From: Eledone cirrhosa
Taxonomy: Eukaryota
Direction of reading: 5' to 3'
NCBI GenBank assembly: GCA_964016885.1
Contig: OZ024743.1
Location: 313,782,001-313,846,000, forward strand
DNA length: 64,000 nt
Part shown: positions 1 through 64,000 of the stretch, in pieces
Numbering within the stretch: position 1 is the first letter of the stretch
Layout: every line of letters begins with the position of its first letter
Made by a program: the position numbers and the translations under genes
The notes under the pieces: model-generated
Told to the model about the DNA's origin: nothing
The model's database searches: none
The model's input: the letters and a program-made list of their open reading frames with translations, nothing else

Positions 1-1879
1 ACTCCTTTTGAATAGTGAAACAAAATCACTGGAAGCTGGAGAAGTTAATATTAATTGTGGATTTTTTCCGGGTGACTCTTTATCACCGCTTTTATTCTGC
101 ATCGCACTTATACCATTAAGTAAAATGCTCAATGAAACAAAACATGGATATAAAGTCTATGACAAAACCATTAATCACTTGTTCTACATGGATGACCTGA
201 AACTATTTGCAAAAAATGATGAACATGGCAAGGGCTATTATCCACTGTGGAGCAGTTCAGTGATGACATTAAAATGGAGTTTGTACTAGATAAATGCGCC
301 AAAGCAACGTTCACCAGAGGAAAGCTCATGAAGAGTTCAGACATTAATCTTGATCGAGGGAATGTGATAAGAGAACTTGATCAAGAGGAAACTTACAAAT
401 ATCTAGGTGTTTGTGAAGGAGATGGAATCAAGCACTGGACACTGAGGGAAAGGATAAGGAAGGAATGTTACCGCAGAGTAAGAGCAATCTTAAGAACGGA
501 ATTGAATGCAAGCAATAGGATCGATGCCATAAACACGCTTGCCATACCAGTAATAACCTACAGTTACAATGTCATCAACTGGTCAAGCACAGAGATCCGT
601 AGGCTCGATACAAAAATTCGAAAATTCTTAACCATGCACAGAATGCATCACCCTAAGGCAGATACAGATAGAATATATCTCCCTAGGAAAGAAGGAGGAC
701 GTGGGTTAATCCAGTTAGACATTGCGTTGAAAACTGCAACAATTGGATTATCTACCTATCTAAGGGAATCACATGATTGGATGATCAAACTCGTTTTGAA
801 ACACGAAAGCATCAAAAGATCATACTCCATTACAAAAGATGCACAAAGATACAGTAATGGACTACACATTTCAGAAGTCCAATTTACTGCTGAAATGGAA
901 AACACAGAAAAAGCAAAGCAGGTAAAAGTAACTGCAAAGAAAGAACAGCTACAGAAACTGGCTAAGAAATGGCAAGAAAAGCCTCTGTATGGAAAATACC
1001 CAGAACGAGCTAACAATCCTGATGTTGACAAAACTTTAACCCATCAGTGGTTGGCATCCTCTGGACTGAAATCGGAGACTGAAGGACTGATTATATCAGC
1101 ACAAGATCAGTGTCTGCAAAACAAAAAATTACCAAGCCAACATAATAAAAAAATGGATGCAGCCCATTATGCCGTGTATGTAAAAAACAACCAGAGACCA
1201 TTGACCATATAATTTCAATGTGCAGTCCTATAGCTCCAACCGAATACCTAAACAGGCATGACAGAGCTGCACAATACATGCATTGGATAATGTGTAAGCA
1301 TTTTGACCTGCCCCATCAAAAGAATTGGTGGGAGCATCAACCACCTCCCATACTTGAAAAAGATAACATCTCAATCTTGTGGAACTTTAGTATCCAAACA
1401 TACCGAAAAATAGATGCAAATAGACCTGATATAATATTGAAGGACTTTAAAAAGAGGGTATGCCTGCTAATTGATATGTCCGTTCCAATAGACAAGAATG
1501 TATCTATAAAAACATTTGAAAAATTGAGCAAGTATAAGGACCTGGAGATAGAAATTGGAAAAATGTGAAAATTGAGAACTAAAACAATACCAGTAGTTGT
1601 AAGCGCTCTAGGAATGATACCTAAGGGGTCTAATGATTACTTATCGCAAATCCCAGGAAACCCGCGTATAGGAGAAATACAAAAGATAGTACTAATGGGA
1701 ACTGCCCATATACTAAGGAAGATTCTGTCAATATAAGTACATCACAAGTCTAAACACTAAAGATGCATGTGTGAGTATGTATGTTCTTTCTTGAACATGG
1801 CAGACTTTGTTGTCTCTTGAGGTCACCGGTTGTGACTTGGTGATAACTCGTATGAACATAAAGCAAGATAAATGCAGCT

Positions 1880-1880
<1 letters not shown>
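1..1880 (+). mobile_element. R4/Dong-like RLE non-LTR retrotransposon, family A (3' part, frameshifted), ending at (TAA)n
   Basis: RT motifs GDSLSPLLF and LFYMDDLKLFA (ORF 8-289); thumb YKYLG and LYLPRKEGGRGL (247-1212); CCHC knuckle across a frameshift near 1170-1225; RLE motifs RPDII..LIDMSVP..K.SKY (1218-1568); 3'UTR runs directly into (TAA)n. Starts before the window edge. Confidence 0.9.
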
Positions 1881-1943
<63 letters not shown>

Positions 1944-1947
1944 TAAT
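1881..1947. repeat. (TAA)n microsatellite between Dong-A 3' end and Tx1 copy 1 3' end
   Basis: Directly visible. Confidence 0.97.
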
Positions 1948-2232
1948 GATTTCTTTATTAACCACAAGGGTTTACATAAAGTAGACATTAAGGACAGTGC
2001 AGGACAATACAGGACGGTACAAATGGGCATTTCTGCGTGTAAAAAATAAAAACAGAGGATGTAACAAAAAAATAACAATGAAAAATTCCCTAATAGGAGG
2101 GAGACTTCGGAGAGACATTTGTGGAGAAAACCCAGTAAAAGGCCATAGTAACCCTGACCACCAAGGCAATTGCCCTCTCCCAGTTTTCCACCTTTAATTT
2201 ACAGATACGTACTCAGAGTACGTATCTGTAAA

Positions 2233-5200
2233 TTAAAGGTGATTCACTCGGGCCATTCTTGCTTCTCTCACCCATCTTTCAACAAAATGCTGGGAAGAGA
2301 GCACTTCCCTCTCTACTCTGATTTTCCTTTTCAAATGAAATTTGAAAAAGTCAATCAGGGCATCACCGAAGAGGTAAGTGCTCGTCTTCAGCCCTTTCAA
2401 AAGTGTCCACCATACTATCTCTTTCGCCATGGCCACCAGACAGATAAAAACTGCCTGCCCTTCCCTGCTAAAGTAAGAGAGCGGGGCAATCCTCACGATG
2501 GACTCAGATGATAGCCGGATCCGTCCTACACGCGACAGCAGGTGTTCGACATAAACCCACAAGTCAGCAATTTTCGGACACTGGACGAGTGCGTGCAGGA
2601 CGGTTTCGTCGCCCTGCGCGCATCTCGGACATACCCGGCTGACGGCACCTCCATGCCTGTAGAGTTTATCCCGAACTGGCAAGGTTCCTCGGTAGCACTG
2701 CCAGGGCAGAGTTTTCTGGAAGTTGTCCATAGGTCCCGGCCCGAAAGTTCTTCCGAAGAGATTGGTTAGTTGATTTTCGTCGACGCCTAGAGTTACCCCA
2801 AGTACGTCGTCGCTCTTCCTCTCAACTAATACTCTATAGAACTCCGAGGTGGAGTTTCCACCGATCACATTGCCCGATTGGTCGAGGGCTGTGAGCGCCT
2901 GAAGACATTCCAGTCTCCAGGCGCTCCCTCTCGGTCTTCGCTTGACCCAGGACTGCAGCTCCGTCAAGGAAACGAGCTGGGGAAATACGTGTCTAGGAAA
3001 CGTTGACCACACCTGATCACCCTCGAGGAAGAGGTGGAGATGTCGTAGCCTAAGCGCTTGTCTCCGCATCATCAGCCACGGCATGCCCAGCCCTCCACGT
3101 AGCGCGTGTTGACAGCAGATGGACCGCCTGACTATCGGAGCGCGTCCCTTCCACAAAAGCGAAAGAGCAAACGCTCCAGCGCAGTCAGGCGGGGCTTAGG
3201 ACAAGGTACGACGGTCAGGCGGTAGCAGATGACAGACGCGATGTACGCGTTAGCCACCTCCGCTCGACCTTTCAGGGATAGCTCCTCTCGGCCCATTTCT
3301 GGGTGAGAGAAGCCACCCTGCTAGTCCCCTCGTCTCAGTTTTTGTCCGTCTGGAGGTCCGGACCGAACCAGACCCCTAGCAATTTAACCGGTCCGTCCGT
3401 CCAGCGTCCGACGACGCTGTTGGACGGCATGGACCTGCCTCTCCAGGTGCCGAGCTACAGTCCCGCTGACATTTCCTGGTTGATCATTGCTCCTGTCACC
3501 GCTTCGTATTCTCTTAGTGTAGTGCCGATCGCCTCAATCTGTTTGGCGTTCGACACCACTACGGTGACATCCTCCGCATATGCTGACACGGATCTTCCGC
3601 ATCCAAGTTCGCGCGGGACGCCCCTCAACGTCTCCAGTTTGTGCAGTAATGGCTCGAGAGTCAATACGTACAAGAGGGACGAGAGGGGACATCCTTGGCG
3701 GACCGAGCGCATGATGTTGAACGGTTCCGAAAGGTGACCGTTCACTCTCACCACAGAGCAGATGTCGCTGTGCATGGCAGCGATCCAGCCTCTGAAGACG
3801 GGCCCGTCGCCCTCAGGACTGCCGCTAGGTAACGATGGTCGACCCTATCGAAAGCTTTCGACTGATCTAAATTGATCAAGGACCCACCCGTGCCAGGTTT
3901 CCTAGCTACACTCTCTACGATGTATCGCATGAGGTGGAGGTTGTCGTGGATGGATATGTCGGGAATGGCGCATGTCTGCGCCTTTGCCACCAGACCTCCA
4001 ACGACAAGCGCCAAACTCTTTGCTAGCACCCTGGCCAAAATCTTGAACTCTGCGTTTAGCAGAGTTATGGGCCTAAACTTATCTATGTTATCCCCCTTGT
4101 TCGGATCCTTTCTCAGCAGCGCCACAGCTTCTCTGCTCACAGAGTTGGGAATTCTCCCGTTCTGTTGCCAGTTGCAGTAGACGTCCGCCAAGAGGCCTCC
4201 GAACAAGTCTGGCATCTGTACGTAAAGTTCATAGGGCAGACCATCCAAACCAGGCGATTTACCCCTTGTGCAGCCAGTCATTGCCTCCCATATTTCAGCG
4301 GATGTTATCGGCTTTTCGCAACACTCCGCCTCAGTGGCCGAGAGCCGCGGCAGTCCGTTGTGGTAGACACTAAAGTCCATCCCCCGACCCGGCCCACCGC
4401 TGCCCTCGAACAACTGAGCGAAGTGACGCTGAAAAGCTTCACACATTTGCCCGGGATCGAGTAGCATGCGCCCGTCGTGGTCCACCAAAGACCGGATCAT
4501 GGCTTTGTTGCCACGACGCGCCTCCGCCACTCGGGCCCATTGAACGGCTTTCGTCCCCTCGTGTCTGAGAGCACGCACCCTAGCTCTGAAAACGCAGCCT
4601 CCGTACTTTGCACTGAAGAATTGGTCAAGGGCCAATTTCGCCGCAAGCACGTCGGTCGCGATGCCTTTGCTAAGCGCCTCGTCTAATCTTCTAACTAGTT
4701 CTCCCTCTGCTCTATTTTTCTCTATTGCTAAAGCCTTACTAAACCTAATGGATTCTATTCTAATCGCTCTTTTCAGAGCAAACCACCACCTGTTGTTGAC
4801 GATGGACCCCGTCAACGCCCGCTTAACTAGTTCGCTAATCCGGTCTCTGTAGGCCTTGCGCGCTGGTAAGGACGCTTATAGCTTCCAGTAGCCGGGTCCT
4901 TGTCTATGAAGCCTATCTAAGTCAAGCACACAGATCACGAATTTGTGGTCCGTGTAGCTGACTATCTTGAATTGTGGACAGCCTTTGCTAGACCTATCTA
5001 TTTCCCTACAAAATACTCTATCTAGATATGATCTGCATGACCCTATGCGATTTGTCCAAGTCCACATTGGCACAGGGGAAATCCAATCGGTACCTGTCAG
5101 ACAGTTTAAAACGCCTGAGCAGGTTGGTGAGGCTCTTGCACCCTCCAGCCCTATCCGCTAATCCCACACAGTCCCAGCGTGCATCTAATATCCCGTTCCA

Positions 5201-5612
5201 GTCGCCCACTAACACTAAAAAGCGGGACGTTCCAAGAAAGGTCTCCATACGCCGGAATAAATCAGGTCTCCCTGCTCCTGTCGGCCACTAGCCTGAAAGC
5301 TTGCCCGTCTCCGCTGGTCACGTCCAGCACCACCAACTTACCCTCTGAGTCCAGGAAGATGGCCCGTATGGCGAGATCCAAACCTCTCCGAAAAAGCACA
5401 GCAACTCCTCCCCCCGATCCAGGAGGGCTGGGAGATGCGTACACATCGTAGCCGCCGAAGATCGGTGCGAAGGCCCGTGCTTCAGAGATTCTTGTCTCAC
5501 TGATGTCCACTACATCTATGTTTAGTGGCCTGAGGTCGTTGAGCAGGTGACCCTGCTTCCATGACGACCCCAAGCCACGCGCATTTATGCTGCCTATTCT
5601 GAGTGAGATCAT
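2233..5612 (-). pseudogene. Tx1 copy 1 ORF2 (APE-RT-CCHC), multiple frameshifts
   Basis: ORF fragments 5262-5612, 5018-5248, 4876-5073, 3748-4815, 3455-3775 and 2233-3156 are colinear with the 750-aa ORF of copy 2. Confidence 0.9.
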
Positions 5613-5647
5613 GTTTAAAATGGAGTGGAAAAGATGGGAAAGACCAC

Positions 5648-7570
5648 TTACCGTATTTGATCGTCTGATGAAGGGACCGTTGAATCGTCCCTTCGGCTGG
5701 TCGTCAGCTCTTCTATGAGTATGTCCGAATATACTCTCCGATTGAGAGTCCCTCCTAGGTCTCTGAAATCACCAACTGCGTTGGGGAATTTCGTTTTAAT
5801 GTTTGTGTATTGTTTCTGTGCTATTTTTACCAGTTTTATGTTCGTTGGCGTTTTTATTGGTGCTGGTATTATGTAGTCGTACTGTGAAATGTCTGTGTGT
5901 TCAATTATGTAAGTCATTAGTTTCTTGTTGTGTGTATTTATTGCCGTGCATTTGTTTTTCTGGAGGTGGGGTGTGGTTCTGCTATTTTCTTGTCGTTGTT
6001 ACTGGGTGTGTGTGTTTTGTTGTTGTGTTTGCGATGTTGGTGCTTGTGGTGGTGGTGTTGAAGGTGTTGTTGTTGGTGGTGGGGTTGTTGCCGGTGGTGA
6101 TGGTGGTGCTAGTGTGGGTGATGATGGTGTTGGTGGTGTTGCTGCTGTGAGTCTCTTTGCAGTAGCCTTTACCCTCTTTTCATTTCTTTCCTCCCTTTTC
6201 GAAGGCGACGATGCGCTGCTTCTGCGTGTGTGCCTTCTTCCGACCTTTTGCCATCCCTCTCCCACCTCACACTCCATGTCTGATTCTGTGAGGTCGGGGA
6301 GGGGTACCAGCTCCACTCTTTCACTTGTTGTTGTTGGTGATGTTTGCAGTGGAGTCTCTGTTGCAGCTGCATTTGGTATTACTGTTGTTGTTGTTAATAC
6401 TTTCACTGCTGCTGCTGTTCTTGATTTCCGTGGCGTGAGTATGGGTGCTACGGACCTATCGTTCCTGGTTGCCGCTTGTCCTGTTGCTGGTAGCAGTGGA
6501 GCCGGTTTCAGAAGGAGGGGGGTTTCTCCTTTCTCAGGGTCTTCTCGTTGCAGAAGGCCCTGAGGTGAGTCTTCGATCCACAGCGAAAGCATTTCGGGCG
6601 TTTGCCCTCAACACTTATGGGCAGTTGAGTGCCGTTATCGAAGTCTATCACATCCGGGATAGCTTCGATGCACTCCTGGTTGGTTTGGATTAACATCTCA
6701 ATGGAGGTGCCGACCCAATCTTCTCTTACTTTTTTCTGTACTTGCAGTACAGTTGTTTTGTCCTCGATTCCGACGAGGACAGACGCGGCCAGCCAAGAAG
6801 GGGCAATCACAATTTTTTGCCCGCAGTAGGAGGGCACCAACGCCATTTCCTCGCTCCTTAGGGTCACTAAGGATTGAGCCTTTGCCTCCTGGGGTGTGGC
6901 AAAAAGCACGTCTACGGTGGCATATTTCTTGCCTCGGGTGATATGCGTTTTCCGCTGCCACACAGACCCTAAGGCTTTTTGTATTTGAGCCTCTGTGGCT
7001 CTTTCAACCCTACGGGATTTTGTGCTTACTGTACGGTACGTGACCGTACAGTGCTGTTGGGTTTCGAATAATTTTTCGGCTGCCTTGCAGATTGCTCGGT
7101 ATCCGGTTTTCGTCACCATCTTCTTCGCTTCCTGTAATTCCTCATTTGTTATGAGGATGGTTTCCAGGTTCTTTGCGATACCTGCAAACGAGATTGGTTT
7201 TTCTTTGCTGCGTTGTTGTTGTTGTTGTCGTCAGAGCTGCTGTTACTTTTGTTGTTGCTGCAGGTACTACGACTACTGCCGCCGCCGCTGTTGCTGTGGT
7301 TGTTGTTGTTGTTGTTGTTGCTGCTGCTGCTGCTGCTGCTGTTGTTGCTGTTGCTGCTAAAACTGTTGTTGTTTATGCTGCTGCTGATGCTGTTTCGGCT
7401 GCTACTGTTGTTTTCCTTGTCACTGTTGCTGCTGGTGCTGTTATTACGGCTGCTACTGCTATTATTCATGACGTCAGACGAATTAAATGGGTTTTCGTAT
7501 TTACCGCACACCCTTTTCGTCATTGTCGTCGTCGTGGAGAAATGTTTCATGATTTTCACGTGATTTTTCT
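5648..7570 (-). pseudogene. Tx1 copy 1 ORF1 (RNA-binding region, Zn knuckle, Thr/Pro-rich linker), frameshifted; start approximate
   Basis: Fragments 6508-7119, 5999-6592 and 5648-5917 align by eye to copy 2 ORF1 (CTV.YRT..KSRRVERA.E.QIQKALG, VPSYCGQ, VEG.RP.C..CG..THLRAFC). Confidence 0.8.
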
Positions 7571-8904
7571 TGACTGGCGTCGCTTGCGAAAGAGAAGGGA
7601 GGGAGAGAGACACATTTAGAGAAGGGAGGGAGAGAGACAATCTTCTCTCTGCTGTAGTGTCGATTGAGGAAGAAGAAAACGGAATGAGTGGGAGTAACCT
7701 ATGAAAATTCTTTTTCGTGACCATGTTTTTTTTTTTTTTAAATAAATATTGGGCACAAAACCCCAATAAGCGGTTATTTAACCCCGAAGGGTCAAATAAC
7801 GGGCAGAAAGTCCCCTCTCACGAGGAGGAGGGTGTTTTTGTCTACAATTTGGTGAAAGTTTTAAACAATTTACAATTGTTATAGCGGTCAAAATTTACAA
7901 TACCTTACAGAGCCGAGCCTCATTCAACAATGGAATTTAATAATAATAATAATAATAATAATATTAATAATAATAGGGAAGAAAACGCACATGGTGGATA
8001 TATATCGTTATGGAATCGCTCCCGTACGTTTTTGATTTTTACTTATTTAAAACAACTGTGATAGAATAATTCTTATTACAAATGAAGTATAAGATTACAG
8101 TTTTTTTACACTCAGCAATCCACAACGCATCACTTTACGGCATAGGGCCCCAATATTTAATATTTAATTTTGGATCATAAGGTTATAGTCGAAAAAGAGA
8201 AAAGTGGCAAAATGGCTAAGTGGACAGACAGGCAAATAATTTCACCACAAACACCACCACCGCCACCATCACCACTACCACGCCAAAAACTCTAGTCAAG
8301 TTACCTCAACTTCTATTTCTAATTCAACTTCAACACCATCACTACAGTACTACGATCACATCACCACCACCACTGCCTCATTATCGCTACCGCCGCTATT
8401 TTCTCCCACTACCTCCTGCTAAGTACTACTAGCACAGCACCACCACTGCCTCATTATCGCTACCGGCGCTATTCTCTCCCACTACCTCCTGCTAAGACAG
8501 GCATCGTAGTACCCCAATAAAAGTGGAAGGCATCAAAAGATATAAATAGACTGATTTGATGACCCGGTCAAAAAATCAAAAAACCAAAAATCAACATCAA
8601 AACAGCACAGCAACAACGAAAAACGTAAAGAAAAGAAAAATGAAAAGAAAAACAGACAGACAGGGAAGGAAAAAAAAACAAAAAAAAAACTAAGTCATAC
8701 ATTCAAACATTACATTACAATGAAACTTATGCTTATTCATTTTTTGGTTTTGTTTACCTATTTATTTGTTTGTTTATTTATGTTCGTCTGCAGCGTGATA
8801 GTGCCACACTAAAATCACCGGGGGGTGATCAAATCACTGGGGGTGATGAAATCACCGGTGGTTATGTAACCATACATTCACCAAACCTCGATTATAGTAT
8901 TTAA

Positions 8905-11900
8905 ATGTCGAATCTAAACAAATCCAATAACGGTGAAGTGGAGACTGGAATGTCATGTGACAGACTCTCACCCAGCAGGTGCTCCCTGGCTCAGCAGCAG
9001 GGATTTGGTTGTCAACCAAATACTGCTGGTGTCGGAGGAAGAAGAAGAAGGAAAGTGACCAGAACACACTGGACGAAAGAATTGAATAGAACTGTTATGC
9101 AATGTTACCTGAAGAGTAACCCCATGGAAAAAGGCTATAGGAAACGGATGCATAACATCTGGAACGAGATTGGTCTATTTAAATTAGATGAACAAAAATT
9201 GGCCGGGTAGGCTCGTGTAATAGAACTAATGGGTGAATAAGCGAGCTGGAACTGGAGGAACTGAGCAGAGAGATTAGGTTGGAAATGGAGATTGGAGTAT
9301 GCCAGGCAAACGAGGCAGTGGGAAATGAAGGTGAAAAGGTTGAGAGAACGGAGGAACCATCCGAAGCAAACAATGATCTGAATGCTGAAATAAATAATTG
9401 TTTCTACTTTAGGCACAAGAGTAATACCTGGAACAAAGATACGGCCATTGAGGAGATGAATGCTGACGGACTAGGACAAGATTTGGTTGATATCCTAAAC
9501 TTAGTGGTAGATGAATTGAACAATGATAGTGGGAAACCTATGAACCTAAGATATGTAGACAGGAAAAAGTTAAAAGAAAAAACAGCTAAGGTAAACAAAG
9601 TCATCCCATACCTTGAGGCGAGGAGCCTTCACCAGAGCAACAATATCCTCAAAGCAACAGCAAATGCGGTAAGGATAAAAGCGAGAGGAAACAACAAACA
9701 AGAAAGATCAGAACCTTGGTGGAAGAAACGACTGAATGGTCAAATCAGGGAAATGAGAAATGACATTGGAAAGCTTGAGTCCCTACTGAATGGGACACTA
9801 AAAAACATAGACACTAAAAATAAACTGGAAATAAAGTACAAAACTAGGAGGAAAAAGCTAAATATTATCATAGAGGAACTGAAGCAACGCATTGTAGCAA
9901 AGAGTGCAAAAATTAGGCAATACGAGAGCAGAGTCAGTCAGTATAGACAGAACCGCATGTTTGACAACAACCAGAAGATGTTGTTTGGACAGCTTGAAGG
10001 GAAAGAAAGAGGCAACTAAATGATCCCTGAGGCGGAACAAACTAAGACATTCTGGAGAGGAATATGGGAGCAGGATGTTAAATATAATGACCAGGCAGTG
10101 TGGATTGAGACAGTAGAAAAGGAGATTAGTGAACAGGCACACCAACAAACGTATTTGAGTATCACAGTTGAAACTCTTAAGGGGCAAGCCAAAAAACTAA
10201 CCAACTGGAAACCACCAGGCCCAGATGGTGTGCAGCGGTATTGGATTAAAAATATAACACCCCTCCACCCGAAACTGACAGGTACCAGAATGGTTGACAA
10301 AAGGTACCACAGTTCTGGTAATGAAAGACTGAATCAAGGGTAATGATGTTACCAACTATAGACCTATCACATGTCTGTCCGTAATGTGGAAACTGTTGAC
10401 AAGCATTATGTCTGAGGAAATCTACCATCACCTCCACACAAACAACTTGTTACCGGACGAACAGAAAGGATGCTGAAAGAAGACCCGTGGTACAAAGGAC
10501 CAGTTACTTATTGATAAGATGGTAATGAGGAATTGCAAGAGGAGACACACTGGTCTTGCCATGGGATGGATAGACTACAAAAAGGCATTTGACATGGTGC
10601 CTCATTCTTGGATCACCAAAAGCCTAGAGATCTTCAAGGTGGGAGATAACATCAGACAGTTGTTGGGCAAAAGTATGAAGTCCTGGAAAACAGAGTTAAC
10701 ATCAGCTGCAGAATCCTTGGGAGGCGTGAAGATCAAGAGAGGTATCTTCCAGGGAGATAGTCTGTCCCCTCTGTTGTTTCTCCTTGCCCTGATGCCCTTG
10801 ACCATTATACTGCGAAAAGTGAGAGCAGGATACAAGTTGGGAAAGGGAGAGCTTACCATCAATCACCTCCTCTTCATGGACGATCTTAAGCTCTTCGGGA
10901 AGAGTGAGAAGTAGTTGGATGTGCTTGTTGACACTGTCCGTATTTTCAGCAATGATATATGTATGCAATTTGGTATTAGTAAGTGTGGAGTGCTTGTGAT
11001 GAAGAGGGGTAAATTGAGCAGAAGCAACAGAATCCAGGTACCAACAGGTGGGATTATAAAGGAAATTGACACTGGAGAAGGATACAAGTATTTGGGTGTT
11101 CTGGAGGCTGATGACATCAAGAACAAAAAAATGAAGGAATTGATAAGATCTGGATACATTCGGAGAACAAGGAGCGTATTAAAGTCACATCTGAACAGTA
11201 GGAATGCCATAAGTGCAGTACATTCCCGAGCTGTGTCTATTATTAGGTACAGTGCGGGAATTCTGAGATGGAATGTTGCTGAACAAAAAGAAATGGATAG
11301 GAAGACTAGGACGCTATTGACTATCTACAACATGTTCCACAAGAGGAATGATGTCGATAGACTCTACTTAAGGAGATCTGAAGGTGGAAGAGGTCTTATC
11401 AGCATAGAGGACTGTGTTCAGATGGAGAAATACAACCTACACAAATACGTGACTGATAGTAAGGAGCCAATGCTCAGAAATGTACTGAAGGAGAGGACAA
11501 TAGAGCAAGGGATGTCCAAGGAGGAAATAACAACAAGGAGAAAGAGCAGCCTTCAGGAAAAATCCCTTCATGGTACCTTCTTTGAGAAAACTGAATTCAG
11601 AGATCCACATACATGGAACTGGTTAAAAAGAGGGGACCTCAAAAAGGCTACAGAAGGAATGCTAATGGCTGCGCAAGAGCAGGCCCTCAAAACGAAGTGG
11701 TTGAAACACCATATTTAGAAGGAGGAGGCTAGTCCACTGTGCAGGATCTGTGGAGAGAGAGAGGAGACTATTGCTCACATTGTATCTGAGTGTAAACACC
11801 TAGCCCAGACTCACTATAAAGGCCGGAGACATGATGTAATCGGCAGGGTGATCTACTGGCACCCATGCAAAGTAAACAATTTACCACATTCTGAGAAGTG

Positions 11901-12017
11901 GTATGAGCATAAGCCAGAGTCGGTGATAGAAAACGATCAGGTGAAGGTGCTGTGGCTTGATATTCATTTCAACAAACTTTCCAGTTAATTAACATCAATG
12001 ACTGCGACTCAAAGAAC

Positions 12018-12018
<1 letters not shown>
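8905..12018 (+). mobile_element. R4/Dong-like RLE retrotransposon, family B, near full length but with the RLE domain deleted
   Basis: N-terminal R..WT.E.N..VM.CY..GYRKRM..IW DNA-binding-like region; [43 protein letters not shown]; CRICGEREETIAHIVSEC knuckle near 11735-11795; ends in (TAA)n. 5'UTR boundary not defined. Confidence 0.9.
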
Positions 12019-12053
<35 letters not shown>

Positions 12054-12324
12054 AGTAATAATAATAATAATAATAATAATGTTTTCTTTATTAACCACAA
12101 GGGTTTACATAAAGTAGACATTAAGGACAGTACAGGACAATACAGGACGGTACAAATGGGCATTTCTGCGTGTAAAAAAAACGGAGGTTGAAATAAAATA
12201 ACAAAGAAAAATTCCCCAATAGGGGGGAGACTTCCGAGGGACATTTGTGGAGAAAGCCCATTAAAAGACATCAGTGGCCCTGACCACCAGGGCAAGTGCC
12301 CTCTCCCAGTTTTCCACCTTTAAT

Positions 12325-15300
12325 TTACAGACACATACTCAGAGAAGGCCCATTCTTTCGGGCCATACTTGCTTCTCTCACCCATCTTTCAACAAAATGC
12401 TGGGAAGAGAGCACTTCCCTCTCTACCCTGATTTTCCTTTTCAAATGAAATTTGAAAAAGTTAATCAGGGCATCACCGAAGAGGTAAGTGCTCGTCTTCA
12501 GCCCTTTCAAACGTGTCCACCATACTATCTCTTTCGCCATGGCCACCAAACAGATAAAAACTGCCTGCCCTTCCCGGCTAAAGGAAGAGGGCGGGGCAAT
12601 CCTCACGATGAACTCAGCTGATAGCTGGATCCGTCCTACACGTGACAGCAGATGTTCGACATAAACCCACAAGTCAGCAATGCTCGGACACTGGACGAGT
12701 GCGTGCAGGACGGATTCGTCGCCCTGCGCGCATCTCGGACATGCCCGGCTGACGGCACCTCCATGCCTGTAGAGTTTATCCCGAACTGGCAAAGCTCCTC
12801 GGTAGCACTGCCAGGCCAGGGATTTCTGGAAGTTGTCCATAGGCCCCGGCCAGAAAGTCCTTCCGAAGAGATTGGCTAGTTGATTTTCGCCGACGCCTAG
12901 AGTTTCTCCAAGTACGTCGTCGCTCTTCGCCTCCACTAATCACCTATAGAACGCCAAGGTGGAGTTTCCACCGATCACATTGCCCGATTGGTCGAGGGCT
13001 GTGAGCGCCTGAAGACATTCCAGTCTCCAAGCGCTCCCTCTCGGTCTTCGCTTGACCCAGGACTGCAGCTCCGTCAAGGAGACGAGCTGGGTAAAAACGC
13101 GTCTAGCAAACGGCGACCACACCTGATCACCGTCGAGGGAGAGGTGGAGATGTCGTAGCCTGAGCGCGTGTCTGCGCATCATCAGCCACGGCATGCCCAG
13201 CCCTCCACGTAGCGGGTGTTGACAGCAGATGGACCGCCTGACCATCGGAGCGCGTCCCTTCCACAAGAAGCGAAAGAGCAAACGCTCCAGTGCAGTAAGG
13301 CGGGGCTTAGGACAAGGTACGACGGTCAGGCGGTAGTAGATGACGAAGGCGATGTACGCATTCGCCACCTCCGCTCGACCTTTCAGGGATAGCTTCCTCT
13401 CGGCCCATTTCTGGGTGAGAGAAGCCACCCTGCTCGTCACCTCGTCCCAGTTTTTGTCCGTCTGGAGGTCTGGACCGAACCAGACTCCTAGCAATTTAAC
13501 CGGTCCGTCCAGCGCCCGACGACGCTGTTGGACGGCATGGACCTGCCTCTCCAGGTGCCGAGCTGCAGGCCCACTGACTTTTCCTGGTTGATCATTGCTC
13601 CTGTCACCGCTTCGTATTCTGTTAGTGTAGTGCCGATCGCCTCGATGTGTTTGGCGTTCGACACCACTACGGTGACATCGTCCGCATATGCTGACACGGA
13701 TCTTCCGCATTCTAGTTCGCGCGGGACCCCCCTCAACGTCTCCAGTTTGTACAGTAATGGCTCGAGATTCAATACGTACAATAGGGACGAGAGGGGACAT
13801 CCTTGGCGGACCGAGCGCATGATGTTGAACGGTTCCAAAAGGTGACCGTTCACTCTCACTACAGAGCAGATGTCGCTGTGCATGGCAGCGATCCAGCCTC
13901 TGAAGACGGGCCCAAAGCCAGCCGCCCTCAGGACTGCCGCTAGGTAACGATGGTCGTCCCTATCGAAGGCTTTCGACTGATCTAAATTGATCAAAGACCC
14001 ACCCGTGCCAGGTTCCCTAGCTACCCTCCCTACGATGTATCGCATGAGGTGGAGGTTGTCGTGGATGGATCTGTCGGGAATGGCGCATGTCTGTGCCTCT
14101 CCCACCAGACCACCAACGACAAGCGCCAACCTCTTTGCTAGCACCTTGGCCAAAATCTTGAACTCTGTGTTTAGCAGAGTTATGGGCCGACAATTTACTA
14201 TGTTATCCCCCTTGTTCGGATCCTTTCTCAGCAGCGCCACCGCTCCTCGGCTCACAGAGCTGGGAATTCTCCCGTTCTGTTGCCAGTTGCAGTAGACGTC
14301 CGCCAAGAGGCCTCCGAACAAGTTTGGCATTTGTACGTAAAGTTCATAGGGCAGACCATCCAAACCAGGCGATTTACCCCTTGTGCAACTAGTCATTGCA
14401 TCCCGTACTTCAGCGGTTGTTATCGGCTTTTCGCAACACTCCGCCTCAGTGGCCGAAAGCCGCGGCAGTCCGTCGAGGTAGACACTAAAGTCCATCTCCC
14501 GATCCGGCCCGCCACTGCCCTCGAACAACTGAGCGAAGTGACGCTGAAACGCTTCACACATTTGCCCGGCATCGAGTAGCATGCGCCCGTCGTGGTCCAC
14601 CAAAGACCGGATCGTGGCTTTGTTTCCATGACGCGCCTCCGCCACTCGGGCCCATTGAACGGCTTTCGTCCCCTCGTGTCTGAGAGCACGCACCCTAGCT
14701 CTGAAAACGCAGCCTTCGTGCTTTGCATTGAATAATTGGTCAAGGGCCAATTTCGCCGCAAGTACGTCGGTCGCGATGCCTTTGCTAAGCGCCTCATCTA
14801 ATTTTCTAACTAGTTCTCCCTCTGCTCTATTTTTCTCTATTGCTAAAGTCTTACTAAACCTAATGGACTCTATTCTAATTGCTCTTTTCAGAGCAAACCA
14901 CCACTTGTTGTTGACGATGGCCCCCGTCAACGCCCGCTTAACTAGTTCGCTAATCCGGCCTCTGTTGGCCTTGCGCGCTGGTAAGGACGCGTTTAGCTTC
15001 CAGTAGCCGGGTCCTCGCCTATGAAGCCTATCTAAGTCAAACACACAGATCACGAATTTGTGGTCCGTGTAGCTGACTATCTTGAATTGTTGACAGCCTA
15101 TGCTAGACCTATCTATTTCCCTACAAAATATTCTATCTAGATATGATCTGGATGACCCTATGCGATTTGTCCAAGTCCACATTGGTACATTCGGGAAATC
15201 CATTCGGTACCTGTCAGACAGTTCAAAACGTCTGAGCAGGTTGGTGAGACTCTTGCACCCTCCTTCCCTATCCACTAATCCCACACAATCCCAGCGTGCA

Positions 15301-15740
15301 TCTAAGATCCCGTTCCAGTCCCCCACTAACACTAAAGAGCGGGACGTTCCAAGAAAGGTTTCCAGACGCCGGAAGAAATCAGGCCGCCCTGCTCCTGTCG
15401 GGGCATAGACGGCCACTAACCTGAAAGCTTGCCCGTCTCCGCTGGTCACGTCCAGCACCACCAACTTACCTTCTGGGTTCAGAAAGATGGCCCGTATGGC
15501 AAGATCCAAACCTCTCCGAAAAAGCACAGCAACTCCTCCCCCCGATCCCGGACGGCTGGGAGATGCGTACACATCGTAGCCGCCGAAGATCGGTGCGAAA
15601 GCCTGTGCTTCGGAGATTCTGGTCTCGCTGATGGCCACTACATCTATGTTTAGTGACCTGAGGTCGATGAGCAGGTGGCCCTGCTTCCATGACGACCCCA
15701 AGCCACGCGCATTTATGCTGCCTATTCTGAGTGAGGTCAT
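12325..15740 (-). pseudogene. Tx1 copy 2 ORF2 (APE-RT-CCHC); frameshift near 13500 and stop near 12940
   Basis: ORFs 13488-15740, 12940-13800 and 12325-12936. Confidence 0.92.
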
Positions 15741-15774
15741 GTTGAAAAGGAGTGGAAAAGATGGGAAAGACCAC

Positions 15775-17622
15775 TTACCTTACTTCTCGTAGGGGAAGGA
15801 CGGTTTTTCCATCCTTTTCACTGCTTGTGGCCTCCTCAGGAAGGATGTCCTTATAAATCCTCCTGGAGAGTGCTTGTCGGAAGTCTCCGATGTCTTTGGG
15901 GAATTTTTTGTTTTAGTGTCATGTACGTTTTCTGTGTGATGCGAGTGATTTGTATGTGTGAAGGTGGTGTGAATTTTGGGGTTGTTGTGTAGTCTTTTTC
16001 TGTGATGCTGGTGTTGTGTTGGATGTAGTGTAATAATTGCTTGTTGTTCAAATTTAATGCTGTGTAGTGTGTATCGTTTTGGTTGTTTTGTTTTGTTTGC
16101 GTTTGTTGTGGGTTTGTTTCTGTTTCGCATTTTGGTGACTTTTGTGGTGTAGGTGATGGTGGTGTTGGGGTTAATGATGGTGATGGTGTTGGTGTTTGGG
16201 TTGATGGGATTGGCGATGCTGGTGTGGATGGTGGCATATCTGTCCTAACTTTTTTGTTTCTTAATTTATTTGCTTCCCTCTGTATTTTGTTTTTGGAGGG
16301 GGAAGGAAGAGAATTTTTTCTTTTTTGGTTTCTTTTTTATTTCCGGATATCGTTTCCCACTCCTCGTCGTCACAATCTGTCTCCAGTTGTGATAGGCCGG
16401 GGAGTGGAAAATCCTCCACAGCCGTTAGTTTTGGTTGTGGCGTGGTGGATGGTGTAGGCGCTGGTGCTAGTTCTGAAGCATTGGGTGGTGGTGGTGTTGG
16501 TTTTGCTGGTGGTGTTGGTTTTGCTACTGTTGCTGGGGTTGTTGCTGTTATAGTTGCTTCTGTTGTTGCTGCTACAGTTGTTGCTGCCATCTCTGCTACT
16601 GGTGGTGTTGATGGTTGTGTCACTGGGGTGGGTAGGAGAGGTGGCCTCAACCTTTTAGCCTGAGGGCAGAAAGCCCTTAGGTGGGTTCCTTCACCACAAA
16701 CGACACACCTAGGTCTTCTGCCCTCGACAATTACCGTGAGGTGGCTGCCGTCAGTGAGGTCTATTGCCTCTGGGATCTCCTCAATGCTTTTTTGGTCCGC
16801 TTGGATCAGGAGCTCCATCCCAGATCCGGACCAGTTCTCCTGCTTTTCTTTTGCTATTGCTATTATTTTTGTGTTGGCTTCGATGCCGGCGAGGACAGCC
16901 GCTATTAGCCAGGGAATTTCGATGGCCGGTGGAACGTGGGTCACCCTGATCTTTACGAGTCTCTGGCCACAATAGCTTGGGACGAGTGTGAAGTCGTCAC
17001 TTCTTAATGGGGCCATGGAGTGTTCTCTAGCCTCCTCTGGTGTTTCAAAGAACACGTCCACGATTCCATACTTTTGCCCACGTCTGATGTGGGTTTTTCT
17101 TGCCCACACATGTCCCAAAGCTTTTTGGATTTGGGACTCGGATGCCCGTTCCACTCGGCGCGATTTTACATTTATTGTTCTATACGACACGGTGCATAGG
17201 CGCCGATGCTCCATTTTATTAGGTGGGGGGGGGGACTGACCCTGTACCCATCTTTCTTTACCATTTGTTTGGCATTTTCTAAATCCTCCTGAGTTACCGT
17301 AAATGCTTCGAACTGTTTTGCTACTTTGGCGAAACTGAGGGGGGGGGGGGGTTATAATTTCATTGTTGTTGTTGTTGCTATCGTTAATATTAATTTTAGT
17401 TTCAGTTGTGGTGGTGGTGACGTCAGTCGTCTTTGGTGGGGAAGAGTCCATTTTGCTTGATTTCATTTCGACATCACGAGTTAATTTATTTTTTTCTTCT
17501 TTTGTTTCTGTTGTCGCGGTGGTGGTGGTGGTGGTGGTTGTCGCGGTGGTGGTGGTGGTGGTGGAGGCTTTAACACCTGCAGTCATTGGTAATGGCGGGA
17601 AATGAATGTCTGCCTGAGACAA
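15775..17622 (-). pseudogene. Tx1 copy 2 ORF1; two frameshifts in A-runs; true C-terminus ...KFPKDIGDFRQALSRRIYKDILPEE...LREVR*
   Basis: ORFs 16261-17622 and 15851-16237; manual translation of 15775-15905 aligns with the copy 1 end (KFPNAVGDFR..NRRVYSDIL.EE...QIR*). Confidence 0.85.
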
Positions 17623-18003
17623 ATTTAAAATATTGCTAGTGCTTATATTTTTTTTGTGTTGGCAAACGTAGTAACATTTACAATGGTGGTGTCGGTGTGA
17701 GGTGTTAATTTGTGAGGAAGGCTTTCAGCTGCTTCGTGCAGAGGTGAATTAGCCATTTTTTTCAAAGAAATTTTTTTGATAATAATAAAAGTTTAAATTT
17801 TGGGCACAAGGCCCCAATCTTTTTGGGTGTCCTTTTCGGAAAACAATGTATGTGCGCTTATAAACAGTTAACAATAAAACTTTCCATAAATGACAATTTT
17901 TAACAAACGGAAATAACAAACCTTTGCGGAGCTCACGATGATACGATTTACTACGTAGGTCGCCAATAATAATAATAATAATAATAATAATGATAATAAT
18001 AAT

Positions 18004-20558
18004 GCTTTCTTTATTAACCACAAGGGTTTACATAAAGCAGACATTAAGGACAGTACAGGACAATACAGGACGGTACAAATGGGCATTCCTGCGTGTAAAA
18101 AACCAAAAAACAGAGGATGTAATAATAGAACAATGAAAAAATTCCCCAATAGGGGGGAGACTTCTGTGGGACATTCGTGGAGAAAGCCCATTAAAAAGCC
18201 ACAGTGATCCTGACCACCAGGGCAAGTGCCCTCTCCCAGTTTTCCCACCTTTAATTTACAGACACATACTCAGAGTAGGCCCATTCACTCGGGCCATTCT
18301 TGCCTCTCTCACCCATCTTTCAACAAAATGCTGGGAAGAGAGCACTTCCCTCTCTACCCTGGTTTTCCCTTTCAAATGGAATTTGAAAAAGTTAATCAGG
18401 GCATCAGCGAAGAGGTAAGTGCTCGTCTTCAGCCCTTTCAAACGTGTCCACCATACTATCTCTTTCGCCATGGCCACCAGACAGATAAAAACTGCCTGCG
18501 CTTCCCGGCTAGAGGAAGAGGACGGGGCAATCCTCACGATGGACTCAGCTGATCCGTTCTAGACGCGACAGCAGATGTTCGACATAAATCCACAAGTCAG
18601 CAATGCTCGGACACTGGACGAGTGCGTGCAGTACGGTTTCGTCGCCCTACGCGCATCTCGGACATACCCGGCTGACGGCACTTCCATGCCTGTAGAGTTT
18701 ATCCCGAACTGGCAAAGCTCCTCGGTAGCACTGCCAGTCTGGGGATTTCTGGAAGTTGTCCATAGGCCCCGGCCCGAAAGTTCTTCCGAAGAGATTGGCT
18801 AGTTGATTTTCATCGAAGCCTAGAGTTTCCCCAAGTCAAAGACCGAATCGTGGTTTTATTACCAAGCTGCGCCTCTGCCACGCGGGCCCATCGAACAACT
18901 TTGGTTCCCTCGTTTCTCAGAGCATACGCCTTAGCTCTGACGATGCAACCTTCGTGTTTCGCATTGAAGAAATGGTCTAATGCCATTCTTGCCGCTAGCA
19001 CGTCAGCCTCGTCTAACTTATCTACCCCCCCCCTTCTCTTTTTCTCTAACGCTACTTCTTTGCTAAACTCTATTGACACTACTCTAATCTCTCTTTTGGT
19101 CTCGCTGACAGCAATTACATCCATCTATTGTTGGCGACTCCCCCTGTCAACATTTTCTTAACTAAATTGTTGATCTGGTCATTGTAAGCCTTACCTGCCG
19201 GAAATGACATGTTTAGCTTCCTAACCTACGCGTCTTATCTAGGTCGACTATACAGATCACAAACTTGTGATCTGAATAGGCGACTGTTTCAAAACGTGGA
19301 CAGCTTACACTATTTCTGTCTATTTTCCTAATGAATATCCTCTCTATATACGATCTAGATGACCCTGTCAGACAGTTGGAACTGGCTGATCAGGTTCCTG
19401 AGGCTTTTGCACCCCCTGCTCCTATCGGATACTCCCACACAGTCCCAGCGTGCGTCTAAGATGCCGTTCCAATCCCCCGCTAACAGTAAAGGGCGAGACG
19501 TGCCCAGAAAGGCTTCCAGGCGTCTAAAGAAGTCCGGCCGTCCTGCCCCAGTAGGAGCATAGACGGCTACCAGTCTAAAGGCACCACATTCGTTATTGTT
19601 CACGTCCAGGACCACCAACTTCCCGTCCGGGTCCCGGAAGATCGACCTTACCTCGAGATCCAGGCCTTTCCTAAACAGCACTGCCACCCTGCCTCGCATT
19701 CCCGGCCGGCTAACAGATGCAAAGATCTGATAGTCGTCGAAAATGGGGGCTAGTGCGTGTCGGAAATCCTGGTGTTGCTGACGGCAATTACATCCATTTC
19801 TAGAGACCTGAGGTCATTGAGCAGGTGACCCTGCTTCCAGGACAATCCCAGGCCTCGAACATTTAAACATCCTACTCTTAATACGGCCATGTTGGAGGGT
19901 GAAAAAGAGAGAGAGGAAAGGTTTACTTACCTTCCGGGCTCTTGTGAAGGTCGGGTTGTTCGACCTCCATAGTTAGTGGGGTTTCTTTTGGGAACCCCTT
20001 TAAAAGTCTTGAAGTGGGTTTTACGTTCGGGATTCCCACGTCACGAGGAAAGCTGTCTCGTATTTCTTTGTATAAATCGAGCGACATTTGCACCAGAACC
20101 AAATCTTCCGGCACGCGAAATGTGCTCGATTTAAACATTTCCCCCTCTTTTTGTATATTTTCACTTCGTGTTACGAGGCCAATCAGTTCCTTGTTGGCTC
20201 TCCTGACGACCACGAAGTTTTGTATGTTTTGTTGGTGCGATTTTATTTGTTTGCGTGGCTGTGGTGGTGATGGATTTGTGGGTGTTGTGTCGGTTGTGTC
20301 TGTGTTTGTTGTGAGTGCGGTGTCTGTGGTTTCAGATGTTTGAGTGTATATTTGTTCTTGCGTCTGTTTAGGTTGTTTGCGTTTGGGGGATTCTGGTGAA
20401 GGTGATGGTGGTGTTGATGTGTGTGTTATTGGAGAGATGATTGCGTGGGTGGTGTCTGCGTTTTTTATTGTAGGTGCTTTTGAGCTTTGTTGAGTTTTCT
20501 TTTTCTTTTTGTGTTTCCTTTTTGTATTTTGGGGGATTTGGGTTTTCCCTCATCTTCA
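18004..20558 (-). mobile_element. L1/Tx1 copy 3: chimeric, RT-deleted, 5'-truncated
   Basis: 18004-18836 is near-identical to the 3' ends of copies 1 and 2. It then jumps to a diverged APE region (MAVLRVGCLNVRGLG, AFRLVAVYAPTGAGR, GDWNGILDA) and a third ORF1 C-terminus. Confidence 0.85.
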
Positions 20559-21097
20559 CTACTGGCACCTATGCAAAGTAAACAATTTACCACATTCTGA
20601 GAAGTGGTATGAGCATAAGCCAGAGTCGGTGATGGAAAACGATCAGGTGAAGGTGCTGTGGGATTTTAGGATACAGACGGACAAGAAACTGGAACACAAT
20701 AGACCTGACCTGGTGGTTTGGGACAAGGGAAAAAGATCGTGCCTGATTGTGGATGTAACCTGTCCATTCGACACGAGAGTGCAAGAGAGGGAGAGGGAGA
20801 AAATTAACCGATACCAGGACTTAAAGTGGGAGGTAAAAAGGATTTGGAACTGCCATGAGGTTAAAATGGTCCCGATTGTCATAGGCGCACTAGCTACTAT
20901 CTCAAAGATTTTCCAAGGATGGTTAAAGAAAATTGGTCCCGCCCCGCTTTTTGGAACACTTCAAAAGGCATGCTTGTTGGGAACAGCAAGAACCCTCCGA
21001 TACGTCCTGAATATCTGAGGCTGCAGGTAGTGGCTTGATATTCATTTCAACAAACTTTCCAGTTAAATAACATCAATGACTGAGACTCAAAGAACAA
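20559..21097 (+). mobile_element. Dong family B 3' fragment containing the intact RLE domain and 3'UTR
   Basis: WYEHKPE..LWDFRIQTD..HNRPDLVV..IVDVTCPFD..EKINRYQDL; both ends match 11853-11955 and 11952-12018. Confidence 0.92.
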
Positions 21098-21104
21098 TAA
21101 TAAT

Positions 21105-21249
21105 TCACAAGCCTAAACACCTAAAGATGCATGTGTGTGTATATATGTTCTTTCTTGAACATGGCGGACTTTGTTGTCTCTTGAGGTCACTGGTTGTGTC
21201 TGGTTGTAACTGTTCATAACTCGTATGAACATAAAGCAAGATAACTGCA
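21105..21249 (+). mobile_element. 5'-truncated Dong family A 3'UTR copy inserted in the (TAA)n tail of the family B fragment
   Basis: Matches 1742-1880; bounded by TAA repeats. Confidence 0.85.
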
Positions 21250-21265
21250 ATAATAATAATAATAA

Positions 21266-21580
21266 TTGTTTCTACTTTTGGCGCAAGGCCTGAAATTACC
21301 CAGTGCATTGCTGGTACTTCATTTTATCGACCCCGTAATGATGATAGGCAAAGTTAACCTCGGCTGGATAATAATAATAATTTCTATTATAGGCACAAAG
21401 CCGGCAACTTCCGGAGAGAGGAAAGTCGATTAAACCGACCCTAGTGCATTATAGTGCTTTATTTTATCGACCCCGTAATGATGAAAGGCTACCCTCGGCG
21501 GTATTTGAACTCAGAACTTAATGGGCCATAACGTTATGCTGCCAAGCATGTTTTATGGCGCTCTATCGATACTGCCATCA
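21266..21580 (-). mobile_element. Two partial tRNA-derived SINE copies with (ATT)n tails
   Basis: Reverse complement of the family at 35060 (core GGGGTCGATAAAAT..AGTACCAG, tail GGCCTTG.GCC..AAGTAGAAAC); B-box GAGTTCAAATACC near 21500-21512. Confidence 0.8.
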
Positions 21581-22851
21581 GTAGCGAAACCATCAGAAGC
21601 ATCAGCATTTTGAGCAGTGGCAGAAGCTGTAGCATCAACAGCAGCATAATTAACATCAGCATTACCATTAGCAATAGAAGCATCAGCGGCGGGATCTGCA
21701 GCAGCAATATCAGTGTAATTTCAGCATTAGCCACAGTAACGGTTTTGTTTTATTAACCATATTTTTTAAACAGCAGAAGCCTGCTGTTACTGTTCTTAGC
21801 GGATTGTGTTACCTAATTTTTTTCTAATTGTTTCTCTGATCACAATACTTTGAGGTGGTCACGTCATCACCATCTTCACCGATTTAAAAGTTAAATATTT
21901 CATAGGATATAAATCTTATTTGACCTTATGTTGATTTGGAGTCACTAGGATTTTGGGTTCTATTTTGGCCTCTATTAGACCAATATGTATTACATATTAC
22001 TCTAGCTTGCAAAATATATACTCATCATTTTAGCGAGAGGAGTGATCAACCACGCGTATATTTCGTCGCTAATGTCTCATGCATTGATTTCCACATTCCT
22101 TGGTTGACCTATTAAATAGAACACCAACCTTGCTTCATGTTAGGGAGAGTAAGTAGGTTTTTGTGTTCACCACATGGTGCGCCAACTTCCTTTCTGATTC
22201 GTTCTCTGTTTTTATTACCAATTCTGCCATTTCACATTTTGGAAACACGAGTATTCTTCAAGTAGAAGTGTCTATTTCCATCCGTAAATTCTGAAGGAGT
22301 TGTAGGGGCACATTTGAACTCAGAGCGTAGGGAGACAGAACGAATACCGCTAAACATTCTATCTAATATTCTAACGGCTTAGCCAATTCACCACCTAAGT
22401 AAAAATGTAGAGATAGGAATTTTTCGATCAAAGAGAAACGTTCGTCTGTGATGTATCTTCTTTAGATGTATCGTTGTTAAATCTAGTCCCTATCTGTTCT
22501 CGGCTATATTAGCAAAAGATGTTTGTTGTCTTTTGTATAAATGTTTTACTGTCGCTGTCGTTAGCAATATAGACGTCATTCAAGTTACCGACGTCGGATG
22601 TATTATTGATATTTTTCTCAATGATAATATTCATGTTAGTGTGCATAGTATTAGTGTTATCACTCTAAATGTTTCTCAAAGAATTTCTTTTTTCTGTTCT
22701 TTCAAATAGAATTTGTTCATTGTTGTGTACTGTATGCGATCTCTCTGCATAGATTTGCGTATGTAATAGTATTACTACCATTGTGAGAAACTCATCTCAT
22801 TACAACTATCGAAGACGCCATATTTGATATATTTTTAAATGGCAGGGAGGA

Positions 22852-23308
22852 ATGTACGTATACATACTTATATTTAAGTAACAGCCGTACTAAGAGTGAG
22901 AAATGAAATTTCGTTTCATTTTTTTGTTTATCGTTCTCGGTACCCCGGCCGATTAACTCACTCGATATGCAAATTAGGCTGCTCAGCCGTTAATATGCAT
23001 AAGGAAAGTATATACTTTTAGACGTTCAACCATCTGGCAGGAAGGTATACGTTGCTGACGATAACTAATAAGCTTGAAGCTGGTACAGCGTTCCTTTGTC
23101 AGTGTTGAACAAATGAACAACGATGGTTGCTAGACACCGTACGGCTTAATTCGGGATGTTTGTTTACAAACACACCGAGTATTATAATAAATGTTCGGTG
23201 AATCCGTACGTACATATGTATATGTGTGCATGTATGTATATATATATATATATATATATGCATACTAATGTACGTCTGTATACATATATGTATGTACGTA
23301 TACATACT

Positions 23309-23313
<5 letters not shown>
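22852..23313 (+). mobile_element. ORF-less 440-bp HHR-bearing monomer with 22-bp terminal direct repeat (retrozyme-like, octamer family)
   Basis: ATGTACGTATACATACTTATAT at 22852 and 23292; homologous to the 61417-61932 unit. Confidence 0.7.
23050..23090 (+). ncRNA. Type I hammerhead ribozyme, degenerate (GAAG instead of GAAA)
   Basis: cgttg-CTGACGA-taact aata agctt-GAAG-ctgg-TA-cagcg; aligns to the perfect HHR at 61596. Confidence 0.65.
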
Positions 23314-23358
<45 letters not shown>

Positions 23359-23489
23359 TGTGTATATATAAAGTTATATCTGCATAAATACATACACACA
23401 CACTTATATATATGTGCGTGTGTGTGTATATGTATGTGTGTGCGTATGTGTATGTATGCATGTGTATATACACATATATATATATATAC

Positions 23490-23561
<72 letters not shown>

Positions 23562-23585
23562 ATGTATATATATATGTGTATATAC

Positions 23586-23645
<60 letters not shown>

Positions 23646-23687
23646 TTATTAAAATAACAGATTAAAGTTTAAGCAAAGAATCGCTGC

Positions 23688-23784
<97 letters not shown>

Positions 23785-23848
23785 TATATACACACATATA
23801 TATATATATATATATACATACCCATATATGTATATATATATATATATA

Positions 23849-23944
<96 letters not shown>

Positions 23945-24383
23945 TATTTATGCGAACAAAATGTGTTCATAACTCTCATTGTATCTACATACATATACAT
24001 AGATTTAATTAATCGTGAAATCTTGATCTAATGAGAAAACAAGTTAGAACTAAAAGAAGAAAAATCGTAAAATGCAAAACATCATTTTACGATCCGAAGC
24101 ACATATTTTCACCGGAATAATTGATACATATATTACAACACTGAAGATTAATGCGCTGATATTTTGTAAATTTATTTGGAATATGTCAGTTGGGTTGTCT
24201 AAATATACTTGTGGTTATATTATATAAATATATAACCAACGTTACGGAAGGTAGATGAGAGAAAAAACGACATCTTGTTTTGGTAAAAGTGAAAATTAAT
24301 GGCGATGAATGGTTGAAAGATATTTATCAGTGAGTGGAACAAATATTGTAATTGTAATATCACTGTCTATCACTGTCCGTCCG

Positions 24384-24415
<32 letters not shown>

Positions 24416-24433
24416 ACTCTCTCTCTCTCTCTC

Positions 24434-24511
<78 letters not shown>

Positions 24512-24542
24512 CAATTTTTTACTATATATATATATATATATA

Positions 24543-27500
24543 TAGTTAAAAATTGAACAGGAACAAAACAGAGGCAGTACGCACAAAGGTTTGTTAGTTT
24601 CACGCTCTTGAGAGTGGGATGGTGGTGGGGACCGACGTTTCGGGCATAAGCCCTTCTTCAGGTGAAAAGTGTGTGGGAAGAGAGTTCCAAGGGTGTGTTG
24701 GGGAGTGGTGGAGAGACATATAGAAAAAAAGGGGGTGAGAGGAAACGGTACAAATGAAATTAAATATAAAAGCATAATAAAAATAAAAATAAAAATGAAG
24801 TAAAACAGGAGGTGGAAGCGTGTGAGGCTGGTAAGGGTGGTGGTGGGTGGAGTGGGGAGAGGGACGGCGGGGTGTCCGAGCGGGGAGGGCTGAAGGTGGT
24901 GTGTGTGTGTAGGTGTACGTGTGTGTGTATGTGAAAGTAAGAGTTGGGGGAAGAATGGGGTTGCATGTTCAGGAGGAGGTGTGTGTGGGGTGGGGTGTAG
25001 GTCGGAGTGTGTGTGCGTGTGGCGATGGGGAGGGGTCAGAGGGGTGGGGAGAGAGGATTCCGGAGGCTGAGTGTGTAAATATGTGGTGGTACGCACGTGT
25101 GTGTGTGGTGTTTATGCGTGTTGTGAATGTAGGTGGCGTGTGGGAAACATTTTTTTTTAGTGTATGTCAGTGGGTGAGTCCATAAGGTAGTTCCATAGAG
25201 GATGTGGTGGAATGCTGGAATCCTTGGGATGTGGTGGATTCTAGGGATCGATGTTCAATATGTGTAATCCGTGGTTGGTCGGAAGAGGGGAGATGTGAGG
25301 TGCGCGCGCAACAGGAAGTGGTCAGAGTGTCAAGGCAGGAGGAGGGTTGTGTGTCTGTGTGCGCGGGGAGGTGGTCAGAGAAGGGCATAGCAGCAGTCGG
25401 GTAGAATGGTAAGTGAAGAAAGTCGGTGTGTCTATTTGTGCGGAGGTGCGGTGGACAGGGGAGAGGATGGGTAGGTGTGAAAGTTGGAGTGAGGAGGGTG
25501 TGTGTGTGTGTATTAGTAGAGGTGTTAGTGGGATGTGTGTGTGTGTGAGAAAGGGTGTCGGCGGAGCGGGGAGAGAACGGTGTGGGGGCCGGTGGAGGGA
25601 ATGTAGTGTACTGGTGTGTGTGTGCGTGTTTGGATGAGTGCGTGTATGGTGAGGTTGGGAAAGGGTAGAATGCGGGTGTGAGTGGGGGTCAGTGGTGGTA
25701 GGGTGTGTAGAGTGGGTGGTGTAAGTGGGTGTGTGTGTTCGTGTGCGTGGGGTCGGGGGTGTTAGTGATGTTAGTTGCGGGGTGGTGGGGTGGATGTGTG
25801 GGGGTGAGGGTTAGTGGTGGTAATAGGGTGTGTGTTTAGTGTGAGCGCGTGTATATATATGTACCAGTGGGTGTGTGCGTGTGATAAGGAGAGGAGGAGA
25901 AGAAGGGAGGGATGTTAGTATGTTAGTTGGGGTAGGGTTGGCGGGTGTGAATGGAGGTGTTAGTATTGTTAGTTGTGGGTTGGGCGGTGAAAAGGAGGGG
26001 TGTGTTAGTGGTGTTAGTGGGGGATATGTGTGGGGGGAGGGGGCGGTCGAAGGCTAAATGAATAAGGGTGGGGATTTCAGGCCCGGGGGGGGGTCTATAG
26101 GGTGAAGATAGTTCGTTGTTCGACCCTGAGGAGAGTGGCGGGTGTTCCGTGGCATTGGAGTAGGCCACAGACTGTGAGGTGGTGTGCGGAATGTCCAGGG
26201 GCACCTAAGTGGCGGGCGATGGGGGAACTACCACCGAGACGAATATCTCGGAGGTGTTCGGTAAACCGGTCCGTCAGGCGACGTCAAGTCTGTCCGACGT
26301 AATTTGCGCTGCACTCCGTGCAACGAAGTCCGTAGACTAGGTTGCAGGAGGTGCAGCGGAAGGCATGCCGGACAGAGAGAGAGTGGCAGTTGGGACCCTG
26401 GAAGGTGGTGGTGTTGGTGATGTGGGGACAGGTGTTGCAGCGGGGCCTGGAAAAGGGAAGGGAACCGGGGGAGAAAGAGAGCGTGGGTTAGGGGGTAGGG
26501 AGCTGTGTGCTGGAGGGTGCGGAGAATGCGTGCGCGTTTGAAGGAGGGGAGTGATGGGGCTGGGAAGATGTGGGAGGTGGAGGGTCGCACTGGAGGCGTT
26601 GGAAGAGGCGGAGGATGGTGCGGTGGAGGGGTATGGTGGAGGGTGTTAGGTGATGGGGAAGGGGAGACGGTGGGTGGGTGTGCGGTGGGGTTGGGTGAAG
26701 GTGGTGGAGCGGTGGACTGCACGGGCGCGGGTGAGAGCGGTGTGGACGAGAGCGGGGGAGTAACTTCTGCGGATGAAATGGCTGACTAGCGAAAGGGCCT
26801 GGGACTCAAAGTCAGCATCTCGGCAACAGAGGCGGCGGATCCTGAGGAGTTGGTAGTAGAGAATAGAGTGTTTAGTGTGTGTAGGGTGGGAAGAGGTGAA
26901 GTCGAGGTAGGAGTGGGAGTCGGTGGGTTTGAAGAAGGCGGAGGTGACGAGGGAGTGGTGGGAGGGACCGAAGGCGACGAAAATGTCTAAGAAGTGGACG
27001 TGGGTGGTGGAGATAGAGGTGGTGAAGTGGAGGGAGGGGTGGAAGGAGCAGAAGAAGGAGAGAAGGAGTCGAGCTGTTCTCGGGTGAGGGTCGTGGCTCC
27101 GATACAGTCGTCGATGTAACGACCGTACAATTCGGGCGTGGGGCCGGTGTACTGGGCAAAGATTCGGGCCTCAACATGGCCAACAAAAAGGTTGGCATAG
27201 TTTGGGCCCATTCTTGTACCCATGGCTTCCCCCGTGGCCTGTTGGTAAAACTCACCCGAGAAGGAGAAACAGTTGAGGGTGAGGACAAGCTCGGCGAAGC
27301 GAAGGAGGGTGGGGGTGGAGGGGATGGGGAAGAGGCGAAGGTCGAGGTAGTGCTTGAGGGCACGTAGGCCGTCGGCGTGGGGATGACGGTATAGAGGGAC
27401 TTGATATCTAGGGTGAAGAGGAAGGGCTGTAGGCCGGGAAGGTATGTGAAGGAGTCGAAAAGGCGCAGGGCGTGGTTGGTGTCGGAGATGTGGGAGGGGA

Positions 27501-28870
27501 GGGTGGTGACAAGGGGGGCGTGGATGGAGTCAAGAAAGGCGGAGATGAGTTCGGTTGGGCAGTTGCAAGCGGAGACGATGGAGCGGCCGGGGTTGTCGGG
27601 TTCGTGGAGTTTGGGGAGGAAGTAGATGGTGAGGGTGCGGGGGGTGCGGACGACGAGATGGGAAGCGGTGGGGGAAGAGGGAGGAGGAGACAAGGTGTTG
27701 GATGGTGGAGGAAACTTGTTGTTGGTAGAGGGGTGTGGGATCGGAGGGTAGAGGGCGTTAGAAGAGGGGGTTACGGACTGCCTGAGGGCTTCGGCCGTGT
27801 AGAGGTCCACGCGCCACACCACCTCGGCGCCTCCCTTGTCCGCCGGTTTGATGACGATGTCATCTCGGCTACGGAGGGAGCTGAGAGCGAGGAGTTCGCC
27901 CCGTGAGATGTTATTCCGTTTGGAACGGTGGCGGAAGTCGAAACGATTTACGGCGCTACGGCTGGCATCGACGAACGCGTCCAGGGTGCTAAATTGCCCT
28001 GGGGCCGGCGTCCAAGAAGATGGTCGTCGGCCTAGGGCAAGAAACTGGTCTGGGGCGTTCGGAGCCGGTGGCGTTTGACCGAAATGTTGCTGTAGCTTTG
28101 TCCGTCGCACGAATCGCTCGACTTCCGTTCGGGTGCGGAACTCGTCGCTGTGCGGAGTGTGGGATATGAAGCGAAGGCCTCTACTAAGGAGTGAGCGCTC
28201 AGGTGCGGAGAGGGGGAGGTCAGGGGGTATGGTGACAACAAGTGGTGGGGTTTGGGTGTGTGAGGGAGGAAGGGAGGATGTGGTGGGGTGAGGTTGAGAG
28301 TGGAGATTGGGTAGGGTGTGAGTAGAGGGAGGGGTGGATAGTGGTGGGGACGGATGGGAGGGGGAGGTGGGGGACTCATAGGGAAGGGCGGGTGATGGTG
28401 GATGGGGGTGGTTGGGAGGAGTGAGTGTAGCTTACGGGCTTTGGTGGAGGTGAGGAAGGAGAAGAGGTCGTGGTTGAGGTTTTTGATGAAGATGAGGATG
28501 GCGTGGGCGAGGAGGAGGTTGCAGGTGGAGTTAAGGCGGAGGAGGGTGGGGGTCAGTTGGTAGTCAAGTTTGCGGATGGTGGAGCGGGAGGCGCGGATGG
28601 AGTTGCGCATTAGGAGGCGCGAGGATCGGGTGAGGATACGTTAGGTGGAGGGGAAGCTGAGGGAGATAAGGTGGATGTGGAGGCAGTGGCTGAGGAAATG
28701 GATGTGGCTGGATTGCCGGGTTTTGGCGAAGAGAAGGTAGGAGAGTTGAAGGGCCTAGGGGAGATAGCAGAGTGGGATGAGGGGGTGAGGTAAAGTTTGA
28801 GGCTAGTGTGGAGTTGGTGGAGAAAGGATCTCAGGCTGGGTATGGTTGGCGTTGAGTGAAAGCAGGGGGA
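24543..28870 (-). mobile_element. Neptune-like Penelope element, decayed, with long C/A-rich 3'UTR; boundaries approximate
   Basis: IKPADKGG, PGR.IVSACNCPTELISAFLD, FTLDIKSLYT, MGTRMGPNYANLFVG, RYIDD; GIY-YIG LVYGLRCTECSANYVGQT.RRLTDRFTEH near 26250-26345; HHR near the 3' end. Confidence 0.88.
24631..24665 (-). ncRNA. Minimal type I hammerhead of the Neptune-like 3' end
   Basis: Minus strand: cac-CTGAAGA-a-gggc ttat gccc-GAAA-cg-TC-ggt. Confidence 0.8.
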
Positions 28871-29207
28871 GGAATGAGAATGCAGGTGTGCGAAGCGGGG
28901 TGGGCTGTTGAACGAAGGGGTGAGTGCGAATGATAGGCAGAGACGGGGAAGGGAAAATCAAACAGAAATAACGTAAGTAGAGGAAAGTATACACAGGAAA
29001 ATCATAGACAAAAAATCATAATCGTAAAAACAGGCAATCATGGACAAAAAATCATAGACAGAAATAAACAAGTACAGTAAATAAATCAATCAAGGTAATG
29101 CAAAGAAAGGAAAAAACAAGTTGTGGGAAGGTATGTGGACGTTATTCCGGGTTGAATCGGAGGTAACCACAGTAAGTAAGGTACTCAATACATTGCAGAG
29201 TATAAAA

Positions 29208-29583
29208 GTTTTAATATAGATGAGATTCTACAAGACTAGAACTGTTTCATTCTTTAGAAATCATTAGGAATCTGGGTATCAAAAAATAAATATGGTATTT
29301 ATAGGTCTCTTCAGGTGGTAGGAGAGGGTAAGGAGTGGGATGGGTGTAGGTCATTGGTTGATAGAAAAAGGAATTCATTAAAAGCTAATTCTTCAAAGCT
29401 ATAATTTATATAATTTATATAAATTATATCAACCAATTACCTACACCCATCCCACTCCCTACCCTCTCCTACTACCTGAAGAGACCTATAAATACCATAT
29501 TTATTTTTTGATACCCAGATTCCTGATGATTTCTAAAGAATGAAACAGTTCTAGTCCTGTAGAATCTCATCTATATTAAAACT
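29208..29583. repeat. Inverted repeat (~155-bp arms) of a PLE-type terminus, with an HHR in each arm
   Basis: 29208-29365 is the reverse complement of 29425-29583; abuts (TA)n. Confidence 0.9.
29517..29567 (+). ncRNA. Type I hammerhead (mutated mirror copy at 29223-29273, minus strand)
   Basis: agattc-CTGATGA-tttc taaa gaat-GAAA-cag ttctagtc ctg-TA-gaatct. Confidence 0.85.
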
Positions 29584-29665
29584 ATATATATATATGTGCG
29601 TGTGGATTTATATGTGTCAATGTGTATGTATACGTTGAGTGCTTGAAATGAATTCCATCAATGTT

Positions 29666-29760
<95 letters not shown>

Positions 29761-29890
29761 TAAACGGAATAGAAAATGCTGACAAATTGTTCACAGTTGA
29801 AAAGTGGTTTAATTAGGAATAAAAGAGTATTAGTAATTGTATGGGTTAGTATTCAGTTGTGGTTTTAAGTTTTTAAGTTTTATATATATA

Positions 29891-30651
<761 letters not shown>

Positions 30652-31444
30652 TACAAATATATACATAAGTAAATTTGTTGGAATATACATAACATCTCAA
30701 TGAAAAGAGATCACTAAAATAATCTCATTCAGAGAAGCTAATACATATAGAACATCTTATATATAATCACAGATGGGTAGATTACTGTAGAAACATCTCT
30801 CTCGAAGGATAACAATAAATATCCTTACTGCAGTTTCAAAATTCAAAGAACAACCTATAGCTGTTCAATAGAATAAGTGACGGAGTTTAAGCGAAAGGAT
30901 GAAGGAGTACTGCCGAGAATTGAAAGGCAATAAAAAACTCGGCAGTTTTTCAACCAGCATGTTAAAGTACATCTGGAACACATCCAGATGATAATCATTG
31001 CCAGGCAGAGGGCCGACACAATGCTTAGATATATTAAGAAGCCACCCTTGTTGTAGAAATCAACCTAACCTCAATAGAAAACAGAACTAGTATAGTAACG
31101 ACGCCAGAATCTATTGACAGCTGGGTGACGAAAATATTACGGCACATAGAAATAGATGCGCAGGTGTGAATCGACAGACATGCTGATATGCTTAGAGATG
31201 TGAATGCGCATATGCAGATAAGTGTTAAAACACTGGGAAACCTTGGGGGTTATATTTAAAGACCCACACATATGCATCAATGCAGCTACACAACCCAGAT
31301 TCAAACGTACCACACGCACATACACAACAGAAAGAGAAAGAGAAAGAGAAAGAGAAAGAAACACGAGTAAAATAAAAAAGATTATTTAAAAAGTCATTCG
31401 GAAGGTCACAGAATATATGTATGCATGTGTGTGTGTGTGTGTGT

Positions 31445-31518
<74 letters not shown>

Positions 31519-31972
31519 CTTTTTATGTGTATGTGTAAAAGAATCACCGAAATAAAATACATTTTTCTGACACAACATTATTTAAACATACCTTCAAAAC
31601 AATTTATCTAATATATATATTTAAAATGGTATATTTTTAATTTTCCGACGTTTCTAACAATATTGTAATTCAGGATTGTGTAAGAGACATTTACTTATAT
31701 ATATTGAGTTGCACAATATTATATATATATATATATATCTGCGTTATATGCTAGATACATGAGTTGTATCGTGTAACAAGCGTCATAGTGATGTTGATGG
31801 ATGATTCTCATCATAAAATATATAGTTACGAGAAACTAAATGCTCTTTAAGAAAGTTACAAGATTTAGATAATCAAATATACGCCACATGTATTGAGTAC
31901 TTCTATCGTGAGTTAAACCTAAATGACCAACATTTACATAGTCGTCCACATACATATATATGTATGCATATG

Positions 31973-32003
<31 letters not shown>

Positions 32004-32006
32004 ATA

Positions 32007-32860
32007 TTGTGATTTAAAATTCCAATCCAGAGATTTGATTCTGATCTGTTTTTTTTCTATTTAATTGCTTACCTGTAGATATTGTTCCCTGTACAGTAAC
32101 GGTAAAATCACTTGTAATAATTCTTTACACACTTCTCGCTGTGTGACACATTTCTCTTTGTGTAATATATACTTGCATTTGAGCTCGGAAGGAAATTCTC
32201 TATTCTTCTTTGAGCTAATAATACTATTATTATTATTATTATTATTATTACAGTGAACTGCGGAATACTCTTAATTCCGATTTTTGTATAATTAATGAGC
32301 TCCAAATTGTTGAGCTAATAATTCGCATGGTTGGGCTGCAATTTCTAGCATCTTCCCCAATCCATGAGAGCCGTTATTTGATTCGAATAACACGTGATTT
32401 CGCTCACTCTGGCCCGCGTGTCTATTTGCAATCTCCCTAGGCATGAAGGTAGATGTGCAGTGTTCAGTCTCGCATTTTGCTGACTGATGATCCATGTGGA
32501 GTGTTATACTACACATATAGGTGGTGACACATATAAGTGGTGAAACGAAGCTAGGTTCGTATCAGCAAAATATAGTTATAAGGTTTGTGATTTAAAATTC
32601 CAATCCAGAGATTTGATTCTGATCTGGTTTTTTTCTATTTAATTGCTTACCTGTAGATATTGTTCCCTGTACAGTAACGGTAAAATCACTTGTAATAATT
32701 CTTTACACACTTCTCGCTGTGTGACACATTTCTCTTTGTGTAATATATACTTGCATTTGAGCTCGGAAGGAAATTCTCTATTCTTCTTTGAGCTAATAAT
32801 ACTATTATTATTATTATTACAGTGAACTGCGGAATACTCTTAATTCCGATTTTTGTATAA
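32007..32860 (+). mobile_element. ORF-less 578-bp HHR monomer with ~280-bp terminal direct repeat, in (TA)n (retrozyme-like)
   Basis: 32007-32291 is repeated at 32585-32860; HHR lies in the unique part. Confidence 0.85.
32474..32571 (+). ncRNA. Type I hammerhead with 10-bp stem I and long stem II
   Basis: attttgctga-CTGATGA-tcca...tggt-GAAA-cgaa gctagg ttcg-TA-tcagcaaaat. Confidence 0.92.
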
Positions 32861-32872
32861 ATATATATATAT

Positions 32873-32908
<36 letters not shown>

Positions 32909-33034
32909 TTGCGTGTGTGTATACGTGTATGTATATATGTGCGTGTGTGTGTGTATATATGTGTATACACACACACACACACACACTCACACACACACAC
33001 TCACACACACACACACACTCACACACACACACAC

Positions 33035-33105
<71 letters not shown>

Positions 33106-33186
33106 GTGAAAGAGTGAAGAATATGATGGTCGGCTGTACAAAAAAGGTTTTATTTACAGTATTAACAATTGTTTCATTGATCGGAA

Positions 33187-33306
33187 TACAGTATTCCGAT
33201 GATTTGAATCAGAGACACACACTGTATTTAAGGTCGAGTGACGCAATTTCTAGTGATTAGCGGCCTTTAGACTCACCTGATGAATGAAACAATTGTTAAT
33301 ACTGTA
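33187..33306 (+). ncRNA. Type I hammerhead, CCGATGA core, inside a PLE-type 5' inversion (arms 33103-33177 and 33284-33358)
   Basis: tacagtatt-CCGATGA-t..atcag...ctgat..t-GAAA-caattg-TT-aatactgta; 9-bp stem I, palindromic stem III. Confidence 0.8.
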
Positions 33307-33592
33307 AATAAAACCCTTTTTGTACAGCCGGCCATGTTATTCTTCACTCTTTCACTATTATTACTCCAAGAATCACCTGCATGAGAATTCTCGTAAACTC
33401 GTCACCTAATTAAGGAAACATCTTGTTGAGTCAAACAACGCCGTACGTTAAAACTATCCATAGTACAGAGTACTCACAACCTCTAACTAGATTACCTTAA
33501 ACGATACCTTGTTATCCTATACATATATTTATATATTCATATATATATATATATTCATATATATATATATGTGTGTGTGTGGGTGTGTGTTT

Positions 33593-33626
<34 letters not shown>

Positions 33627-35059
33627 AAGGCTATTCGCTGTGGCTTTCTTCAAGAGTAGGTTAGAATTTCTACTTTTCAGATTTTATTGAAATATCTGAG
33701 ATCCAGCACATGCAATTTATATCATTGCTAAGTAAATTTTATGTAGGCTACATTTAATTGAAAATAATAATTTTAGATAAAATATTATTTGATTATCTAA
33801 TAAGAAATAAATGGTAAGTGGTTAATGAGGATTGAAACTTCATCCTTCAACTGAATATAAAATTATTATAAGAAATATATCCTTGGCAAGGAATTAAAAC
33901 AAAGATGAAAGTTAAAGCCTACATCTATGTACATTGGCTTGCTCATACGAGACTGCATCTCATAGAATGTGGATGTTTCTGGAGAGAATTTGTGATTGGG
34001 ACTCCGGATCTACCATGAAAAGCAGCATGAAATAAAATGTTGTGATCAAGAAAAATACGCGCCGCCCGAGATAGAAATTGAATCCATGACCTTATGGTGA
34101 CAAGTTCAACAGCATAATAACCACTCGGTTCAGTGGATTTATAATTACATTTAATATTTGTATTAGAAGATGTTACACGATGGGTATCCTTAAAAAGCAT
34201 TAGAAATACACTTGTCAAAGAGTCTGACGTAATTGTGGCATTAAAAACATTTATGCTCTCAGTTAAAATTCTTCTGAGGTTGGCCTCCCACATCACCATA
34301 AAATGATAATATTTATTATGCACTCCGACCAAAATTTACGTTAGACATCTTTATCTAACAACATCAAACATATGTAAAGTTAATTATAATATATTTGCAG
34401 TTAATCATGAACCACACAAGGATTTAAAAAGCCAATTGGCACAACATCTACTATAACATGATTTGCATAATAATCAAAGAAGAATAAATAGTTCATGTCT
34501 GAAAAGAAAGCTGTTTAAAAAATTCACAGATTGATAGGCAAATAGTCCGAAAAAGCATTCAGAAACATTTATAGAAATACGGATCGTAAAAATATTATGA
34601 AAGACGGAAGTTTGTTGTAGCTAGCGATTTCTCAAGTAAATCACAATAGATAACGTATATCTGTAATCACACTGCAGCTGTTACATTCCATCCAACTGAG
34701 AACAGCTGAGAACAGCTAGGAAATGAATGGATATTAAAATATCACCATGACTACAAAATGGCCTCCTTAAGTGCACTTATGTTAATTTTGTAGAAGGAAA
34801 TTGTACATTTAGATGCCCTTATCGACAGCGTACTTATTTTGACATAGAACGGCAGTGTATGTTAGGTTTGAATATGTCTAGATATATTGATAGAATATAT
34901 ATTCGAAAAGGGGTAATAAAACATCGTAAGTGATTCTATGTTTCACCGATTACTGATGCATTTGAAATAAGAAGTGTTACCAAATATGAGTAAGGTATAT
35001 ACATATACGCATAGACAGAGACAAATATATATGTACATATCAATATCTATACAACTGTG

Positions 35060-35275
35060 AGGGCGGTGGTTTAGCAGTATCGGTAGAGCATCGGGCACCA
35101 TGCTTTATGGCATGGAGTTACGTCCCTTCACGGTCTGAGTTCAAATCCTGCCGAGGTTAACTTTGTCTTTCATCCTTATGGGGTCGATAAAATAAAGTAC
35201 CAGTAATGCACTGGTGTCAATTTAATCGACTTTCCCCTCTCCCAAAATTGGTGGCCTTGTGCTTAAATCTGAAAC
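35060..35275 (+). mobile_element. tRNA-derived SINE with 19-bp target-site duplication
   Basis: A-box-like TAGCAGTATCGG and B-box GAGTTCAAATCC; TSD CAATATCTATACAACTGTG at 35041-35059 and 35276-35294. Confidence 0.88.
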
Positions 35276-35758
35276 CAATATCTATACAACTGTGGTAAAT
35301 GTCATTTTGACAGAACTGACGCGATTATAATGCTTTAGTTAGACAGGGCAATAATGAGTGAAATAGATCAAGCATTAACAACATTTATGATAAAACCTGC
35401 GCAGATATTAATGTATAACGAGTGAGGTATTAGAACTAGAAGACATGCACCGCATTATATCTCACAATATCAATTACTGGATTCCACTAAAATGTATGTA
35501 GGAAATGGTAACAAAACTAAGAGCGTTATGAAAAAAACGAAAAGAAAAAGAAATGTATTTTCTGCTTCACCGTTCTGCAATATTGATTTCCATTAATAAT
35601 TAATAATAATATTGGTCGGAATGTGGTGGAAATCATTATGTCGTCTCGAACGAATACTTGTATGTAATGTAATGAATGAAGATTGTATCTGTCATAGTCA
35701 GTAAGAACATTTACTCAAACCATTACTTCTCTGCTGTAAATGTATATATGTATTTATG

Positions 35759-35796
<38 letters not shown>

Positions 35797-35971
35797 AATG
35801 GGTGTGTATATATGTATTTATATATAAATAAATGTGTGTGTGTGTATGTGTATATATATATATAAATAAATGTGTGTGTATATATATATGTATATATATG
35901 AATAAATGTGTGGATATATAAATATCTCTCTCTCTATATATATATATATTTATATATCCACACATTTATTC

Positions 35972-36047
<76 letters not shown>

Positions 36048-36100
36048 TCATTTCTATATATATACATATATACACACACACATTTCTCTCTATATATATA

Positions 36101-36890
36101 TACTAGCAGAATGGCCTGGCGTTGCTCGGGATTTGCTATAGGGTTCTTATATATTTGATATATATTTATCCTTATCGAACCTCGTGAAATAAATACGTTT
36201 GTTTATATTTTGTTATTGTGTATGCAAAAATATCTGTCCATAAATATATAATTATATATATATATTAAAATAACAGACTAAAGTTTAAGCAAAGAATCAC
36301 TGCTTTCACCCTTAACGGGATATTCTACCTAAAAGCAGTATGAAGTACATACACTAAGACTAATTGATGTAATCTTTGGCTTTGTTTGTTTATATTTTGT
36401 TTTTGTGTATGCAAAAATATCTGTACACGAATATCTATATTAAAATAACATATTAATGTTTAAGCAAAGAATCGCTGCTTTCAACCTTAACGGGATCTTC
36501 TTAAACTAAAAAATCAATCTGGAAATCAGGAAGACGATACTTTGGTTCGTGAAGACGTTCCCTGGCATAAGAATATATATACACACACACACACACTGAT
36601 CGCGTCATAATGACGTAATGCAGACAGTCAGGCATACAGACAGATATTATGAAGGCGCGACGTCATATCTACGTATCTATCTAAAAAGAGAAAGACAAAG
36701 AGAAAGAGAAATAGATCGCTAAATCGCCTACTGCGGTCCCTAGGGCATAGAAAATTTGAAATTCTTTTTGCTCAAAACACTTCCGGGGTCATACGAGTTA
36801 CATGTATAAAGTTTGAAAAAAACCGGTTGGGTACTTCTCGAGTTTTAGGGAAACAGACACACAGACATCCTCTGTTTTATATATATAGAT
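36101..36890 (+). mobile_element. Non-autonomous Helitron/Helentron-type (HINE/DINE-like) element with captured repeat fragments
   Basis: 5' TACTAG followed by CCTGGCGTTGCTCGGG; 3' region AAAGTTTGAAAAAAACCGGTTG...CAGACA..TTTTATATATATAGAT; recognised by pattern only. Confidence 0.6.
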
Positions 36891-37118
36891 ATACATACAT
36901 ATATAAATATATATATAGAAATGTGTGTGTGTATATATGTATATATATATAAATAAATGTGTGTGTATATATATATATATATGTATATATATGAATAAAT
37001 GTGTGGATATATAAATATATATATATATGTATGTATATAAACGTGTATATATATATAAATATATGCATTTATATATGTATATATATATATGTATATATAT
37101 ATTTATATATAATATATG

Positions 37119-37149
<31 letters not shown>

Positions 37150-37457
37150 TTGTGTGATTGCACGAGTGCTTGCGTGCATGCATGTGGATATAGAATGAAA
37201 GTATGATTAAAAAGTTTTCTTCAGACATATAACGACCCCAAGCGAGTAAAATTAATAAGACGCAAAATGTTTAGGAGCCCGATGGACGGATATACCTGCC
37301 ATTAAAAGGGGGATTGTGTCTGAGGAATTCTCAGGCATTTGCCTCTTAATTTCATGATCTGGCCGTTTACCTTTATGGAACAACTGGAACAATCACTGTC
37401 AAAGCCTAAGTAAGTCCATCTACACACACACGCGCGCGCGAACATATATATCTTTGC

Positions 37458-37791
37458 TTTAGCTCCACTCGGTCACGAATGACCATGGTTTTTCACCTAG
37501 AAATTTCCCTCCGAGGCACAAGCCTGGGCAAGGTTTGTTTTGTGGAAGAGCAGCAGTCGCCCATGCATACCAGCTTCCCCTCTCCACGCCACCAATGATG
37601 TCCAAGGGAAAGGCAGTGGCAGATAAAGCTTGGCACCAGTGACGTCGCAACTCATTTCTACAGCTGAGTAAACTGGAGCAACGTCTTGCAAGTGTCTTGC
37701 TCAAGGACACAACGCATCACCCGGTTCGAGAATCGAACTCCCAACCTCTCAATTGCAAGCCGAATGCTCTAACCCTTAAACCATGCGCCTT
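37458..37791 (-). mobile_element. tRNA-headed SINE, second family (GTGTCCTTGAGCAAGACACTT core, RTE/Ceph-like body)
   Basis: Minus strand GGCGCATGGTTTAAGGGTTAGAGCA...GAGTTCGATTC head followed by the conserved core. Confidence 0.75.
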
Positions 37792-37910
<119 letters not shown>

Positions 37911-38068
37911 GAGGAGGTTATAGTTCACTTGAAGCATTGTGTAATGAGGTATAAACGTTAGAATATGTGTAATAAGGCTAAGACAATGCAGGTATGGACA
38001 TAGAAAAAAGAATGCAATAGTGAAAGATATTGATGTGAATTCGTCTTTCACCTTGAATTTATTTAAAT

Positions 38069-38108
38069 GTCCTTAATTTTCGAGATAATATCTCTTCTTC
38101 GGAGGGAA
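38069..38108 (-). ncRNA. Putative minimal hammerhead in pLTR (identical copy at 41226-41265)
   Basis: Minus strand: cct-CCGAAGA-a-gagat att atctc-GAAA-at-TA-agg; only 3 bp of stem I. Confidence 0.6.
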
Positions 38109-38511
38109 GTAAAGGTCTCAAACCAGCATCTTTAAATCTCTAATCAAGCCATGCTGACCGGAAATAGTATAGAGTATCTGTTCTAACTTTAATATAAAAG
38201 AATTAAAATTAGGTGGAAAAAGAGTAGTCTCCCCTTAAGAGGGGTTTGTTTATGTTTTGTTTTTGTTTTTGTTTTGTTTTTTTAAATTTTATATGCGTGC
38301 CTGTATATGTGTGTGGGAGAATGCATGAAGGTGTAGGTATGTGGGTGTGTGGGTGTGAGTGTGGAAAGATAGGTATAATCGTAAAAGTGGGGGGTAGGTG
38401 TTGTCTGGTGTTAGAACTGGTATTGTGTGTGTATGTGTGAGAGAGAATAAGTGGAGGTGTGCGCGTGCGTGTGTGTGTGTGGGGTGTGTAAAAATGGGGC
38501 TAGAGGCCCTA

Positions 38512-41094
38512 TCAGGTTATAAATTGGGTGTTGACCTCTAGTCTATTATTGATTGGTGGATGTGTTCTATCTATAATAAGTGCTTCCTTAATTCTAAGAT
38601 TGCCGAGGTTTCTTTCCTTAGTTTCTATCCTAACTGTTATGTTTTTATCGGTGTTTTTGCATTTAACTAGGTGTTTCTTAAATGAGGAAGCGTTAGTATT
38701 GAGGTGTTCTTTTATTCTTATGTGGAGTGGTCTGGTGGTGCTACCTACGTAGAAGTTGTTGAATTCGTCACACTCTAGTCTGTATACTACGTAAGCCTGG
38801 TGGCATAGGTCTGTGTCGTTGATGGGGCAGTTGGCTAGTCTGCAGCAGTTGTCATGTCTGGTGGAGTGTCTCTTAGCCAGCCGTCCGCACAAAGAAGGAC
38901 CCGAGTGGGCCAGTTGAATATCCAGACCCTCTCGTCTGATGGCTCTGCGGGTGGCTGTTGTTGTTTCTTCACTGAAGTGTGGGAGCTTCAGGAAGCAAGT
39001 GTTAGTGCCTCGGGTGTGGTGTCCTCTGTTCTTTCTGGCACGGTTTGTGGTGGATGTCGTGTATCCATTCAGTTTGAATACTTCCAGGAAATGTGTGGTG
39101 TGTGTGTCTCGGTCTCTGGCGTCGGTGCATTTGTTCTTGATACGTGCCAGTTCGTTCTTTATGTATCCGAACTTGGCACCGAGTGGGAGGGCCGATCTGA
39201 AATGTACGAACAAGTCCCTGCTGGCGGATTTTTTATAGAAGCAGGTGTGGATGTTGCCTTCCTCTGTTACCCTGAGTTGGAAGTCCAGCAGGGATAGGGA
39301 TCCGCGGTCATCGGGGTGTTCCATGCTGAACTTTATACTGGCGTCCATGCTGGAGAATGTTGTGTATATTTTCTCTGCCTCCTCACGGGATGATGTAAGG
39401 ATGAGTATGTCATCTACATATCGGGTGAAGAAGGCATGGGAATGGCAGGTGTTGAGGGCTCGGCATTCTAGCTGGTTCATGTAAGTGATGGCCAGCAGGC
39501 CAGAGAGGCTGGATCCCATGGGTAATCCTGTTGTCTGTCTGTATGTGTGGTGGTGGAAGGTGAAGTACGTGTTGTCTACTGTGAAGGACAAAAGCTGGTG
39601 TATGTCCGTCGGGTGGAGGCCGTAGCAGTGGATGTTCTCTGCGACCACGCAGTCCGTCAATAAATCGACAGCTGGGTGAGCGGGGACTGTAGTGTAGAGG
39701 GAGACAACGTCGAGGCTAAAAGCGTATTTATTTAGTTTAAGTTGTTCAGGCTGGAGTTGGTGTAATCTACGTATAACTTCGTCGAAGCTACTGACATGTC
39801 CGGGGAAGGTGGAGAGTAGAGGCTTGAGGACCTGGGAGAGAAGCCAGGAAATTTTGTATAGGGGTCCTTCTATGCTAGAGACGATGGGTCTTATATGCGT
39901 CTTAGTGCTATTCTTGTGGGTCTTGATGAGGTGGTAGAAAGTGGGCAGTCTGCTATTTCTAGTGGTGTAGTTGAGTTTAATTTTATTCGGGAGTTGTCTT
40001 CTCCTACAGATATCGAACCAAATGGAGTTGGTCTGTTTTTCGATTTGGGCTGCGGTCATGTCCGGGATCACTGTGTACAGTTCACTGTCGCTTAGGTGTT
40101 CGAAGGCTATGTTATTGTATGTGGCTTGAGAGATGACCCAGAACTCTTTACCTTTGTCGGATGGTAAGTAAATAAGTTCCTTATTCCGTAGGTTCTTCAG
40201 GGCGAGTTGTTGTGTCCTGGAGAGGTTAGGGGCCATCTTCTTCTGTTTCCGTAAGATGTTAAATACGGAATGTTTTAGTCTCGAGAGTTTTTCTTCCAGC
40301 TCGCGGTTGGCGGGCGGTGGATAGAGTGGGCGATCTAGTTGGTATATCGGGAATCTGGGTGTGGTGGATTCCGTGGTGTTGTTGTCGAGAGTCGATATCC
40401 ATTTCAGTTGGTAGGCAGTCCGACAGAAATTCGTTTCTATGTCGAGCCATAGTCTGTCGTCCAGTCTCTGTTTCAATATGAACTTGGGACCCAGGCTGAG
40501 GAGGTCTAATTCCTCTCGGGAGAGGGATCCTGTCAAGTATGTGACGAGGTGTTTTGCGTCAGGTGTGTTGTTGGTCGGGGTGCCGCTAGGTTCGGTGTTG
40601 GTAACGTATTGTTCGCCTCTGTTGGTGTTTAGCGTTGGGATGTTGTTAAGACAGTTGGCCGTCCTGAGTTTGAGAAATTTTTGTGTTAGGCGTATTTTCT
40701 CGTAGTCTCGGCGGTGGTGGTATGACCTGTCTATAGTGGCGGAGATGACCTTGGACAGAGGTTCTGGGGTTTCAGCGAGTTGTGGTACAAGGCTGGAGAT
40801 AGTCCGTATGTGATGTTGTAGCGTGCGGTGTAGGTGTTGTATGAGTTTTCTTAGGCAGAATTTTTGTATGTAACTGAGTGATCGTTTGAGGCCTGGTGAT
40901 TTGAAGCATGTTGGTAGGTGTAAATTTTTGATGGTTTTGGGAATGATGTTGTTATTCAGGCATCGTTTTAGGAAATTTATTTGGCAGCCGGCTTTGGCGC
41001 GCTTTTCAGATAGCTGGAAGAGTTTCTTTACAGTTGTGAACTGGGCCTGGCTCAGGCGTAATGAAAGGAGGAGGTTATAGTTCACTTGAAGCAT
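38512..41094 (-). CDS. PLE reverse transcriptase + GIY-YIG endonuclease (open frame 38512-41208; first ATG at 41094)
   Basis: PSDKG, FYHLIKTHK, IRPIVS, SLDVVSLYT, GLPMGSSLSG, RYVDD, LSLLD; VVYRLEC..FYVGSTTRPLHIRIKEH..LRIKEALII..P.IN. Confidence 0.93.
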   Translation of the reverse strand: MLQVNYNLLLSLRLSQAQFTTVKKLFQLSEKRAKAGCQINFLKRCLNNNIIPKTIKNLHLPTCFKSPGLKRSLSYIQKFCLRKLIQHLHRTLQHHIRTISSLVPQLAETPEPLSKVISATIDRSYHHRRDYEKIRLTQKFLKLRTANCLNNIPTLNTNRGEQYVTNTEPSGTPTNNTPDAKHLVTYLTGSLSREELDLLSLGPKFILKQRLDDRLWLDIETNFCRTAYQLKWISTLDNNTTESTTPRFPIYQLDRPLYPPPANRELEEKLSRLKHSVFNILRKQKKMAPNLSRTQQLALKNLRNKELIYLPSDKGKEFWVISQATYNNIAFEHLSDSELYTVIPDMTAAQIEKQTNSIWFDICRRRQLPNKIKLNYTTRNSRLPTFYHLIKTHKNSTKTHIRPIVSSIEGPLYKISWLLSQVLKPLLSTFPGHVSSFDEVIRRLHQLQPEQLKLNKYAFSLDVVSLYTTVPAHPAVDLLTDCVVAENIHCYGLHPTDIHQLLSFTVDNTYFTFHHHTYRQTTGLPMGSSLSGLLAITYMNQLECRALNTCHSHAFFTRYVDDILILTSSREEAEKIYTTFSSMDASIKFSMEHPDDRGSLSLLDFQLRVTEEGNIHTCFYKKSASRDLFVHFRSALPLGAKFGYIKNELARIKNKCTDARDRDTHTTHFLEVFKLNGYTTSTTNRARKNRGHHTRGTNTCFLKLPHFSEETTTATRRAIRREGLDIQLAHSGPSLCGRLAKRHSTRHDNCCRLANCPINDTDLCHQAYVVYRLECDEFNNFYVGSTTRPLHIRIKEHLNTNASSFKKHLVKCKNTDKNITVRIETKERNLGNLRIKEALIIDRTHPPINNRLEVNTQFIT

Positions 41095-41323
41095 TGTGTA
41101 ATGAGGTATAAACGTTAGAATATGTGTAATAAGGCCAAGACAATGCAGGTATGGACATAGAAAAAAGAATGCAATAGTGAAAGATATTGATGTGAATTCG
41201 TCTTTCACCTTGAATTTATTTAAATGTCCTTAATTTTCGAGATAATATCTCTTCTTCGGAGGGAAGTAAAGGTCTCAAACCAGCGTCTTTAAATCTCTAA
41301 TCAAGCCATGCTGACCGGAAATA

Positions 41324-41400
<77 letters not shown>

Positions 41401-41701
41401 TACATCATGATACCAGAAACCAAGATATTCTCTCTCATTCACGATTTCACCGAACTTATATTCATGGAAATTTGGGACTTGACTCGTTCTTCCTCACTTT
41501 TCGTCGCTTCACCATCTTTGTTTGTTTACCCTCTCGCTGTCCCCTTTATTTACGTGTCCCAACGACTTATTTTAGCCGTTGCTCGCATCAACCAGAGGTA
41601 TATGGTCTTTAAAGCGAAGAAATACCTGTGATGGTTGGAAGATCACTGATGAGGACCACTTTATTCATATGTAACCCATTTGCAACCACACAGCACGTTT
41701 A

Positions 41702-41797
<96 letters not shown>

Positions 41798-42834
41798 ATA
41801 TATATATAGAGAGAGAGATACAGAGAGAGATCATTTATAGATATGTGGTTTTAACTAAAGGAGATTGATAATATCATGGGCTAAAGTAATTGCTACACGG
41901 ATTCCTTAAATGTGCAGAATATTTAGAACAAATCTGCCGTGTTTCTCACACAGCTTTGCAACATTTCGTAAATAAATTTATTTGATTATGAAATAATTAA
42001 CTGTAATATTAATTATGGAATTCCCCTATTAAGATGTTTAATGTTGGCTCTTCCCCAAACCATTACTTCATTATAAATTGTTAGCGTAATTCTAATGAAA
42101 TCTTATATATACATGAAACACGTAATCGAGGAGGCATTTGTGTTGATGTAAACAATCAATTATTTCTTCTTTGCACTTACTAAATAGTTAATTTGTGTGG
42201 TTACTATATTTCTGCTCCGAGGACAATACAAATTGAAAAATTACTGCAAACACCTCAATTAAGAGCGGATATAATCAGTTTACGTAAGGTTAAAGCGTAC
42301 ATTATACCGAAAAATCAATACGGATTATCGAACGATTAGCTATTTGTACTTTTCCCCTTCTTAGGCAAATATGTATAATGTTGATATTGTTTAGATCCAA
42401 AGTAAAAGACCGCAGATATGTACAATAATGGAAAAGAGAAAATGGGATTGTGTGACGGTATTTTTTTCTTTACATGGATTTAGCGATAAGAATTAAAGGA
42501 AATGATTAGAAAAATTTGGAATTGAAGTGGTCTTGGGTAAAAACTAAAAATTAAATGAAGTCAAGTCAAGAAGCAATAGGAAAAGAAGAACAACGAGAAT
42601 TTAGGAATATTGGTATCTCTTTCTATATTAGGAAAATGTCTACGTACATATATAGACCAAGTTTCATAGGTATTTTTAGTGGCAAAACATCATATTTGTC
42701 CGTTCTGTTGTCATTTTAGTTTGGATTGCCTCGAGAATATAACCTTGTCATGTAATGAGGCTGTCTGTTGTGATAATACCACTGGTTGCCTGAAATCATG
42801 TAGTATTATTGGAATCACTATCATTATTGGAATA

Positions 42835-43320
42835 TTGGCAGTATCGGTAGAGGGTCGGACGCCATGCTTTCCAGCATAGTTACGTCCCTTTACGATCTAA
42901 GTTCAAATCCCGCCAAGGTTGACTTTGCCTTTCATCCTTACGGGGTCGATAAAATAAAGTACCAGTAATGCACTGGGTAATTGCTGGCCTTGTGCCTAAA
43001 GTAGAAACAATTATTGGAATATGTATCACAGCCTTATCAATAAAGGTCATTAACATATGCAACCACTTTTCATTTTCTTATTCGATTTTAGCCTTCACAT
43101 TTATTATTACTATATATATATATATATAGTAATAATTGTTTCTACTTTTGGCACAAGGCCAGCAATTATCCCAGTGTATTACTGGTACTTTAATTTATCG
43201 ACCCCGTAAGGATGAAAGGCAAAGTTAACCTCGGCGCGATTTGAAATCAGTCCGTAAAGGGACATAACTGTGCTGCAAAGCATTGCGCCCGACCCTCTAC
43301 CGATACTGCCAATCCATCTC
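42835..43320. mobile_element. Two copies of the tRNA SINE in opposite orientation (42835-43015 +, 43133-43320 -); partial copy at 50600-50728
   Basis: Same family as 35060-35275. Confidence 0.82.
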
Positions 43321-43390
43321 CCTTATGTATATATATAATAAATTATATATATATATTATTTATTATAGTAATAGTAAATATTTTGAATTA

Positions 43391-43442
<52 letters not shown>

Positions 43443-43655
43443 ATATATATATATATATTGTTATACTTTGGGAGGGTCATGTTGCCAATAATTTGTAGAT
43501 TTGTAAATTTATAAATTTATAAATATATAATAAATTGAAGTGAAAGCAACTGGTGCGTGTGTTTCTCATTGGCAACATGACACTCCCAAATATAAAAATA
43601 TCGGTTTCAACACACGATTTCAGATATAGAATCTTGCTAAACAAATCCAGAAACG

Positions 43656-43712
<57 letters not shown>

Positions 43713-44061
43713 TATACTTACACACATATATATTTAAAATTAGAATTGGCGCTCTGAAATAGCTATATATATATGAATGTATGTATAGTCTATTTTGCAA
43801 TACACTGTATGCTTATTTAAAAGTATTAAGTACCAATCAGTACGAAACATAGATCTGTCAGATTTATCTCCCCTGTTTGCTGAAAATTTAAAGTAAGTGA
43901 GTCTGTCACTACTCTAAAACAATAGCATAACGTCTTCGAAATGCTTTTAATTAAGCATACAGTGTATTGCAAAATACTTTATATATACATTCATATATAC
44001 ATTTATATATATATATATATTTATATCTATATATCTATATATCTATATCTATATATCTATA

Positions 44062-44193
<132 letters not shown>

Positions 44194-44198
44194 CACAC

Positions 44199-44238
<40 letters not shown>

Positions 44239-44268
44239 AGATCGAAAGATGGTTAAAATAATTCCAAG

Positions 44269-44339
44269 TATTTTATTATGCGCATTTCAAAAACAAATAT
44301 CATCATGACATGATATCTGCTTTCTCATCAGATAAAATA
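44269..44339 (-). ncRNA. Type I hammerhead (family copies at 47687-47757, 48042-48112 and 48323-48393, all +)
   Basis: Minus strand: tattttat-CTGATGA-gaaagcagatatca..tgatatttgtttt-GAAA-tgcgca-TA-ataaaata. Confidence 0.88.
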
Positions 44340-46629
44340 GGGAGACATGATATGAAGCTTAAAAAACACTTGTGAGCAGTAAAGTTTTAAATCAACATAT
44401 GAAAATTAAATTAAGATGGATGTATGAGATTGGGAAAAAGTACGGGGGGTGGAAAAGGTAAGGAAGAGGAAGAAATAAGAGTAAAGGATGGTGGGGGAGG
44501 AGTATAAGAAGGAAGGATGAGAGAGGAGGAGAGATGGGTGATAGAAAGAGAGAGAGATAGCCTTTACAACTGAGAAAAAATATTGTCTCACAGAAAGAAA
44601 TTAAAAAGCCGTTGGAAGATAATAGATAATTTTAAAGATTTTGAAATTAAAAGTTAATGAAGTTTATGCCTGAAGAAAAAGGAATTAAGAATAGTATGAA
44701 ATTAAGGTTTTATATTGAAGGGTTTAATAATATGTGCGAAGAAAAGAATTTATTAATATGTTTTATTAATATGTATTATTAAAATAAAAATATTAATGAT
44801 AAAAATATTTATTCAATTTGATATTGCCAGCTACTATTCTTCTATTTCGCCTTCACTTCTCAACAACGCTCTATCTTTCGCATTTAAATAATCTGACATT
44901 ACCACAGATGAACGTTACATCATTCTCACCGAAAGAAAAACTATCTTAGAATTCAACAATGAATACTGGACTAGAGCCGATGCTTCCAACAATTTTGATA
45001 TCACAATGGGTGCTTCCGATTCATCGCAATTGACTGATTTGATTGGTATTTTTATTTTGAATTCTTTAAATCGGAAAATTCCTTAACTTCGCGGTGGAAT
45101 TTATCGTGACGATGGCCTTTTTACTATCTTAAACTGCAAGTTAGTTAACCTTAATATTATTAAGAACAATATACGTGATCTCTTTAAGCACCATAACCTT
45201 AAAATTGAATTTGATAACAACGTCAAACTAGTTAACTTCTTGGTTATATCCCTTAATCTTGACACTTGCCTATATTACACTTACCATAAAAACAATGAGA
45301 ATCCCAATTACTATAATAATGCGCTTTCTAAAGCCGGTTATCCTGATAAAATTAAATACAGTAAGGAAACCAATCCTCGAAGGTCTTACAGTAAAATAAT
45401 TAATTATGAACATTCCAATAACTTAAATAAAAGACCTAGATACAAAAATATAATTTGGTATAATGCTCCTTTTTCTATATCTATTAATTATAATATTCCT
45501 AAACTATTCTTTAGGGCCTTAGATAAATGCTTCCCTCCCTCACATATCTATAGTAAAATCTTTAACAAACATACATTAACATTTTCTTATTCCACTACTT
45601 GCAACATCTCTAACATTATCTCTAAACACAACAATAACATATTAAATAATAAATTACATCCTTCCAGTCGAAATAATAGCAGTAGTATACCCGACGTCAT
45701 TGTTAACTCTAGGCTAGATTCTGTAAATTAAAATACGACGTCAAACGTAACTTCGTTAAATGTTCATAATACCAATCTAAATCAGGAAACTATTGTTCCT
45801 ATCGTAAACAACTTCTCCAATCCAATTCCTTCTATAAATAATACTAGGTCACTTGTTAATAACTCTGTTAATTTCTCTAATCGTAATTGTAATTGGCCTA
45901 TTAAAACTAAATGTCCTCTTAATAACCATTGCCTTGATAAAAACTTAGTCTATGAATGTAAGGTTATAACTGATACTAATTCTTTTACCTATTTCGGTTC
46001 CACTTCCACTTCCTTCAAAGCTAGATTTTATAATCCCAATTCGTCTTTTAGATACCAACTTAAAAGAACTAACACGGCACTCTCGGAACTCATATGGTCC
46101 TTGAAAGATAAAAATATTAACTATAACATCTCTTGGAGGAAGGTTTGTTCCGCCTTTCCTTACCTGAATTCTTCCCTATCCAGAACATGTAATCTTTGCC
46201 TAGCCGAGAAATTTACCATTATATTAAATTTCAATTCTATAATAAATAGACGCACAGATTTATTTTCGCTCTGCTTGCATAAATTCCATAGAACATTCCA
46301 TAAAGTATACAGCTAATATCTTAATACCTTACTAGTTTAAAATCCTTTTTACTCAAAGGCTTATATATCTTTTACAAATATACCCATCTTTCTACTTATT
46401 TCAGTATTATATATTATATAATTCTGTGTCATTCTATGTCATTCTATGTCATTCTATGTCATTCTTCTTTATCATTTTCCTTTCTTCCTTTTTTCTTTTT
46501 AATTTCTAATCTCTAATCTGTACTTTTTCTTCCCAACTACTTCTCAATTCATATTATTACTCACCACAACATTATCCATTCTTCCTTCTTTCCTCATATC
46601 ATTGACCATACAAATTATTTGTTTAATAC

Positions 46630-47170
46630 ATTATAATATTACCATTAGAAGTCCTTCGTAAATATATAAATTTTTTGACGTTAGATTTTTTCTTCCTTAA
46701 ATTTTTTTTATCTCTTCTATCCTTTCATGCTCGTTTTAAACCTACTACTTAATTTTACTTTTACATATTACAATACATAAAAACAAACTTAAACCCTAAC
46801 TAATTTCTTTTAATATATTATAATATTACCATTAGCAAATATTTCGTAAACATATATACTTTTTGATGATAGATATTTTCTTCCTTAAATATTCTTTTTT
46901 ATTCTCTCCTTCCGCGCTCATTTTAAACATATTATTTACGTATACATATTACAATACATAAAAACAAACTTAAACCCTAACTAATTTCTTTTAATATATT
47001 ATAATATTACCATTAGAAAATATTTCGTAAACATATATACTTTTTGATGTTAGATATTTTCTTCCTTAAACATTCTTTTTTATTCTCTCCATCCGCGCTC
47101 ATTTTAAACATACTATTTACGTATACATATTACAATACATAAAAATGAACTTAAACCCTAACTAATTCCT
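46630..47170 (+). repeat. Three diverged ~182-bp tandem repeats in the PLE 3'UTR
   Basis: ATTATAATATTACCATTAG...CTTAAACCCTAACTAATT recurs three times. Confidence 0.85.
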
Positions 47171-47787
47171 CTAAATTCATAACTCATTTATTCTTCTCCT
47201 TCTTTTCACATTATATCCTTAATATCATTAATATTTTTATTTTAATAATACATATTAATAAAACATATTAATAAATTCTTTTCTTCGCACATATTATTAA
47301 ACCCTTCAATATACAAACCTTAATTTAATAGTATTCTTAATTCCTTTTTCTTCATGCATAAACCTCATTAACTTTTAATTTCAAAATCTTTTAAATTATC
47401 TATTATCTTCCAACGGCTTTTTAATTTCTCTCTGTGAGACAACATTTTTTCTCAGCTGTAAAGGCTATCTCTCTCTCTTTCTATTACCCATCTCTCCTCC
47501 TCTCTCATCCTTCCTTCTTATACTCCTCCCCCACCATCCTTTACTCTTATTTCTTCCTCTTCCTTACCTTTTCCACCACCCCCTCACTTTTTCCCAATCT
47601 CATACATCCATCTTAATTTATTTTTCATATGTTGATTTAAAACTTCACTGCTCACAAGTGTTTTTAAGCTTCATATCATGTCTCCCTATTATATCTGACG
47701 AGAACGCAGATATCATCCCATGATGATATTTGTTTTTGAAATGCGCATAATTAAATACTTGGAATTCTTTTAACCATCTTTTGATCT

Positions 47788-47880
<93 letters not shown>

Positions 47881-47882
<2 letters not shown>

Positions 47883-48428
47883 GGAGGTGAGTTTTATTGT
47901 AGTACAATAAAGCAATGCAGATATCGGATGAGAAGCACTCTACAGTTTGTAGGACTGGAGTATACATAATATATATGAACAAAAGATGATTTAAAACTGC
48001 ACTATCCACAAGTGTTTTTTAACCTTCATATTATGTCTTCCTATTTTATCTGATGAAAACACACATATTATTGCATGATGATATTTGTTTTTGAAATGCG
48101 CATAATAACATACTTGGAACTCTTTTAACCATCTTTTGATCTTATATTATATATATATATATAGGAGGTGAGTTTTATTGTAGTACAATAAAGCAATGCA
48201 GATATCGAATGAGAAGCACTCTACAGTTTGTAGGACTGGAGTATACATAATTTATAAGAACAAAAGATGATTTAAAACTGCACTATCCACAAGTGTTTTT
48301 TAACCTTCATATCATGTCTTCCTATTTTATCTGATGAAAACACAAATATTATTGCATGATGATATTTGTTTTTAAAATGCGCATAATAAAATACATGGAA
48401 CTCTTTTAACCATCTTTTGTTCTTATAC

Positions 48429-48433
<5 letters not shown>
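47881..48433 (+). repeat. Tandem dimer of a 281-bp HHR unit sharing its 3' ~165 bp with the adjacent PLE terminus
   Basis: TAGGAGGTGAGTTTTATTG at 47881 and 48162; each unit ends in HHR + CATCTTTT + (TA)n. Confidence 0.85.
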
Positions 48434-48467
<34 letters not shown>

Positions 48468-48472
<5 letters not shown>

Positions 48473-50414
48473 TAATTTAATATATCTACTAACATAAGCG
48501 CACAGCTGTACGCTAATGCCAGCAAATACACAGGTTATGTCATAGTACCTAGGTGGTTCAATGCAGGAGGATGCAGAACAATAATATAACGGACGTAAAA
48601 TAAGAAAATTCTTAAAAAAAATTTTTTTTTTAAATTTTAACTTACTTAAATTTTCACTCCAACTAATTAGTTTCTGCAATGGGATAAAGACAGTTACGTA
48701 ATCTAACTGTCGAGAATTCATTGCGTCATCAGGGAGTCTATTCTCAGCTAAGTCTCCAGGCAATGCGCGGACACCGGGGACTCATATAAAAATAATAATA
48801 ATTCAGTAGATGGAACAGCTAGCGGGGACTGAATTCCATGCACTGAAATCCTCGCTGCCTCTGGTCAGATGGCCGATTCTAAAGAATCAATCACGTGACA
48901 CAGAGGCTAGTCAGTAGGAATGGGATGGTAAGATGACAGACAACTACTAACACCCCCCCAAAAATTTAGAAGTGGTTTTGGCGGGTTTGCTCGACAAATC
49001 AGTGATTTGGAGATAAATATAGATAATTTAATATATCTACTAACATAAGCGCACAGATGTACGCTAATGCCAGCAAATACACAGGTTATGTCACTGAATT
49101 ATTATTATTTTTATATGAGTCCCCGGTGTCCGCGCATTGCCTGGAGACTTAGCTGAGAATAGACTCCCTGATGACGCAATGAATTCTCGACAGTTAGATT
49201 ACGTAACTGTCTTTATCCCATTGCAGAAACTAATTACTTGGAGTGAAAATTTAAGTAAGTTAAAATTAAAAAAAAAAAAATTTTTTAAAGAATTTTCTTA
49301 TTTTACGTCTGTTATATTATTGTTCTGCATCCTCCTGCATTGAACCACCTAGGTACTATGACATAACCTGTGTATTTGCTGGCATTAGCGTACATCTGTG
49401 CGCTTATGTTAGTAGATATATTAAATTATCTATATCTATCTCCAAATCACTGATTTGTCGAGCAAACCTGCCAAAACCACTTCTAAATTTTTTTGGGGGT
49501 GTTAGTAGGCGTCTGTCATCTTACCATCCCATTCCTACTGACTAGCCTCTGTGTCACGTGATTGATTCTTTAGAATCGGCCATCTGACCAGAGGCAGCGA
49601 GGATTTCAGTGCATGGAATTCAGTCACCGCTAACTGTTCCATCTACTGAATTATTATTATTTTGATATGAGTCCCCGGTGTCCGCGCATTGCCTGGAGAC
49701 TTAGCTGAGAATAGACTCCCTGATGACGCAATGAATTCTCGACAGTTAGATTACGTAACTGTCTTTATCCCATTGCAGAAACTAATTAGTTGGAGTGAAA
49801 ATTTAAGTAAGTAAGTTAAAAATTTGATTTTAAATTTTTTTAAAGAATTTTCTTATTTTACGTCTGTTATATTATTGTTCTGCATCCTCCTACATTGAAC
49901 CACCTAGGTACTATGACATAACCTGTGTATTTGCTGGCATTAGCGTACATCTGTGCGCTTATGTTAGTAGATATATTAAATGATCTATATTTATCTCCAA
50001 ATCACTGATTTATCGAGCAAACCTGCCAAAACCACTTCTAAATTTTTTGGGGGGTGTTAGTAGGCGTCTGTCATCTTACCATCCCATTCCTACTAACTAG
50101 CCTCTGTGTCACGTGATTGATTCTTTAGAATCGGCCATCTGACCAGAGGCAGCGAGGATTTCAGTGCATGGAATTCAGTCCCCGCTAGCTGTTCCATCTA
50201 CTGAATTATTATTATTTTTATGAGTCCCCGGTGTCCGCGCATTGCCTGGAGACTTAGCTGAGAATAGACTCCCTGATGACGCAATGAATTCTCGACAGTT
50301 AGATTACGTATCTGTCTTTATCCCATTGCAGAAACTAATTAGTTGGAGTGAAAATTTAAGTAAGTTAAAATTAAAAAAAAATTTTTTTTAAAGAATTTTC
50401 TTATTTTACGTCTG

Positions 50415-50418
<4 letters not shown>
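48468..50418 (+). mobile_element. Retrozyme-like array: ~552-bp ORF-less monomer, ~1.1 inverted units followed by ~2.4 direct units, 4 HHRs
   Basis: Inverted 48468-49093, direct 49093-50418; HHRs at 48656-48737 (-), 49163-49244, 49715-49796 and 50268-50349; (TA)n flanks. Confidence 0.92.
49715..49796 (+). ncRNA. Type I hammerhead, representative of the 552-bp unit
   Basis: actcc-CTGATGA-cgcaatg..gacagtta..taactgtc..cattgca-GAAA-ctaattag-TT-ggagt. Confidence 0.9.
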
Positions 50419-50496
<78 letters not shown>

Positions 50497-50800
50497 ATAT
50501 ATATATATATATATAGATATATACAAACATATATATATATATATATATATATTAATTCAAAATATATATTATTACTATAATAAATAATATATATATATAA
50601 TTTATTATATATATACATAAGGGCGGTGGATTGGGAGTATCGGTAGAGGGACGGACGCCATGCTTTGCAGCACAATTATGTCCCTTTACGGACTGAGTTC
50701 AAATCCCGCCGCGGAGGTTAACTTTGCCTACAAACAGTAGAGTGCTACTTATCCGATATTTGCATTGCTTTATTGTGCTACAATAAAACTCACCTCCTAC

Positions 50801-50832
<32 letters not shown>

Positions 50833-50841
50833 AGGAGGTGA

Positions 50842-50879
<38 letters not shown>

Positions 50880-50884
<5 letters not shown>

Positions 50885-51150
50885 ATAATAATAAAATGAA
50901 GACTAAAATCTAAAGAGGGCACGATAAGGAAAATATATATCAAATATATAAGAACCGTAGAGCAAATATTTATTAAAATAACAGATTAAAGTTTAAGCAA
51001 AGAATCGCTGCTTTCACCCTTAACGAGATCTTCTGAAACTAACAAAGTCAATCTGTAAACGCAGAACTGGATATTTCAAAAAACGTTGCAACCGGAGGAA
51101 GACAGGAAGACGATACTTTGGTTCGTGGTAACGTTCGCTATGCAAATAAG
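50880..51150 (-). mobile_element. Abundant short repeat with an HHR-like fold at 50990-51040; other pieces at 23646-23688, 36262-36322, 36437-36560, 55472-55630, 60338-60495, 61085-61240
   Basis: Minus strand: agttt-CAGAAGA-tctc gtta agggt-GAAA-gca..tgc-TT-aaact, extended by cagatt/aatctg; common 3' end ATTATTATTACTA then (TA)n. Confidence 0.7.
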
Positions 51151-51167
51151 TATATATATATTTATTT

Positions 51168-52575
51168 AAATTTTCACCAGTTGCCCACACATGAAATCAC
51201 ACTTGCTTTCCAGCTCATATAAACTTAACTCACTTTCAAATACATATCCTCCATAAAATTTTATTCTTCACTTTTTTAAAATTATCCTCTTTACAGACTG
51301 CTCTTTCTGATTTACTTTCATTTTTAAATTTATTTTTAATTTTATTTTTATTTTTACTTCACATCAACCAGAACCCCCTCCCCCCACACCTACTTTTCGA
51401 TTCACTTACCTAATATCTTCACATTCCACATTTTACTTCCCCATTTCCTTTCACTACCTCATATCATAGTCACTTGCGTTTTCCATTCCAGATATATTCT
51501 GTTGTTTCGCAGCCGATTTTATATTTGTACTAATTTATTCATATGGCTGATTTATAATCTATATCTATGTGTCTGAGTGTGCTTATGTGTGTATACGTTC
51601 TGTATATGAATACGAACGCCTCCGTATGTGTGCGTGCGTACGTATATATATGTGTGGGTACGTGTGTTTTTATATCTATGTTTTTTTATATCTATGTTTT
51701 TTATATCTATGTTTTTTACATTCTTATTTTTACGTGTGTGTGTATGCGGGTGAATGTATATGTATGTGTATGTATATGTGTATATATGTATATGTATGTG
51801 TGGGCGTGTATGTATATGTGTATATATATATATAGTCGCGTACGTACGTGTGATTAGATATACATGGGGCGATATATATATATACGTGCCTCGTGTGTAT
51901 GTATGTACGCATGCATGCGCTTTTGTCTGTACGTATTTGTGTGTATAAATATGTTTATATATATATATGTGTATGTACGTGCGTACCTATGTATGTTTTC
52001 TTTTCTCTGGTGTAAATTGATTTCTTTCTCTTTGATTTAAAAGGTTTTCATTCTCATATATTGTTTCATTTTTATACATATATCGAGAATGACACTTCAT
52101 TTTACTATTACACTCCCTTCCCTCTTTATCTTCCGCATATAAGTGACCGCGCGTGTATATGTGATTATACGCGTGCTTTCATACTCGTATGTGTATTGAA
52201 TACCTGTATCTGGATATGATCATACATTTTCTTTTTCAACTCATATTATATACGTATTTGTGGTCATATATACACAAATATACTTGCCCTCATATATGTA
52301 CTTACGCACACATTTTCACCATACACATGCATTTGTACATACACACATATGTACATTTGTGAGTGTATATACATACATATACAAATACCCTAACTATATT
52401 TCCTTATATTTTTTTTATATATCTCTTTCATTACTTCTATTTATATATTTTTTGCTTTTGTTGAGGAGACTTTCCAAATATTTGTCTATGTTTTAAATTG
52501 CCTTGTCCGACGAACGAATGAGAACGTTTTTTGTATTCGTCTTATTCGGGAAACCTCTGGTAATGAGGTAATTAT
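51168..52575 (+). mobile_element. 5'-truncated PLE 3' end (same family as 53516-54777) with long 3'UTR and terminal HHR at 52501-52568
   Basis: 51168-51297 matches 54651-54777 (IFTSCPHMKSHLLS*); ccttgt-CCGACGA-acgaatgaga..tcttattcgg-GAAA-cc tct gg-TA-atgagg. Confidence 0.75.
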
Positions 52576-52594
52576 ATTGTATTGTTTATTATAC

Positions 52595-54777
<2,183 letters not shown>

Positions 54778-54784
54778 AATTTGC

Positions 54785-55055
54785 CACTTGACCAAGGAGG
54801 CAGCGAATTTTTCAGTGCTTAGAATCTAGCCCCGCTCGATTTTTTCGCTTTTTTCCATCCACTGAATTATTGTTATATAAGCTTCCAGTGTCCCCGCATT
54901 GCCTGGTGGCTCAGCTGAGAATAGACTCCCTGATGACGTAAGGCTTCTCTACAGGTATTACATAACTGTATTTATCCCCTTACAGAAACTAATTAGTTGG
55001 AGTGAAATTTTAGTAAGTAAGTCAATTTTCATAACTTTCTTATTTACGTCTTTCA
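54785..55055 (+). ncRNA. Diverged partial copy of the 552-bp unit with hammerhead at 54925-55003
   Basis: actcc-CTGATGA-cgtaagg..tacag..ctgta..ccttaca-GAAA-ctaattag-TT-ggagt. Confidence 0.88.
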
Positions 55056-55056
55056 T

Positions 55057-55122
<66 letters not shown>

Positions 55123-55262
55123 TATAGAGTAAAGCATGTTCAGAGAATTATTTGATAATATATATATACATCATCTCTATTTCTTCATAGATGCCTTTTA
55201 TTCTTATAGCCTGTTCTAATTGATTTTTGTGTGGTTAATTATGCTGATTGGGAGTAGAGATG

Positions 55263-55333
<71 letters not shown>

Positions 55334-55627
55334 CAAATAATTCTTTGGACATGCTTTACTCTATAGTATTGTGCTCTGATTATTTAATTTATTAATTCTT
55401 CATTGAGCCACATCGTGAAAAGTTGCCAAAACCCATATATAACAGTGACTTTTTTTAATTGGTGTTTGTGTAAAGATCCCGTTAAGGGTGAAAGCACCGA
55501 TTCTATGCTTAAACTTTAATCTGTTATTTTAATAAATAATAGCTCTACGGTTCTTATATATTTGATATATATTTACACTTATCAAGCGCCCTATTTGGAT
55601 TTTAGTCTTCAAATTTATTATTATTAC

Positions 55628-55750
<123 letters not shown>

Positions 55751-55812
55751 ACATATACATATACATATACATAAACATATATATATACATATACATATAT
55801 ATATATACATAT

Positions 55813-55879
<67 letters not shown>

Positions 55880-55882
<3 letters not shown>

Positions 55883-56282
55883 GATATTAAACAAATGGAA
55901 ACTACATTTATAAAACCATATTTATTTCATTATATATATTTCAGGGATATCATATTAAAAATATGGTATGCCCTCTTCAGACAAAATACAATATATAAAC
56001 AGTTTTATAAATAAATTTTACATACCTTAAAACTTTACAACTTCCATTTAAAAAGTTGTTATGGTAGTGAAAATGTTAAGGACAGTTAGAAAGAAAGACG
56101 GAGAGAAAAAAAAAGAAAGAAAGTGTATAGTGCTAAGGACAGTTAGAGAGAAAGGTGAAGAAGATGAAGAAATGTATGTAAAGAAGAAAACAACAGAGCG
56201 AAATAGAGAGAGAGAGATATAGGAGAGAGAAATATTGAGGAGGTGAAAAATGAATAACGTACAAATGAGAGATTTAGGAGGG

Positions 56283-56315
<33 letters not shown>

Positions 56316-58860
56316 GTTATAGTGTTAAGGATACGGAGAGAAATAAAAATAAAAATAAATAAAGAGAGGTAGAAAGAGATATAGGTGGTGGGAGAAAAAG
56401 AGGTAGATCGAGTAATATCTATTATACGAGGTGGGAGAGATAGGGGAGGGGTGAGATACAGGAGGTAGAGTTAAAACAGCCGATACATAAGTCCCGTCAA
56501 GTGTAGAGGGAGGAGGAGAAGAGATATATTCAGAAATAAAGATGATAGCTTTAAAATATTATGTTTCATCAGTCTATCAATTCTTATGAATTATAATGTA
56601 AATATCAATATTCATGAATGAGACACATATCAATAATGTGTGAAAAAATAATGACTATATGTTTAGTTTAAAAATTCTTAGGTTTATAATCAAAATCTGA
56701 GATAAAATTTAAAAAAAATACTGAAATACATAAGTATATATGTATTTTCATGAAAAAAGTAAAAGAAAAAAGAGAAAGAAAAAGAGAAGATTATCTCAAA
56801 TTCAAGTTGACATTATAGACACACATGTGAGTTTAGGTGATCAGCTCTGTAAATTTTTATTTCACATGAAAATCTTCATTGCGTTACAAAAGATTCTACC
56901 ATACATATATGTACATACATATATATATACATAAAATATACATTATTAATAATAATATTCTTGCCCTCTCTTACATGATTATCGTTCAAGCATAGAATAG
57001 AACAGATATCAATATATTAAACACGCCAAGAATATTTCATTCCCCAGAATATCTAGGGCCGTAAGAAAACACAGTGTGCCCCGCATATCAATCACAGAAA
57101 TCAACTCTTCCAATTTATTTGACAATATATTGCCAAGTTCATTAGAAGCAATCAGAATCAAAAGCAAACAAAACCAAAATTATTCAACAAAACTTATTTA
57201 GCAGAAATCATTAAAAAAAAACCTTAGGATACCCGGTTGTTCTACAGATGCTCTTATATTTATTATAGAAGTTTATCTAGCTTAAAAATTTTATTCAATA
57301 GATTGGGAGCATCACCATTTTAAGGTAGTTTAATTACATCATTAATTATATACTCATGAAGAAGGTTTAAAAAATTGAAGGAATCGAAAGATTTATCGCC
57401 AAGTTTCATAAATAATTAAAAATCTTAAGTAAATATACTACATTTTAAATTTATATTTATATTTAAAAGTTGAGTTCAATCTATGTCTGCAGCAACTGAA
57501 TAAATTGGTCCGTAAATTAAGGGAATTTTTAGATTTTAGTATAAAGAATATCTCCTCCGCGCAGAGGTCACATGTCTCAGAAGAGGAATTAAAAGGAATC
57601 CCTCTTGAGACTATATTCCAAACCATCGAATATCCAACGTTATCATGTTTAAGTTGCCAGAGTAAGCCTGATAGTGATGTTGAAGATTTTTTGTTTGGAT
57701 CCGTGAAAGAATTCTTGTGATTATTATAGCGAAGTTTAAATTCTGTCGAGGTGGAACCAACATAATTAAAAGAATTTAAGTCAGTTTTAACATTACAGTT
57801 GTATATTATATTTTTAACTAAGCAATTGTTATTTAACGGGCATTTAGATCTATCTCTACAGTTACAGTTGTTTACTTGAATATTGTTTAGGCTATTATCG
57901 GTATTTTGGCTAGGTTTTAGATTCCTATTATTTATTCTATTAATATTTTGTGCTAAATTTTTGGTGGACAAGTAGGTTAATTTTATAGTATGTCTATTGA
58001 AAATTGAGTGATACTTATGTGTTCTAGGGAAGCGTTTGTCAAGAGCATTAAAAAATAGTTTAGCGATGTGGGTTTTAATTATATTTCTAGTTCTATTTCT
58101 TTTCTGGTTTTTGGAATTATTGTAATTCTTTCTATTATAGTTGTTAAAGTTGTTACCGTAATTAAAATTGTTGTTATTTTGGTTAGTTTGTCTATTATTA
58201 TCGATGTACATAATTTTATCACTATATCCTGCTCTAGCTAACGCTTCATTGTAATACTGGGCTTTTTGGTCGAAAATATTTTTATTAGATGAGATTCTAG
58301 AGATACGTTTTTGAACAGAGTTCACTATAATATTTTTAACAGATCTGGGGTGGTTGGAGTTAAAGTTGACATAATTCAAGTTTTCATTTAACTTGTGAAA
58401 TGGATAGTGAAGACATGTGTTGAGATTTAATGTTACATCTAGGAAATTGACTATTCTATGGTTATTCTCAATTTCTATTTTTAGATTAAGGTAATTAAAA
58501 AATTGTATAATTTGTTTTCTTTTTCTATTTAGTTCAGAGTTATTATTTTCAATAAGTAAAAGCATGTCATCTCGATATAATCCTCCGGTAACACCGGGTA
58601 TTTTCCTATGCAGCGAATTAATTATAAATAGGCCCACAAGGTCTGTTACCTGAGCTGAGTCAGATGATCCCATAGTAATGTCGAAATTGTTATCTCTATC
58701 TGCCCTAGTCCATAGTTGGTTATTAAATTCTATCAACGTTTTCCTTGCCGATAGTATAGCCGATAGTATAATGTGCATTTCATTGCTAGTTAGGTCTGTA
58801 TGTTTGAATGCGTAATTTATATCAGTTATAAAATATTTACTCGTTGTAACCCAACAATTT
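55880..58860 (-). mobile_element. 5'-truncated YRDD-type PLE with terminal hammerhead at 55923-55988
   Basis: ORF 57438-58778 (FDITMGSSDSAQVTDLVG, GLYRDD, CNCRDRSKCPL, YVGSTSTEFKLRYNNH, CDLC); minus strand tattttgt-CTGAAGA-gggcata..tatccct-GAAA-tatata-TA-atgaaata. Confidence 0.9.
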
Positions 58861-58876
58861 TAAATAAAACTTTTGC

Positions 58877-58917
<41 letters not shown>

Positions 58918-58936
58918 CATATATATATACATATAC

Positions 58937-59117
<181 letters not shown>

Positions 59118-59166
59118 TATAGATAGGTAAATATACACGGGTGTGTATGATTGTGTATAGAAGATT

Positions 59167-60299
59167 ATATTAATAAGAGGAATTCCAACTTTGTCTGATT
59201 TACTCGTTTTATTTACAATCCTTTAAAATATATATAATGGTATAATAATGAAATAGTATGATAGAATATTAAATTCTAAGTGCTAATTGAACAAGTACTT
59301 TCATGCTTTCGCAATCTTCAGGTTCATGATATGTGGTGACAGTCGAGTTTGCAATTTTCAACTGTAATGAGATGGGTAAATTTCCTACCTTTTATACATT
59401 TTATACAGAGAAAAGTGGCTCCAGAATGCAAAGCCCTGTAAACTGTATTTCGACCAATCAGTGTGTAGTTTCACTGAATTACTACAGCTGATTGGTTTAA
59501 GCGTCACGGCTGGTTGAGCATGCTAACGATCAATAGTCATACCCACTGGAAATGCACTATCGGAACGTGCACGGGTACACCGTCAACAAATCAGAGACCC
59601 AAATGTCCGTCAGATACCGGTAAGCGGCCACCTGGCAACATGTGGTCAGGGAATATTTATAATATTCCCATTCTACAAAATACACATCCCAAGTGAAATC
59701 AAGAGAAAAATCAAAGAAAAGAATTTTATTGATAAATTCAAACCCAAGCTAAATGAACAATAATAATGCCTAGGGGTATTATTTCTACTACCACTATGAC
59801 CACGACCACTAACAACAACAACAACAACAACAACAATAATAATAATAATAATAAAAGTGATGTTGATGGTGATGATTAATAGAAAATGCTATTTTCATCA
59901 TTTCAAAAAGCAAAACAATTGATACGTTGGGTATGACTATTGGTCGTTAGCATGCTCAACCAGCCGTGACGCTTAAACCAATGAGCTGTAGTAATTCAGT
60001 GAAACTACACACTGATTGGTCGAAATACAGTTTACAGGGCTTTGCATTCTGGAGCCACTTTTCTCTGTATAAAATGTATAAAAGGTAGGAAATTTACCCA
60101 TCTCATTACAGTTAAAAATTGCAAACTCGACTGTCACCACATATCATGAACCTGAAGATTGCGAAAGCATGAAAGTACTTGTTCAATTAACACTTAGAAT
60201 TTAATATTCTATCATACTATTTCATTATTATACCATTATATGTATTTTAAAGGATTGTAAATAAAACGAGTAAATCGGACAAAGTTGGAATTCCTCTTA

Positions 60300-60305
<6 letters not shown>
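59167..60305 (+). mobile_element. PLE 3' fragment (GIY-YIG tail near 59625-59763) with ~380-bp inverted terminal copy; HHRs at 59288-59326 (-) and 60147-60185 (+)
   Basis: HLATCGQGIFIIFPFYK..KRKIKEKNFIDKFKPKLN; 59167-59545 is the reverse complement of 59927-60305; tgaac-CTGAAGA-ttgc gaaa gcat-GAAA-gtac-TT-gttca. Confidence 0.88.
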
Positions 60306-60341
<36 letters not shown>

Positions 60342-60489
60342 ATCCGTTAAGGTTGAAAGCAGCGATTCTCAGCTTAAACTTTAATCTGTTATTTTAATAA
60401 ATATTTGCTCTACGGTTCTTATATATTTGATATATATTTACACTTATCAAGCGCCCTATTTGGATTTTAGTCTTCAAATTTATTATTAT

Positions 60490-60572
<83 letters not shown>

Positions 60573-60610
60573 TTCTATATGTATATATATACGTATATAT
60601 ATATATATAT

Positions 60611-60705
<95 letters not shown>

Positions 60706-60734
60706 TATATACATATACATATATATATATACAT

Positions 60735-60830
<96 letters not shown>

Positions 60831-60836
60831 ATATAC

Positions 60837-60895
<59 letters not shown>

Positions 60896-60899
60896 CATG

Positions 60900-61087
<188 letters not shown>

Positions 61088-61233
61088 ATCCGTTAAGGTT
61101 GAAAGCAGCGATTCTCAGCTTAAACTTTAATCTGTTATTTTAATAAATATTTGCTCTACGGTTCTTATATATTTGATATATATTAATCCTAATCGAGCCC
61201 TCTTTGGATTTTAGTATTCAAATTTATTATTAT

Positions 61234-61285
<52 letters not shown>

Positions 61286-61287
61286 AT

Positions 61288-61341
<54 letters not shown>

Positions 61342-61347
<6 letters not shown>

Positions 61348-61932
61348 GTTAAAAGTGTACATCTACATATGTATACTGAAATACTAGTATGCATATAAAT
61401 ACACACATGTATACATGTTAGAAGCGAAACGAAATTTAATTTCGTTTCGTTATTTGTTTTTATCGTTTCCGCTGAACCGGTGCGTACAATGACTCACGTT
61501 CTATGCAAATTAGTCTGCCCACTACTAATTTTCATAGAAAAAGCATATAACGATATGTGCTTTTACGATTCTCTAGAGAAGCCGGAAGATGGGTTATATT
61601 GCTGATGAGATGTAATAACATCGAAACTAGTCCAATATTCCTGTCTGGCTCTCTGGAGAATAGAGGAAATGTGTTTCCTTGAAAACCCGTATGACTCTAA
61701 AACCCGGTTTGTCTGTTTGGTTACATACAGACTAGCTGGACATTCACAGTAAAGTGTCCAGTGAAAAACTCAGTACATATACATATGTATACATGTGTGT
61801 ATTTATATGCATACTAGTATTTCAGTATACATATGTAGATGTACACTTTTAACTTAATTGTTTAAGCGTCAGTCATACAAAAGTGAGTTAGAAGCGAAAC
61901 GAAATTTAATTTCGTTTCGTTATTTGTTTTTA
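61342..61932 (+). mobile_element. ORF-less 470-bp HHR monomer with 46-bp terminal direct repeat and ~75-bp 5' inversion (retrozyme-like, octamer family)
   Basis: 61417-61462 matches 61887-61932; 61342-61416 is the reverse complement of 61784-61859; (TA)n flanks. Confidence 0.88.
61596..61638 (+). ncRNA. Canonical type I hammerhead (GUC)
   Basis: atattg-CTGATGA-gatgt aata acatc-GAAA-ctag-TC-caatat; all stems perfect. Confidence 0.95.
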
Positions 61933-62007
61933 TATATATATGTATATATATATATATAGAATATAGATATAGATTACAATAATCAAAGTTCAGTTTAAAT
62001 CATTTAT

Positions 62008-62056
62008 TTGCTTACAATTGTTTCCTCCAAACCGAGGTTTGGGTTCTTCGGAGCAA
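62008..62056 (-). ncRNA. Type I hammerhead, CCGAAGA core
   Basis: Minus strand: ttgct-CCGAAGA-ac ccaaacc tc ggtttgg ag-GAAA-caattg-TA-agcaa. Confidence 0.85.
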
Positions 62057-62199
62057 CTATTTAGTGATCTATAACATACTTGACCTCCTTTTCAACACAA
62101 GAGACATATAAAAACATATGCACACATTGATCCACAGTGGGATTACATACATCAAAATGATATAGCATGGCAATTTACATATAAAGGTTAAAGGATAAT

Positions 62200-63050
62200 A
62201 AAAAAAAAAAAAAAAAAAACTAAAAAAAACTAAAAAAAAAAACTAAAAAAAAAAAAAAATAAAAATAAAAATAAAAATAAATATAAAAATAAAAATAAAA
62301 ATAAAAATAAAAATAAAAATAAAAATAAAAATAAAAATAAAAATAAAAATAAAAATAAAAATAAAAATAAAAATAAAAATAAAAATAAAAATAAAAATAA
62401 AAATAAAAATAAAAATAAAAATAAAAATAAAAATAAAAATAAAAATAAAAATAAAATTAAAAATAAAAATAAAAATAAAAATAAAAATAAAAATAAAAAT
62501 AAAAATAAAAATAAAAATAAAAATAAAAATAAAAATAAAAATAAAAATAAAAATAAAAATAAAAATAAAATAAAAAATAAAAATAAAAATAAAAATAAAA
62601 ATAAAAATAAAAATAAAAATAAAAATAAAAATAAAAATAAAAATAAAAATAAAAATAAAAATAAAAATAAAAATAAAAATAAAAATAAAAATAAAAATAA
62701 AAATAAAAATAAAAATAAAAATAAAAATAAAAATAAAAATAAAAATAAAAATAAAAATAAAAATAAATATAAAAATAAAAATAAAAATAAAAATAAAAAT
62801 AAAAATAAAAATAAAATTAAAAATAAAAAAAATAAAAATAAAAATAAAAATAAAAATAAAAATAAAAATAAAAATAAAAATAAAAATAAAAATAAAAATA
62901 AAAATAAAAATAAAAATAAAAATAAAAATAAAAATAAAAATAAAAATAAAAATAAAAATAAAAATAAAAATAAAAAATAAAAATAAAAATAAAAATAAAA
63001 ATAAAAATAAAAATAAAAATAAAAATAAAAATAAAAATAAAAATAAAAAT
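62200..63050. repeat. Poly(A) grading into an (AAAAAT)n hexamer tract, ~850 bp
   Basis: Directly visible. Confidence 0.97.
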
Positions 63051-64000
63051 GAAGCATTGGCAGTTTATGAAGATAAAGCAAGAGGAAAGTTTAGAGTAGT
63101 CAGTGTATGAAACAATCACACGTGTAGCATGCACGCGTGTCTTATTTATACATGATTAGAGTGCGTCAGAATGTTACTTGCAGGGTCAGGCAGTTGAAGC
63201 AGGCAATCGATATTATTATGTGGGCTGAATTATTAAATCATTTTTTCGCATACACCTGTATGATACACAGTCCCGAATGTAGAGAAATACCAAAATATCA
63301 AAAATATCAAACATATTATAAAACATATTATATCGTAGGCAAAACAGTACCACTGTCTTCGCGCACACCACCACTCACATAATCCATGAGACGCAATACA
63401 TAGACCACGGGTCTATCATATAATTCACGATGGTTCGGCATATAACCAAGTTATAAACCGTATGTTGTCGATTCTTAATTAATAGATCATGTTTAGTTTT
63501 GTGTGATGATATTATATTCCGGAAGTGTGTGTATGACCAAGGGGAATTAATGCGTAAGGAGAGGTAACTCGCTGGTTTTCTTAGTTAAATTTATTATCCT
63601 AAATTACATTAATGGTGTTTCAAATAAGTGCCTATCATATGCTGTTATAACTAATTTCTAGATTATGTTACTTATCTATAGGTTACAGTGTTGTCTATTA
63701 AGAAGTACTAAAGGTGTATATATCAGGATGATTACCTTCTATTAAGGGGTGTCATATCTGAACATTCTATAAGAAGAGTCAGACCCCCAAATCAAAGTTC
63801 TTTGTAAGTGTAATTCCTCCTGCAGGACCTGGCATGGTCCTATCATTATATATGACTCCCGGTAAGCTCTGGGTCATTGTATGTCTGAATCCTTGGTAAA
63901 TCTGAATATCTCCAGGGTGGTCTGGAGATCAAATTTCTCATATAAAGACACCAGTCTGGCCATCAAGCAATAGATAAACTCCCATCTCATATATAAATTA

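Follow-up and report, generated by a model that had tools for sequence, protein, structure and literature searches.

A donor-like GGTAAGT kept at the ORF1 stop of an L1-Tx1-type LINE of Eledone cirrhosa, and a candidate 3′ UTR acceptor that may permit excision of ORF2

A donor-like GGTAAGT at the ORF1 stop of a two-ORF LINE of Eledone cirrhosa is, as judged by sequence comparison, a real conserved feature, and the surrounding sequence appears to fit excision of the whole of ORF2 better than the fusion of ORF1 to ORF2 through a very short intron that the initial annotation had put forward. We tentatively regard splicing of this donor to an acceptor in the 3′ UTR, which would give an ORF1-only mRNA, as a serious possibility. 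The window, that is, the whole stretch of 64,000 nt that was analysed, is rich in TA microsatellites, and its first 21 kb hold three minus-strand copies of the element. ORF2 encodes an AP-like endonuclease, a reverse transcriptase and a zf-RVT domain (Pfam PF03372, PF00078, and PF13966), and in structure comparison the endonuclease matches L1 endonuclease structures with E values of 3e-5 to 1e-4. Direct reading of the ORF1 of copies 1 and 2 gives a CCHC zinc knuckle (C-x2-C-x4-H-x4-C), a motif that has no Pfam match. The element, for which the Tx1 label (L1-Tx1 type) is our presumed assignment, is a new member of a known and abundant group, the L1-Tx1 clade of non-LTR retrotransposons; the nearest named protein to the ORF2-encoding element is from Argonauta hians (55% identity). 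L1-Tx1, Dong-R4, and Penelope elements are all described as prominent in octopus genomes in passages of PMC13282606 and PMC8967140, and the supplement of the former gives 80 L1-Tx1 families for O. vulgaris. The copies and their reading frames are as follows.

1948..7935, minus strand: copy 1, a lineage-A ORF2 with a different ORF1.
12081..17964, minus strand: copy 2, a near full-length L1-Tx1-type LINE of lineage A, with (AAT)n at both ends.
16264..17724, minus strand: main open stretch of copy 2 ORF1, with the CCHC zinc knuckle.
12325..15740, minus strand: copy 2 ORF2 (AP-like endonuclease, RT, zf-RVT), broken at 13488 and 12940.
18837..20555, minus strand: 5′ part of copy 3, lineage B.
18004..18836, minus strand: 3′ part of copy 3, a lineage-A tail.

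Both ORFs of copy 2 are disrupted by frameshifts or stops. Identity between copies 1 and 2 is 92.9% over the whole stretch that begins some 7 nt upstream of the donor and runs through the spacer, ORF2, and the 3′ UTR to the tail, and the two therefore supply a single observation of the spacer. At the ends of their ORF1s identity is only about 56%, and the two ORF1s align only in short stretches at 67-70%. This pattern indicates that ORF1 and 5′ UTR modules were swapped onto a common ORF2, with the break at the donor; the switch in identity from about 56% to 93% falls at 5658 in copy 1 and at 15785 in copy 2, about 7 nt above the donor in each. The ORF2 of copy 3 (lineage B) is 67% identical to that of lineage A, and by these comparisons the independent lineages carrying the donor are two, not three, with copy 3 as the sole independent second lineage. 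Copy 3 is itself a chimera of a lineage-B 5′ part and a lineage-A tail, joined at 18836/18837 with 6 nt of microhomology; about 1.7 kb of ORF2 is absent, the joint is not a splice junction, and contig records X5-23 and X6-30 terminate there.

The sites around the junction between the two ORFs are the following.

15773..15779, minus strand: donor-like G-GTAAGT of copy 2, phase 2, containing the ORF1 stop TAA (15777-15775).
15741..15772, minus strand: inter-ORF spacer of copy 2, pyrimidine-rich, ending in AAC before the ORF2 ATG.
15464..15470, minus strand: second perfect GGTAAGT of copy 2, inside ORF2 (Glu-Gly-Lys codons), used as an internal control.
5652-5646, minus strand: donor of copy 1 (GT from 5651), with the ORF1 stop at 5650-5648 and the ORF2 ATG at 5612.
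19931-19925, minus strand: donor of copy 3 (GT from 19930), phase 1, with the ORF1 stop at 19925-19923 and the ATG at 19890.

The initial annotation had placed GGTAAGT at the ORF1 stop of all three copies, AAC ahead of each ORF2 ATG, and the stop TAA inside a phase-2 donor in copies 1 and 2. On recheck the GT starts at 5651, 15778, and 19930, the ATGs at 5612, 15740, and 19890 each follow AAC, the two stops lie inside their donors, and the coordinates and phases given for donors, ATGs, and AGs are all correct. The motif is thus present in every copy, although the kinship of copies 1 and 2 reduces its conservation from three cases to two lineages. A form of the spacer one base longer makes up 5% of the depth of run X1 at 15748.

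Every GT, CAG, and TAG of each element was ranked by simple scores of our own that count pyrimidines and matches to U1. Of the 307, 295, and 137 GT sites in copies 1, 2, and 3, the donor at the end of ORF1 comes out on top, tied in copies 1 and 2 with the GGTAAGT inside ORF2 (15469 in copy 2), and dinucleotide shuffles of the 58-60 nt junction equal its match in 54, 21, and 5 of 5000 cases, respectively. A 6-kb element that contains a GGTAAGT is nothing unusual (0.33-0.37 expected, 2 seen); it is the position of the motif, not its presence, that is non-random. All seven of its bases are kept between the lineages, against 47-53% likeness in the middle of the spacer, and the second GGTAAGT, which lies 310 nt into ORF2 in lineage A, is not kept in the lineage-B ORF2 of copy 3. 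A relative available as protein only (P0136, 46% identical) has Gly-Glu at the donor position, compatible with a phase-1 G-GTGAG variant of the donor 35 nt before the AUG. In P0136 an ORF1-like C-terminus, Gly-Glu-Gln, nine pyrimidine-rich codons, Met, and ORF2 follow one another in a single frame; such a frame, open from the ORF1 end across the spacer into ORF2 (P0136/P0153), may come from a dead copy that has lost its stop or from a protein that is naturally fused.

That the motif has no part in splicing, and that GGTAAGT, the pyrimidine tract, and AACATG together make a stop/restart context or a transcription or RNA-structure signal, strikes us as rather doubtful. In lineage A the TAAG is the ORF1 stop itself, but the stop of lineage B is not a TAA inside the motif, and there all seven bases are retained beside a spacer that has drifted. 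An equally perfect GGTAAGT does arise from coding inside ORF2, yet that one is not kept in lineage B, and the Gly-Glu of P0136 is compatible with a related signal at the ORF1 end. The donor of copy 3 pairs with a CUUUCC motif in a predicted hairpin, but none of the spacer or terminal-exon folds beats its shuffles (z from -0.43 to 0.40). Rfam and tRNA scans of the window gave no matches, and the motif accordingly does not belong to an snRNA target. In favour of a role outside splicing, human L1 retains a conserved donor for the sake of a RUNX3 site and rarely splices it, according to passages of PMC5860796.

The fusion proposed earlier would use the same donor with acceptors at the start of ORF2.

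15738..15740, minus strand: ORF2 start codon of copy 2, at the position canonical for L1/Tx1, with 10 residues up to endonuclease Asn10.
15727..15729, minus strand: proximal CAG of copy 2, in ORF2 codons 4-5, rank 8 of 185 CAG/TAG sites.
5599, minus strand: end of the proximal CAG of copy 1.
19877, 19875, and 19872, minus strand: ends of AAG, GAG, and TAG in copy 3.

We consider it improbable that an intron of 52-59 nt joins ORF1 to ORF2 in frame in the manner of the inter-ORF intron of Ogre LTR elements, even though several of its elements are in place. The first downstream AG in copies 1 and 2 is, as had been claimed, the CAG ending at 5599 and 15727, giving introns of 53 and 52 nt in phase 2; in copy 3 an AAG does come first (54 nt, phase 2) and a TAG lies at 59 nt in phase 1, and a GAG at 56 nt in phase 1 had been overlooked. 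The 5′ splice site is of consensus type, and in both lineages, despite their differing phases, a join to the first CAG or TAG would keep the frame of ORF1, an outcome of about 1 in 9 by chance. The proximal CAG holds its eighth rank in copy 2, though in copy 1 it is outside the top 8 of 216, and the last Val/Ile of ORF1 would stand in for the hydrophobic Leu4 in copies 1 and 2. Ogre elements splice their inter-ORF intron in part of their transcripts, as described in sections of PMC6317226, while the available text of PMC6431247 holds nothing on the Ogre intron. A human intron of 56 nt is known to splice (excerpts of PMC8363638), a threshold near 65 nt is given for short human introns (excerpts of PMC4463651), and our literature search found no value for the minimum intron length of cephalopods.

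The protein encoded at the start of ORF2 speaks against this short intron. It would delete an AUG whose AAC context is kept in both lineages, and with it a Met that 49 of 67 homologues have at a distance of 8-10 residues from Asn10, the 67 being those among 150 matches listed whose best stretch starts at or before query residue 6 (the other 83 were excluded); such a Met marks a start codon though not always an ATG, as gene callers write Met for ATG, GTG, and TTG alike. Among the 18 closest homologues by motif, 17 have the Met near the Asn10 position, P0136 being counted by eye. Asn10 aligns with Asn14 of L1 in structure comparison, and strand 1 of the endonuclease comprises residues 3-10 in the structure model (pLDDT ~95). 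All 67 homologues are hydrophobic at position 6, to which a join at the TAG of copy 3, with loss of residues 1-6, would bring Glu; the weak GAG join (56 nt) would retain Val6. Position 5 is Arg in only 8 of the 18 closest relatives, and the remaining 10 therefore cannot carry a phase-2 AG there.

The architecture of the putative intron is also unfavourable. A branch site normally lies about 18-40 nt before the AG, with the pyrimidine tract beside the AG. In copies 1 and 2 the tract occupies the 5′ half, and the only branch-like sequence (CTCAC) is 5 nt from the AG. The first AG of copy 3 is out of frame, and the phase differs between the lineages; AGs recur at the same two places in both because of the Arg and Ile/Val-Gly codons, so that either donor phase finds a partner. 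Under cis-preference the RNA that makes ORF2p would be the fused one, and copies without the intron should build up; parts of PMC5860796 report that L1 proteins copy the mRNA that encoded them and that genomic copies arise from spliced L1 RNAs, and contig records X5-17 and X4-14 cross the spacers unspliced. Of the splicing proposal, then, the conserved donor-like signal is upheld, and the fusion intron of 52-59 nt is disfavoured by the AUG, strand 1, the tract, and the phase. Very probably the 38-40 nt between the ORFs are an ordinary inter-ORF spacer, with ORF2 translated from its own AUG on an unspliced bicistronic RNA, most likely by termination-reinitiation if human L1 is a guide, where ORF2 is reached by reinitiation across a 63-nt spacer (passages of PMC5972666).

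An intron fusing the two ORFs was expected to keep its phase across subfamilies; the donor is in phase 2 in lineage A and in phase 1 in lineage B. Copy 2 ORF1 is frameshifted in the window, and at 15904 46% of the X1 depth differs by one base, which agrees with the phase-2 frame. The phase 1 of copy 3 looks genuine by alignment: read in this frame, the C-terminal region of its ORF1 aligns with that of copies 1 and 2 and with that of P0136, the match to the latter reaching to within about 60 nt of the donor; contig records span the region gap-free (X6 record 32, 19925-20075; X4 record 16, 19945-20152). X5 record 17, from another organism, has a copy-1-like ORF1 end joined at 15818 to the last 40 nt of copy-2 ORF1; in the copy-1 frame a stop would directly precede the donor, unless the one unplaced gap of the record intervenes.

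The two alternatives offered alongside the fusion, a donor spliced elsewhere and a U1-binding site, fit the sequence better than the fusion does, and for the former a candidate partner was found in the 3′ UTR.

12166..12230, minus strand: candidate distal acceptor of copy 2 in the 3′ UTR, U-rich, free of AG over 63 nt and ending in CAG at 12166, rank 1 of 185.
12081..12165, minus strand: putative 85-nt terminal exon of copy 2, with 19 codons and TAA (12107-12105), AATAAA at 12092, and a (TTA)n tail.
2033, minus strand: end of the distal acceptor of copy 1, rank 1 of 216.
18089, minus strand: end of the distal acceptor of copy 3, rank 1 of 85.

The 3′ UTR CAG ranks first among the 216, 185, and 85 CAG/TAG sites of copies 1, 2, and 3, is preceded by 55-70 AG-free bases, and lies 85 nt from the tail. 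Because all three 3′ ends are of lineage A (the 3′ end of lineage B itself is outside the window), the acceptor counts as one observation. Shuffles of the 3′ UTR reach its score together with the AG-free length in 20, 143, and 14 of 2000 cases, and its score alone in 104, 633, and 105 of 2000; with 35-39% U in the 3′ UTR, a U tract followed by CAG may well arise by chance. Between copies, identity is 93% over the final 15 bases of the putative intron and 95-98% over the terminal exon, against 50-84% with indels in the upstream tract, although conservation of the last 100 nt could instead stem from recognition by the reverse transcriptase. In the part of the terminal exon encoding the new tail, 2 of 3 substitutions are silent in the phase-2 frame, a weak sign.

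The donor and the distal acceptor bracket ORF2: between them lie 3619 and 3613 nt, made up of the spacer, the complete ORF2, and some of the 3′ UTR. In silico, and in lineage A only, the long join from the phase-2 donor extends ORF1 by 19 codons and then stops at a TAA 12 nt before AATAAA; the phase-1 donor joined to the lineage-A terminal exon meets no stop. In the proposed mechanism U1 would recognise GGTAAGT as a real donor, the strong 3′ UTR acceptor being its likeliest partner, and splicing would remove ORF2 whole as a 3.6-kb intron, leaving an ORF1-only mRNA that uses the poly(A) signal of the element itself. In lineage A the spliced ORF1 would gain 19 codons and a stop in the last exon. 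Splicing would presumably raise the output of ORF1p, and the full-length RNA would be the only source of ORF2p, which would copy that RNA in cis, so that the intron would never be lost. Excision of ORF2 would explain the donor at the stop, the drift in phase, and the retention of the intron, as it needs no fixed phase and relies on copying in cis. High-ranking acceptors also occur near the ORF1 start (rank 2 in copy 2 and rank 3 in copy 1), and copy 2 has a weak donor close to its 5′ end; together these sites, at 17921, 17610-17614, and 7652, possibly delimit a 5′ UTR intron.

It is unlikely that U1 binds the motif without productive splicing, whether to keep the full-length RNA from being polyadenylated too early, within the A-rich ORF1, or to aid its stability or export. 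Such binding requires neither phase nor acceptor, and U1 has a dual role of this kind in the Ty1/copia element EVD, where a conserved donor yields a Gag-only spliced RNA and U1 also protects the full-length RNA (passages of PMC5580714). Each of the three ORF1s has an AATAAA 207-563 nt before the donor, and in copies 1 and 2 no other follows over the next 3.7 kb until the terminal signal is reached. However, ORF1 is 40-48% A near its end, where AATAAA is expected by chance, the signals lie upstream of the donor here and the suppressed sites downstream of it in EVD, and the top-ranked 3′ UTR acceptor would be left unexplained.

Production of an ORF1-only mRNA by splicing would resemble EVD, in the described parts of PMC5580714, in having a conserved U1-like donor where the structural gene ends, together with a splice-made stop, an excess of structural protein, and an unspliced full-length RNA, the last three of them proposed here. 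EVD differs in being an LTR element, and its short intron is linked to premature termination, whereas in the present element the intron would be the whole of ORF2 and the normal 3′ end would be used. A conserved donor at the end of the structural ORF was found in both lineages (2 of 2), and a splice-made stop ahead of the poly(A) signal in silico in lineage A only; this non-LTR element may work in an EVD-like way but is no member of the Ty1/copia family. Ogre, as covered in sections of PMC6317226, parallels the fusion in having an inter-ORF intron that is spliced in a subset of transcripts and fuses the ORFs, but it is an LTR element, its intron averages ~274 bp against 52-59 nt here, and ORF2 here has its own conserved AUG. 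Human L1 shares the short spacer, the separate ORF2 AUG, a conserved and seldom-used donor, and ORF1-only derivatives (HAL1) in the accounts excerpted from PMC5972666, PMC5753468, and PMC5860796; its donor differs in lying in the 5′ UTR, and splicing from it (SpIREs) is a dead end (PMC5860796). The same source, in the part available, describes an ORF1p excess that arises without splicing and splicing that harms L1, which counts against the ORF1-only splice. Members of the coleoid L1-Tx1 clade are alike in two ORFs, a CCHC knuckle in ORF1, an AP-like endonuclease with RT and zf-RVT, and a simple-repeat tail; the combination of an ORF1-stop donor and a 3′ UTR acceptor would set the present element apart, as no report of it was found in the open-access literature searched, and the O. 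vulgaris supplement of PMC13282606 contains no GGTAAG text.

Spliced or intron-less genomic forms were sought in contig records of four runs aligned to 15300-20300 (37,073, 2,445, 9, and 181 records). Intron-less copies, which had been suggested earlier as a sign of the fusion, did not appear: the short join is absent among the 15 of 539 joints listed, and the long join (18088 to 15779) is absent among these and among 12 of 158 rows of a second table. The lack of a spliced form among the listed joints also suits a motif with no splicing role. The listed joints have depths of about 20 to 76, against a summed depth of 297,414 at 15748 in X1, and a 35-nt skip near the spacer was detected in the same data. 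As contigs show presence, not absence, with rare forms dropped and depth giving no copy number, the joint data exclude only an abundant intron-less subfamily; likewise, no abundant trans-mobilised ORF1-only copy is seen among the joints listed. In searches for relatives elsewhere, viral scans gave 0 of 59 and two pattern matches with no convincing relative; a metagenome match (L001, 1 locus in 182 stretches) is a bacterial false match and a genome-scan match is a distant bacterial endonuclease. No ORF1 homologue occurs among 259 and 7919 candidates, a result that bears only weakly on fused forms.

The usual account of the large excess of ORF1p over ORF2p in LINEs is that reinitiation on a single bicistronic RNA is weak, and LINEs are seen as harmed by splicing. 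A donor kept at the ORF1 stop across lineages 67% alike, with ORF2 perhaps excised, would, if true, represent a copia-type solution in a LINE and a route to ORF1-only (HAL1-like) derivatives. In LTR elements, protein made from spliced RNA need not act on that same RNA. It is most improbable that one donor here serves two acceptors, the distal one for ORF1-only mRNA and the proximal one for the ORF1-ORF2 fusion; if it did, this would be a LINE with a retrovirus-like splicing programme whose unspliced RNA is copied in trans, against the cis-preference of the L1 type. Should both joins prove absent, the spacer would be an ordinary one, and its conserved motif would be left unexplained.

Copy 1 and copy 2 are each flanked by (AAT)n at either end, in these two cases only, and the tail itself is (TTA)n; the tracts around the Tx1 copies lie at 1881-1947, 7938-7975, 12018-12080, and 17965-18003. 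The copies adjoin plus-strand LINEs whose C-terminus matches R2 proteins, a match on which an RTE assignment was rejected and which we take to be Dong/R4-like, a group that targets TAA repeats; the Tx1 copies and these LINEs possibly have a common microsatellite target, used in opposite orientation. About 143 tandem AATAAA copies with 96% matches occupy 62197-63050. Open frames of 519 and 473 aa at 26872-28431 and 57438-58859 (minus strand) have no Pfam match, the first of them sitting in a strongly G-skewed region. A Penelope-like element with RT and GIY-YIG (905 aa, frame intact) at 37910-41328 lies between 262-nt direct repeats that are 99% alike, and was therefore recently inserted.

Follow-up and report, generated by a model that had tools for sequence, protein, structure and literature searches.

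An insertion at 48471-50415 of the window, the 64,000-nt stretch of Eledone cirrhosa DNA analysed here, is probably a tandem retrozyme without an open reading frame (ORF) that is copied in trans by a Hydra-clade Penelope reverse transcriptase (RT)-endonuclease, which primes both nicked strands of its target on one, probably circular, RNA. The original prediction, of a circular-RNA retrozyme copied by the RT of a Penelope-like element (PLE), is partly supported. It had the class right, in that the units are tandem and ORF-less and carry predicted type I hammerhead ribozymes (HHRs), and the insertion footprint gives strong support, as far as genomic copies can tell, to mobilisation by a PLE. It had not noticed that the copies use two fixed start sites in strict pairs. 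What is new and testable here is this strict two-start footprint, one start of each kind, together with a hairpin held in common with a Hydra PLE. A literature search, with most subscription journals outside its scope, returned no report of fixed paired start sites for a retrozyme and none that names Hydra PLEs as retrozyme partners.

The features on which the argument draws are as follows.

44231-47795, plus strand: Hydra-like PLE, decayed (PLE-C), which itself carries an HHR; its remaining tail piece lies at 50727-50802
48432-48470, no strand: left (TA)n target
48471-49093, minus strand: inverted arm of 1.14 units, with its start at monomer position 123 and its 3' end ~200 nt beyond the cleavage site, at site 2
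48656-48737, minus strand: HHR of the inverted arm, type I, intact; the sole HHR on that strand
49093-50415, plus strand: direct arm of 2.41 units, with its start at monomer position 409 and its 3' end ~80 nt beyond the cleavage site, at site 1
49163-49244, plus strand: HHR 1, with a G-to-C change in stem III, predicted impaired
49321-49345, plus strand: bulged hairpin directly 3' of site 1, whose motif recurs in the pLTR of Hydra PLE-A; possible binding signal for the RT
49715-49796, plus strand: HHR 2, intact; GUU triplet, with cleavage predicted after 49791; stem II has a C-A mismatch at its base
49792-50344, plus strand: monomer of 553 nt, delimited by the cleavage sites predicted for HHR 2 and HHR 3; 38% GC
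49925-49976, plus strand: long predicted hairpin in the interval between site 1 and site 2
50268-50349, plus strand: HHR 3, core intact; predicted cleavage after 50344
50416-50490, no strand: right (TA)n target
53514-55056, plus strand: Hydra PLE-A body (53514-54781; RT end plus GIY-YIG), joined at ~54781 to a partial family B unit

The whole insertion amounts to ~3.55 units of a 552/553-nt monomer, 1.14 inverted and 2.41 direct, which agrees with the ~1.1 and ~2.4 units that had been estimated, and its two arms overlap by 1 nt, at 49093. Its non-integer ends had been pointed out as well; these are real, but they are not arbitrary, the outer ends being the two fixed sites of the family. The (TA)n noted on both sides borders the insertion left and right and thereby hides any target-site duplication (criterion: more than 4 bp when present). 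No credible ORF had been seen, and none emerged: 16 stop-to-stop frames of at least 40 aa overlap the region, the longest is at most 169 aa, and a Pfam scan of two of the 16 returned no match. The unit holds no ORF with RT plus GIY-YIG of the kind found in an autonomous PLE, and a search for a Pol III promoter found no B box in either of the two monomers examined. The insertion thus lacks protein coding and has a GC content below 50%, as non-LTR retrozymes do, and HHR 2 and HHR 3 supply the consecutive complete head-to-tail HHRs of a non-LTR retrozyme tandem. The monomer had been thought unusually large; at 553 nt it falls inside the retrozyme consensus lengths of 51-972 bp given in the portion consulted of Li, Clavereau and Pollet (bioRxiv 10.64898/2026.07.22.740005).

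Four type I HHR cores begin at +49168, +49720, +50273 and -48732, with the spacing of 552 and 553 that had been noted. The core and all three stems are present in three of these four copies, the other being mutated. Stem I has 5 bp, stem II is long, and stem III has 3 bp and a tetraloop set within a palindrome. That palindrome exists as claimed, but it measures 12 nt, not 8, and it is broken in HHR 1 by the G-to-C change, which also disrupts the 15.2-16.2 pair of the HHR numbering. Two of the three plus-strand HHRs are therefore intact, and 49792-50344 is the sole monomer with an intact HHR on each side. In modelling, the 12-nt palindrome forms no hairpin alone and its duplex is predicted at -10.8 kcal/mol, so that dimeric folding of the HHR through stem III is energetically plausible.

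Conservation of this fold was assessed in 22 of 80 distinct HHR sequences, picked for abundance and diversity. Pairing was kept in 95.2% of cells and fell to 31-46% when partners were slid; double-sided changes occupied 42 cells, against 15.0 in shuffles. The compensatory changes are located in stem II, and the invariance of stem III is due in part to its having been in the search pattern. Some properties of the HHR count against the main reading. It is atypical in its C-A opposition at the base of stem II and its GUU triplet, and its minimum free energy (MFE) fold is not the active one (-23.1 versus -18.1 kcal/mol, the active fold standing 5 kcal/mol above the MFE). Rfam, at its gathering and E-value thresholds, did not detect the HHR of the insertion.

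The insertion is not a chance arrangement, because a 22-nt stem III/stem I motif spanning the cleavage site has 9,169 exact matches in the genome and its reversed control has 0. A search of the 3.0-Gb genome with the monomer gave 2,019 candidates, of which the best 21 were scored, and a sister family B, with a 530-nt unit ~73% identical to the monomer, gave 2,778, of which the best 40 were scored. For a sample by position, the first 100 motif matches were grouped by eye into 63 loci, 60 of these were taken, and two segmental duplicates were dropped, leaving 58. Unit length in the family runs from 489 to 572 nt, and two intact tandem HHRs stand in 10 of the 58 sampled loci. Most copies are short and dispersed, with an inverted arm in about two thirds; they are insertions in unrelated flanks and carry no duplicated host flank, which sets them apart from integer tandem duplications. 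Nor is any sampled copy the terminal repeat of an RT ORF, since none in the 60 sampled loci or in 4 follow-up stretches continues into an RT/PLE ORF. A 5' flank common to L126, L127 and L155 was considered as a parent body and rejected, those loci being segmental duplicates (the source of the two that were dropped), and widely spaced same-strand HHR pairs proved to be separate small insertions without an ORF. The family is a real and recently active-looking family of non-LTR retrozymes, of a class and size already known. The genome also holds other ORF-less HHR tandem families, at L163 3525-4232 (~480 nt), L212 6500-7350 (459 nt) and L221 8000-9300 (483-511 nt); the hairpin that follows site 1 is also present in those of L163 and L212.

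The copies start and end on the monomer in a regular manner. Among 103 arms in the 58 position-sampled loci, 41 have their 3' end 78-84 nt past the cleavage site (site 1), 52 have it at 186-207 nt (site 2) and 10 elsewhere, and their 5' ends are variable. Nearly all arms that end at site 1 or site 2 (88/93) pass into TA/TC repeats. The same loci contain 40 head-to-head pairs: 33 combine the two sites, with one arm ending at each, none joins two arms of the same site, and 7 have an unclassified end (p=1.2e-10). In 62 further loci, picked by similarity and including the insertion's own, the corresponding counts are 29, 0 and 9. Pooled, all 62 of 62 classifiable head-to-head pairs combine site 1 with site 2, 16 others being unclassified, and the same rule is kept in both long arrays described below; one-armed insertions also exist. 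A TATAT-like match to the target is found at site 1 and at site 2. With an inverted 5'-truncated copy, a tail at one end and a (TA)n target, the insertion bears the signature of PLE insertion as its features are given in the part of PMC8557442 that was available. The simplest reading would be two priming events, one per nicked strand, on one RNA, with each site usable once. That source reports that the PLE tail is often present at one end only and ascribes this to endonuclease resolution, which would be an alternative account of the one-sided pattern.

Which element supplies the enzyme is best approached through the PLEs of the same genome. PLE-A has the RWK, DKT and CxCX5C motifs in 3/3 full frames checked, and these are the motifs given for the Hydra clade (PMC8557442, as consulted in part). 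Its C-terminal endonuclease, canonical HHR and (TA)n target are likewise Hydra-clade features, so that PLE-A may be placed in the clade by its motifs. Open frames of 719 aa, with no stop within the match, occur in 6/88 PLE-A rows, and an HHR lies upstream of the ORF in 4/10 long frames. The order of the PLE-A pLTR is HHR, site 1, hairpin, site 2, ORF. Among 29 PLE-A HHR flanks (29 loci), 10 end near +27 to +49, which corresponds to site 1, and 13 near +108 to +114, which corresponds to site 2; 1 ends elsewhere and 5 continue into the ORF. At L042, a PLE-A locus, both types of end occur once each, in opposite orientation. PLE-C, a second Hydra-like family, forms site 1/site 2 pairs too. These two families are the PLEs that the comparison of ends covered.

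The bulged hairpin that follows site 1 is common to retrozyme families A, B, D (L163) and E (L212) and to PLE-A, with a compensatory change, where 0.8 matches would be expected in shuffled flanks; among the ORF-bearing families examined, only PLE-A has it. Against its weight as a signal, the motif is also found in other uncharacterised repeats, the releasable monomer of the insertion carries a weakening change in it and lacks it in the MFE fold, and the PLE-C tail has no such motif yet shows the same pairing. The link between the retrozyme and PLE-A moreover consists of a ~25-nt motif and of architecture: a search of 79 PLE loci yielded no pLTR that could be aligned as a parent, the long matches there being separate retrozyme insertions. 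Because PLE-C forms its pairs without the motif, and because homology of pLTR length is wanting, what is likely is the clade of the partner, the Hydra clade, and not its exact family.

Several neighbouring sequences were considered in this connection. The PLE-A body at 53514-55056 is fused in sense to the family B unit, by template switching or by a deletion at the target. The piece at 54781-55056 is not a native PLE-A pLTR, since 29/29 other PLE-A copies have their own, different 3' UTR and the piece belongs to family B. Retrozyme-like copies downstream of PLE ORFs, in L212 and L219, proved to have been inserted separately, on the far side of a (TA)n. Among full PLEs, the nearest (38512-41229, RT plus GIY-YIG) was rejected as partner because its 262-bp repeat cannot be aligned to the monomer; it belongs to an element at 37910-41328 (minus strand) in (TA)n, with a 905-aa open frame, RT plus GIY-YIG, an FTRYVDD motif, an HHR-like core CCGAAGA, and flanking 262-bp direct repeats that are 99% alike. 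Another Hydra-like PLE, at 57483-58820 (minus strand), has a 473-aa frame and, ~1.5 kb downstream, an HHR whose stem III region is a TA palindrome. PLE families that target TA and have the RT motif WKRYLDDC are abundant in L211-L222, and a scan of their own 3' ends found no HHR. Most PLE-A copies examined (51150-52600, L032-L060) have the HHR core CCGA(C/T)GA in place of CTGA(C/T)GA, a change expected to stop cleavage, and cleavage may thus be dispensable for abundant PLE-A.

The retrozyme itself likely sits inside site 1 of its host PLE-C. Directly to its left, the 281-bp tandem at 47861-48446 is not a separate satellite; it consists of two small two-armed PLE-C tail insertions, each with an inverted site 2 arm and a direct site 1 arm with HHR. 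Elsewhere in the window are two LINE-type copies (1882-5652 and 12015-15779; endonuclease, RT, zf-RVT), 93% alike and ~10 kb apart, and an AATAAA array of ~143 copies at 62197-63050.

The animal non-LTR retrozymes, as far as the consulted portions of the published accounts describe them, resemble this family in their ORF-less tandem units with type I HHRs, GC below 50%, short palindromic helix III, predicted self-paired circle, co-occurrence with PLEs and length within 51-972 bp. Cervera and de la Pena (2020; PMC7229834) report circles of ~170-400 nt and units of 150-450 bp and propose PLEs as candidates; the present unit exceeds both that unit range and the circles shown experimentally, and it occurs mostly as short dispersed insertions, ~two thirds of them with an inverted arm. 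For fixed paired start sites and (TA)n targeting we found no description in those accounts. The link to PLEs also differs in kind, being footprint and hairpin here and homology to a whole pLTR there: in Xenopus, 24/57 retrozyme families have pLTR homology and 21/22 matching transposable elements are PLEs (bioRxiv 10.64898/2026.07.22.740005). That study found cleavage in 1/9 predicted retrozymes assayed and none in 8/9, which we count against the main reading.

The Hydra-clade PLEs described in the available part of Craig et al. (2021; PMC8557442) share the (TA)n target, the canonical HHR, the inverted 5'-truncated copy and the often one-ended tail, and those of the same genome share the order HHR, site 1, hairpin, site 2. 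Unlike them, the retrozyme has no RT or GIY-YIG ORF, and site 2 is followed by the next HHR instead of an ORF; its tail is ~120 nt, versus ~78 in PLE-A and the 30-40 bp published for the clade. The Poseidon element PAc of the green anole (Frangieh et al. 2024; PMC11167929, consulted in part) also has two internal RT starts downstream of the HHR and an AT-rich target, and its protein, a predicted dimer, nicks and extends both strands. The PAc starts, however, lie in an AC-rich loop, are not homologous to the target and are adjacent, 30-40 nt apart, whereas those of the retrozyme are TATAT-like and ~120 nt apart and their one-of-each rule was counted in genomic copies. HHR cleavage was unnecessary for PAc insertion in vitro, which again counts against the main reading. 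An earlier study of PLEs, as far as it was available, describes dimeric HHRs, HHR pairs on opposite strands 100-700 bp apart and a circle model (PMC4209133).

Twin priming by L1 offers a further parallel, because there too a single RNA that is primed twice yields a head-to-head inversion. The second priming position of L1, however, varies, and its two arms have little overlap; in the retrozyme neither position varies, and the same monomer positions are often present in both arms.

Whether the template is a circle or a linear multimer bears on the central reading, and we favour the circle. Several counts speak for a continuous, uniform template. Arms cross the cleavage site in 74 of 93 cases, and stops there number 2 against 2.6 expected in 104 arrivals, a test biased by the selection of each locus for one intact junction. 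In L235, eight unit segments show 1 singleton in 474 columns; in the dispersed loci L234, L010 and L007, all 4 segments have private variants. A position-matched test showed no effect of rank (54 versus 68 and 30), which points the same way. In an unmatched count, pairs of the same rank were slightly closer (102/6793, versus 205/10779 for different ranks), which is neutral or counts against a circle. Median divergence is 1.76% within a locus and 1.81% to the nearest other locus (25/44, p=0.54), values that do not separate circle from array. In favour of the circle, the predicted circular folds of both monomers have z values of -5.9 and -6.0 (40 shuffles).

In the linear alternative, the same PLE machinery would prime at the same two sites on an uncleaved multimer transcribed from tandem arrays, with the HHR optional and no circle needed. 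We consider this rather unlikely, even though several observations suit it. Arrays of 50 and 13 HHRs are present (among the best 25 of 2,418 candidates scored), so that uncleaved linear multimers can exist; 10/58 sampled loci have two intact tandem HHRs; the absent stop at the cleavage site is equally consistent with uncleaved RNA; and unprocessed RNA was the main in vitro substrate in the part of PMC11167929 consulted. The arrays, however, do not look like sources. The larger, of ~28 kb (G000 C4, ~291.979-292.008 Mb; L251-L253 and L231), has grown from one arm of a two-armed insertion, and its shifting higher-order pattern of ~6 units, with repeated common variants, indicates that it expanded after insertion. 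We rejected it as a master copy, since its internal variants, one of which is in about half its units, are missing from the five closest dispersed loci; it is a case in which a retrozyme has given rise to a satellite. Some variants are fixed in the 13-HHR array and were found in no other sampled locus. It follows that these two arrays are not the sources of the sampled copies, and both are themselves two-armed daughters, although with the best 25 of 2,418 candidates scored, unseen source arrays are possible. Conservation of the HHR, with covariation across subfamilies, also speaks against a dispensable ribozyme.

The copying could instead be done by a TA-targeting element other than PLE-A or its close kin, either another Hydra family or the WKRYLDD or FTRYVDD PLEs. 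The genome has five or more Hydra-like families, besides further PLE families whose ends lie in (TA)n, and the missing pLTR-length homology to PLE-A would fit as well. This seems improbable to us given the restriction of the hairpin to PLE-A among the ORF-bearing families examined and the sense junction in the window between a PLE-A body and a family B unit, though a target deletion could also explain that junction. That the unit is a mere pLTR remnant, a DNA-level tandem duplication or a satellite, with no RNA-based mobility of its own, is very improbable and largely refuted. Local expansion of arrays does happen, and local amplification from pLTRs has been proposed in the portion consulted of bioRxiv 10.64898/2026.07.22.740005, but thousands of dispersed copies with unrelated flanks, fixed 3' ends, variable 5' ends and strictly paired arms, of which none sampled runs into an ORF, are not what such processes would leave.

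Under the preferred reading, of a retrozyme copied in trans by a Hydra-clade enzyme, a locus with two intact tandem HHRs would be transcribed and cleaved, possibly through a dimer at the stem III palindrome, releasing a ~550-nt monomer that is likely ligated. The PLE protein would bind the RNA at its structured part, 3' of where cleavage occurs, and would nick both strands of a (TA)n. One DNA end would then prime at each of sites 1 and 2, the positions where arms are seen to end. Each RT would proceed upstream across the HHR junction, often for more than one round, and on one RNA this would need strand displacement. The two cDNAs would then be joined head to head, at points that vary among the copies observed. 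A few insertions would later expand locally into satellite-like arrays, as one array has done. We also put forward, as a more speculative proposal that we hold with less than even confidence, that a dimeric Hydra-clade enzyme holds one circular ribozyme RNA, primes at its two fixed sites and rolls round from both, the hairpin acting as a portable signal for any small circle.

The enzyme that moves animal retrozymes, and the origin of PLE inverted repeats and tails, are stated to be open in the parts consulted of PMC7229834, PMC8557442 and bioRxiv 10.64898/2026.07.22.740005. Here a countable footprint likely identifies a copying enzyme of Penelope type, where the partner has so far been inferred mostly from sequence likeness, and the same genome offers both a hairpin that may serve in recognition and a possible partner whose reading frames are fully open. 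A minimal test system would consist of the 553-nt RNA, a (TA)n target and a protein of ~712 aa. If the proposal is true, one mechanism would explain the tandems of retrozymes, the one-sided tail of PLEs and the inverted repeats of PLEs.

Follow-up and report, generated by a model that had tools for sequence, protein, structure and literature searches.

Two short repeats in a 64,000-nucleotide stretch of the Eledone cirrhosa genome (hereafter the window) raise the question of what kind of RNA they were copied from, and by which machinery. A first-pass annotation had read them as two members of one hammerhead ribozyme family, opened at different points of the same circle and terminally redundant, as expected from reverse transcription of a covalently closed or concatemeric RNA. 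We favor a related reading, to which we assign a probability of roughly 0.6: the two elements, E1 and E2, appear to be non-LTR retrozymes, likely non-autonomous Penelope-like elements (PLEs) inserted by a Neptune-type protein, and likely produced by rolling-circle reverse transcription of circular RNA.

E1 has two arms and sits in a TA microsatellite (left 61237..61341, right 61934-61971, no strand). Its main arm (61417..61933, plus strand) contains 1.1 units (470 + 47 bp), is 5'-truncated at unit position 1 and ends at a 3' terminus, site B. The second arm is inverted and only 75 bp long (61342..61416, minus strand; unit positions 443 to 369), with its outer end at another 3' terminus, site A. 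Comparison within the window showed 61342-61416 to be the 100% reverse complement of 61785-61859; this arm lay within the span first annotated, yet was undescribed there. The 47-bp repeat is exact (61417-61463, plus strand, and 61887-61933), its final T being common to the repeat and the TA tract, and is ordinary unit sequence that is read through internally in tandem arrays. By the tallies of termini given below, a 74-bp tail (61860..61933, plus strand) lies between terminus A (61859) and terminus B (61933). Circular minimum free energy folding and alignment predict a hairpin in the tail between sites A and B in both families (61423..61451, plus strand). An octamer, ATGCAAAT (61503..61510, plus strand), is likewise common to E1 and E2. 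A type I hammerhead motif (61584..61655, plus strand) was found by motif scan and by comparison with Rfam HH9, where it scored 32.2 bits, below the gathering score of 52. Its core consists of CTGATGA (61602-61608) and GAAA (61623-61626), stem III has two pairs within a palindromic ACTAGT, and the predicted cut follows GTC at 61630-61632. No ORF of 150 aa was found in E1. A TA-flanked repeat of ~155 bp, present in the window at 55474-55629, 60340-60494, 61086-61238 and 50880-51031, adjoins E1 with one copy and occurs in 40 other fetched loci.

E2 (22852..23313, plus strand) is a single 5'-truncated arm of 440 + 22 bp whose 3' end lies at site A and is followed by a TA tract. The earlier values for periods and terminal repeats were confirmed, at 470 bp with 47 bp (given as 46) for E1 and 440 bp with 22 bp (22852-22873 and 23292-23313) for E2. 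E2 also aligned collinearly along a doubled E1 unit, with a score of 208 against 42 for the best of 100 shuffles, bearing out the shared order of features. Its start corresponds to E1 position ~417, which is 54 nt earlier in E1 numbering and, as annotated, ~40 nt earlier relative to the hairpin. The statement that each element carries one hammerhead stood for E1, with its sub-threshold score, and failed for the window copy of E2, where only a remnant is left (23035..23100, plus strand; core CTGACGA at 23055-23061, GAAG, and the triplet GTA at 23083-23085). This core is damaged, having GAAG where the E2 family has GAAA, and the copy gave no hammerhead match in the Rfam comparison; a family copy of E2 gave a weak one (18.9 bits, E 0.017), and the family hammerhead has a U-U at the base of stem II, a point against the reading favored here. 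One 189-aa frame in E2 lies over its TA tract. Membership of a single family was not upheld, as identity is ~71% over a 120-nt blastn match and, judged by sequence, E1 and E2 are sister families rather than two copies of one family. Units of both are low in GC and have strong predicted folds (z -9.4 and -6.9).

Both families are abundant, with thousands of units genome-wide. In the 3.0-Gb, TA-rich assembly, the exact 32-nt hammerhead core occurs 1456 times in its E1 type and 9768 times in its E2 type (the intact family core), and a 27-nt marker of another E1 subfamily 7121 times; each reversed control gave 0. An 84-bp DNA query found no match in the genome, in a search that skips common words. 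The units form dispersed, non-coding tandem arrays of 1-139 units, the long arrays in the assembly including some of 139, 31 and 15 units. The 139-unit E1 array (L134-L149, C1 95.62-95.69 Mb, ~65 kb) still has its A end and inverted arm, contains block duplications of 7 and 9 units, and is a satellite that arose from a single insertion. In old arrays, whole blocks have evidently been duplicated at the DNA level. Contigs from four runs of unspecified kind, compared with part of the unit, were family variants; one run (X4) held one 499-nt self-closing contig at a depth of 2.4, and an array or a circle would look alike there.

The ends of E1 insertions were tallied in two samples, the first of 60 insertions and 100 arms (27 loci chosen because they resemble the window copy and 33 for their position on C1) and the second of 29 insertions and 48 arms (28 loci chosen by position on C1). 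Overlapping loci of a single insertion were merged beforehand; arms shorter than 40 nt were left out, as were L113 (a duplicate of L112) and the duplicated piece in the middle of L003, and two 5' ends were set aside, one where the end of an array had not been read and one at an N gap. Sites A and B, 74 nt apart, accounted for the 3' ends of 141 of 148 arms: 94/100 in the first sample (50 at A, unit positions 441-450; 44 at B, 43-48; 6 elsewhere) and 47/48 in the second. Inverted insertions nearly always paired one end of each kind, with 52 A+B, 1 A+A, 0 B+B and 6 with another end among 59. The first sample contributed 34 A+B pairs of 40, together with 1 A+A, 0 B+B and 5 with another end (binomial p 2e-9), and the second 18 of 19. 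The 5' ends were uniform round the unit (KS p 0.94, n=99, and 0.98, n=47) and did not accumulate where the ribozyme cuts (3/99 vs 2.3 expected). The cut site was crossed by 82 of 93 arms, and arms also read through the unit boundary; 66 of 99 were longer than one unit, as were both arms in 15 of 40 inverted pairs. E2 has homologous 3' sites at positions 22 and 81, where 95 of 120 arm runs ended, and its 38 inverted pairs comprised 22 A+B, 1 A+A, 1 B+B and 14 with another end, these tallies being automatic and noisy owing to the internal TA tract of E2. Inspected flanks showed AT-rich or microsatellite TA targets. At some sites other than TA, target duplications of ~10-17 bp lay beyond the ends of the element (of 16 loci inspected, L011, L089 and L128; also L309).

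The window pair can be understood from these ends. E1 ends at B and E2 at A, each having been 5'-truncated independently, and the result is an apparent permutation. Free opening of a circle at different points is not supported, since 3' ends fall at two fixed homologous sites in both families. The proposed absence of a fixed end, for which a histogram of termini over genomic copies had been suggested, therefore holds for the random 5' ends and not for the 3' ends. Terminal redundancy was confirmed: because the terminal repeats are internal unit sequence through which arms read, and host duplications are separate and outside, the repeats are not target-site duplications. A circular or concatemeric template, as had been proposed, is required for these insertions, and A>G clusters on the ribozyme strand, discussed below, show an RNA intermediate. 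The two-element pattern alone is unable to separate a circle from a linear concatemer, and by itself it is ordinary PLE anatomy.

PLE insertions are described as 5'-truncated, with partial tandems and an inverted arm, and as bearing a tail at just one of their ends (Craig 2021, PMC8557442), the tail being defined by two reverse transcription start sites that are alike on both strands in vitro (Frangieh 2024, PMC11167929). E1 and E2 insertions are likewise truncated at the 5' end and include partial tandems and an inverted arm, and their two 3' termini delimit a tail that inverted insertions carry at one of their ends. Elements combining reverse transcriptase (RT) and GIY-YIG domains are plentiful in the genome (10596 candidates, 150 scored). 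Among these are two autonomous families that we label Neptune-type for their ORFs with a CxxC motif before GIY-YIG, after Craig 2021 (PMC8557442). Both have A and B ends of their own, and the loci with both arms read are A+B (L224, L228, L238, L251, L123, L225, L234, L149 and L204). Variant hammerhead-like cores, read by eye, lie near the 3' ends of Neptune-type loci L220, L225 and L230, and the tails of these families are about 40 and 64 nt long. No pseudo-LTR homologous to E1 or E2 was found among 50 GIY-YIG loci of the 10596 candidates, nor any RT and GIY-YIG ORF belonging to an E1 or E2 unit.

One locus (L316) connects E1 with such an element. There, an E1 B-arm of 2.7 units leads, by way of 40 nt of E1 and with no spacer, into a Neptune-type PLE that is 5'-truncated and whose arm ends at its A site; the left flank contains no PLE 5' half. 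This chimera, a new addition of our analysis, is most simply read as one integration event using both RNAs, and, as a single case, it names a candidate helper family for E1. Considering the anatomy and the termini together, we are highly confident that E1 and E2 are non-autonomous retrozymes of the PLE type.

The window also holds a full-length PLE in a TA tract (37910-41328, minus strand; also given as 38512-41229), with an open 905-aa frame encoding RT and, at its C terminus, a GIY-YIG domain, 262-bp pseudo-LTRs that are 99% identical, and, as judged by eye, a minimal hammerhead-like motif of variant form. It was rejected as a relative of E1 and E2, with which it has no sequence homology. 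Several other repeats lie in the same stretch. Three related LINE copies on the minus strand (1-20000), encoding RT, AP endonuclease and zf-RVT, each end in a TAA tract and are separated by ~10 and 6 kb. At 48462-50365 and 55018-54769, inverted and tandem pieces of a 454-bp repeat alternate, in what looks like another PLE-type rearranged element. A TA-flanked tandem unit of ~263-281 bp (47633-48423, 44239-44394 and 50727-50800) recurs in 17 other fetched loci, and at 59166-60307 a MITE-like structure consists of 382 bp enclosed by terminal inverted repeats of 380 bp that are 98% alike.

We also examined the haplotypes of insertions as a record of their templates. Of the inverted pairs whose arms share at least 100 positions, all 48 had arms that were closer to each other than to the median unrelated arm (median difference 0.6% within pairs vs 3-12% to unrelated arms); they overlap in unit sequence, yet carry the same haplotype. 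At one locus (L115, C1:62.08 Mb), 2.8 units carry 11 A>G changes on the ribozyme strand, in the hairpin region (unit positions 59-182), and every unit covering these positions has them. Compared with L127, and leaving L127's own changes aside, the only other change is one G>T in two of the three units. Since A>G accounts for 12 of 153 single substitutions elsewhere, this cluster looks like A-to-I RNA editing. Three marker patterns of this haplotype are confined to that locus in the assembly (3, 3 and 2 hits). Removal of a whole unit leaves a piece without terminal redundancy, and simple unequal crossover is therefore excluded for the first repeat. The simplest reading is one edited unit copied more than once, which favors rolling-circle copying of an edited circle, a linear concatemer also being possible. 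This repeated edited haplotype is likewise a new addition here. It is a single case, two of the three units, which have 255T in common, may stem from a later duplication, and the assembly may lack the source array. When other copies edited at position 87 were sought, one more hit turned up, and there was no A>G excess outside this locus in the first sample (where variants shared between units numbered 5 for A>G and 4 for T>C) or in E2.

The second edited haplotype, marked by a cluster of three A>G changes, gave 70 hits at 7 loci and represents a very young burst, with arms of 7+13 and 17.5+8 units and 17/17 full units identical at one locus. It is not locus-unique and is thus no proof of a circle; its longest arm (17.5 units) exceeds every sister array in the assembly. 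In the youngest burst (L289-L290, L309-L315), A>G changes destroy the octamer, so copying does not depend on this motif. Some further patterns were considered and rejected. ABAB unit patterns (L097, L034) do not indicate dimer circles, as identical ABAB duplicates in the old, diverged L174 reflect DNA-level duplication and L120 and L302 are not strictly periodic. A 20-unit identical array (ARR30), expected to be locus-unique, was not, and a recurring C>T at the cleavage nucleotide, considered as a ligation scar, is the majority state of a larger subfamily.

The alternative that survives best keeps the PLE machinery and has, in place of the circle, a linear transcript spanning several units of a tandem array; identical units would then derive from source arrays of uniform sequence and from DNA duplication or conversion at a later stage, any circles being by-products. 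We consider this unlikely, though it has real attractions: it explains all of the termini data equally well, arrays of 15-139 units are present and old ones show block duplications, and the second edited haplotype has sister arrays. In addition, one study describes unprocessed RNA as the PLE substrate in vitro, with cleavage dispensable (Frangieh 2024, PMC11167929); these findings, like the absence of a strand difference in start sites in that work, also speak against the reading favored here. Against it, the assembly holds no source array for the L115 haplotype, and the longest young arm lacks an equally long sister array. Nor does the 5' end of the B-arm abut site A (3/36 within 15 nt, 2.4 expected), contrary to the prediction for L1-type twin priming on one linear RNA, which we rejected for these insertions on the same count.

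It is improbable that self-cleaved linear monomers were the template, with RT jumping from the 5' end of one onto the same or another monomer. Such jumping would suit the template switching in L316, the arm of L298 that begins at the cut site, and the array of L315 (contig C744), which passes from one E1 haplotype to another somewhere within unit positions 211-281, a stretch that begins with the cut site. However, 5' ends show no excess at that site, ~135 units contain zero indels at positions 206-224, and a single haplotype is seen in 48/48 arm pairs and nearly all arrays. A DNA-level satellite, a rolling-circle DNA element or a SINE with target-site-duplication repeats is very improbable despite the satellite-like behavior of long arrays, given the strand-specific A>G clusters, the 5' truncation and PLE tail, the true target duplications outside the element with terminal repeats made of internal unit sequence, and, for a SINE, uniform 5' ends in place of a fixed one.

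A circular template is, in our judgment, probably the main route for E1 and E2. By analogy with published retrozymes, tandem copies would be transcribed, self-cleaved and ligated into circles of ~430-470 nt. A PLE GIY-YIG endonuclease would then cut AT-rich DNA, in keeping with the TA targets and short outer duplications observed. One target strand may prime cDNA at A and the other at B on the same RNA species, as the A+B pairing and shared haplotypes suggest. Each cDNA, as observed, spans 0.1 to 17 units, crosses the cut site and stops anywhere. The two 5' ends would be joined head to head, or one arm would be tiny or lost, and some arrays may grow afterwards by the DNA-level duplication observed in old arrays. 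A bolder version, to which we would give somewhat less than even odds, has a PLE dimer priming both strands on one ribozyme-made circle, at A and at B, with the RTs rolling and strand-displacing for up to ~17 turns and A-to-I edits serving as barcodes.

Transcribed hammerhead tandem repeats include newt satellite 2, which contains an octamer motif, and Schistosoma Sm-alpha. E1 and E2 are new members of the already known non-LTR retrozymes. Like those of metazoans (PMC7229834; bioRxiv 10.64898/2026.07.22.740005), they consist of tandem units that encode no protein, measure a few hundred bp and bear a single type I hammerhead apiece; they are dispersed as anything from one unit to an extended array, their GC is low and their predicted fold strong, and PLEs occur in the same genome. 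Their units are slightly longer than the 150-450 bp given by Cervera and de la Pena 2020 (PMC7229834), and, set beside retrozymes with RNA circles, they are known from genome sequence alone. EN+ PLEs, Neptune-type and Poseidon (PMC8557442, PMC11167929), resemble E1 and E2 in 5' truncation, partial tandems, an inverted 5'-truncated arm, a one-end tail, microsatellite or AT-rich targets, two start sites and a hammerhead. Unlike them, E1 and E2 lack an ORF and have tails of 74 or 59 nt rather than 30-40. The E1/E2 core is a complete CUGAUGA/GAAA, in contrast to the variant cores in PLEs of the same genome. Non-autonomous Chlamys PLEs such as MRC1 are likewise PLE derivatives and form head-to-tail multicopy insertions but lack canonical hammerheads and have a 3' end resembling that of their partners (PMC8557442).

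Papers on animal retrozymes propose circle-templated reverse transcription and PLE mobilization (PMC7229834, PMC7761336, bioRxiv 10.64898/2026.07.22.740005), and for Xenopus Li, Clavereau and Pollet 2026 (bioRxiv 10.64898/2026.07.22.740005) present PLE co-occurrence and a pseudo-LTR phylogeny. Both ideas are still proposals in the literature consulted. The literature searched, which included few subscription papers, gave no report of termini, A/B pairing, inverted arms or edit-traced copies in retrozymes. How tailed, inverted PLE insertions are made is an open question in the literature, and the near-strict rule of one A and one B end constrains the integration mechanism. Young and abundant families such as E1 and E2 lend themselves to countable genomic tests, and with edited haplotypes as markers a single RNA molecule can be followed over repeated copying. 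If the bolder version above is true, this genome would be a fossil record of circles as the retrotransposition template of animal retrozymes, with a Neptune-type PLE as helper.
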